Source: Eledone cirrhosa
Taxonomy: Eukaryota
DNA length: 64,000 nt
Direction of reading: 5' to 3'
Assembly: GCA_964016885.1 (NCBI GenBank)
Contig: OZ024746.1
Span: forward strand, 39,742,001 to 39,806,000
The notes under the pieces are model-generated. The model was not told the DNA's origin, searched no databases, and worked only from the letters and a program-made list of their open reading frames with translations. Made by a program: the position numbers and the translations under genes. Shown one piece after another: positions 1 through 64,000 of this stretch (its first letter is position 1; every line of letters begins with the position of its first letter).

Positions 1-190
1 ATTAACGAGAATCACTTTCGAGTTGTGAGGCAAGCGCTCTATAATTCATATGAATTAGAGCTTACAACTTACGTTAAAGGCCAAACACACTGAGATGGTG
101 GTTAAACTAATCATCCACACAGCGAAGATTCGATCTCCTATTTCGGCTCAAACAGATATACAGATATAAAAATATAAATGGTTGAAAGCT

Positions 191-221
<31 letters not shown>

Positions 222-223
<2 letters not shown>

Positions 224-487
224 AGGAGGTGAGTTTTATTGTAGTACAATAAAGCAATGCAGATATCGGATAAGAAGCACTCTACAGTTTGTAGGACTGG
301 AGTATACATAATATATCAGAACATATGTTGATTTAAAACTGCACTATCCACAAGTGTTTTTAATCCTTCATATCATGTCTTCCTGTTTTATCTGATGAAA
401 ACGCAAATATTATTGCATGATGATATTTGTTTTTGAAATGCGCATAATAAAATTCATGGAACTCTTTTAACCATCTTTTGTTCTTAT
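222..487. mobile_element. Short PLE-derived insertion in (TA)n: inverted 3' tail (~222-315) plus forward HHR-bearing segment (~322-487)
   Basis: 222-315 is the reverse complement of 21590-21680. 322-487 matches 21424-21590 directly. Flanked by (TA)n on both sides. Confidence 0.8.
386..452 (+). ncRNA. Minimal type I hammerhead ribozyme
   Basis: TTTTAT-CTGATGA-(helix II hairpin)-GAAA-T-GCGC-ATA-ATAAAA. Helix I is TTTTAT/ATAAAA, loop III is palindromic, and the predicted triplet is AUA. Confidence 0.8.
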
Positions 488-778
488 ATATATATATATA
501 TATTATATACATATACATAAGAAGAAAAGCTGATATTTTGTTGCGAATTTTCAGTATATTAAGGAAACATTTCAACTTGCTTACATTTCAATTGACAGAA
601 AACTTTATTCATATTACTTCTATCATCTATTTTGAGAACCCTCAATCAGATAATCCAGGATTTATCACTTGGACATTTAAAACCTAAAGATGCCCATTCT
701 CCATTTGGTCGGAACGAAGCCGATTTCTTCTAGGAAATGATGAAAGAGAAACTTGACACCATCACTGAATTGGTATGT

Positions 779-1129
779 CAGAGATTCTCAAAGTGGCCGT
801 TACCGGGGGGGGGGTGAGAAGGTCCAGGGGGAGTTGGGGCCTAAGGGGGTGCTAGAGATGATATAATAGTATATTAAATATCAAATCATACATATTGCAT
901 TTAAATATAGTAAAATAAAAAATATATAATATTTATTTATTCATAGTTTATATCATATAAATTATTATATATAAATTAACGGTTTTATATATTTTATATT
1001 ATTTACAATTTGCGTGTAGTCAGGTCTCTCTGGAAATATGGGTGGTGGTAGGTGTGGTGGGACGTTTAGGGTATTAGTGGCCGTGGGGGGTAGGGGGGGG
1101 GGGCGGTCCAAAACATTTGAGAACCTCTG
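779..1129. mobile_element. hAT-like MITE
   Basis: Terminal inverted repeats CAGAGATTCTCAAA / TTTGAGAACCTCTG. Flanks TGGTATGT and TGGTGCTG are only a partial TSD match. The interior is AT-rich and non-coding. Confidence 0.6.
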
Positions 1130-1572
1130 TGGTGCTGTATTTTATCGACTTCAAAGGATGAAGAGTAAAGTTGACTTCGGTGGAATTTGAACTCAGATCT
1201 CAGTGAGCTGGAATAAATTTCGAATCACTTCTAAGGCGTTCTCTCATATGGTTTTGTCGCGATCAAATTAAATTAAAAAATAGATCCTTATCTTGTTCAA
1301 ACTTCGTTGAATCTTCAGTATACTGTGAGACGTTCACCATAGTTCTTCACTTTATACTTGTTATGATTTTCTTAGGTTTCTGTTGTAATATTCTTCTATT
1401 TCTTCCTCTAATATTCCCATACAACTTGATTCCGCTACATTTAGATTCATTAGTGCGAATGGTGATGAAGGGTGAATCTAGCTGCTATTTCTAGCAAAAT
1501 CGAGAGAATTCTTGTTCCTTTAGAGAGATATTAATGAAGGTGGTAATGGCGATGAAGAGGATGCTATTGATG

Positions 1573-1573
1573 A

Positions 1574-1632
<59 letters not shown>

Positions 1633-1931
1633 ATGGTGGGGGTGATGGTGGTTATAGTATTAGTAATAATCATAGATACAGTGATGCCAATGGTGTTATT
1701 GTTCGTGGTGGTGAAGTTAGTGGCGTTGGCCCAGGAGGTGGTGTAGTAGTAATAGTAGTAGTGGAGTTGGTGGTGGTGGTGGAGGTGGTGGTGGTGGTTA
1801 CAGCAATAAGCTTTATAGGAACGGTAGTTTTTACAGTAATGGTGGTTGTAGTAGTGGTACTCTTTGCGATAGTGTTGATGTTGTTAATAGTGATGGAGAT
1901 GATGATGCTGCTGCTGCTGATGATGATGATG

Positions 1932-1966
<35 letters not shown>
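1573..1966. repeat. Compound trinucleotide microsatellites (TAG)n, (TGG)n, (TGA)n(TCA)n
   Basis: Seen directly; source of the poly-V, poly-T and poly-M ORFs. Confidence 0.95.
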
Positions 1967-2304
1967 GTTTATTAGTCATGCGCACAGCACACATAGCCAT
2001 ATAATCTTTAATGTAATGTTGGTCATATGAGATAATTATGTCGGCAGTTGGATTTTTTTTTTTTTATTTGTTTATTTTGGTTTATGTTTATTTTTATTTG
2101 TCTATTTATTTATTTCACTTGATGAGATTGCACCCGGTAACCTAGACATTTTTCTTTATGACATTTCTCAATCTCACATTTAACCCATAGTTCCTTCTCG
2201 AAGAATTAAAATATGTTAATGTAGCGTTCAGGTATTTTCTTAGTGTAGCCATTACTTGTTAATGAAGCCCCTTCCTGTTCGTTTCTTTGGGGTTGAAAGT
2301 GTGA

Positions 2305-3287
2305 GTGTGTGTATGTGTATGGGTATAAATGTATACATGCATGTATGTGTTCATGTATGTCCGTGTATGTATGTATGTGTTCATGTACGTACGTATGTAT
2401 GTATGTACGTACGTATGTATGTATGTACGTACGTATGTATATGTGTGTATTATGTATGTATATGTGTGTATGTGTGTATGTGTGTATGTATGTGTTCATG
2501 TACGTACGTACGTATGTATGTACGTACGTATGTATATGTGTGTATTGTGTATGTATGTGTGTGTATGTGTGTATGTATGTGTTCATGTACGTACGTATGT
2601 ATGTACGTACGTACGTATGTATATGTGTGTATTATGTATGTATGTGTGTGTATGTGTGTATGTATGTGTTCATGTACGTACGTACGTATGTATGTACGTA
2701 CGTATGTATATGTGTGTATTATGTATGTATGTGTGTGTATGTGTGTATGTATGTGTTCATGTACGTCCGTGTATGTATGTACGTACGTACGTATGTATAT
2801 GTGTGTATTATGTATGTATGTGTGTGTATGTGTGTATGTATGTGTTCATGTACGTCCGTGTATGTATGTACGTACGTACGTATGTATATGTGTGTATTAT
2901 GTATGTATATGTGTGTATGTGTGTATGTATGTGTTCATATACGTCCGTGTATGTATGTACGTACGTACGTATGTATATGTGTGTATTATGTATGTATGTG
3001 TGTGTATGTGTGTATGTATGTGTTCATGTACGTCCGTATATGTATGTACGTACGTATGTATATGTGTGTATTATGTATGTATATGTGTGTATGTGTGTAT
3101 GTATGTGTTCATGTACGTCCGTGTATGTATGTACGTACGTATGTATATGTGTGTATTATGTATGTATATGTGTGTATGTGTGTATGTATGTGTTCATGTA
3201 CGTCCGTGTATGTATGTACGTACGTACGTATGTATATGTGTGTATTATGTATGTATGTGTGTGATGTGTGTATGTATGTGTGTGTGT
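2305..3287. repeat. Higher-order (~60-70 bp unit) repeat built from GTAT/GTAC/GT motifs
   Basis: The unit GTGTTCATGTACGT...GTGTGTATTATGTATG recurs throughout the block. Confidence 0.9.
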
Positions 3288-3355
3288 CGTGAGGGTCAAC
3301 AGGTGAAAACTGAAGTGTATCTACAAGTAGTGAGGCAAGCGGAGGTCATCTGTCC

Positions 3356-3558
3356 TCACTCCGCCCCAGTCCGCCCTAGTCCGCCCTAGTCCGCCCCAGT
3401 CCGCCCCAGTCCGCCCCAGTCCGCCCCAGTCGGCCCCAGTCCGCCCCAGTCTGCCCCAGTCCGCCCCAGTCCGCCCTAGTCCGCCCCAGTCTGCCCCAGT
3501 CCGCCCCAGTCCGCCCCAGTCTGCCCCAGTCCGCCCCAGTCCGCCCCAGTCCGCCCCA
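3356..3558. repeat. GC-rich 10-bp tandem repeat (CCGCCCCAGT)n, about 20 copies
   Basis: Seen directly. Confidence 0.95.
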
Positions 3559-3658
3559 CCAACCACATATGCACCTATGAAAAGATTTGAACTCATCGCA
3601 GCACACTTACGAATATATTGGTCGGTTATACAATACGGCCGCTGCTGTACCTACTCGT

Positions 3659-3752
<94 letters not shown>

Positions 3753-4089
3753 GGACCTCAGTCGGTTCGAACGACGAATGTTCCATTTGTTTTATCAACA
3801 GAACGTACACGTGTCTGTGTATTCTACAGACGTGTACATTAATACCATTCTCGCGGAGATTTAACATCATATAACTTTGATAATGTACAGTTAAGTTTCT
3901 TCCTAAATGTCACTCTGAACTGGAGCGACGTGATATAAAATATTATGTTCGAGCACACAATATACCACAAGGAATCGAACTCACAACCTTACGATCGTGA
4001 GCTGAACACACTAACTGATAGAACATATATATAGTGATATATATATGTGTGCGTGTATATAATATATATGTATATATACATATATATTA

Positions 4090-4460
4090 CAGATGTAGTC
4101 GGCACTATCAACGCATGACTGGGTCTCCTCCACCCCCTCTCCCTCTTTCTCCTACTGGCAGGTTCAGCTACCCCTTCCCTCCACATATTGCCATGATAGA
4201 ATTATTATGTCTCAACAACAAACTTTTGACCAATCCTTGTGACAATCACTTTTACCATATATGGAATTACCCCTTGAGAAGCTCGGCTATTCAAATACCA
4301 GGATAAAAATTTTCATTTAGTCCAGAATTAGCCGTCGAAACGGCTTGAGCTCAGCCGTCGGGGTCCTACTCGTTCCTATTACCCACTCTACTACCCTAAG
4401 TATTGAGTACTTTGGTGCGTTATGGTCCACCTGGTTCCTTACCACATTTCCTCCGTTGTA
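4090..4460 (+). mobile_element. PLE-derived non-autonomous element (3' end with HHR and tail) in (TA)n
   Basis: Near-identical to 22264-22560; fragments occur at 32247-32306 and 38436-38529. Contains an HHR and the tail hairpin at 4385-4408. Confidence 0.8.
4269..4364 (+). ncRNA. Type I hammerhead ribozyme, U3-A8 core variant
   Basis: ACCCC-TTGAGAA-G..CGGCTA...TAGCCG.C-GAAA-CGGCT-TGAGCTC-AGCC-GTC-GGGGT. All three helices form and the triplet is GUC. Confidence 0.7.
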
Positions 4461-4496
4461 TATATACATATATATATATATATATGTATATACATG

Positions 4497-4592
<96 letters not shown>

Positions 4593-5172
4593 CTATCAGT
4601 TAGTGTTAGGTTGTGAGTTCGATTCCTTGTGGTATATTGTGTGCTCGAACATAATATTTTATATCACGTTGCTCCAGTTCAGAGCGACATTTAGGAAGAA
4701 AATCAACTGTACATATATATACATATATATATATATATGTATATATACATACATGTATATATACATATATATATACATGTATATATGTATATATATATTT
4801 ACATACATACGTACGTACATATGCATGCATACTCACATACATATATACATACATACTTACAGACACATAGACACAATAATTGTTTCTACTTTAGGCACAG
4901 GGCGAGTAATTTTTTAAGGGGAAGGAAAGTCAATTAAATTGATCCAGTACATTACTGGTGCTATATTTTATCGACCCTCATATACCCTTGTCTGTGGGGT
5001 GAGGTGGGTACATTGACTGCATGGTCATGATTTCTAATATACTCATGCTTGAGTTAGTATGTATGTATGTATGTGTGTATATATGTATGATGTGTATTTG
5101 TGTGTATGTGTGTATATATGTATGTATGTGTGTATGTATGTGTGTATGTATATGTGTATGTATATATGCATT

Positions 5173-5235
<63 letters not shown>

Positions 5236-5915
5236 ATATGAGTATATGTGAGTATATATGAGTGTAAGAGGGTGGATTTCAGTACAATATCAAATGAAAC
5301 ATAAATCAAAAGTGATTTCCTCAACTACCCAACATAGGGATGAATAAAGATTAATTGCCTTGCAATCTCATACCACATACACACACATACATGAACACAC
5401 AGACACACACACACATAGACACACTGACACAGACATATAGACACACAGACACAAATACACAGACACAAACATATAGACACACACATAGACACACAGACAC
5501 AAACACATAGATACACAAACACATAGACACACAGACACAAACACATAGACACACAGACACACACACACAGACACACAGACACACACATAGACACACAGAC
5601 ACACACATATAGACACACACATAGACACACAGACACAAACACATAGACACACGCACAGACTCAAACACATAGATACACAAACACATAGACACGCACATAT
5701 GCATAGACACACAGACAAACGCATAGACACACTGACACAAACACATAGATATACACACACATAGAACACAGACACAAACACACTTACACGTATATCAATA
5801 CATAGAAACATACATACTTTCTTTCATACATGCGTGTCTACCTACGTATCTACATACATATATACATAATACGTAAATACATACATACATACATAATACA
5901 TACATACATATATAT

Positions 5916-7178
5916 ATGGTGGCTGCCAACTCGTTTTCGAGTACGACCACTACTTTATATCCATGTAGGAGAACCCCTACCGATGCGCTGAACGAGTGTG
6001 ATTTTTTAGTCCAGCCAGCGGCTTGAAAACTCTGGTACAAACACTGCACTTGTGACAATTATTGACACATAGTGCTCGGACCATGGTACCATGTGACGAC
6101 AGGTGCAGAGAGATCTCCAGATATTAAGCAATGCCTGTGCCGTGAAGCTTTTATAGTGAGCAAAGGCACTGCAAAAAGCCAGTCCCACTCACTTAACCAA
6201 GATGATATTTACCAAAAAGAACAAGTCAACATCATTGGATACCATCAGAGTTGCAGGTGTTATATCAGAGTTTTCCTTCTCCTAGAATTCTGCCTTGACA
6301 AAGGCTAAGGGGTCATCTCTCCCGGTGATTTTGGATGGCCATTGACTCTTAAGAGCTACTTTGCCCTTTGACAGGTTTTGTTTTTAGTTCTGCAGGATGT
6401 CCAAAGTCACCCTCCTCACCAAGAAACCTTGATGGGTTGCCAGTTTAGTCGCCAACGACCCGACCATGGGACAGGGTGTACTGGGATACATGTTACCAGT
6501 AGCACCAACTGGTGACCTGATATAAACACATATACTTACATGGTGGCTGCCAACTCGTTTTCGAGTACGGCCACTACTTTACATCCATGTAGGATAACCC
6601 CTACCGAAGCGCTGAACGAGTGTGACTTTTTAGTCCAGCCAACGACTTGAAACCTCTGGTACAAACACTACACCTGTGACAATCATTGACACATAGTGCT
6701 AGGCCCATGGTAGGACAATTATTGACACATAGTGCTGGGCCCATGTGAGGACAAGTGCAGAGAGATCTCCAGATATAAAGCAATGCCTTTGCCGTGAAGC
6801 TTTTATAGTGAGCAAAGGCACTGCACAAAGCCAGTCCCACTCTCTTAACCAAGATGCTATTTACCAAAAAGAAGAACAAGTCAACATCATTGGATACCAT
6901 CAGGGTTGCAGGTGTTATATCAGAGTTTTCCTTCTCCTAGAATTCTGCCTTGACTAAGGCTAAAGGGGTCATCTCTCCCGGTGATTTTGGATGGCCATTG
7001 ACTCTTAAGAGCTCCTTTGCCCTTTGACAGGTTTTGTTTTTAGTCCTGCAGGATGTCCAAAGTCACCCTCCTCACCAAGAAACCTTGGTGGGGTTGCCAG
7101 TTTAGTCGCCAACGACCCGACCATGAGACAGGTTGTACTGGGATACATGTTACCAGTAGCACCAACTGGTGACCTGAC
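5916..7178 (-). mobile_element. Two tandem copies (5916-6520, 6540-7178) of an internally deleted RTE-like non-autonomous retroelement
   Basis: The minus strand carries an RTE-type 5'UTR motif (TCTAGGAGAAGGAAAACTCTGA), a remnant C-terminal zinc finger (C-SV-C-TRxFKSLAGLKSHTRS), a 3' stem-loop CTCG-AAAA-CGAG and an (ATGT)n tail. Confidence 0.7.
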
Positions 7179-7184
7179 ATATAC

Positions 7185-7215
<31 letters not shown>

Positions 7216-7822
7216 CACACATACATATACACACACATACATACATGCATACATACCTACATACTTACATACGTGTCGACATAGATACATACATGCATTC
7301 ATACAAAGATTCATACATATATTCATATAAACATACATACATGCATACACGCAAACATACGCGCATACATACATGCATACATACGTATATACGTACATAC
7401 TTATGCATGCATCCATGCATACATTCATGCGTGCATACATACACACACGCACACACACTCACATACACACGCATACGCACATGCACACACACATATACAT
7501 ACACACACACACGCGCGCACGCACACACCATACACACATGCACACATACACACACACACGCGCGCGCGCGCACACACCATACACACATGCACACATACAC
7601 ACGCGCACATACACACACATATACATACACCTACATACACACACGCACATGCACACATGCACACACACACACACACGCACACACGCACATACACACACTT
7701 ACGGCACACGCACACCCACATATACAAACACCTACATACACACACGCACATGCACACACATACACACATGCATACACACACACACACACACGCACACATA
7801 CACACACATACACACACACACA
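7185..7822. repeat. (ACAT)n/(CA)n low-complexity tract
   Basis: Seen directly. Confidence 0.9.
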
Positions 7823-8004
7823 CCTTATCAGAAGGAACGTTGTGAGCAGAAATCATCAATCTCCACGTATTTATCGTCAGTAGATATCAGTAAGTTATCT
7901 ATGTTATATCTAAAATGTCATCTGTATATCTATGGAAGGCTTGACTGAGGATATTACATCTGATAGCAATGGGCCGGAATACTTCTGAAGCAATCTAAAC
8001 ATAC

Positions 8005-8389
8005 GATAACAATAACATCAACTGGAACAACAACAATAACAACAATAACAACAATAACACGAACAACAACAATGACATGAAACAATAACAGCAACAATAA
8101 CATGAGCAATAATACAACAATAACAACAACAATGACATGAAACAATAACAACAACAATAACATGAACAATAACAAGAGCAATAATACAACAATAACAACA
8201 ACAATGACATGAAACAATAACAACAACAATAACATGAACAATAACAACAGAAGCAACATTAACTAGATCTATAACAATAGTAACAACAACAATAACAACA
8301 ATGGGACCAACAACAATAACAACAATAACAACAGGAGTCAAATGAATTCCGACAAATAAATATAAATACAACCCATAAAAACTTTTGAT

Positions 8390-8438
<49 letters not shown>

Positions 8439-8612
8439 CGGCGGTAGTAGTGATGGTGGTGGTGGTGGTGATGTTAGCATTTGAAGTAGTAGTAGTAGTA
8501 TAGCAGCGGCAGCGGCGGCGGTGGTGGTGGTAGTAGTAGTAGTAGTAGTGGTGGTGGCGGTAGTAGTAGTAGTGGTGGTGGCGGTAGTAGTAGTAATAGT
8601 GATAGTCGTAAT
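8005..8612. repeat. (AAC/AAT)n degenerate repeat with internal duplications, followed by (TAG)n/(TGG)n
   Basis: Seen directly. Confidence 0.9.
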
Positions 8613-10522
8613 GGTATTGTCATTCTTGTTGTGTAGCCCCGATTCACAACGTATCTTGGATTACACTGTTCAATATGTCCTTTCTGTATTTGTTCGTTTG
8701 TTTTTAAGAAGTTAGTGTATGATTTGAGGGAGATATATTACTCGTGACTGTAGCAGGTCGTACGGCGCTGTAGAAGTCCCCTCCTTCACTACTAGTTCAT
8801 GTATTTTGAAGGTCAGAAGTTTAACTAGTTCATGAATTTTGTTCTTGTGAAAGTCAAAATGTTAAATAAGTTCATATATTTTGCTCATGTGAAGGTCAGT
8901 TTGAATTGTTCATATATATTGCTCACATGGAGGTCTGTTGTTTAACTGATATGAATGTCGCTTCAAATGATAGCAAAACAAACAAAGAGGGTATATGTAG
9001 TAGGTGAAGTAGAGTTTATATGAAAGAAATTTTAGCACTGCACAAATCTTTGAGTCAAGTCTTTGATATTCTCTGGATTTGAGAAACATCTGCAACGAAC
9101 TCTAATGCCAGATCAACTCGTTCTCTGATTAAAGAATATTAATTAGAGAAAGAAACCATAAACATTGCTATGCATGATATATAAACATAAGTGCTCGAGA
9201 GCGGACAAACACCCATACGCAAACACATACACGCACCCTACACGCATACACACTTTAGTTTATTAGTGAAATATATACATACATATAACCATGTATAACC
9301 GATGAGACACCACATAGTTTCCATCTATTAAATTACACTAACATGTCATTAGCAACACGTGAGTATAAGACACTTGAACCTAGAAACGTGAGGTTTTGAA
9401 TCAAACTTCATAACCACTTAGTATATTTATATACCACATATAAATGGAGTCTGGTTAGTTTTATGAACTACAAAAGACTGAATTTTCATGCATTTGTATC
9501 AAGAGACTATCAGCAGGGCGTGTCGTATCCTTCCCAAGTATGTTAGAAGACAGGACTGTAAGTTAACAGAACCTTCGATCGTTTACAGTAAAGCAGCTGT
9601 ATAGAGGAGAATGTTCTTTGATTGTTGTTGTTATCACCAGATCAACGTTGAACCAGCAGACTTATGATAAACACCATTCTAGTCGTGGCCAATCCATCGT
9701 TTATATTTGAGAGGATTACATTGCCTTATGTCCTTCTTTTCTTTAAGAACCGAGGCTGTGTTTTTAAGAAGATTTAGCTTTTGGAACCCTAAGCACAAGA
9801 TTTATTATCAGTATTATTATTTGGGTAGGGGATTAATGACAAATACATTTAGTTTTTTAAAAATGGTACACCTCTTCCTTTCTTTGCTCTAAGCATGTAC
9901 ATATATTGCTTAATGCTCGGGGCTAAACAACAACAACACTACTTACGCACTAACGCTATCAAAACATCCTCCAAACCACACCCGTTGGTAAACTAAGTTC
10001 CCCTATCAGCTAGTCACTATCAGTTGAATTTTACCAGCGGGAGACAAATTGTTTTAATGATATAATCACTTCAAACTTGAGCTGTGAATTAATAGATTTG
10101 TTTCGGGAATAAGAAACCAACTGGTTCATTTAGATGTTTTATACAAATGATAGATGATTATTTCAGCTCTTACTTAGTTTCAAGTCGAGACGTATTAACA
10201 TAGTAAGATCATTTATTATATTACTCTACACTATAACCAAACGCTCTAACAGGACAGAGAGGTGAAAACCTGAGTGGATAAAATCCACAGGCGGTCCTCG
10301 TCGAATTCAATGTCACATCAATCATCATCATCTGCCTCCTCCTACTCCAACTACTCTGGCTCCTCCTACTCCTCCTCATCATCATCAACACTATCAATGT
10401 TCTCTCACAATGCCCTGGTGTGTATCATTGTGGTAGCGCGCTCTGATTTCAAATCCCACCGATGTCAACTTTGCCTTTTATTATTTCGAGGTCGACAAAG
10501 TACCAGTCTAGTACTGGTGTCG

Positions 10523-10603
<81 letters not shown>

Positions 10604-11739
10604 GTGGAAGAAATCTGGTATGTTCAAACCTGTAAAAGATTATGTTACACCAGGTTTAAATGCCCAAGATAGGCTGTATATCAATACGTCGACACAACGA
10701 CTTTATCAGAAGCTAAGGGACCATGGCAAAATATAATACATTTTCCACCTTGTATATTTCTTAGCAAAGGCAGTAAAGCTTAGTGCGGGGCAAAATTTAC
10801 GATTCCCGGTTGAATTTACTTACGCAAATATCCTTAGGAAAATCATGAACGTTCTCAATCTGATTTCACTCCTACATGTCAGGATATTTGAAGTGTCTAT
10901 TGTTGAAATATAATCGACTAGAGCAATATTCATTTGCACTTGATCTGATTTTACCCTTTTATCATACGCCATACCATACATCTCACACAATTGTTCTGTT
11001 TATTTGGGGGGGGGGTTTCAAGAGGGGGAGGGTTACAGTTCGTTTAGTACTCTCGTCTCAGTCATATTTCACCATCCTCATAATTTCATTAGTATCATCA
11101 TGTCTTTAATTACTTCCTATGCTAATAGTTTCCTATCTATTGTATTCTGAAAAACAAATGTCATTGCCAGTCTTAATTAAGAGAGAAGGGAGAATTTTGA
11201 AAAGTCTAATTTTAGAATATATATTCAAAGTTTAGCGACTTTAGAATATTTAAAGCGGGTTGTCATTTTATACAAATACTATCAGTCCCGTATCTCTAGA
11301 AAGTTCCATGTGTGACTGGCTATTGTATTCTCTATACATTTGATAATAGTTTATTTATGGCTCTGAGGGGAATGGAAGGTTTTAGGTGTACAGTAAATTG
11401 AGGTTTCGCTGACTTCACTTTAATAGGACATGACAGAAACCATCAAGTCAGATAAGAACATTGAGCTGTGAATAAATAATATATTTCATACATATAGAGA
11501 CATACATACACACCGTATGCTTTTACATATATATATATATATATGTGTGTTTGTGTGTCTCTGTATGTAACATATTGTTGAGATGTCTCTGATTTCCGCT
11601 GATCAAGCACTGCAATCCGCAAACCTTGTGTAGCAATGGTGAGAAATCTCAATAAATATGAAATTCTGTACTTTGCTATTGAGCTCTCTTTCCTCGTGCT
11701 TGTAATCCCAAACATACGTTTCATTATCCTAACACATTA

Positions 11740-11860
11740 TTCTGAGTTCAAATCCCGCCGAGGTTGACTTTGCCTTTCATCCTTACGGGGTCGATAAAAT
11801 AAAGTACCAGTAATGCACTGGGTAATTGCTGGCCTTGAGCCTAAAGTAGAAACAATTATT
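11740..11860 (+). mobile_element. tRNA-derived SINE, family A (5'-truncated)
   Basis: B box GAGTTCAAATCCC, conserved body GCCTTTCATCCTTACGGGGTCGATAAAATAAAGTACCAG, 3' end GTAGAAACAATTATT. Confidence 0.85.
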
Positions 11861-11939
11861 TAGCTATACTAAAGAATATTATAAAGCTCTTTTTCGATAT
11901 TGAGTACTCATTATCGCGCCCGTCTATTACATATATCTA

Positions 11940-12036
11940 CAGGGTGTCCCCCAAAAATGTGTACATACTTTGATTACCTGTACAGGCAATATTTAGAATG
12001 TTGTTGAAGCGTGTATACATTTTTGGGGCAACCTTG
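11940..12036. mobile_element. Tc1/mariner-type MITE
   Basis: TIR CAGGGTGTCCCCCAAAAATGTGTACA / TGTATACATTTTTGGGGCAACCTTG, with TA at the left end. A related copy is at 35146-35224. Confidence 0.7.
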
Positions 12037-12295
12037 CTTCGGTCTCGTGGCTGGGTCTGCCTGCTACAGCTTTCAATTTCTCATGCCGTCTAACGAATGT
12101 TATTACTCTGAGACTCCTCATCGAGTGCTTCGCAGCACATTCCTCGTTGTATCTCGTTGTCTTGGCTACAGCCGAAGCTTCGATTTTACCAAACTATCAT
12201 TTGTATATATATATATGTGTGTGTGTGTGTGACTGAGGTTGTATATTGAATAATATACGAACTGTTCATGTAAATAAACATTATTACAGCTTGAA

Positions 12296-12470
12296 TTGGC
12301 AGTATCAGTAAAGCGTCAGACACCACGTTTCGCAGCATAGAGTTATGGCCCTTTACGTTCTGAGTTCAAATCCCGCTGAGGTTAGCTTTGTCTTTCAACC
12401 TTACGGGATCGACAGCACCAGTAATGCACTGAGATAATTGCTGACCTTGTGCCAAAAGTAGAAACAATTA
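12296..12470 (+). mobile_element. tRNA-derived SINE, family A
   Basis: A-box-like TGGCAGTATCAG, B box GAGTTCAAATCCC, and the family body and tail. Confidence 0.8.
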
Positions 12471-12647
12471 TCACAGCTTTGTGTGAATTTTAGAAGTGTT
12501 GAATTTCACCTCTGTTCTTAGTTACCAAGAAAGAGTGAAACCCGCCAGAAGACGGGTAACGAACCAGAAAAGACCGATAGGATGTTTTTTTCCGTGTGCA
12601 AATTTGCTATTATATATATATGCATATATGTAAATATATATATATAT

Positions 12648-12718
<71 letters not shown>

Positions 12719-12719
<1 letters not shown>

Positions 12720-12844
12720 GTTATTCTGGGTTGAATCGGAGGTAACCACAGTAAGTAAGGTACTCAATACATAGCAGAGTATAAAGGTTTTAATATAGAA
12801 GAATGAAACAGTTCTAGTCCTGTAGAATCTCATCTATATTAAAA

Positions 12845-12848
<4 letters not shown>
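12719..12848. mobile_element. Very short PLE-derived hairpin insertion in (TA)n
   Basis: Inverted tail with hairpin at 12762-12780, short inverted arms AGGTTTTAATATAG / CTATATTAAAACCT, and an HHR 3' half GAAACAGTTCTAGTC. Same family as 31985-32160. Confidence 0.7.
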
Positions 12849-12899
<51 letters not shown>

Positions 12900-13134
12900 A
12901 TACTTGGGGAGAGTCATATTTGTGTAATATTGCCACAATTAATAACAGAACACACTCACTGTTTGGTTGGTTTTCGCTTTTCGCTTCTGTGTCTTTTATA
13001 TCGGTAATTTAATTTATTCGGTCCTCAATGTTGCCATTGACTGACCAACGGTCAAAAATAATACAGATACAATATAGACACAAATACAAATAGACAATAA
13101 CTATATATAGTTTATCAAAGTTCTTTCGTTGCAC

Positions 13135-13178
13135 CACTGACGATGTTGCAGATGTGCAACGAAAGAACTTTGATAAAC
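13135..13178 (+). ncRNA. Minimal hammerhead ribozyme core, helix I 5' strand truncated at the inversion junction
   Basis: CA-CTGACGA-T-GTTGCA-GATG-TGCAAC-GAAA-G-AA-CTT-TGATAAAC. Confidence 0.6.
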
Positions 13179-13242
13179 TATATATATGTGTTTGTGTCTA
13201 TATTGTATCTGTATTATTTTTTACCGTTGTATTATTTTTTAC

Positions 13243-13341
13243 CGCCGAGGTTGACTTTGCCTTTCATCCTTACGGGGTCGATAAAATAAAGTACCAGTAA
13301 TGCACTGAATAATTGCTGGCCTTGTGCCTAAAGTAGAAACA
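13243..13341 (+). mobile_element. SINE family A fragment nested in the right arm
   Basis: TSD ATTATTTTTTACCGTTG at 13213-13229 and 13342-13358, plus an extra partial TSD copy at 13230-13244. Confidence 0.85.
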
Positions 13342-13782
13342 ATTATTTTTTACCGTTGGTCAGTCAATGGCAACATTGAGGACCGAATAAATTAGATTAC
13401 CGATATAAAAGACACAGAAGCGAAAGGTGAAAACCAACCAAACAGTGAGTGTGTTCTGTTATTAATTCTGGCAATATTACACAAATATGACTCTCTCCAA
13501 GTATAACAATATTTGTTTCAACACACGATTTCATATCAAAAACCTCGCAAAACTATATATATATATATATATATGCCGGTTTCCTATTTAGTTTATATTG
13601 CCGATACGCATAACTGCACTTTTCTTTCAGATTTACTGCACATATAATTTTAATTGCAGTCAACAAAACAGAAGTCATTTCAGAAGGGCTGGCTACTTTT
13701 CCTCTTCTAATTAAAGGAAGCTTTCGATGAGGAATTTCCGGTATCATGCACTCGCGCGCACACATATATATACATATATATT

Positions 13783-13813
<31 letters not shown>

Positions 13814-14524
13814 ATATATATGCAAACATATATATGCAAACATACATACATATTAATAGCATTTTAATTAATTACATGAATATGTAATGACAAATGGTTA
13901 TAGACCTTGGAATGGAATACGTGATATGTTTTAAGAGGCAGGGCTTAGATCCAAATATGTCACCAGTTCACCGTAGTTCATATTCCCAGATGATTTGATA
14001 TTAATGCTCAGATGAGATTTTAAAAGTTAATATTTGGCTTCTAGTATGAAACTAATATGATTGAAGGTGCGTGGCTTAATGATTAGAGAGTTGAATTCAC
14101 AAACGTGAGGTTGTGAGTTAGATTCTTGGGCCGGGCAATGTGTTGTATTCTTGACGAAGAAGAAGACGCTTTATTTCACTTTTCTCCTCCTGTCAGGAGT
14201 TGCGATCGGTAGATAGCATGAACAATTGGAAAAAATCAATTGGAGACATCGTTCCTTTGTCCGATCTGATGAGTTTCACATCACTCGGTAATCAAGAGGT
14301 CTGGGATCTTATTGATTCGGTAAAAAAAAAAATGAAAGTAAATTATTACACATTAATACACACAAAAGAATTGGTAATGAAAAAAGTACCAGTAAACACA
14401 GGGGCGATTTCATCGACTTTCATCTTCCCCGGAATTGGGGTCTTGTGCCTAAATCAGAAGCCATAATGAACGTGTGTGTTGGATATTTATCGTGCCGACC
14501 GCGTGTTTCCCAATTAATGCGATC

Positions 14525-14782
14525 AACGAAACATACTGCTCGTGAAACTAACGTGAGTGGTTGAGCATTCCACAGCCAATTGTATCCTTAACGAAGTTCT
14601 CAGGGAGATTCGGCATGATGGTAATGCAATGGGTGTCAGATTACCGCTTTGAAATACAGCTAAGTTAACTGGAGCAATGGAAAATAAAGAATCCTGTACT
14701 TGGACACGACACACCGCCTGAAATTGAACATATAACATTATGATCGTGAGCGGAACACCCTAATAACTAAGCTACGCGCCTT
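14525..14782 (-). mobile_element. tRNA-derived SINE, family B type
   Basis: The minus strand begins GGCGCGTAGCTTAGTTATTAGGGTGTTCCGCTCACGATC (tRNA-like head). Related pieces lie at ~3915-4025, 4595-4690, 14066-14190 and 35990-36150. Confidence 0.65.
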
Positions 14783-15299
14783 CACTAATATTATGGATAT
14801 TATCTCTTAATTATGAGTGATATAAGGTAATATGATATACATGCTTTGTAAATAAGTAGAAGTTAGAGTATATCGCTGCTAAACACGCTAGGGATGTTAG
14901 AGATGATAGAGTTACATGTTTGGAAGGCTTGCTATCAATTTTTGGCTAAGTCTTAATTTAGAAGGAAAGGAGTTACTATAGGCACGCTTTAATTAACTTG
15001 TCAATGAACTATGAATTCCAAATAAAGCAAAGCATTCTTCGTATATAAGGCGAAAGTATATGGAATGAAATAATAAAATCACACTAACACACACACATAC
15101 ATATATCACACACTGAAACAGAAATACATATAATTATAGTGAGTTATTTGAAAGGTTTGATATTTGAACTTGTCATTTGAACCCGTCACTCGGAGTGGTA
15201 AAACAAATATATTTTTTATACTTTCGAAGGTCATGCTGCCAATAAAAGCACGAACAGCAGTTGAGTTTCACTCCAATTTATTATTACTATTATTATAAT

Positions 15300-15490
15300 T
15301 TTCCGTCGGTTAGATTAATAACTGGATAGTTGTTTAAATGATAATTGTTAACAAAAAAGATGATGTAAAGCAGAACAAGGAGGAGAAGCAAAGTAACAAG
15401 AGTCACTGAAGAGGTCACAGAATGTGTGACGAAAGTGCTTTGACAATTAACAACTAAACAACCATCCGGTTATTAAACTAACCGACGGAA
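15300..15490. mobile_element. Short inverted-terminus HHR element in (ATT)n/(AAT)n context
   Basis: Ends TTCCGTCGGTTAG...GTTGTTTA and TAAACAAC...CTAACCGACGGAA are inverted; contains an HHR. Confidence 0.65.
15402..15444 (+). ncRNA. Minimal type I hammerhead ribozyme
   Basis: GTCA-CTGAAGA-G-GTCACA-GAATG-TGTGAC-GAAA-G-TG-CTT-TGAC. Helix I is GTCA/TGAC and the predicted triplet is CUU. Confidence 0.7.
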
Positions 15491-15504
15491 ACTTATAATA
15501 ATAA

Positions 15505-15722
15505 TAATGATTTCTACTATAGGCACAAGGTCAGCAAATTTTTTGGAGGAGGGGAAAGTCGATTAAATCGACCCCAGTACATTACTGATGCTATATTTTA
15601 TCGATCTCGTAAGGATGAAAAGCAAAACAAACCTTGGCAGGATTTGAACTCAGAACGTAAAGGGCCATAACTCTACGCTTCAAAGCATGGTGTCTGACGC
15701 TCTACTGATACAACCGATCCAC
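15505..15722 (-). mobile_element. tRNA-derived SINE, family A (long subfamily)
   Basis: Reverse complement of the family head, B box and body; the tail merges into (AAT)n. Confidence 0.8.
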
Positions 15723-15969
15723 GAATGACCATGGTATTTGCACCGAGAGAGTTTCTATCTGGATCGTCAGGAATGTAAAATTTTAAAGTAAAGAACAGTA
15801 AGTTTAAGATTCTTGAACCCAGAAATGAGCCATCGTTAGTTGCCGAAATCGTACGCCTTACTAATCTATGCTCACTGTCAGGAACAAGTTTCGTTGTTTC
15901 ACCTACGGGTTTCTACTTAATCTACATCTGTTTTTCGGTATACTGAATTGCTCTCATAATTTGTTAATG

Positions 15970-16039
<70 letters not shown>

Positions 16040-16120
16040 ACATATATATATATATATGTACATATATATATGTACATATTTTTGAAATATCCAGTTCTGC
16101 GTTTACAGATTGACTTTGTT

Positions 16121-16171
16121 AGTTTCAGAAGATCCCGTTAAGGGTGAAAGCAGCGATTCTTTGCTTAAACT
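16121..16171 (+). ncRNA. Degenerate hammerhead ribozyme (U4 to A) in a TA-flanked PLE remnant
   Basis: AGTTT-CAGAAGA-TCCC-GTTAA-GGGT-GAAA-GCAG-CGATTCT-TTGC-TT-AAACT, followed by the tail hairpin at 16198-16243. Confidence 0.55.
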
Positions 16172-16877
16172 TTAATCTGTTATTTTAATAAATATTTGCT
16201 CTACGGTTCTTATATATTTGATATATATTTATCCTTATCGAGCCCTCTTTGGATTTTAGTCTTCAAATTTATTATTATTACTATATATATATATATATAC
16301 ATTAGATTATATGTATATATATATATATGTGTGTGTATATATATATATATATGTGTGTGTGTGAGTATGTGTGGGTGTGTGTATATATATATATATACAT
16401 ACGTGTGTGTGTGTGTATATATACATACGTGTGTGTGTATATATATATACATACGTGTGTGTGTTGTGTGTGTGTGTGTGTGCACGTATGGTCGTGTGTG
16501 TACACTAACATGGATGATGCTATTTTTAATCTTGGAAATCATTCACGTCTGACTTGTACATGACTAAATGAACCGACCAATTGAATAAGTATTCCTCGGG
16601 GTGTTTTGGCATTCATTGTTAAACAAGTTGACTTTGGCGGTAAAATATAAAGAATCTGTCTTTAAATCAACTGAGGTATTTTGTAAGGATGCCAGCCAGA
16701 TTTCTCTGCTTTCTTCCCTGTAATAGAGGTGACACCTGGCAATTTCTAATAAAACACTTCTGTTGAAGTACTGCAATTTTATGGTCATAATTTTGTAGTA
16801 AAACACACACATATAAACGCATATATATATATATATATATGCATATAAATATAAACATGTATATACATACTCACACA

Positions 16878-16966
<89 letters not shown>

Positions 16967-17368
16967 ATATATATTCAGATATGTTAACTTTAGTTGGCAA
17001 TAGTTTTATTTTCAGTGACTGGGGAATTGCGCTGGTTAAACATTTAAACATGTTGCTACACACTCCGATATATGTAGAAGTTAATGGCTATTTATTTAAG
17101 TCATTATTTCCGTCCCTCTTTGCCGTCAAAACAGAGCCTCATTAATGTTTAGCAGTTTTACATCCAATCTTCCACATACACACTAGTTACGTATATTGAA
17201 GTGGTAAGTATAGGTGCTAGCCACTCAATACTACAAACATCATTCGCAATCCAGTATGAACTAGCAGCATGCACTATAATTTCGATAAGGGTTCTAGATG
17301 TCCATGCAGTTGCGAACAGATACATACACGTTCTCGACCTTCCTCCGTCAATTGGGCTACCACTCTCC

Positions 17369-17659
17369 AAGTACCGGTCGCTCTCAGTCAGGTTTGCGGT
17401 CGTACCCTTGGCAGTGGAGACTTCTGGTGGCCTTGGCCCTAGGGTTACCTCCTTACTCACCACCATAGGCGCTGAGCTGACCAGTCGCTGGTGTGAGCCT
17501 CGCGAGTTGGAATGGCTCTTCCAGCGCATCTCCCTTGCCATCCTCCGGGGAAACGCCTTCTCCATTCTGTCCGCCGGTGCTGTGGGGAGGCCAGCACGTG
17601 GGACCCCATTTGCTCACCATACGGAGAGATGGAGAGGGCCAGAGAGATGGAGGCGATGA
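17369..17659 (+). mobile_element. 3' fragment of a CRE-clade-like non-LTR retrotransposon (restriction-like endonuclease C-terminus)
   Basis: Translation KYRSLSVRFAVVPLAVETSGGLGP...IGAEL...LFQRISLAILRGNAFSIL fits the KY...P.AVET.G..G...QR.S.AI.RGNA pattern of CRE-type RLE domains. Confidence 0.75.
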
Positions 17660-19106
17660 GAGTGGGATTTCGGCTGTTCTTTCATGTTTACTTAGGTTAC
17701 ATTTGCTATTGTACATAACCATTGTTACAATACCATTTGAAATCACTGCTTACTGTTATAGTACCATGAAAGGATATCGATTCAGTAAAAGGGTGGCTGT
17801 ATATTCTTTACATTTTACCAAGTTTATCAATTCAGCAACAGCAGCAGTTACTTCATTTAGAGATAGTCGGGTGGGTTTGTTCGTTGTTGTTTTTTGTTGT
17901 TTATTCCCAAATCTGTTCTGATCGGCAGAATTCGAACTCATACATTTGGATCTAAATACATGTATATAAAGAAATATGAACCTCATTTTGAGGTTACCTC
18001 ATGCTGGTTAGAAGAGCACGGATAGGAATAATAGGTTCGCAGAATCATTAAAGCATCCAACAAAATGCCTTGCAGTATTTGTTTCAGCTCTCTGCGTTCT
18101 GAATTCAAATCCTATCAATTTCAAATGTGTACCATTCGTGATTATCTGTGTGTTTTTTTTCTGATTTTTAGAATTACATTATCCAATACGTTAGTTTTCT
18201 TTTTAAGCAGTCGTGTGTGATTTGAAGGAGATTTTGTTGCTATTTCTAACTGGTAGAACGACCACGTACAGACACTCTCTCTCTGGCTCATTGTATTTGC
18301 TCGTAAATGCTAGGTAAACTGAAGCTTGTTGATGAGAAGCCTTGCTCAGAAACCACATGGAATGTATGTAATAAATTCGAACTCATGACAAATTGCATGT
18401 TTGTCTCATAACTTAACCACTCGGCTATCTCGTCTCTTCCTGCTGAAATAATTCGCTTGATATGTTTTATGCTGAATTGATTTATGTTATCGGAAATCAT
18501 CGCTTTTCTCTTGAATTCTTGAGATTATTCTATAAATATTACTACTCTAAAATAAATGGTTTCTATCAACAATCAACGACTAGAAAAAGGAACACTATTC
18601 CCAGATAAATAATTTTTAATCATGCTTATCATCTCATTTTACTTTTCAATCTAATATTCTTAATAGCAGTCTACATTGGACATATTGCATCCCGTGGAGT
18701 TCCGTGACATTTGGCATTTTAATGTATCTTAATCTGATATGGACGCTGTGAAGTAGAAGCAAGCTAAAAAAAAATGTAATCTGTGACTCGGTTTCGATGC
18801 CCATAAGTCACCATTTCACCTTAATTACGCATGTTTCTCATTCCTTTCGTAAAGTCGTGAACATGAAAATTCCTATTTAGACTTTTCCTAAAATACAGGA
18901 AGTTGGTGCCTAGTCAGGAATAAAAAAAATATTAACGAAACATTATGTTGTTAAGGAACCAATGAGAATGAGTCAGCTTAAACCGAGTTCATTCCCGCTA
19001 TTTTATATGACCAATGTTACTCATGTGGGCCTATGTTAAAAATGCGAAGCTTTGATTGGATTGTACGATCGTATGTTATAGTCCCGGTGGTACACTGTGT
19101 CTCCGT

Positions 19107-19393
19107 GGGCACGTAGCCTAGTGGCATGTGTGTTGGACTTACACTCATAATGTCGTAGGTTCGATTCCTGGACTGGCTTGTGTGTTGTGTTCTCGAGCAA
19201 AATAGTCTATTTCACGTTGCTCCAGTATACTTAGCCGAAAATGTGTAACAGCAGTGGCTGGGGATTTAACCCTGTAATGGACTGGCGTCCTGTCCAAGGG
19301 AGGCCATGTACTCTCAGTCGCTTAACGCCACGGAAAAACGGGGTAATCACCGGCCCGATTAGCCTCTAGGCTCGAGTCAGAGTTTAGACTTTA
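19107..19393 (+). mobile_element. Full-length tRNA-derived SINE with a V/Meta-type central domain
   Basis: A box TAGCCTAGTGG, B box GGTTCGATTCC, body AACCCTGTAATGGACTGGCGTCCTGTCCAAGGG. The domain name is from recall and not verified. Confidence 0.65.
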
Positions 19394-19580
19394 GAGTCTA
19401 TGTCTTTGAACAATATACGTTTATCTTACCTTGCTCCAGTCAACTCAACTGACATGAATGACTTGTACTTGTATTTAAAAGGGGTCAGCCTTATCACAAA
19501 CAGTGTCAAGATGAATCTCACCTAGAACTTCGTTAAGAGTATACGTGTGTGTGTGTGTGTCTGTGTGTCTGTGTGTGTGT

Positions 19581-19611
<31 letters not shown>

Positions 19612-19612
19612 C

Positions 19613-19696
<84 letters not shown>

Positions 19697-19945
19697 TATT
19701 CAGTCGTCTTCATGGTAATTTCATAAGCAAACTGTTCTGTTGAGCGAACAAGTGGAACACACGTCGTCGGAATCAAACATGGATGTATATGTGTGTTTGT
19801 AAACTCTGTACAATTAATAAATGAAGAGAAACGGTCTTAACATTTTTGCGTTAACCTCTATTTTCTTTTTTTTTTTGTCTTTTTCTCTTTATTGGTTCTT
19901 CTACAATTGTTCAGTATAACTAACTACGCGTCTCTGTCCTATATG

Positions 19946-20034
<89 letters not shown>

Positions 20035-20064
20035 AGATCAAAAGATGGTTAAAAGAGTTCCAAG

Positions 20065-20135
20065 TATTTTATTATGCGCATTTCAAAAACAAATATCATC
20101 ATGGGATGATATCTGCGTTCTCATCAGATAAAATA
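20065..20135 (-). ncRNA. Minimal type I hammerhead ribozyme (mirror copy)
   Basis: Reverse complement of 21486-21556 with an intact core. Confidence 0.85.
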
Positions 20136-21485
20136 GGGAGACATGATATGAAGCTTAAAAAACACTTGTGAGCAGTGAAGTTTTAAATCAACATATGAAA
20201 AATAAATTAACATGGATGTATGAGATTGGGAAAAGGAGTTGGAAAAGGTAAGGAAGAGGAAGAAATAAGAGTAAAGGATGGTGGGGGTGGAGTATAAGAA
20301 GGAAGGATGAGAGAGGAGGAGAAATTGGTGATAGAGAGAGAGAGATAACCTTTACAACTGAGAAAAATATTGTCTCACAGAGAGAAATTATAAAACCGTT
20401 GGAAGATAATAGATAATTTAAAAGATTTTGAAGTTAAAAGTTAATGAGGTTTATGCATGAAGAAAAAGGAATTAAGAATAGTATTAAATTAAGGTTTGTA
20501 TATTGAAGGGTTTAATAATATGTGCGAAGAAAAGAATTTATTAATATGTATTATTAAAATTATAATATTAATGATATTAAGGATATAATGTGAAAAGAAG
20601 GAGAAGAATAAATGAGTTATGAATTTAGAGGAATTAGTTAGGGTTTAAGTTTGTTTTTGTGTATTGTAATATGTGTACGTAAATAGTATGTTTAAATTTT
20701 TCTTCTCTCTTCTCTCCTTCCATGCTCGTTTTAAACCTACTACTTACTTTTACTTTTACATATTACAATACATAAAAACAAACTTAAACCCTAACTAATT
20801 TCTTTTTAATATATTATAATATTACCATTAGAAAATATTTCGTAAACATATATACTTTTTGACGTTAGATATTTTCTTCCTTAAACATTCTTTTTTCTTC
20901 TCTCCTTCCGTGCTCATTTTAAACAAACTAATTACGTATACATATTACAATGCATAAAAACAAACTTAAACCCTAACTAATTCCTCTAAATTCATAACTC
21001 ATTTATTCTTCTCCTTCTTTTCACATTATATCCTTAATATCATTAATATTTCTATTTTAATACTACATATTAATAAATTCTTTTCTTCGCACATATTATT
21101 AAACCCTTCAATATACAAACCTTAATTTAATACTATTCTTAATTCCTTTTTCTTCATGCATAAACCTCATTAACTTTTAACTTCAAAATCTTTTAAATTA
21201 TCTATTATCTTCCAACGGCCTTTTAATTTCTTTCTGTGAGGCAATATTTTTCTCAGTTGTAAAGGTTATCTCTCTCTATCACCCATTTCTCCTCCTCTCT
21301 CATCCTTCCTTCTTATACTCCTCCCCCACCATCCTTTACTCTTATTTCTTCCTCTTCCTTACCTTTTCCAACCCCTGCCCCTCACTTTTTCCCAATCTCA
21401 TACATCCATCTTAATTTATTTTTCATATGTTGATTTAAAACTTCACTGCTCACAAGTGTTTTTTAAGCTTCATATCATGTCTCCC

Positions 21486-21556
21486 TATTTTATCTGATGA
21501 GAACGCAGATATCATCCAATGATGATATTTGTTTTTGAAATGCGCATAATAAAATA
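21486..21556 (+). ncRNA. Minimal type I hammerhead ribozyme
   Basis: TATTTTAT-CTGATGA-GAACGCAGATATCATC..GATGATATTTGTTTTT-GAAA-T-GCGC-ATA-ATAAAATA. It has an 8-bp helix I, a long helix II and a palindromic helix III. Confidence 0.85.
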
Positions 21557-21700
21557 CATGGAACTCTTTTAACCATCTTTTGATCTTATATTATTTATAC
21601 TCCAGTCCTACAAACTGTAGAGTGCTACTTATCCGATATTTGCATTGCTTTATTGTGCTACAATAAAACTCACCTCCTACATATATATATATATATATAT

Positions 21701-22050
21701 CTTAAGGTTTGTTGGTTCATTCCGTATGGTCAATCCTGGTGTAATATTGTGAAGAGTACTCAACGCAGTGCAGTTCACCCATCTTCATTTGTGTAGTTGG
21801 TGGTGCGAATACGGAGTTAATTATAAATGAAATAACAGTAGGCTGGACTGGTGTAAATCCTTGAAAGGTTTATTATACTATGATCATTTCAATGACCGGG
21901 TTCCATATGTAATATTGTGAAGAGTACTCAACGCAATATTTGTGTAGTTGGTGGTGCGAATACGGAGTTAATATGGAACCCGGTCATTGAAATGATCATA
22001 GTATAATAAACCTTTCAAGGATTTACACCAGTCCAGCCTACTGTTATTTC

Positions 22051-22055
<5 letters not shown>
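21701..22055. mobile_element. Short PLE-derived hairpin insertion in (TA)n
   Basis: Inverted tail 21701-21821; arms ~21822-21908 and ~21972-22055 contain the HHR 3' half GAAA-TGATCA-TA. The spacer is a partial copy of the tail. Confidence 0.7.
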
Positions 22056-22104
<49 letters not shown>

Positions 22105-22196
22105 TAAGTTGAACGAAGCTATCCGTTTATAGTCTAACTATGTCTGTTGTGAACAGAGTGGACACTATTCAATATATATATATATATATATATATA

Positions 22197-22558
22197 GGAA
22201 CGAGTAGGACCCAGACGGCTGAGCTCAAGCCGTTTCGACGGCTAATTCTGGACTAATTCTGGACAGGTTCAGCTACCCCTTCCTTCCACAAATTGCCATG
22301 ATAGAATTATGTGTCTCAACAACAAACTTTTGACCAATCCTTGTGACAATCACTTTTACCATATATGGAATTACCCCCTGAGAAGCTCGGCTATTCATAT
22401 ACCAGGATAAAAATGTTCATTTAGTCCAGAATTAGCCGTCGAAACGGCTTGAGCTCAGCCGTTGGGGTCCTACTCGTTCCTATTACCCACTCTACTACCC
22501 TAAGTATTGAGTATTTTGGTGCGTTATGGTCCACCTGGTTCCTTACCACATTTCCTTC

Positions 22559-22560
<2 letters not shown>
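22197..22560. mobile_element. PLE-derived element of the 4090 family: short inverted arm plus forward copy with tail; HHR at 22373-22468 with a C3/A8 mismatch
   Basis: 22197-22258 is the reverse complement of 22421-22482. Flanked by (TA)n and a 72-bp direct duplication. Confidence 0.8.
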
Positions 22561-22611
<51 letters not shown>

Positions 22612-23197
22612 TAAGTTGAACGAAGCTATCCGTTTATAGTCTAACTATGTCTGTTGTGAACAGAGTGGACACTATTCAATATATATATATATACACACAC
22701 ATGTATATATATATATATATATATATAGAATAGTATTTATATATGTGGTTACATACATACAATATGTTCATTATTACAGAGATATAAATATAAACAGTGA
22801 AATTGCAGTTGTGAAACGGATATGCAGATAAAATCCTATCTGGTTATCGTAGATACAACAATCAAGAATACCATGCACAGCCACGTTCAATTCTAGTTTG
22901 TTGTAACGTAACTTCAATATACTTTCTCTCACCTACTCTTCCGAGATTAAAGTTTTCAAAATAATTATTATACACTCACATATTGCTTTATTCACGTTTT
23001 TTTTATTTTTCAAGCATACATTTTTGAATATGATTATTCTTTATTCGTTCGTTCTGTTACTGGTGTCGCTCATTTGACAGCCACCATACTTTGATTTAGG
23101 CGATCATATCAACACCGAATCTGATATTTATTTCATCGTGGACACAAGCACAAACGTAAACATACTCACACAGACACACACACACACACACACACAC

Positions 23198-23231
<34 letters not shown>

Positions 23232-23658
23232 GACGGGTTTCTGCAGTTTCCGTCTAACACATTCCACTTAGAAGGCATTGATCTGCGGGTGGCTAGAGTG
23301 CCCCACGACGGAGCTGAATATAGAAATAGGCAGTTGCGAAGAGTACTCCATAACAAGCATTAATGCCTGTGTTTACACAAACGAATTTTTATAATAAAAG
23401 CGAAAATGAAATTAAAAACCTAAGTCAGTGTTGAAGGGATAACTGGAATCAAAATAGTGGTTTCTCTCTAATGTAATTTATAAGTGTAGGATTCCACATT
23501 AATGACATACTCATTTAAACAATTGTTGGGATTGGTTAACTTACTGATAGGTCTGAAGAGCTTTAAATGTAGTTTTAAATGTAGTTGTTAAATGTAGTTT
23601 TAAATGTAGTTGTCAAATGTCAAGTTGAACTGAAATACCTACACCCACACACACATAG

Positions 23659-23759
<101 letters not shown>

Positions 23760-24311
23760 CATATATGTATACCAATTATTGACCCAATAGGAATAATTTT
23801 TAATTGCACTTCAGGTCAACCACAATGACTCTTCCTCTTACAATATGAAGTGTAGTGTATACTGATATATATTTATATATTTTAATCTTAATTATTAAGT
23901 ATGATATTCAGCAGCTGACTTTGGTAAAAAGACGAGCGTGCAAAGAATAGTCAAGATAAAACAAACAACAACAATAACAAACATTTAGTGAATTATTTTG
24001 AGTTTTGTGTGATGGATAATGTTTCTGTAAACCTAGTTTCAGTACAATATACTCGTGGTGTTATAACCGTGTGATATGTATATGACAATGGTCGCGTGAC
24101 ACTTTTATTTACTGAGTAACAACATCGTGGTGGACAAAGTAAGTAGGTCTGAGGGAAATTATATTACATAACTGAACAACGGATTACCGAAATGCGAGGA
24201 AACATCGTAAAGTTGTGACTTTAACATGAATATTGATAAAGAACAAGAACAGGTATTTATCAGTGATTTTTTTTTTATATAAATTTTTTCACTAATTAAT
24301 GATGTATTATG

Positions 24312-24501
24312 CAGACCTACCAGCCTCTAAAAACACAAACAGGAAGTACCATGAAAAGACGGGGAGTATCAAGAAATAAGGCAAAATGGGGAGATTTTAC
24401 ATAATGAAAGCTATACCCATTTTCACAGGAGAAGACATCTCTCACCCACCCCAAAGTGGGTGGGAGATCTCCTCGTCGGACGGGGAGAGTTGGCAGGTCT
24501 G
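24312..24501. mobile_element. MITE, hAT-like
   Basis: TIR CAGACCTACCA / TGGCAGGTCTG; homologous to 25276-25470. Confidence 0.7.
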
Positions 24502-25085
24502 ATCATCGTATCTGTCACCTATCGAACTGAATTTATATTCAAGTACTTTACATGGCACGTAAAATTGATTAATTAATAGATGTGTTAAACACCTTAGGAT
24601 ACTATTTTCGAATAAGTGTTGGCTGGCTTAGTTTTGTTTGATTTTGTTTTTTTTTAATTTTGGTGTTGTCAACCTTATGTGACAAATGAGAATTTACTAT
24701 AATAGAAATTATGTGGTTTTACTATAATAGAAATCATGGGGTTTTACTTTAAAAGTCAAATAAAAAAAATGAGTAATTGTTGAGATTTCTTCTCCGTTGC
24801 TTACAAATAGATTTCTACTATGGTATTTCTAAGTCTTCATGGTTGTATTAATTAAGCTTATTTCCGGTTTATTTAATTGTATGTGTGTTTGGAAAAGATC
24901 CGGATAGGGTATTTGTCTTGACCAAGGATATAACGTTACAGTAGATGAGTATAAATGCATTCCCCAAAGCCATTTACGGTTAATCACATCCCATTTCCTT
25001 TCCGCTCTACACACACGACGTTGTTGAAAATAAACATTTAATAACCCGTAGTAAGAGAAACTGAAATTGCTACACTACAGCTTAC

Positions 25086-25261
25086 CATTTCTTTACAGTT
25101 CCCCATCCTTTCTTCATTGTGGATACGAATGAAGGAATATTGTAAACTAACACGCCAGTAAACAATACTGCTTCTAAAACACACAGCTTCAGAATCACCA
25201 TAGAAGAACAACCAATCGTCAGATCGTACCAAGTAAAAAATATTTCCATTGTTTTTTCCAT
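25086..25261 (-). CDS. Possible host coding exon with a hydrophobic N-terminus (unverified)
   Basis: Open frame MEKTMEIFFTWYDLTIGCSSMVILKLCVLEAVLFTGVLVYNIPSFVSTMKKGWGTVKK ends at a strong donor ATG|GTAAGC in non-repetitive DNA. No homology recognised. Confidence 0.2.
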
Positions 25262-25275
25262 TGCTGATACTAACT

Positions 25276-25470
25276 CAGACCTACCAACCTATAAAAACCC
25301 AAACTTTTAGCACCATGAAAAAAAATGCCCCAAAACGGGAAGAAATGAGGCAAAATGAGGAGATTTTACATAATGAAAGCTCTACTCATTTTCACAAGGG
25401 AAGACATATCTCACCCACCCCAAAGTGGATGGGTGATCTCCCCGTCGGACGGGGAGAGTTGACAGGTCTG
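25276..25470. mobile_element. MITE, hAT-like, apparent 6-bp TSD
   Basis: TIR CAGACCTACCAAC / GTTGACAGGTCTG; CTAACT on both sides (25270-25275, 25471-25476). Confidence 0.75.
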
Positions 25471-26818
25471 CTAACTACCGATCAAAACTCCTAAAGAACA
25501 TGATTGAAGCACTACGTTTGGAAATTGCTTGGAAATTAAGGCAATGTTCAAAACCTATTTTGTTTATATGTATCCATGTGTATGTTTAGGTATCTCTACA
25601 TTTGTCTATGTTATGTTATGCAAATTCATATATTATGTATATTGGAAAGAATAAAGTGAATATTGTGTTCGTTTCTGTAAGATTTTGTTTCTCAGTATAT
25701 GCGACTTATCTTCGTATATGCGAATATTTTCTAAATATCTGCAGACTTTCTTTTCAAAATATCTGCCTATTTTTTAATGTACTTGTATTTGGTCACTCTA
25801 CTTAAGAATCTGCTATAATTCTAAAACTTGCCATTGACTCTTAAGCAAATTCCACATTATTTGAGATGCAAAAATAAATATAAATGTATTTCTGTGGTGG
25901 CTGAAAGCTTCTTTATCCCCATTCGAGCTCACTTTGCACACAGCATGACCAATTCTATATTTTAAAAAAATATGTACATCTCCAACAGACACCAGAACTT
26001 AGTATTGAACATACCAATTATTCATCTTTATTACATAGATTAATTGTTTTTTGATGTCGAAACTTTGTCATACAATTTATGTTTGGAAATTGTATGGGAA
26101 GTTTGAAGCAGTTATATTACAATTCTTCCTATTTGCAATGCTAATTTAGTTTTGAATTGATATTATTTCTCTCAAACAAGCTATATCATTGCTGAAATTA
26201 ACCAGCTTGAATTTCAATGAAATCTTTTCAATGCAATTAGCCATCTGTAACTAGAGATATGCTTTAACTATAGATTTAGTGTACAATGCTACCAAAAGGA
26301 ATTACTTTTTTTTTTTTTTTTATAATGAAAAATCAATGCAAACGTTTCCAGTAGACAATTAAAAGACGCCGGCGCAAATAAAGAACAGAAAGTTATGAGA
26401 GAATAAATTATGACTCGAAATGATAAGGCATGTTATTGTGTTTATGGGCAAACACACAAACAATGATTCAGTTAATCGTAGTAAAAGATTTTTGTAAGAT
26501 TCAAAAATACACTTTTGTATAATACATTCGTTGAGCCTACGTTGATTGATATACACAACACTGTATTGCTGTAGAATACAACGGGAGTGGTGTAGCTTTT
26601 TATTCTTACAGAGCTTTACATACTGATATCAGCTAAACTAACCTTTTAACGGTGGCAATGGTTTTCACATTTATCTTTAGTTTCTGTAGAGCGAAGTTAT
26701 TTCTGACAAAGAGCGACTAATTTTTTTTCTCAATTAGCAAACCTTCGAAAAATACAACACTATGTTTGTAGTGATATAGAAACCAATGACAATTTGCCTG
26801 TCATTATTGATAATATTG

Positions 26819-27009
26819 GACGGTGGATTAGCAGTTAGCAGTATCGGTAGAGGGTCGGACGCCATGCTTTCCAGCATAGTTACGTCCCTTTACGATCTGA
26901 GTTCAAATCCCGCCGAGGTTGACTTTGCCTTTCATCCTTACGGGGTCGATAAAATAAAGTACCAGTAATGCACTGGGTAATTGCTGGCCTTGTGCCTAAA
27001 GTAGAAACA
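26819..27009 (+). mobile_element. Full-length tRNA-derived SINE, family A
   Basis: A/B boxes and conserved body. TSD ATTATTGATAATATTG at 26803-26818 and 27010-27025. Confidence 0.9.
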
Positions 27010-27284
27010 ATTATTGATAATATTGAATCTAGTTAACTAATCTGGTATTTAACCTGAGATAGAATTAGAATTTCGGAAATAAATAGTTAAGAATACCTAT
27101 AATTTGGAATGAGACATATATGTAGCTTGTAAATAATACGTTTTATTTTATTTTATTTCAAACAAGACACAATATCTGTTAAATTTACTTTATATTTATC
27201 ATTTATTTCCTGTAGTCAAATTTTTTCGTCGTACTGTTTGAGACCTGGACACTAATACTATAACTCAATACGTCTATGTGTGTT

Positions 27285-27343
<59 letters not shown>

Positions 27344-28287
27344 AGGGTGAATCGGTGAAAGATATACCCATCAGCGAGATAATTACAGATAAAACCATAC
27401 TGCAATGGTATTTTATGCGACGTAAGGAGCCAACACTAATACTGCAATACCATTTTATGTGACGTAAGAGGCTCGAACAAATACTGCAGAGGTATTTTAT
27501 GCGACGCCCTACCAATTCTGCCGATTCCTAATATTATTAAAATATATATATTTACCTCACTATACATTATAAATTATATTTTATTTTTGTAAATATTTCC
27601 TATGACAACGATTAAATTTCTACTTATCTGTAAAATAAAATGGCCAACTGATAATAATGGCCAACTGATAATAACAAAGTCAAAATGAATACAACGAAAT
27701 AATGAGAATGGGGGATTTTTACCAACACTAACATACATACATACATACATACATACATACATACATACATACATACATACATACATACATACCAAAATAT
27801 ACACACATTACCATGCACATACACAGGTACATACAGAGACATGCTCATCCGCACTGAACTCAGCAATGCATGGTGATTTATTTCTCTTCATAGATTTCAG
27901 ATGATAAATATATAAAAAGAAATAGATTGGCAAGTTGGGATATTATATACTCTCTTAAGTTGAATCCTATTGGGAATCACATTTGGTTTTGAAGTTCCCC
28001 AAAGGGTAATGAATGATCCGCGAGTAAAACCACAATACAATGCCCACAAACACACACACATATATACACAGACAAACACAAATATGCACTCACTCACGTA
28101 CACACACACCCACACACAAATACACAGACATACACACACACAAACATATATATATATATATATATATATACATACATTCAAACATATATACACACACACA
28201 AACATATATATATATATACATACATATATACACACACATACACACGGACACTAAGATATGTATATATAAATACATCTCTCTCTCTCG

Positions 28288-28390
<103 letters not shown>

Positions 28391-28822
28391 TGTACCTGTC
28401 TGAAAGATGAGACCGGAGCTTAAACAATACAGATGAATAGAAGCAAATCGGAATAATTAACTCACTGTCAGAAAACACGGCTACTTGAAGCGTGCGTAAG
28501 AATCTCTTGAGTTGGTTTGGCGTCAACTACAGAGCTGACCAGGAATCATTTTGTCTAGCAAAAGTAATAGAAGGTAGAAATCTGTACAAGAAATAAAATT
28601 TGAACTTTCTTTATCTTTTTTGTAATTTCAATTTTAGGAATATAGTAGTATCATGTACATGTTGTCTATTATATGATTATAAATATACGTGTACGTGTTT
28701 ATATATAGATATAGATATATATAAATGGAAAAAATGAAACGAAATTTCATTTCACACTCTTAGTACGGCTTAGTATATACTTAGTATATACATACCTATA
28801 TATATATATAATACACACACAC

Positions 28823-28853
<31 letters not shown>

Positions 28854-28879
28854 ATACACACACACACACATATATATAT

Positions 28880-29067
28880 AATTGTTTCTACTTTTGGCAC
28901 AAGGCCAGCAATTACCCAGTGTATTACTGGTACTTTATTTTATCGACCCCTTCAGGATGAAAGGCAAAGTTAACCTTGGCGGGATTTGAACTCAGAATGG
29001 CAAGGGCCTTAACGCTATGCGTCAAAGCATGGCGTCCGACCCTCTATCGATACTGCCAATCCTCCGC
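28880..29067 (-). mobile_element. Full-length SINE, family A
   Basis: Reverse complement of the family consensus. Confidence 0.85.
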
Positions 29068-29170
29068 TATATATATATATAATGTGTGTGTGTGTGTGTG
29101 TATTATATATAGATGTGTGTATATATGTATGTGTGTGTGTGTGTGTGTATTATATATATATATATATATA

Positions 29171-29760
29171 TATATTAAAGTATTGATTAATACGTAAAAT
29201 AATTAATCATCTTGTCAGACGAAAGTATACGTTAACCAAAGTGCTAAAGATAGTCATTATTAGAACCTAAAGGGTGGTGAATTGGCAGTATCGGTAGAGA
29301 GACGGACGCCATGCTTTCCAACATAGTTACGTCCCTTTACGGTCTGACTTGAAATCCCGTCGAAGTTAACTTTGCCTTTCATCCTTACGGGGTCGATAAA
29401 ATAAAGTACCAGTAATGTACTGGTTAATTGCTGGCCTTGTGCCAAAAGTAGAAACAATAATTAGAACCTAAAGTCAGCTTAGGGGCTGTAACACATTGTC
29501 CTACAACTCCGAATGAAAATTCTTAAATTTTATATTAATAGAGCTGAATTTAGGTTCTAATAATTGTTTCTACTTTAGGCACAAGGCCAGCAATTACCCA
29601 GTGCATAATGCCTATTGTTAGCACTTTGGTTAACCTATACTTTTGTCAGACAATATGATTAATAACTTTATGTATTAATCAATATTTTAATATATGTACT
29701 TCTGCTCCTAACATTAAATTTTAGTAGAGCTGACTCATTTTAGACCAAACGCACTGCTAT
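29171..29760. mobile_element. Older PLE-like hairpin insertion (arms ~29171-29479 and ~29542-29694, plus tail) with a SINE in each arm
   Basis: Diverged inverted arms start at (TA)n. Tail hairpin GCTC-CTAA...TTAG-TA-GAGC at 29704-29730. The right boundary is approximate and no intact HHR was found. Confidence 0.6.
29273..29459 (+). mobile_element. Full-length SINE, family A
   Basis: TSD ATTAGAACCTAAAG at 29259-29272 and 29460-29473. Confidence 0.9.
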
Positions 29761-29911
29761 TTCTAGCATTCCCGTTGGCCTATCTGTATCTGAACATTCT
29801 TAGTACGCTCCTCACCATGTGCATTCAGATCCTCTTTTAAATATATATATATAAATATAAATTAATAAAGTAATGAATAAACAAAGAAACAGTTCCTTAT
29901 ATTAAAAAAAT

Positions 29912-30053
29912 TCATCATTTTACGATCGTTTCTAGGATATATATGTGTTAGTGTTGGTATGCATATTCTATAGATCTATGTAAAATATTTATACAAACTA
30001 TCAGAGGGAATATACATACCTACACATATATATGCTGTCTTCAGAAATAATGA
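29912..30053 (-). ncRNA. Type I hammerhead ribozyme with greatly extended helix II
   Basis: Minus strand TCATTATTT-CTGAAGA-(~100 nt stem-loop)-GAAA-C-GATC-GTA-AAATGATGA. Confidence 0.75.
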
Positions 30054-30968
30054 TATTTGTTTATTGAAAAAAACAAAGATTTAATACAATAGGTCTGTTT
30101 GGGAACAGGTTTTGAATTGACCAATAGAAAGATAGTGAAGGTCAAGATAGTAATATAGTAGTAAAATAACCTTAATTTATGGGTAGAGGAAGGTAGATTT
30201 CAGTTTTAGATGGAAAAGAATATTATGAATGAAAGATTATTTTAGGGATGAAAATAGGTCGTATGCTGACCTCAGAAATAATTATATTTGTTCATTGAAT
30301 AAAACCAACAAAGATTTGATATAGTCTGTCTGTTTGGTAACAGGTTTAGAATTAACCAATAGAAAGTTAATAATTGGCCAAATGGTAAAATAGTAGTAAT
30401 TGAAGTTAATTTTAGGGGTAGATGAAGGTAGATTTCAGTTTTGAATGGAGTGTGAAGAATGAGAAGGTTATTTTAGGGGTGAAAATAGGTCAGGTCAGTA
30501 AAAGGTATACGAACAGTTGCTGTTATAAAATAGTAATGCCAATGCAAATATCTAAGGAGACTAAAATTTTACGATAAGAGTGTTAGTGAAAAAAATACAT
30601 CCATGAAAAGAATATAAATTAATTTAATTGATGGGTATATTTATATTGATCAAATTATACTAATGCATATAGATATGATAAATAAGAGTTAGATGCAGTT
30701 GGTTTTATTCAATGAACAAATATAATTATTTCTGAGGTCAGCATACGACCTATTTTCATCCCTAAAATAATCTTTCATTCATAATATTCTTTTCCATCCA
30801 AAACTGAAATCTACCTTCCTCTACCCATAAATTAAGGTTATTTTACTACTAGATTACTATCTTGACCTTCACTATCTTTCTATTGGTCAATTCAAAACCT
30901 GTTCCCAAACAGACCTATTGTATTAAATCTTTGTTTTTTTCAATAAACAAATATCATTATTTCTGAAG

Positions 30969-31098
30969 TTACGGCCCTTGCCATTCTGAGTTCAAATCCC
31001 GCCGAGGTTAACTTTGCCTTTCATCCTTATGGGGTCGATAAAATAAAGTACCAGTAATACACTGGGCAATTGCTGGCCTTGTGCCAAAAATAGAAACA
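30969..31098 (+). mobile_element. SINE family A (5'-truncated) inserted into the HHR of the right arm
   Basis: TSD ATTATTTCTGAAG at 30956-30968 and 31099-31111; absent from the left arm. Confidence 0.9.
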
Positions 31099-31421
31099 AT
31101 TATTTCTGAAGACAGCATATATATGTGTAGGTATATATATTCCCTCTGATAGTTTGTATAAATATTTTACATAGATCTATAGAATATGCATACCAACACT
31201 AACACATATATATCCTAGAAACGATCGTAAAATGATGAATTTTTTTAATATAAGGAACTGTTTCTTTGTTTATTCATTACTTTATTAATTTATCTTGACT
31301 CTGTTTTCCGTTAATTTTCACCGAAAATAGTTTTTGAATGCATCTTCTCTTTTCATGATATCCGGATTACATTGAGTTCTTCATACGGATTGGACACTAC
31401 CGTAAATTTTTGGTAGATTTA

Positions 31422-31452
<31 letters not shown>

Positions 31453-31458
<6 letters not shown>

Positions 31459-31947
31459 AGAAGCAAAAAATTGCTTATTGTGATCCAGTTTTTGGTTAAG
31501 AAAGCCAGTTTCATGGATGGTTTCAGCGTACGGTTAGGGGTAACTCCACAAGTTTGTAAGAATTCCGTTCAATCTTGGAGTATAAAGTATAAAAGAGAAA
31601 ACACAGGTAAGCATTAAGAGAAGGATTTAATCCAGGTATTTACGACCGTTTCATTGGTAAGTGCAACCTTATATTGCTATACTGCAAATAGCAGCCACTC
31701 AATTATAATTGTTGTTCACAGTCCAAATTTTCAAAATAGTGAGTTACTCTTGAAATAATTCTCTATATATTAAGAATTATTTCAAGAGTAACTCACTATT
31801 TTGAAAATTTGGACTGTGAACAACAATTATAATTGAGTGGCTGCTATTTGCAGTATAGCAATATAAGGTTGCACTTACCAATGAAACGGTCGTAAATACC
31901 TGGATTAAATCCTTCTCTTAATGCTTACCTGTGTTTTCTCTTTTATA
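31453..31947. mobile_element. PLE-derived hairpin: inverted tail 31453-31587, arms 31588-31762 and 31773-31947, 10-nt loop
   Basis: The arms appear to be perfect reverse complements (175 bp). HHR 3' half GAAA-CGGTCG-TA at 31883-31894. (TA)n flanks. Confidence 0.8.
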
Positions 31948-31984
31948 TATATATATATATATCTATATATATATCTGTGTGTGT

Positions 31985-32160
31985 GAGTCCCGGCTCAATC
32001 AGAGGTAACCAAAGTAAGTAAGGTAGTCAATACATTAGTAGAGTATAAACATCATGTTTAATATAGAAATGGCTTCTACGGGACTAGAACTGTTTCATTC
32101 AAAAGAAATCATCCTGTAGAAGCCATTTCTATATTAAACATGATATATGTATTTATTTAT
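31985..32160. mobile_element. Short PLE-derived hairpin of the 12719 family
   Basis: Homologous tail; the minus strand has a truncated HHR ATGA-TTTCTTTTGAAT-GAAA-CAGTTCTA-GTC. Confidence 0.65.
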
Positions 32161-32167
32161 ATATATG

Positions 32168-32250
<83 letters not shown>

Positions 32251-32302
32251 CAGAATTAGCCCGTCGAAACGGCTTGAGCTCAGAGTCGGGGTCCTACTCG
32301 TT

Positions 32303-32342
<40 letters not shown>

Positions 32343-32408
32343 CATATATCATGTTTAATATAGAAATGAAGGATTATGAGTTCATGCAATTGACTTATGT
32401 TTCGTCAC

Positions 32409-32441
<33 letters not shown>

Positions 32442-32452
32442 ATGTATAGATG

Positions 32453-32499
<47 letters not shown>

Positions 32500-33266
32500 T
32501 AATTTTCAACAATGAAACACATTGGTGGTGTATTAGTCCAGAAATATGGTAACAGAAGAGTTACTTTGAGCATTATAGCAACAGTTGATATGGATCAAAA
32601 GTTGATATGGATCAAGAGAGGTGAGCCATATTTTGAGATCTGATCACCTGGACAAAGCATTACTTGACTAATTCCAACTGAGTCGCCAGGATGATGATGT
32701 CATATTTTTAAATGGCATGACACAACCAATAAACTCATGTAAGTTCAGATCTGAAGTTTCCTGATGTCTCAAAAGGTGATGTATGTAAAGAACATATATA
32801 CACATACATTTATGTATGTGAGCACGGATGATTGTATGTATGCATTTATGTATACATACGTATGCGTGCGTGTGCATTTGGGCATATATATGTGTGTGTG
32901 TGGGTGGATGGGTGGGTGTGTCAGAGAGAGTGCGTGTGTGTGTGTGGAGGTTACTTAAAGGTTTGAAAAAAGCACCTGCCATTTCCGGAAATGTCTTTTT
33001 TTCTGTTTAGATTCCGAGATTATATATCTATCTATATCAGTTTGTTTGTACATATATTTCGATCTAAATTTACCTCAACTGTTAGACTGATTGTCCGTCA
33101 GTAGCTGTAGAACTATATGTCTTATTTTTTCTCTAAATTATCCGTCAACTTAACGTGCTTATTATCCCTGTCTCTCCATTTAACAGCACATCCCTAGTCA
33201 CACAAACATGTACTGATTATCTACACTTTCACCACCGGCTTCTCCCTCTATCTCTCTCTCTCTCTA

Positions 33267-34163
<897 letters not shown>

Positions 34164-34393
34164 TTGAACAACAACTACATCAATCTCGACTTTGTGAGGA
34201 GCCTGATAAGATCATTCACAACGCCCGACGACCCCCGCCCCCCGACCCACTGCCAAATAAAAGAATTATTCTTTGTTTTTATATATATATATATATATAT
34301 ATATACAGTGAGGAAGAAAGTGATTGAATATTGATACGTAATCTTTTGCTTGTTTGCTTTTCTGTCCTTTTGTGTCGTCTTTAAACACACACA

Positions 34394-34474
<81 letters not shown>

Positions 34475-34804
34475 AGAGTGCAAAATATAAATACCTTCCA
34501 TGTTGTAGTAGGGATTCTTGACGACACGAGTCTACTAGGAAGAAATAAAATAAAACAACTAGCAATTACAATTACATACAAAGAAAGATAGGGGAAAGAA
34601 GAAAGATAGAAAGAAGAAAGATAGAAAGACAATAATAAATTGCTGAGACAAATAAAAGGAAAGGGTTTTTCAAAGGACGGAAAGTTAGGGTAAATGTGGG
34701 AAGAATCTTATATATTGATTATCGTTACTGACTAATCTCCTTATTCTTATTTTGTTGTTTCACTTTCACCTGCAGACATATATGCACGCACGAATATGTG
34801 TATG

Positions 34805-34855
<51 letters not shown>

Positions 34856-34977
34856 ACATACATGTATTTATATATATATATAGACATATATGTATTTGTA
34901 GTATATATATATATATATATATGCATATACACATACATACATACATACATACATACATACATACATACATACATACA

Positions 34978-35008
<31 letters not shown>

Positions 35009-35013
35009 GTGTG

Positions 35014-35052
<39 letters not shown>

Positions 35053-35145
35053 GGGCAGAGAGGTGGAAATGTGTGTTTCTGTAAGTAGATAGTATCTGGC
35101 TTTGATCATAAATGGAAGCATGCATCAAAGGTTCCTAAATATATA

Positions 35146-35224
35146 GAGGGTCTCCCCAAAAAATGTATACACACTTCAACAGCATTCTGATCAAAATGTG
35201 TATACATTTTTGGGGAACACACTG
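35146..35224. mobile_element. Tc1/mariner-type MITE
   Basis: TIRs ...CCCCAAAAAATGTATACACA / TGTGTATACATTTTTGGGG..., with TA on both sides. Confidence 0.7.
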
Positions 35225-35437
35225 TATATAGATAATGTGTGTGTGTGTGTTTGAGTATGTGTGCGTGTAAGAATGATGCTAATACAAACGCGTTCTTTCA
35301 TACATAAGTATTCCCATGTTATGTAAGGATCCCACTCAACAAGTTATTTTTGCAATTTCTAACTATAGTTGTTTTAAAACGAACTAAAAAATACATTGGT
35401 AATCTTTAATATGAGTGCGAAATTTTCATTCAAACAT

Positions 35438-35471
<34 letters not shown>

Positions 35472-35484
35472 GAATATATATGTG

Positions 35485-35524
<40 letters not shown>

Positions 35525-35716
35525 CGTTTGTGTGTGTGTGTGTACATATATACGCGCACACACATACACACACGCACACACAAACAAACACACACCCAAG
35601 CACACATACACACACATAATACTTACACACATAGAGATACCTTCGTATATACATGCGAACATATCTATATATAGATATATAGATATATATATATATAGAT
35701 ATTTTCTATACTTTTC

Positions 35717-35781
<65 letters not shown>

Positions 35782-36975
35782 TCAGATAGGGATTCATCTT
35801 AACACGGTATTTTTGAATTTCAAATTCAAGGTATTAATGGCAGCTAAAAACGCATTTGATATCTCTAAGCCTTGACTGCTATGTTTTATTTCAAACACAA
35901 AGGCCCTATTTAGAATGACCAAATTTAGAGTTTCTGTTGGCCCATCAGTGTATGGGTATATTGAACCTTCGTCGGCCACAAGGCTGTTCCAGTTGATGCG
36001 TGGAATCAGAGTGTAAGGGGCTGCACATTCCAAGTACATGTATACCATTAATGTACTTCTCGAGGAGATTCAATGTGACTGTACGTAACAAGGCATGGCC
36101 CTTAGAATTATAAGCCCAACTGATTTTGCCAACTGAGTCTCCTGGAGAACAACTTCTCTATTTAAGGCGTTTAACATCTCGGGCCGGATTTCATCTTCCA
36201 CGGTGGCCTTGACACATTTGAGCTATTTAACTGCTCTTGTGACCTCAGCCTCTGAGAGATTAGTCACCGCTCCCAGATGCACCTCGTCTACATCAGAAGA
36301 TGCTGACCTCTCGCTGAGGCTAGCTTTGCCTTTCACCAATACGAGGTCGGTAAAATAAAGTACCAGTAACGCAGTTGAGTCGATTTAATCGACTGTCCCC
36401 TCCTCTAAAATTGTTGGCTTTGTACCTAAATCAGAAGCCATTATAGCCACCTCTAAACAGGACTCCTAGATTCCTCGTTCTTGTCTCTTTAATGTGTATC
36501 CTCTTTTGTATTTCTTTTCTTTTTCCTTTTCCTCTACGTTTCTACACTTTGATGGTCTTTTCGCACCCTGGTGTCATACAGCATCCTACGTCATTTCTAT
36601 TTCATTGTTACACCTAAATATCTGATAATAATTTACATTGTCCAGAAAATCACGCTAATTACTTTGTTGTCTTGGAATTTGTCCCATCTTACGCATGAAA
36701 TGAGATATTTGTTTTCGAATGAATCCTATTATTTTCTCTGTTTATTTGGAGACTTTCCAGCTTTCGCAGGCATATGTGAAAGATTGTCGAAATGTTTTGG
36801 TTTAAGACGCGATATTCTGTTTTCCTGCTTGTACATTTTGGTGACCTTTTTGAGGAATTCTAAAAATTAAAGTCAGATCATACGTATATGTATGCATGCA
36901 TGCATACATACATACATACATACATACATACATACATACATACATACATACATACATACATACATACATACATAC

Positions 36976-37810
36976 ATGGTGGCTGCCAACTCGTTTTCGA
37001 GTACGGCCACTACTTTATATCCATGTAGGAGAACCCCTACTGATGCGCTGAACGAGTGTGACTTTTTAGTCCAGCCAGCGATTTGGAAACGCTGGTACAA
37101 ACACTACACTTGTGACAATTACTGACACATAGTGCTGGGCCCATTGTACCCTGTGATGACAAGTGCAGAGAGATCTCCAGATATAAAGCAATGCCTATGC
37201 CGTGAAGCTTTTATAGTGAGCAAAGGCACTGCACAAAGCCAGTCTCACTCTCTTAACCAAGATGATATTTACCAAAAAGAAGAACAAGTCAACATCATTG
37301 GATACCATCAGGGTTGCAGGTGCTATATCAGAGTTTTCCTTCTCGTAGAATTTTGCCTTGACAAAGACTAAGGGGTCATCTCTCCCGGTGATTTTGGATG
37401 GCCATTGACTCTTAAGAGCTCCTTTGCCCTTTGACATATTTTGTTTTTAGTCCTGCAGGATGTCCAAAGTCACCCTCCTCACCAAGAAACCTTGGTGGGG
37501 TTGCCAGTTTAGTCGCTAACAACCCGACCATGCGACAGGTTGTACTGGGATACATGTTACCAGTAGCACCAACTGGTGACCTGACATACATACATACATA
37601 CATACATACATACATACATACATACATGGTGGCTGCCAACTCGTTTTCGAGTACGGCCACTACTTTATATCCATGTAGGAGAACCCCTACCGATACGCTG
37701 AACGAGTGTGACCTTTTAGTCCAGCCAGCGACTTGAAAACTCTGGTACAAACACTACACTTGTGACAATTATTGACACATAGTGCTGGGCCCATGGTACC
37801 ATGTGACGAC
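36976..37810 (-). mobile_element. RTE-derived non-autonomous element: full copy 36976-37585 plus 5'-truncated copy 37626-37810, in (ACAT)n
   Basis: Highly similar to 5916-7178, with the same zinc-finger remnant and tail. Confidence 0.75.
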
Positions 37811-38275
37811 ATACATACATACATACATACATACATACATACATACATACATACATACATACATACATACATACATACATACATACATACACTTGCAAAC
37901 TCATGCCAGTCTTTTGCAAATCTTTGCATGTGTTGATACACAGTGAACAGATTAAAAAAACGTTGGAGTGGAAAGGGACGAAGAAACATTAGATGCAATT
38001 AATTTTCTTGAGACATGTAAGCTCAGAATTTAGACCCGGTTGACGAATCTAAGAAACTCGAGGTAGTTTGATGTCTCTCAATGATTTCCTCTTGGCAACA
38101 ACGCCGGTGGCCTGTTGTGATTTATTACTGTGTTTCATGTCGGGTCACACTTAGAAAGGTTCTCTGATAAGCGATAAACTCTGTAATTTCCTTAAGTATG
38201 TACAAGCTACTAAAACTGTGGTTATCTTCGATCATCAAGTGGACATGTGTGTCCTAAACTTACTCGTGTAAACAT

Positions 38276-38382
<107 letters not shown>

Positions 38383-38435
38383 CATATATATATATATATA
38401 TACATACATACATATATATATATATACATATATAT

Positions 38436-38529
38436 AACGAAGGAAATGTGGTAAGGAATCAGATGGACCATAACGCACCAAAGTACTCGAAACGGCTTGA
38501 GCTCAGCCGTCGGGGTCCTACTCGTTCCA
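38436..38529. mobile_element. Minimal insertion of the 4090 family: inverted tail plus short forward arm
   Basis: 38436-38488 is the reverse complement of the tail end. 38490-38529 is GAAACGGCTT...CTCGTTCC. (TA)n flanks. Confidence 0.75.
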
Positions 38530-38669
38530 TATACATATATATATACATACACACGAGTGCTAGATTCAAATTATGAAACATGTTTTATTGTACTTTTTGA
38601 TTCAATGGATAAACAGTTATATTATTTCTTCTGACAATTATACTACTTTATACTTTATTTATATATATA

Positions 38670-39590
<921 letters not shown>

Positions 39591-40351
39591 TATTCTGTTA
39601 GGGTCGTTGGAGTTGGAGCTGGCAGGCAGAAAGGCTAGTTCGCCGGTCTAATTACATCGCAGTATTATGTTTCTACGAGATGGTGGCTGTAGCTTTCTAG
39701 CATAGCGAGTCTGCAATACAGTTTAAACTCCCATTTCATTTTACATTCTCCCTCTCTCATCTACTTACTTTTTTCCCGGCTGAAATCAATAATTCTGGGG
39801 AGAGATATGGTCAGTGGAGTCGACTTACTGTCGACATACTTACAGGAAGATGATCGCATTTTGTAATTACATTACAAAATCAGAAAGTACAAATAAAATA
39901 CATATATTTATGTTTTTGGAACATTTTCTTTTCATTCAGTTTTGTATCTATATTTTCTAGGTTCGAGTTGTGCCAAGATAAAATAATATACACCAGTAAT
40001 ACAATAAAGCAAGAATATATTTTAATATAGGGATGGACCTCTGTCTGGTTAAGGAGTTTGCTTGGGAACCGCGAGGTTCTGAGTTTCTTTCCTACTACGT
40101 AACACTTACGTAGCATCGAGTTAAACAATACCTTGTGAGTGGAATTTGGTAGACGGAAACTGCAGAAGCTCGTCATACATACATGTATGTATGTGTGTGT
40201 GAAGCGTATATGTATATATAAAGGGAGAGAAGGAGGGGGAGGCAGAGAGAGAGAGAAAAAAGACAGAATAACTTTTAGCTATCTTTTCATTGAGACGTTC
40301 AGTATATTAGTGACAGATAATGTATGTGTCTTATGTGTCTGTATTTGTGCG

Positions 40352-40412
<61 letters not shown>

Positions 40413-41385
40413 GTGTGCGTGTGTGTGTTTTGTTTAAGTTCCGTAACTTGCTGGTTCATACAGGAGAAATACTGTGTTCAATATGATCGACTAAAATCTC
40501 TTTAAAGCGATGCCCGAGCACGACCGCAGTCTAATGACTGAAACTTGTAAAATAATAAACTCCTTAGATTAAACAATTTAAAAGAAAAAAGAAAAAAAAA
40601 ATGAGTCAGTAGATAAACTGTCAGATCAGCAGCTGAAATCCGCCAAAGTTACCTCTTCGCACAAAACATTTCTACGTGACTCTAAACAGGTACACCTCAT
40701 TTACTTCATATCTTAACACAAGAGATAATTGCATGCATGGACCGTAACTCCCGAGACTGTCGTAGGAGTGCCGTATTGACATATGGAGTTTCTATGCCAT
40801 TTAAAAAAAAGCCTGGTCTGAATACAGCATATTGCCTCCAGGGGATAGATAGTGAGAAAGAGATATAGAGGAAGAATCGAGAAGAAAAGTACTTGACTGG
40901 TACTTTTTTATCGACTTCGAATGGATGAAAGGTAAAGTTGACCTCGGCAGGATTTGAACTCAGTGAGTAGAGAGTCGACACGAATACCGCAAAGCATTCT
41001 ATCCGACGTTCTAACGACTGCCAATTCGCTACCTTTGGGAGATAATTACCATTTGTTTTTATATAAAACAAGATGGTATCATTACTAAATAATATCAAAA
41101 GTACTATATATGCAATTGAAAGAGCATTAAATTCAAAGTTTATTCGTAACCTAGGAATTATTGTTGGACAGTCCCGATCAGCTATGCTTGAACAGATCTA
41201 CGGCATGGAGATAATCCTGTGAAAGATTTGAAATAACCAGTAGGCATTATTGCATTCGACAACATTCACTCTGGTCTATAGCTTATCGATTGCTTGCACA
41301 GTAATCAGGACATGCTTTCTTTACCCACAAATATCTTTTGATTCTTGGGTCGACGTGACAATCAGATGTTATTATACACCACTGG

Positions 41386-41570
41386 CGGTGGCTTGGCAGA
41401 ATCAGTAGAGCATCAGACACCATGCTTTGCAGCATAGAGTCATGGCCCTTTATGTTCTGAGTTCAAATCCTGCCAAGGTTAGCTTTGCCTTTCATCCTTA
41501 CGGGGTCGATAAAATAAAGTACCAGTAATGCACTGATATAATTGCTGGCCTTGTGCCAAAAGTAGAAACA
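41386..41570 (+). mobile_element. Full-length SINE, family A
   Basis: TSD GTTATTATACACCACTGG at 41368-41385 and 41571-41588. Other family copies lie at ~1131-1200, 4880-4978, 10430-10525, 36310-36445, 40890-41030, 42240-42430 and 45920-46030. Confidence 0.9.
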
Positions 41571-42495
41571 GTTATTATACACCACTGGTCACAATACGCT
41601 TCCATGCTTGCCTTTATTGTGATCCTCTCTTTCCTTTTGACCTGAATACTTGGTGGTTTAAGAGTACGTAAGATTTTAAGCACAAGATCAACACGTTTGA
41701 GAAATGAGAAAGTTGACTAAATTGACCGCAGTACTTGACAGGTATTTTACCACGTTGACCTTGAAGGGAGGAAAGGTAACGTTAAATTCAGTTGGATTTG
41801 AACTCGGAACGTAATGAGCCGGTGAAACAAATCAATTTGCCCGACGCTCCAGCGATTCCCCCCAATCTAAACCCTCAGGTCGTTTGAATTTCATTCTGCC
41901 ACCATAGGTTGGCCTGATTGACCCCACGCGGGGAACGACGCCACCCCACTGGCTGGGTGAGCAGGTCGTAGTTACCTCTCTCCAGTTTAGATAGCGTCCA
42001 GAGTCTAGCGAATTGGACTGTGTGCGCGCTTCTGTTCAGTAGTCTTTCTGTAGGGTCGGTAATCCAGTACCTTTGTAGCTTGGCTGGACTTGCTGGAATA
42101 TCCTTCCCGTTACCATAGCTACGGGATACCCATTGCTATTATTGTGTAACTTGCGAGCTCTAAAAATCAAATTTTGCAGCTGTTTATCAAATATGATCAC
42201 AACCATTTGAGAAGACTGGCTGTTATTTACGTCGGCTGACGGCGGTGGGTTGGCAGTATCGGTAGAGCGTTCCACTACATTTTGAGTTCAATTCCCACCG
42301 AGGTTAGCTTTGCCTTTCATCCTTCCAGGGTCTATAAAATAAAGTACCAGTAACGCACTGAGGTCGATACAATCGACTTTCACCTCTCTCCAAATTGTTG
42401 GTCGTGTGTCTAAATCAGAAACCCTTATTTAAGTTGGCTTGAATCAATAATCTTGTCATGTGAAAAAAGGAAATATTTAAGGTTTCGAGCAGAGA

Positions 42496-42598
42496 TTTTA
42501 CTATTAAAATGATAGTCTACTTTTACTATTAAAATGATAGTCTACTTTTACTATTAAAATGATAGTCTACTTTTACTATTAAAATGATAGTCTACTTT
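42496..42598. repeat. 25-bp tandem repeat, 4 copies (TTTTACTATTAAAATGATAGTCTAC)
   Basis: Seen directly. Confidence 0.95.
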
Positions 42599-43292
42599 GC
42601 AGAATATTTATCAATCAATAATGTTTTTTTCTCGTCGAAGAATCGTGTATCATTGTTGGGGAATCAACAAGTTACTTCAGTACTGACACATTTCATCAAC
42701 TTGTGGTGGCATGCTGACATTAGTATGCTTTCCCGGCAGCGATGTAAAGTGTTTCGTGTTTTATTCGGAAGACTACAAACGTCTTCCTGGAGTGTTAAGG
42801 TAGGAAGGCAAGAAGTCAGGGTGGAAGAATATAGAGAGGGAGACAGTGCGGAAGGGTGAAAACGTGTAGATAAATTATGAACGATAATTGTAAAGGAAGT
42901 GTCACGTTGATGATTGACAGATTTTACTAATGAGTTATATTTTTCGTTAACCGTTACCCTTGTTGCACTTACTTTAAACCCATGCAATCTCACATTTAAG
43001 TTACTTCGTCTTTTCACACATACCCACACACGTACACACACACAGTAGCACACACAGATACACATACACACCGAGGCTCAAACACACGCACACACCAATT
43101 TCAAAAAGCTCATATGATATATACATACTATCGTCTTGTTTCTGTATACGTGTTTGTGTGTGTATGTATCTTTGTTTATATATATATATATATATAAACA
43201 CATATACATACAGACACAAACATATATATATATATATATATATAAATACACCATATTTCCCATCAAATTGCTGGCCTTGTGTCAAAATTATA

Positions 43293-43782
<490 letters not shown>

Positions 43783-43802
43783 ACAGAACAAAGGAGAGGC
43801 AC

Positions 43803-43833
<31 letters not shown>

Positions 43834-46436
43834 TACAGTTTAATTAGCCAGTCTATAAACATGCAACCACTACTCGTAACTAACCGCAGCAACCCAATAA
43901 ATGGACAACAAATTCAACAAACTCACCAGCCAACGAGCTAATCATAAAATGTCGATATGCTTAATCAAGTTTCAGCAACGAACAGTCCCGTAGGCATCAA
44001 AACAACTTTAATATCACCAAAGGAAAGAAAAGAAGCTCAATCATTATTGTGAAAAAAAAAAATCAAAGTCTTATTAAACTTGTTCTACCACTTCTGTAGA
44101 TGTTTAGCTTTCATTGATTAACCGAACTAAATCAAATTATGTTTTCAAATTAAATGTTAACGATAACCAAATCCTTGTTAAAAGAAACTCAAAACATAGG
44201 TCTTAATTTAGGTTTGAACATTGAGTAAGACAATTGTTATGAGGTTGAAGTGTTAATTTCTTGACGTATGAAAACTGAATGTGTTTCCAAAATATCTTTC
44301 ATGCTTATGTAAAAGTAGGCAGCAAAAAGATATGGTTGGGTCTCGTCAAATCTTTCTATGGTTATTGCTTGGTACTAATGTCATATAATACTGAGTTCCA
44401 ATCTTATCAAAGATAACTTATTGTATGGATCTTGCCGAAGATTAAGTTTCTCACTCTGACTAGTTTCGGACAGATGTTGGTTTCCAAAGCACTAAAGATG
44501 ACACAGCTTTATCTGTGGCACGTTTCCAATAGCCTCTAAATCTCACTCTCTTTTTTAAACACAACATCAGAAATACGGGGGAGACCATCATATATTTCTC
44601 TATATTGCCTCTAGCTTATGATCTGAGCCTGACGAAACAAGGATCTATATGTTCCATTGAGGCGCTTTTTATTTCATAGTAATTTTCCAAGTTTCACTAC
44701 CATATGTAAGCTGCTAGAAAGAATTCAAATATAAACTTCATTTGATGCTTTGGCACAATACGCTGCATTATTTTAGGGGTTTAATTTAACTTTACATTGA
44801 ATTTACGGAAGAAATATTAAGATTTATGGATGTATAACAAAACATATAATTCCTATAAGAAACTTGCTTTGTTCAACCAACTAGACTCCACATCAAATAT
44901 TATATAGCATAGGTCATATTTAAACTAAAGGATCACTTATCTAAAATATGTAACATGGGGCATATTAAATGTAAGCAATCATTTATATAACACAAGGCGT
45001 ATTAGATATTAGAAATCGCCTATATAAGACAGAACACATTTAATCAAATTAAGTACTTTCCCTGGATCCAAAGCAATCGCTTAGGTTCAGAAGTGCATAC
45101 TAGACTGAACTAAATCAGGATGTTTAACAAAAACCTGAATCAATAATCTGCAAGGATGTAATAATACTCCGAAATTGATAGACTCCATGTTATAGAGTGG
45201 TTTGTTTTATCAATACGATATACATTGTGAATCAGTGCAAATCGAGAATCAATAGCTTCAACTCCATTTCATATATTTCTGTGATGAAGTTTCAAGGTTA
45301 CGAATCCATCTTAGACATGAAACCAGTAATCAAAGGACATAATATGATTGAGCTGTATGCAAACTCAATTAAAATTCGATCAATTTCCATTCAATTACAG
45401 CCTATGCCCAGCTATACATAAATACTCACACGCACACAACTACTACTGCATCGCTGGCAAAATATCTTATAAGTGCAATGGGAGACTGCAAGTAATAACT
45501 AAACATAAATCTTCGAACGTCAATAAGCTTAATTCATAGCACAGTGATGGAAGGTTGAATTTCTGTAAGCATATGAAACTACCCGCAGTGATTCGTGATG
45601 ATAGAGTGTCCAACTACTATTAATCCGTCACCCAATACAGCTTCCTGTCGATGGACAAATTATTTAGCTCTCGTCTATGTCTCCGCGTGACTGTAAAAAT
45701 GATACCATGCATAGGAGCTATTCTCAACATTATAATTAATGTGTTTGTCATTAGTTAAGTTCAAATCCTCCTGTAGATATGGAATGAGCAACGTGAATGT
45801 ATTGGTTCCGCTAAAACATTCTGAAAGCAGCAGGACTATCGGGTGTTCAATTTTCGTAATATCTTCAACAATATAAATCGATAGGAATTAAGAATAGCTG
45901 CAATAATGAAAAAGAATAATAATTCCTTATATTGATACAAGGCCAGACATTTTGGGTGGAGGAAACAGTCATTTATATCGACCTCAGTACTTAACTGGTA
46001 CTTTATTCCATCAACCACGGAAGTTTGAAATAAAGTACTAATAAAGTACTATGGGTTTATATATTTGACTAACAAAAAAAGAAAGTGTTCCAACTGGTTT
46101 TCACTAGCCATGTATGCGTGAGAGCAAGCAAGCAAACAAGCGCGCGCGCGTATGTTTGTGTGTGTCTCCATGACTGCTTGACCAGAGTTTGTCTCTACGA
46201 GACACACGTCTAAGCAGTGTGTTTATTGGAAGACCAACAGTCACCCATGAATACCAGTGTCCCCTCATCATGACACCTATGTCATCCAAGGGAAACCCCA
46301 CTACAGATTGGCACCAGTCTTGCTGAAAATCATGTTTCTTTTCAAGCTGAGTAGACTGGAACAAAGCAAAATAAAATTACTTACTCAAGGATACAATTCA
46401 TCACCCTGTCTGGAAATCGAACTCAGCCACGATGTG

Positions 46437-46517
46437 GAGTGACTGTTCCAGGGCGTCTCCCTCGCTGTCCTCCGGGGCAATGTCTTCTCCATCCTGTCGA
46501 CCGGGATCACGAGATGA
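46437..46517 (+). mobile_element. Second CRE-like 3' fragment
   Basis: [22 protein letters not shown], homologous to 17510-17580. Confidence 0.65.
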
Positions 46518-46616
46518 ACTGTCCCTTAAGGTTCATTTATGGTGGTGTCATATGGATTAGATTTACTTACATAAGCATGATTAGTAAGAAAGTGAAATAT
46601 TTAAATACACAAATAA

Positions 46617-47466
<850 letters not shown>

Positions 47467-47511
47467 TAAACAAATAATGAACAAACAATTCCTTATATTA
47501 AACAAAAAAAG

Positions 47512-47666
47512 TTCACTATTTAACGATCGTTTCTAGGGTATATATGTGTTATAATTGGTATGCATATTTAACAGATCTATGTACAAAATTATACAAAATT
47601 ATACAAATTATCAAGATTAAATATACATACCTAACTCATATATACGCCGTCTTCAGAAATAATGAA
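47512..47666 (-). ncRNA. Hammerhead ribozyme with extended helix II (mirror copy)
   Basis: Reverse complement of 56781-56935. Confidence 0.75.
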
Positions 47667-48438
47667 GTATATTTATTGATAATAACAACAATTCAAAATA
47701 TCAGTTCAAAATTGACCAATGAAAACACAAAGGGTTAAAAGCAGTTTGGTGTGTGTATATACATGTAAAAACCTTACACATATTTTACAATAATGTGTGT
47801 ATAATTTGTATGTGCATATTAAAAAGATGGATGCAAACACAAAATTTCAAGGTTAATATCTCTGTAAGCTTAATGCGCTGATAAGATACGCAATGATACT
47901 TATGGAGTCAAGCATATAAATATATTTTTTTCATACTCACACATATCAGTATAATCACACATACATGTGCGTATATGCATAAATATACACATAACCACGA
48001 ACATACAAACACACACACTCCCCCACTCACATTTATATATGTGGATATAAAATCATAAGCAAATAGAAATTAAGTCACTCACATAAAAACACTGGTACAC
48101 ACATTTCAAGATCAAGATACAGAAATTAGGTGGGAGGGGGGGGGGGAGGGGTCAGTATTAGATTGTCAGACCAGACTGCCTAATATAAATGTATCTATAA
48201 ATTAAGAAAAATAAAAAAATAAAAACAATAAAATATAATAAATATAATATAATGTACATATACATATACAGATATACATACACATACATACATGTACGCG
48301 CACATAGAGATATCTACACATACATACATACACACATACCTATACAGACATACACACACATACATTTACACGAACATACACATACACATATAAAAAGATA
48401 TAAATACACACACACTCACGCGCAACACATACACACAT

Positions 48439-48489
<51 letters not shown>

Positions 48490-48496
48490 TAGACTC

Positions 48497-48528
<32 letters not shown>

Positions 48529-48821
48529 ATACAAACATATATATCCACACACTCATACCACCATAAATACACATACAAACACCCACATGTATATATATAT
48601 ATATATATATATATCCACATACACACACGTACACATATATATACACACACATATATACACATACATATATATATATATACACACATAAAAAACAGACATG
48701 CACATATATATATATATATATATATTTCATTACTCTTATATATACACATAGTATATATACATACACAACCTCACTTATAGACATATACACATAAGTTATA
48801 TTACAATAATAATAAAGAATA

Positions 48822-48856
<35 letters not shown>

Positions 48857-50809
48857 TATATACATATATACATATATATATATATACACATACATACATA
48901 CACACACATACATACACATAAATATATACATACATAAATACACACATACGAATAAAGACATATATTCACACATAGACACCTATATACACATATATATATA
49001 TATATATATATATCTATATATATATACATACATATATATATATATATACATATATATATACACATACACACACACACACACACACAGACACACATACATA
49101 CTCACATATATATATATATATATGTGTATGTAAGTGTGCGCAAATACACATATATATACACACACACATACAAACACATACAAACACATACATATGCATA
49201 CTTGCACACACACACACATATATCACATAGATACGAAGATAAACATATAAATAGAGAGACATACAAATATATACAGAACCCATATACACATACATACAAA
49301 CACGCATATACATATACATACATATATACACATATATATATTCCTATATACAAGCATACACATACATACACATATATACATATACATACACATATACATA
49401 CCACACATTCACATACACATACATATATAATACATATATATACATATATATACATACATATGTATGTACAATCATATATACACACTCAATCTTACATTCA
49501 TATTTACATGCTCATATATGTATTTTTATATTTAGAAATAAATACCAAAACCTATATAGACACCCACCTACACATATATTCATACATATACGCTTACAAA
49601 AACAGATGATAATAGTATGGGGGAAAGGGGGGGTTTGGAGAAGGGGATCAAAGTAAATATATGTTTCAAGAAACATATAATATTTTCCGTATCTTAATTC
49701 AATGTATGTTCTTACATATTTTCAGTGCTAGGAAATACGAAATCTATGCATCTCAAAACAAAAAAGTATACCATTAATCATATGTTAACTAAACCAAAGA
49801 TAGTCAACATATTGAGTTCCAAGGTGTAAATTAGTTAGGTTTATAATATTTGAAGCAGAATTATGAAGTCAAACAGTAGTAGATTATTAATTACATTATA
49901 ACTAAATTAAAGTTAATAACGTTATGGTATCAATATTAGGAGATGAATTTAGTAATAGGGAAAAGAAACCCAAATAAAAATAAAATAAAGTATTACATCG
50001 GTAGTAGCATATAAATTATATGTTAACTAAATTAAAAATTATATATTTATTTCAATAGTATACGTTAATTAGTATATGTTAATTAGGTATACAATACATA
50101 AAGCAGATATTGTATTTCATCAATAGCATAATATAATTATATGCAAATAAAAATTAAAATTAATACGCATACATATACATATACATACACATACACATAC
50201 ATATACATATACACACATATATATATATATATACATATATATACACACATATATACATATATAGTCACATAAATATACATACAGATACACATACAACACA
50301 CACATATACATATACATATAGATATACATATCTTTTTCAAAAAATTGCACAGAATATATTAACTAGGTATATATCCAAAACACATCCCATTCTATGATTA
50401 CATGACATTCTGCAATTCGTCTGTACAAGGATACTAATTTTAAGCAAATTAAAATTAAAGTTTTAGGTTGATTAAAACTAAAACCAAATAATAAATATAT
50501 TTCCAAAATGTATATTAATTAGGTCTATAATACTAAAAATTCTTTCTCCGTCATAGGATACATGATATTATTTTGTTATATTTTATCTGTAAAAGAATTA
50601 TAATAAAAAAAAAAAAAAATTATAATAAAAGGTTAAAATAAATTAAAATTAATCTATAAATTAAATTACTGAGTATATATTAGTAATATTTAAAGGTTTT
50701 TCAAAATTTATGATTACATAATATTTTCTCATCTGTAATAAAATATTAATTAAATTAAATTTATAGGTTAACTAACATTTAAATTAAATTAAATTCTAGA
50801 ATAATGTTA

Positions 50810-52480
50810 TTAATTAGGTTTATAATATTTAAATGTTTTTTTTAGTTTATGATTACACGATATAATTAATTCCTGTCTTTTATTTAATAAGATATCCCTA
50901 GACTTCATTATTTCAAATAGTTCTTGGGAACATAATCTACATTCCTTTCTATTATTTTGATAAGGGGTGGCTCTTTTGAGCACACTCCAGGTCAAATCAT
51001 ATTTTATATTTTTATTTTTATAACTATTGATTTTTTCTGCTAGAGATGTTGTATTAGCCAGTGCGGCATTTTTAAAGCTATGTTTGTGGGTATTATACCT
51101 TGTCTTAAAATTGTTAGAGGTAGCTCCTATATATGAGCAAATAGAATCTTTAGTTTTAACATTACATTTATAGACTATGTTGTTAACCAGACAATTCCCT
51201 TTTAATGGGCAGTTTGTTTTGTTTCTACAGTTACATCCTTTCGTTAATTCTGTATTTGAGGAGATATTATTGTTAATTTGATGTACTGGTGGTATACTTA
51301 TGGTTTTCTTACATTTATATGCATTATATGCACTTATATTTTGTTTTATGTTATTTGTTGTAGAGTATGAGAATTTAACTGTAGACCTATTTAAGATTTG
51401 ATGGTATTTGTGGTTTGGCGGGAAGTTTTTCTCAAGGATATAAAAAAATTTTTTAGCAATATTATCCTTAACTTGTAAATTAAAAGGAGCATTATACCAA
51501 GTAACTCGTCTATTACGGTTTCTATGTTGTTTATTATTTTTATTATTTTTATATGTTGTATCATGATTTTTACTAGGAGGATTAATGTTAATGATCTCAC
51601 CACAACTATTTTTAGTTATATTTGTAGATTTAGGTGTTTTATCTATTTTATTAGGAGTTTTATTATTAATATTTATTATAGTTGTATGATGAGTAGTTTT
51701 TTGAGGGTTACTATACTTTATATTAGAAGATTTAGTATTTTGGGGTATACTGTGGGTGGCATTTAGGTGTGTACTTTTCATTTGGTGTTTGTTGGTAATA
51801 TTATGCTGTATGCTTTCAGTATTTTTAGTAGAAGGTATATACTCTAATCTATTTTTGTGGCCACTTCTATCTAGAGCTTCATTATAAAAGGTCGCATTTT
51901 TATCAAATACATCTTGGTTAGAAGAAAGGTTAGAAATTCTAAGTGATATATTATATGCAAGGTTTTTAAGGATAGATTTAGGGTGATTAGATTGTGAGTG
52001 TATGTAATGTAAGTTTTGGTTAGGTTTATGGTAAGGTTGGTATATACCCGTAGCTAAATCTAAAGTTATATCTAGGAAATTTACTACTTTACTTGTTTTT
52101 TCAAAAGTAATATTAAGATTATAATAGTCTTTAAGGAAAGTTCTAATATGCTTTTTGTTTTTTTCGATTTCTGAAAGGCTAAGGTTGTTAGAAAGAAGAA
52201 GACAGTCATCACGATATAAACCACCTTTGAGGTGGGGAAAAGAGGCATTTATGTTGAAAAGGAGAAAGAGGCCCACAAGATCAGTAATTTGGGCGGAATC
52301 GCTTGAACCCATAGTAATATCAAAAAGATTACTGTATGTGTTTCTGGTCCAGTATTCATTCTGAAATTCAATAAGTGTTTGTCTAGCATGTGTAATAATG
52401 TTAATGTCATCCGAAGTTAAATTAGATCTATTTTTAGCAAATATTAATGCTTTGTTCAGAAGTATGGGTGATATAGAAGA
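50810..52480 (-). CDS. PLE reverse transcriptase + GIY-YIG endonuclease, 5'-truncated within the RT
   Basis: The frame is open upstream of the tracked Met: SSISPILLNKALIFAK...LFDITMGSSDSAQITDLVGLFLL. Further motifs: GLYRDDCL, VNFLDITLDL, YHKPN..HPKSI, VTWYNAPFN, CNCR..CPLKGNCL, IVYK..YIGAT..FKTRYNTHKHSF, CRLC..E, LLNKRQE..C.H. These are typical of Naiad-type PLEs. Confidence 0.93.
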   Translation of the reverse strand, partial: SSISPILLNKALIFAKNRSNLTSDDINIITHARQTLIEFQNEYWTRNTYSNLFDITMGSSDSAQITDLVGLFLLFNINASFPHLKGGLYRDDCLLLSNNLSLSEIEKNKKHIRTFLKDYYNLNITFEKTSKVVNFLDITLDLATGIYQPYHKPNQNLHYIHSQSNHPKSILKNLAYNISLRISNLSSNQDVFDKNATFYNEALDRSGHKNRLEYIPSTKNTESIQHNITNKHQMKSTHLNATHSIPQNTKSSNIKYSNPQKTTHHTTIININNKTPNKIDKTPKSTNITKNSCGEIININPPSKNHDTTYKNNKNNKQHRNRNRRVTWYNAPFNLQVKDNIAKKFFYILEKNFPPNHKYHQILNRSTVKFSYSTTNNIKQNISAYNAYKCKKTISIPPVHQINNNISSNTELTKGCNCRNKTNCPLKGNCLVNNIVYKCNVKTKDSICSYIGATSNNFKTRYNTHKHSFKNAALANTTSLAEKINSYKNKNIKYDLTWSVLKRATPYQNNRKECRLCSQELFEIMKSRDILLNKRQELIISCNHKLKKTFKYYKPN

Positions 52481-52486
52481 ATTATA

Positions 52487-53644
52487 AAAAACCTTGCATA
52501 TAATATATCACTTAGAATTTCTAACCTTTCTTCTAACCAAGATGTATTTGATAAAAATGCGACCTTTTATAATGAAGCTCTAGATAGAAGTGGCCACAAA
52601 AATAGATTAGAGTATATACCTTCTACTAAAAATACTGAAAGCATACAGCATAATATTACCAACAAACACCAAATGAAAAGTACACACCTAAATGCCACCC
52701 ACAGTATACCCCAAAATACTAAATCTTCTAATATAAAGTATAGTAACCCTCAAAAAACTACTCATCATACAACTATAATAAATATTAATAATAAAACTCC
52801 TAATAAAATAGATAAAACACCTAAATCTACAAATATAACTAAAAATAGTTGTGGTGAGATCATTAACATTAATCCTCCTAGTAAAAATCATGATACAACA
52901 TATAAAAATAATAAAAATAATAAACAACATAGAAACCGTAATAGACGAGTTACTTGGTATAATGCTCCTTTTAATTTACAAGTTAAGGATAATATTGCTA
53001 AAAAATTTTTTTATATCCTTGAGAAAAACTTCCCGCCAAACCACAAATACCATCAAATCTTAAATAGGTCTACAGTTAAATTCTCATACTCTACAACAAA
53101 TAACATAAAACAAAATATAAGTGCATATAATGCATATAAATGTAAGAAAACCATAAGTATACCACCAGTACATCAAATTAACAATAATATCTCCTCAAAT
53201 ACAGAATTAACGAAAGGATGTAACTGTAGAAACAAAACAAACTGCCCATTAAAAGGGAATTGTCTGGTTAACAACATAGTCTATAAATGTAATGTTAAAA
53301 CTAAAGATTCTATTTGCTCATATATAGGAGCTACCTCTAACAATTTTAAGACAAGGTATAATACCCACAAACATAGCTTTAAAAATGCCGCACTGGCTAA
53401 TACAACATCTCTAGCAGAAAAAATCAATAGTTATAAAAATAAAAATATAAAATATGATTTGACCTGGAGTGTGCTCAAAAGAGCCACCCCTTATGAAAAT
53501 AATAGAAAGGAATGTAGATTATGTTCCCAAGAACTATTTGAAATAATGAAGTCTAGGGATATCTTATTAAATAAAAGACAGGAATTAATTATATCGTGTA
53601 ATCATAAACTAAAAAAAACATTTAAATATTATAAACCTAATTAA
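52487..53644 (+). CDS. More truncated inverted copy of the same ORF (RT thumb, linker and GIY-YIG)
   Basis: Same translation as the minus-strand copy except PYEN versus PYQN. Confidence 0.9.
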   Translation, partial: KNLAYNISLRISNLSSNQDVFDKNATFYNEALDRSGHKNRLEYIPSTKNTESIQHNITNKHQMKSTHLNATHSIPQNTKSSNIKYSNPQKTTHHTTIININNKTPNKIDKTPKSTNITKNSCGEIININPPSKNHDTTYKNNKNNKQHRNRNRRVTWYNAPFNLQVKDNIAKKFFYILEKNFPPNHKYHQILNRSTVKFSYSTTNNIKQNISAYNAYKCKKTISIPPVHQINNNISSNTELTKGCNCRNKTNCPLKGNCLVNNIVYKCNVKTKDSICSYIGATSNNFKTRYNTHKHSFKNAALANTTSLAEKINSYKNKNIKYDLTWSVLKRATPYENNRKECRLCSQELFEIMKSRDILLNKRQELIISCNHKLKKTFKYYKPN

Positions 53645-54200
53645 TAACATTATTCTAGAATTTAATTTAATTTAAATGTTAGTTAACCTATAAATTTAAT
53701 TTAATTAATATTTTATTACAGATGAGAAAATATTATGTAATCATAAATTTTGAAAAACCTTTAAATATTACTAATATATACTCAGTAATTTAATTTATAG
53801 ATTAATTTTAATTTATTTTAACCTTTTATTATAATTTTTTTTTTTTTTTATTATAATTCTTTTACAGATAAAATATAACAAAATAATATCATGTATCCTA
53901 TGACGGAGAAAGAATTTTTAGTATTATAGACCTAATTAATATACATTTTGGAAATATATTTATTATTTGGTTTTAGTTTTAATCAACCTAAAACTTTAAT
54001 TTTAATTTGCTTAAAATTAGTATCCTTGTACAGACGAATTGCAGAATGTCATGTAATCATAGAATGGGATGTGTTTTGGATATATACCTAGTTAATATAT
54101 TCTGTGCAATTTTTTGAAAAAGATATGTATATCTATATGTATATGTATATGTGTGTGTTGTATGTGTATCTGTATGTATATTTATGTGACTATATATGTA

Positions 54201-54243
<43 letters not shown>

Positions 54244-55589
54244 ATATGTATATGTATGTGTATGTGTATGTATATGTATATGTATGCGTATTAATTTTAA
54301 TTTTTATTTGCATATAATTATATTATGCTATTGATGAAATACAATATCTGCTTTATGTATTGTATACCTAATTAACATATACTAATTAACGTATACTATT
54401 GAAATAAATATATAATTTTTAATTTAGTTAACATATAATTTATATGCTACTACCGATGTAATACTTTATTTTATTTTTATTTGGGTTTCTTTTCCCTATT
54501 ACTAAATTCATCTCCTAATATTGATACCATAACGTTATTAACTTTAATTTAGTTATAATGTAATTAATAATCTACTACTGTTTGACTTCATAATTCTGCT
54601 TCAAATATTATAAACCTAACTAATTTACACCTTGGAACTCAATATGTTGACTATCTTTGGTTTAGTTAACATATGATTAATGGTATACTTTTTTGTTTTG
54701 AGATGCATAGATTTCGTATTTCCTAGCACTGAAAATATGTAAGAACATACATTGAATTAAGATACGGAAAATATTATATGTTTCTTGAAACATATATTTA
54801 CTTTGATCCCCTTCTCCAAACCCCCCCTTTCCCCCATACTATTATCATCTGTTTTTGTAAGCGTATATGTATGAATATATGTGTAGGTGGGTGTCTATAT
54901 AGGTTTTGGTATTTATTTCTAAATATAAAAATACATATATGAGCATGTAAATATGAATGTAAGATTGAGTGTGTATATATGATTGTACATACATATGTAT
55001 GTATATATATGTATATATATGTATTATATATGTATGTGTATGTGAATGTGTGGTATGTATATGTGTATGTATATGTATATATGTGTATGTATGTGTATGC
55101 TTGTATATAGGAATATATATATGTGTATATATGTATGTATATGTATATGCGTGTTTGTATGTATGTGTATATGGGTTCTGTATATATTTGTATGTCTCTC
55201 TATTTATATGTTTATCTTCGTATCTATGTGATATATGTGTGTGTGTGTGCAAGTATGCATATGTATGTGTTTGTATGTGTTTGTATGTGTGTGTGTATAT
55301 ATATGTGTATTTGCGCACACTTACATACACATATATATATATATATATGTGAGTATGTATGTGTGTCTGTGTGTGTGTGTGTGTGTGTATGTGTATATAT
55401 ATATGTATATATATATATATATGTATGTATATATATATAGATATATATATATATATATATATATGTGTATATAGGTGTCTATGTGTGAATATATGTCTTT
55501 ATTCGTATGTGTGTATTTATGTATGTATATATTTATGTGTATGTATGTGTGTGTATGTATGTATGTGTATATATATATATATGTATATA

Positions 55590-55624
<35 letters not shown>

Positions 55625-55917
55625 TATTCTTTATTATTATTGTAATATAACTTATGTGTATATGTCTATAAGTGAGGTTGTGTATGTATATATACTATGT
55701 GTATATATAAGAGTAATGAAATATATATATATATATATATATGTGCATGTCTGTTTTTTATGTGTGTATATATATATATATGTATGTGTATATATGTGTG
55801 TGTATATATATGTGTACGTGTGTGTATGTGGATATATATATATATATATATATATACATGTGGGTGTTTGTATGTGTATTTATGGTGGTATGAGTGTGTG
55901 GATATATATGTTTGTAT

Positions 55918-55949
<32 letters not shown>

Positions 55950-55956
55950 GAGTCTA

Positions 55957-56007
<51 letters not shown>

Positions 56008-56780
56008 ATGTGTGTATGTGTTGCGCGTGAGTGTGTGTGTATTTATATCTTTTTATATGTGTATGTGTATGTTCGTGTAAATGTATGTGTGTGTATGACT
56101 GTATAGGTATGTGTGTATGTATGTATGTGTAGATATCTCTATGTGCGCGTACATGTATGTATGTGTATGTATATCTGTATATGTATATGTACATTATATT
56201 ATATTTATTATATTTTATTGTTTTTATTTTTTTATTTTTCTTAATTTATAGATACATTTATATTAGGCAGTCTGGTCTGACAATCTAATACTGACCCCTC
56301 CCCCCCCCCCCTCCCACCTAATTTCTGTATCTTGATCTTGAAATGTGTGTACCAGTGTTTTTATGTGAGTGACTTAATTTCTATTTGCTTATGATTTTAT
56401 ATCCACATATATAAATGTGAGTGGGGGAGTGTGTGTGTTTGTATGTTCGTGGTTATGTGTATATTTATGCATATACGCACATGTATGTGTGATTATACTG
56501 ATATGTGTGAGTATGAAAAAAATATATTTATATGCTTGACTCCATAAGTATCATTGCGTATCTTATCAGCGCATTAAGCTTACAGAGATATTAACCTTGA
56601 AATTTTGTGTTTGCATCCATCTTTTTAATATGCACATACAAATTATACACACATTATTGTAAAATATGTGTAAGGTTTTTACATGTATATACACACACCA
56701 AACTGCTTTTAACCCTTTGTGTTTTCATTGGTCAATTTTGAACTGATATTTTGAATTGTTGTTATTATCAATAAATATAC

Positions 56781-56935
56781 TTCATTATTTCTGAAGACGG
56801 CGTATATATGAGTTAGGTATGTATATTTAATCTTGATAATTTGTATAATTTTGTATAATTTTGTACATAGATCTGTTAAATATGCATACCAATTATAACA
56901 CATATATACCCTAGAAACGATCGTTAAATAGTGAA
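56781..56935 (+). ncRNA. Type I hammerhead ribozyme with a 116-nt helix II domain
   Basis: TTCATTATTT-CTGAAGA-...-GAAA-C-GATC-GTT-AAATAGTGAA. It has a 10-bp helix I and a palindromic helix III CGATCG. Confidence 0.75.
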
Positions 56936-57120
56936 CTTTTTTTGTTTAATATAAGGAATTGTTTGTTCATTATTTGTTTAATATTTTATCTTGACTCTGT
57001 ATACCGTTTATTTTTCACCGAAAGTGGATTTTCATTACATCTCTTCTTTCCATGATATCCGGAATACATTGAGTTCTTCATACGGATTGGACACTACCGT
57101 AAACTCTTGGTAGATTTATC

Positions 57121-57776
<656 letters not shown>

Positions 57777-58168
57777 TGCCTTCTAACGTTAAAAGAAAAA
57801 AAGAAGGAAAACTGCTAGCTTTGAAGCTGAAGGTGAAAGTTCAATAGTTTACTTTGCCAATATCAGAAACGAAAACCTTGTCATATTTTATATTTAAATG
57901 ATGGAAGCTTTACATGGCAGATTTGTGAAAACAATCTATTGTTTCCTCCAATCAAGACTTCTTTACTTTGCTTAATTTCTTTGGCACACTTTCATACTTT
58001 CATTCTGCCACACCTTCCACACATATTCTCCACACACACATCCCTCTACACATATACATTCCACACACACACACGTACACACACAAACACATCCCTCCAC
58101 ACACATCAGTTATACTTTCAGCCACTCTTATTCTCTGCATGTTCATTTCACGCGCAGGCTGTCAGAAC

Positions 58169-58299
<131 letters not shown>

Positions 58300-58639
58300 G
58301 TATTTGTGAGTGTGTGTGATTGTGTATGTGTATATATATATATATATATATACATACATTTAAAGACCCTCATCGGTTATGTCATGATTGACCATGGGAT
58401 TTGATTTGCATCTAGAAAGTTCTCCTCCGAGACACAATTCTGGGCAAGGTTTTTTGTGGAAGACCAGTAGTCACCCATACATATCAGTCTCCCTTCTCCA
58501 CACCAGCGATGTTGTCCAAGAGAGAGGCTAAGGCCCATACAGTTTGGCACCAGTGACGTCGCAACTCATTTCTACAATTAAGTGAACTCGAACAACGTGA
58601 AATAAAGTGTTTTGTTCAATAACTATACATATATTATAT

Positions 58640-58826
58640 ATAATTGTTTCTACTTTTGGCACATGGCCAGCAAATATCCAGTTCATTACTGGTACTTTAT
58701 TTTATCGACCCCGTAAGGATGAAAAGCAAAGTTAACCTCGGCTGGATTTGAACTCAGAATGGCAAGGGCCGTAACTCTTTGCGTCAAAGCATGGCGTCCG
58801 ACCCTCTACCGATACTACCAATCCAC
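58640..58826 (-). mobile_element. Full-length SINE, family A
   Basis: Reverse complement of the family consensus; close to 28880-29067. Confidence 0.85.
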
Positions 58827-59266
58827 ATAATATATATACATATAATGTATCTTTTCTCTTCCTTTCTCTAAGTCAGTCTTCCCCATTTGTAACCATCTAT
58901 CGCCCTCCTACGATCTGTTTATCAGTGCCTTTCTCTTTTTTATAATCGCCTTCTTTGAAGCATTTCATTCTATGTGTCACATCTCGCACACACGTTTGCT
59001 CTCTCTCACTCTCTCACTCACTCTCTCTCACTCTTTCTCTCTCTCTCTTTCACACACTCTCTCTTTTTTCTCTCTCTCTCTCTCTTTCTCTCTCAATCTT
59101 CCTCGTGCTCTTTCTCTTTCTAATTTTCTCTCGCAATTTGTCTTTAAATTCTAGTTCCTCTCTCATTCCTTTCATCTATATCTTTCACTCTCACACATCA
59201 TTTCTCACTCTCAACCTCGCTCTGTCTCTCTCCGCTCTCTCTCATCTCCCTCACTCGCTCCCTCGT

Positions 59267-59298
<32 letters not shown>

Positions 59299-59915
59299 GC
59301 TCTCTCTTTCTTTCTTGCTCACTTTCTCGCTCTCCCTTTCACTCTCATCTAATTTATCAAAACTCTCAATGACAATTAATACAACACACGCCAACAATTG
59401 ATCAGTAATTACACACCACCACCACTACCATATCCTCCATTCACTATCACAGATATCTCCATCACCACCACCACCACCACCACCACCACCATCCCCGCCA
59501 TCATATCCCCCCACCCCCACCCCCATCACCATACAGCCCACCCATTCCACCTACCCACCCAACTTATACTTCTCCTGCTTCTTTTACGTCGTCTTATCTC
59601 ACCTTATTGGCTCGTAAAAGATATAGATTGGATAATGGTATGCGTGTTTGTGATAATGTTTATGGTAGTGATGATATTAGAGGTGGCGGTGCCGATGACG
59701 GTGGTGGTGGTGGTGGTGGTGGTGGTGGTTATAGTGGTGGGGCTAGAACGAACCTAGTGATTAATGACCCAAGTTCGATACCTGCCTGGCACACTGACTC
59801 GATGGCGAACTCATCATGGTCAAGTAGATAATTAATAACAAATAAATGTGTAAAATGTTAGATTTTTTTTCACTTTATTTTAGTTAGTGTTTATAATCTC
59901 TCTCTCTCTCTATTT

Positions 59916-59997
<82 letters not shown>

Positions 59998-60267
59998 GTG
60001 TGTATGTAAAAGACAAAAAGAGTTGTGGAGAGGTGGGAAAGAGAGGGGCGACATTTCTAGAGATGTGTGGTAGATATGGTGAACATGAAAGTATTACAGA
60101 GAAGAGAAGGGTAAAGAGAAAGGGGTGGACGACGAAAGAAGAATGGAAGAATCACACCAGATTGATAGGTTATTGATCTGACAGAAAATCAATTAATCAC
60201 TGCTAATAGTCGAGAAGGTTTAGCGAGAGGGCATTGTACTGTAGTTCACACATATAAAATCATGACG

Positions 60268-60299
<32 letters not shown>

Positions 60300-60425
60300 A
60301 CAAGCATGCGTATGTTTCTGCAAGTGTGCGTTAGTGCGTACACACACGCACATTCCCACATACACACTCACTTATCCCTCACACACACACACTCACTTAC
60401 ACGTACGCAAACACACACACATCTA

Positions 60426-60478
<53 letters not shown>

Positions 60479-60485
60479 GTATACG

Positions 60486-60548
<63 letters not shown>

Positions 60549-60855
60549 GGGAAATTAAAACGTTATGGGTTTCTTTACAACTTCAGCATGATTTGAACTG
60601 CGAATGTAATGACTCAGAACCAATGCAGTAAAGTATTTTGTCCGATGCTCTAACGATTCTAGCAATCCACCACCTCAATCATTCTAAAATATTAACTGGC
60701 ATCATTTAACTAGATATTAACTAGATATTTATGCCTTTATTAAAGGTACCAGGGACCTCAGGGAAGTGAAATGGCTTCAAGTGAAAATCGAAACAAAGTT
60801 GCAGAATTTATTTGCTTCAAACTTTGCTTAACTTTGGGATTTTAGAGATAATCAG

Positions 60856-61901
60856 CTTGTAGCATCTATATTATTATATTATACTCCTACTTGTAGCATC
60901 TATATTATTATATTATACTTCTACTTGTAACATCTATATTATTATATTATACTTCTACTTGTAACTTCTATATTATTATATTATACTTCTACTTGTAACA
61001 TCTATATTATTATATTATACTTCTACTTGTAACTTCTATATTATTATATTATACTTCTACTTGTAACATCAATATTATTATATTATACTTCTACTTGTAA
61101 CATCTATATTATTATATTATACTTCTACTTGTAGCATCTATATTATTATATTATACTTCTACTTGTAACATCTATATTATTATATTATACTTCTACTTGT
61201 AACTTCTATATTATTATATTATACTTCTACTTGTAACATCAATATTATTATATTATACTTCTACTTGTAACATCTATATTATTATATTATACTTCTACTT
61301 GTAGCATCTATATTATTATATTATACTTCTACTTGTAACTTCTATATTATTATATTATACTTCTACTTGTAACATCTATATTATTATATTATACTTCTAC
61401 TTGTAGCATCTATATTATTATATTATACTTCTACTTGTAACATCTATATTATTATATTATACTTCTACTTGTAACATCTATATTATTATATTATACTTCT
61501 ACTTGTAACTTCTATATTATTATATTATACTTCTACTTGTAACTTCTATATTATTATATTATACTTCTACTTGTAACATCTATATTATTATATTATACTT
61601 CTACTTGTAACTTCTATATTATTATATTATACTTCTACTTGTAGCATCTATATTATTATATTATACTTCTACTTGTAACATCTATATTATTATATTATAC
61701 TTCTACTTGTAACATCTATATTATTATATTATACTTCTACTTGTAGCATCTATATTATTATATTATACTTCTACTTGTAGCATCTATATTATTATATTAT
61801 ACTTCTACTTGTAGCATCTATATTATTATATTATACTTCTACTTGTAGCATCAATATTATTATATTATACTTCTACTTGTAGCATCAATATTATTATATT
61901 A
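60856..61901. repeat. 34-bp minisatellite, about 31 copies (ACTTCTACTTGTARCWTCTATATTATTATATTAT)
   Basis: Head-to-tail units with no spacers. Confidence 0.97.
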
Positions 61902-62957
61902 AGTAGCTTCAACATTTGCCTTAGGGCTGGGGTGGGAGTGGAGGTAGAGGCGGACCGGAGTGAGGTGGAGATTTATCAGCAGCAGCCTATATTCAGATTC
62001 ACAGTTTACAGTAGATGTGTGGGATTTTAACACAGAATGTAATAGGCTGTAACTCTATGCTATAAAGCATGTTGTCCGATGCACTACCGATACTGCCAAT
62101 CCACTGCTCAAGACAATGAATATTAATAATATTTTTTTGAAATCGAATGTATGTAGTAAATGTTCATTAAAGAGAGAATCAGCTAACTCAGTATATCAAC
62201 ATTTCAAAAATCAGAATTTTGTAGGAGATATGAACGATGGAATGGCCTCCGACACATAACGGAACATAGTTTGTAATGACATCGACCTCGACAAGAAACG
62301 AAAGGTCATGAATGAGGTGTAGAACAGTCGCAGTTCAGTTATGATACCCATACTATGTTTAACACGCATACGTACACACAGAGATGCATATAGATATTTA
62401 AATATACACATGTATATATACAAATATATACACATACATATATGTATATATATATATATATTAGAAAGTGAGGTTTTTTTTACAAAATGAAAAATAACCG
62501 AGGTGTCCAACACGAGTGAAAGTATAAAGAAAAAGAGATGAAATAGAAAATGCAACTGGAGTCTTATTTTTTTTTTAAATATATATATTTATTTGGTTCC
62601 TTTACCGGTTTCGCAGTTCTTCTGCTTTTCAAAAGGTGAGTTGAGATGGAGGGTCTGTGGTTTTTCTCACATATATATAAATTACAGAATAATCAAAACT
62701 ATGTTCAAAGCATTTTATTGCTGACAATCGCTTCTTCCAAACATTCGTTTGGAATCATCGGAGCATTGGCAAAGTTTAAACATATAATTAACCTCCTATT
62801 CCACAGAACAATCGTAAAGATATGTAGATATGTAGTGTATTACATTGAGCTATTTTTCATACTGGTATTAAGGTGGTAAAAAATAAAAAAAATACTGACC
62901 TCTCTTGTTTATAATTATATATACTATATATATAAGTATAAATAATATTATTATTAT

Positions 62958-63249
62958 ACGGCCCTTTAGGGTCTGAGTTCAAATCCCGCCGAGGTTAACT
63001 TTGCTTTTCATCCTTATGGGTCGATAAAATAAAGTACCAGTAATACACTGGGATAATTGCTGGCCTTGTGCCGCCGTGGATTGGCAGTATCGGTAGAGGG
63101 TCGGACGCCATGCTTTCCAGCATAGTTACGTCCCTTTACGATCTGAGTTCAAATCCCGCCGAGGTTGACTTTGCCTTTCATGATTACGGGGTCGATAAAA
63201 TAAAGTACCAGTAATGCACTGGCCTTGTGCCTAAAGTAGAAACAATTAT
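62958..63249 (+). mobile_element. Two tandem SINE family A copies (truncated ~62958-63072, full ~63073-63249)
   Basis: Two B boxes and two bodies in direct tandem. Confidence 0.85.
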
Positions 63250-63259
63250 ATAAATACTA

Positions 63260-63367
<108 letters not shown>

Positions 63368-64000
63368 TATGTGTGTGTGTGTCTGTGTGCGTGTGGTTGT
63401 ACTTGTGTAATTAACTAAATGTCTGAACTGAACTGCGACACCTGGTTATTGTTGTCACGAAAAATCACTTTGAAGGCGGCAGTACTTCACAACGAAGATG
63501 AAGGCTAAATATACATCTTCACAGAGACATCACAATCAAACGTCGCACATCAAACATAACTATATTGGAAAGACTTACAGAGCAATAGTGTTAATTCTGT
63601 TGGGGTAAACATTTTAACTATACCGGAAGGTTGATATTTCATTGAAAATGATAGCAATCCATCGACAGGAAATCCATGATGTTCTCGCTGGAACTAAGAT
63701 ATCAATTGAAACACACTGAGAATATATAGCCAACTAAAGTAAAGATTTCATTATATCATCAAAGAAGGATCGTGTGATCTTTGGAAAATTTATGTTGCAG
63801 CGGTGACTTCTAAGATATCAGCTGTTGAAAGCGGAAGTTCCCAAGATCTGAGACTGCAAATTTTGATGTTTTTCTTTCTATATTTATCTATTGGTTTGGT
63901 TTGATGAAGCTAGTTGGTTATCACATTAAAACTTTATCTGCTTATACCGATTATAGACATTATATACATTCCCTCTTGATCTCCCTCACTTTGTTCTTTG

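Follow-up and report, generated by a model that had tools for sequence, protein, structure and literature searches.

A young Hydra-type Penelope-like insertion in Eledone cirrhosa, a probable product of twin target-primed reverse transcription

Described relatives and insertion mechanisms

Endonuclease-bearing Penelope-like elements (EN+ PLEs) are described with a head-to-head inverted 5'-truncated copy, partial tandems and a tail at one end (PMC3846280, PMC8557442). The tail is given there as optional or 'often' one-sided, self-priming or resolution by the endonuclease is invoked, and how the tandem and inverted insertions arise is presented as unanswered (PMC8557442). The Hydra clade (Craig et al. 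2021, PMC8557442) is characterized by a single ORF with the reverse transcriptase (RT) followed by a C-terminal endonuclease, DKT, a CxCx5C linker, RWK, CxxC and CxH flanking the catalytic E and N, an endonuclease lacking the CCHH motif, a (TA)n target and a hammerhead near the 3' end; the listed families measure 1.1–3.0 kb, and one Repbase member is given with an inverted 5'-truncated copy. Naiads, according to the same source, carry an N-terminal GIY-YIG endonuclease, a CxC motif plus KR block between endonuclease and RT, and DKA, and are described as being without a canonical hammerhead (PMC8557442).

For Poseidon PAc from the green anole (Frangieh et al. 2024, PMC11167929), the PLE protein, predicted to form a dimer, cleaved and extended both strands of an AT-rich target in vitro, and two internal starts bounded the tail. 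Both strands used the two start sites alike, and a forced coupling of one site with the other is not among the results in the available text of that article. In L1, both target strands can likewise prime, the opposite cDNAs are end-joined, and the host flank is occasionally duplicated in inverted orientation (PMC12016303, bioRxiv 10.1101/2024.12.14.628481). L1 twin priming accounts for ~20% of insertions, with a variable second start and a short overlap of median 12 bp (PMC12016303). In a literature search of titles and abstract openings, mostly outside subscription content and older Penelope papers, neither twin priming of PLEs nor counts of paired ends were found.

The insertion and its target array

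The window, a 64-kb stretch of E. cirrhosa DNA, contains two head-to-head 5'-truncated Penelope-like copies that split one (TA)n array. All counts were obtained from a single assembly; u denotes the position in the natural 6,060-nt unit of the element, with the ATG at u1. The left part of the array (46618–47457) carries CAG and GG interruptions, which have the same orientation in the right part (57127–57773): ACAGT and ACTGT occur 14 and 2 times left of the insertion and 8 and 0 times right of it, AGG and CCT 9 and 0 times and 2 and 0 times, respectively. Both counts agree with the preliminary description, by which one array with co-oriented flanks was split. At 56 head-to-head rows, the flanks were co-oriented in 13 cases, opposite in 2 and mixed in 1, with 40 lacking usable interruptions. 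Any target-site duplication is hidden by the (TA)n target.

The left arm ('A arm', 47458–52482, minus strand) is 5'-truncated, spans u770–u5771 and ends at a site A, followed by (TA)n. The right arm ('B arm', 52487–57126, plus strand), likewise 5'-truncated, spans u1285–u5908 and ends at a site B, so that each arm extends beyond the other at one end. Between them lies the inversion junction, 4 nt (TATA, 52483–52486) found in neither copy at that position. The 519-nt spacer had been taken simply for additional RT sequence from the less truncated copy, here the left one, which holds for all but these 4 nt. At its tail end the right arm overshoots the end of the left arm by 137 nt (56990–57126), a 'tail' of element sequence that runs on into the next unit in tandem copies; its final 3 nt are common to the element and the TA array. 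The insertion is therefore an asymmetric, non-nested arm pair and no simple palindrome; a palindrome is present as proposed, with the right arm extending to 57123–57126 instead of ending at 57121.

Over 4,511 aligned columns, the shared 4.5-kb parts of the arms (47458–51967 and 52487–56989) are 99.73% identical and differ by three substitutions, one of them in a Gln/Glu codon (50959 versus 53495), and by two indels, of 8 nt in a microsatellite and of 1 nt in a homopolymer, matching the near-identity noted before. The ORF remnants are both open, also as noted: the left one (50810–52482, minus strand) runs from just past RT motif 3 (YRDD at 52205–52216) through the thumb, an N/K/T-rich low-confidence insert and the Cys linker to a GIY-YIG-like endonuclease, the right one (52487–53644, plus strand) from the thumb end to the endonuclease, with the CxCx5C linker beginning at 53219. 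The ORF is followed by a ~3.1-kb 3' UTR rich in TA, CA and TACA microsatellites (53645–56783, plus strand; mirrored at 47664–50809) and by the pseudo-LTR from u5566 (56784–57126, plus strand), near which an AATAAA lies at 56770–56775. Inr-like and DPE-like words in the pseudo-LTR are putative promoter motifs.

The same architecture was recovered, in line with the preliminary description, in an older insertion of the window at 29838–31453. Its proposal of recent family activity is borne out by the 40 top-scored of 1,640 family candidates, which are ~100% identical, and by 16 of 20 ORF starts in fetched DNA that give stop-free frames of 807–813 aa. The data support the insertion at 47458–57126 as a real, young Penelope-like element insertion. 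Taken singly, it is an ordinary one among many in the genome, and nothing points to a role for the host.

Element organization and clade assignment

Full-length copies, for which a search had been suggested, were found: the natural unit of 6,054–6,060 nt carries a single 813-aa ORF, opened by the N-terminal RT motifs and completed by an endonuclease-like domain at about aa 676–813. Searches with the protein against Pfam and against PDB sequences gave nothing significant, and informative names were absent among the 120 listed of 313 homologues. The AlphaFold model (pLDDT 81.3) returned telomerase RTs as the top five Foldseek matches (E 4e-8 to 2e-7, TM about 0.3). The endonuclease was assigned by its motif (VY-x-YIG, R, H, E, N); two Cys between VY and YIG in the element protein are unconserved among 19 aligned homologues.

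With a telomerase-related RT and a GIY-YIG-like endonuclease in a single ORF, partial tandems forming pLTRs, an inverted 5' copy and a tail, the element has the features of an EN+ PLE. By published motif descriptions it matches the Hydra clade, sharing the single ORF with a C-terminal endonuclease, SDKT, RWR in place of RWK, the linker CNCRNKTNC, the endonuclease pattern CRLC..E..N..CNH, the (TA)n target and a hammerhead-like motif near the 3' end (PMC8557442); RWK or RWR together with DKT occurs in most of the 19 homologues. Its unit of 6.06 kb exceeds the 1.1–3.0 kb of the listed Hydra families, whose shortness (<3 kb) is a tendency and not a strict criterion. Unlike in those families, there is a microsatellite-rich 3' UTR of 3.1 kb, a helix II region of 116 nt and an insert of ~100 low-confidence residues after the thumb, and the tail measures 137 nt versus the 30–40 nt stated for PLEs (PMC8557442).

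The earlier designation as Naiad-like did not hold. The PLE-type RT, the (TA)n target and inverted insertions are common to both, but here the endonuclease is C-terminal, SDKT stands instead of DKA, and a hammerhead-like motif is present (PMC8557442). A CxC motif with KR block ahead of the RT was looked for, and there is no Cys within the first 197 aa. Naiad was ruled out by this domain order and these motifs. Neptune and Nematis, which require a CX2-5CxxC linker, DKG and CCHH, were likewise rejected, the element having CxCx5C and DKT.

The type-I hammerhead-like motif (56781–56935, plus strand; mirrored at 47512–47666, minus strand) comprises a 10-bp helix I, a CTGAAGA core, the 116-nt helix II region and GAAAC-GATC-GTT, and cleavage is predicted after 56925. 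It was noticed in an RNA fold and counted with a loosened pattern; a stricter descriptor missed it because pairing at the helix II foot was demanded. In several motifs of the Hydra File S2, stem II likewise has unpaired bases at its foot (PMC8557442). A scan against Rfam did not detect a hammerhead and gave just microsatellite-driven miRNA matches under the gathering score. A spliced 5'-UTR intron with intron-less genomic copies was sought with one gapped pattern (one guessed junction), which gave 0 matches.

Paired ends and the origin of the inverted arms

Copies of the family stop at two fixed sites, A and B, 137 nt apart. As in Poseidon PAc, two internal sites, here putative starts, bound the tail at an AT-rich target; PAc belongs to another clade, its starts fall early in the ORF and its tail has 30–40 bp (PMC11167929), whereas the distance to the ATG downstream is 289 nt for site A and 152 nt for site B. 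An exact-pattern search gave 2,033 A-into-TA and 4,178 B-into-TA matches, and 0 for the reversed-pattern controls. In the first 99.73 Mb of C1 (46 A and 100 B ends, head-to-head neighbours within 20 kb), 35 of 36 neighbours paired A with B (P 3.5e-12 under random end pairing), and the sole B+B case resolves into two separate A+B insertions. Among ORF-ascertained insertions, 28 of 40 were inverted and 12 single-armed; A+B was found in all 26 inverted ones with both ends resolved (2 of which overlap the C1 set), 2 further ones being unresolved. The older sister family gave 23 loci in agreement and 0 B+B (C1–C12). The first 20 unpaired B ends comprised 11 with a variant-A partner, 7 one-armed, 1 odd and 1 unresolved case, and again 0 B+B. 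Departures are a partner arm with neither end (L157) and one additional, unexplained A end each at L128 and L129. That arms nearly always end at A and B suggests that each cut DNA end starts copying from its own point. For PLEs, both inverted copies and a tail confined to one end had been described before (PMC3846280, PMC8557442); the new part is the counted and nearly strict A+B pairing.

Within 33 end-ascertained loci, the arms were non-nested in 10, nested in 5, of equal start at ~u5566 in 9, with a tandem A arm in 3 and complex in 6; u5566 is also the start point of 23 of 34 arms in short insertions. At L111–L114 and L127 the B arm lies wholly or nearly wholly inside the tail, which resembles L1 twin priming. 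In contrast to L1, both starts are fixed here, the overlap reaches kilobases, and inversion is found in the 28 of 40 ORF-ascertained insertions given above. The original description of L1 twin priming is reportedly that of Ostertag and Kazazian in 2001.

In the window, the arms show 1 difference per 2,989 unique bases, whereas the closest of the other fetched copies is 0.27–0.30% away; 4 variants are common to both arms and occur in none of the other fetched copies. Across 34 loci, the arms were closer to each other than to other fetched copies in 30, tied in 3 and farther in 1, the nearest copy being drawn from 169 fetched segments of a family of >1,000 candidates, so that closer sources may exist. 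The arms of L139 are 0.9% apart and each is closer to a different locus; two templates therefore do occur. Arm likeness could also come from arm-to-arm gene conversion or assembly polishing. The 27 mapped inversion junctions (5 blunt, 9 with microhomology of 1–13 nt, 13 with inserts of 1–97 nt) are all different, and thus formed anew per insertion. Palindromes of 520–570 bp were considered as clones of one MITE-like element, which was rejected, their central junctions and variants varying by locus. In two A...A cases an inverted copy of the host flank lies beyond A (2,661 bp at 99.9% and ~720 bp at 97–98%) and a short B arm closes the event, which fits an A cDNA on one flank and a B cDNA on the other.

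Twin target-primed reverse transcription is the likely origin of this single young insertion. The (TA)n target is strand-symmetric, and the element endonuclease would cut it on both strands; of the two 3' ends, one would start its cDNA at A and the other at B, two pseudo-LTR sites separated by 137 nt, each by an AT overlap of 2–3 nt. Both cDNAs would be templated by RNA of one source, most simply one molecule, on which the B-primed enzyme would displace the A cDNA. Blunt, microhomology or short-insert end-joining of the cDNA 3' ends would then give a palindrome that carries the tail on just one of its sides. One RNA copied twice and two RNAs from the same source locus are indistinguishable here.

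Both arms could instead stem from single priming, the cDNA or an antisense template then priming itself by fold-back so that the second arm copies the first, as offered for Penelope elements (PMC3846280). Fold-back is indeed seen at L149 and L175, where host flank was copied; at one junction, u928 is the start of both arms and 7 nt of spacer are duplicated, and the 5 nested and 9 equal-start loci would suit it. Where it is clear, however, fold-back does not stop at end A but continues into the adjoining host DNA, and the event is still completed by a B arm of its own. Published accounts invoke self-priming or endonuclease resolution (PMC3846280, PMC8557442), whereas both arms contain sequence that their partner lacks in the window and at 10 of 33 loci, and several pairs have no overlap at all. 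The non-nested window arms contradict fold-back unless a later deletion took u770–1284 from the B arm, and we regard it as improbable. Trimming of a longer symmetric cDNA or hairpin intermediate by the endonuclease, at A on one side and B on the other, would likewise yield fixed ends, as cut sites; it is rather unlikely, since Poseidon tail ends map to RT initiation sites in vitro (PMC11167929) and non-overlapping arms with a variable end-joined centre are poorly accounted for.

An artefact, from fold-back in long reads or from assembly, would agree with the near-identical arms of the palindrome. Short-read contigs (X1, X2, X3, X4, X6) reach both sides of 52478–52486; none of those listed, including those of X1, X2, X4 and X6, bridges the junction, a gap that proves nothing, as such contigs lose rare paths. 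Co-oriented, unmirrored flanks, non-nested arms with two different fixed ends, and an A+B rule that recurs at dozens of loci and extends to a diverged, older family make an artefact very improbable. Two independent insertions of opposite orientation into the same array are conceivable for an abundant, (TA)n-targeting family, and the TATA remnant at the junction and the divergent arms of L139 could be so read; with 4 variants common to both window arms and in no other fetched copy, and 0 B+B pairs where many would be expected, this is barely credible.

Twin priming at two sites may, as a more tentative proposal in which we have somewhat less than even confidence, be an obligately asymmetric double-primed reaction, in which one complex would copy one RNA twice and assign A and B to opposite broken ends. 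The family is young and abundant, with many intact ORFs, and from its two defined start sites a clear-cut expectation follows, a single A end together with a single B end in every insertion, testable in the in vitro system of PMC11167929. If the proposal is true, multi-kilobase palindromes would be the normal insertion product, the 'inverted pLTR' and the 'one-sided tail' of PLEs would be a single phenomenon, and thousands of insertions would seed long palindromes, microsatellites and occasional inverted host duplications across this 3-Gb genome.

Structure of the palindromic insertion and its surroundings

The longest inverted repeat of the window pairs 47458–51967 with 52487–56989 at 99.73% identity (self-alignment, 4,511 columns). 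As the preliminary description had held, the arms are nearly identical and differ by microsatellite length and a few substitutions, namely 3 substitutions, one 8-nt microsatellite indel and one 1-nt homopolymer indel. Element positions (u) were numbered, with the ATG as 1, on a unit of 6,060 nt that was taken from a natural tandem and carries an 813-aa ORF. The left copy (− strand, A arm) covers u770–5771 and the right copy (+ strand, B arm) u1285–5908, as placed by self-alignment and element coordinates. The 519-nt spacer, previously read as extra RT sequence of the less truncated copy, is indeed spanned by the open frame of the left copy, except that four central nucleotides (TATA, 52483–52486) are foreign to either copy. 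The right arm outruns the (TA)n meeting point of the left arm by 137 nt of element sequence, the tail. Since the A arm has u770–1284 and the B arm the tail, neither arm is nested in the other. Interruptions in both flanking (TA)n arrays are co-oriented, so the flanks are one split array rather than mirror images, in agreement with the earlier claim that a single pre-existing array was divided by the insertion. The co-oriented flanks, the non-nested arms and the recurrence of the A+B rule across loci make an artefactual origin of the palindrome unlikely; among the records listed, public short-read contigs, which drop rare paths, did not bridge its centre.

An older, diverged insertion of the same architecture, also anticipated, was located at 29838–31453, with the same A+B ends. 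It belongs to a sister family (~80% identical in the pseudo-LTR, pLTR) and carries the same hammerhead-like motif (GUA triplet) and several short tandem pLTR-like units. Where the pLTR of its right arm begins lies a SINE-like repeat, apparently flanked by a 13-bp target duplication. Further short inverted repeats or near-perfect palindromes (20022–21599, 12892–13512, 21822–22057, 29415–29606, 31581–31953 and 13049–13244; arms up to ~680 bp at 95% in the largest) are probably stubs of other Penelope-like element (PLE) families. A SINE-like repeat of ~180 bp has more than 12 copies in the window (e.g. 11739–11861, 26835–27015, 28866–29085, 41385–41579, 58627–58848 and 62957–63260), 60856–61901 is a young tandem array (34-bp period, ~97% identity between shifted copies), and a 168-aa open stretch at 17153–17659 (+) has what we take to be a likeness to the C-terminal restriction-like endonuclease region of a non-LTR retrotransposon.

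Pairing of two fixed 3′ ends

Copies of the family stop at either of two positions, u5771 (A) and u5908 (B), and overlap the target there by 2–3 nt of AT; exact end-into-TA patterns matched 2,033 times for A and 4,178 times for B, controls 0 times. Pairing was assessed on contig C1 as far as 99.73 Mb, the stretch that the first 100 listed places reach; it has 46 A ends and 100 B ends, and ~4 chance neighbours of any kind were expected there (neighbours within 20 kb, all inspected afterwards). Head-to-head neighbours were A+B in 35 of 36 cases and B+B in one (P = 3.5e-12 under random pairing). The lone B+B resolved into two separate insertions, each of B with a variant A; one pair scored as A+B, at locus L149, is actually A-A-B, and L128 and L129 have an additional A end. 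Forty insertions ascertained by their ORF comprised 28 inverted and 12 one-armed cases (6 ending at A, 6 at B), and all 26 of the 28 inverted ones with both ends placed were A+B (2 overlap with the C1 set). Of the 63 B ends left unpaired, the first 20 comprised 11 whose partner stops at a variant sequence of A, 7 one-armed cases, one with a partner ending near u5735 and one ambiguous case; none was B+B. For the older sister family, its own patterns (58 A′ and 100 B′ ends among the matches listed on C1–C12, the B′ pattern used without the following TA) gave 23 head-to-head loci, 22 A′+B′ and one A′-A′-B′, with no B′+B′ pair.

Arm geometry at 33 end-ascertained loci was non-nested in 10, nested in 5, with equal starts in 9, with a tandem A arm in 3, and complex or ambiguous in 6. 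At several loci (L111–L114, L127) the B arm ends within the tail or at its edge and the duplication is absent, a layout resembling L1 5′ inversion. The 27 mapped centre junctions were all distinct (5 blunt, 9 with microhomology, 13 with inserts).

Coding capacity, classification and pLTR

In the 3.0-Gb assembly, an RT-region query returned 1,640 candidate copies, of which the 40 best-scored were ~100% identical, and an endonuclease-region query 1,190; 16 of 20 ORF starts in fetched DNA read 807–813 aa without a stop. Each long copy has ~3 kb of simple repeats (TA/CA/TACA) in its 3′ UTR (53645–56783 and 47664–50809 in the window), so the family both targets (TA)n and itself spreads microsatellites. 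Roughly half of the words sampled were present in read sets of two other organisms, one of which gave contigs ~98% identical over RT and thumb; the family is thus common to close relatives, or was transferred.

The protein is ordered as RT, thumb, an N/K/T-rich insert modelled at low confidence, a Cys linker and a C-terminal endonuclease. The best structural matches of the predicted model were telomerase RTs, as expected for PLEs. The label Naiad-like in the preliminary description had to be abandoned: Naiads are defined, in the available text of PMC8557442, by an N-terminal endonuclease, a CxC motif and DKA, whereas here the endonuclease is C-terminal, CxC is absent and SDKT replaces DKA. The same text gives the Hydra clade a C-terminal endonuclease, RWK, DKT, a CxCx5C linker, CxxC and CxH flanking the catalytic E and N, (TA)n targets and hammerheads. 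The element has RWR, SDKT, CNCRNKTNC, CRLC and CNH, most of which recur across 19 aligned homologues (of 313 found), and so appears to match the Hydra clade by published motif description rather than by a tree with named references. For the CCHH motif, which Hydra endonucleases are described as lacking, this protein has two Cys between VY and YIG that the 19 homologues do not conserve. The Hydra families listed in that text are about half as long. The clade, its inverted layout and the one-sided tail are already published, and this element is an unusually long example of that known kind.

A search against Rfam detected no hammerhead. The pLTR nevertheless contains a motif that combines a helix I of 10 bp and the core CTGAAGA with a helix II region of 116 nt and with GAAAC-GATC-GTT, whose loop is palindromic; the motif is retained across subfamilies and in the older sister family. 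PLE hammerheads have been described with a palindromic helix III and, at the foot of helix II, an unpaired base (PMC4209133 and PMC8557442 File S2, available portions). We call the motif hammerhead-like, with a cleavage predicted at u5707. Of the 34 arms of 17 short insertions, 23 start at the pLTR start (u5563–5568), which is likely an RNA 5′ end; the predicted hammerhead cut was rejected as its source, lying at u5707. The point may be a transcription start, with words there that we take to be Inr-like and DPE-like, or a processing cut, AATAAA ending 9 nt upstream. Palindromes of 520–620 bp made of two pLTRs only, both from u5566 (L118–L126, L158, L164, L167, L168), are abundant and look like MITEs, yet their junctions differ from locus to locus. 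Some 15 unrelated candidate hammerhead-like motifs lie in the flanks of L031–L170 (helix II regions of 60–150 nt, often with palindromic loops CAATTG, CGTACG or CATATG), a hint of many further PLE families whose long-helix-II hammerheads Rfam may overlook.

Template source and insertion mechanism

The window arms differ at 1 of 2,989 non-repetitive bases, against 0.27–0.30% to the nearest other fetched copy and a median of 0.59%, and have in common 4 variants absent from every other fetched copy; the Glu allele occurs in the right arm alone (1/83). In a comparison covering 169 copy segments, 34 loci had arms sharing 500 or more bases; the arms were mutually closest at 30 of them, 3 were ties and at one, L139, another copy was nearer, with median divergences, from rounded values, of 0.04% between arms and 0.30% to another fetched copy. 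Gene conversion or polishing could mimic such likeness. The L139/L140 insertion (G000:C1 70.165–70.177 Mb) is A+B with arms 0.9% apart, each nearer other loci, and is a probable two-template event.

Alongside the observed geometry, A+B rule, non-nesting, shared variants and variable junctions, we place a twin target-primed mechanism, which we regard as fairly probable. A double-strand cut would be made in (TA)n, one cut end would be primed at A and the other at B, one source RNA would be copied (as a single molecule with strand displacement, or as two sibling molecules), and end-joining would link the two cDNA 3′ ends. Its stronger form, obligate A+B coupling on one RNA molecule, is tentative and falls somewhat short of an even chance. 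In the available text of PMC11167929, a Poseidon PLE protein cuts and extends both strands, starting at two internal sites of the RNA, one at either boundary of the tail, and that of PMC12016303 proposes that L1 5′ inversions arise by twin priming. The A+B coupling counted here was absent from the literature searched, an incomplete body.

Two alternatives are in print, as far as the available texts go: PMC3846280 invokes self-priming on an antisense template, and PMC8557442 the resolution of an intermediate by the endonuclease. Fold-back does occur: an inverted copy of the A arm follows that arm at L149 and L175, running through end A into the host flank (2,661 bp at 99.9% and ~720 bp at 97–98%, respectively), and a short B arm closes both events. 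Fold-back thus exists as an additional repair path, yet it passes A, and the B-primed piece still closes the event; the flank copies may instead be later accidents. These loci (G000:C1 30.69–30.71 Mb, L149/L150 and L178; G000:C3 327.136–327.143 Mb, L175 and L179) are element-associated inverted duplications of host DNA; comparable ones are reported for L1 in the available part of bioRxiv 10.1101/2024.12.14.628481.

Judged from its sequence, a transcript spanning the window insertion would be capable of forming a 4.5-kb duplex. The locus itself is ordinary; the element is of use as a test case for the mechanism by which PLEs insert.
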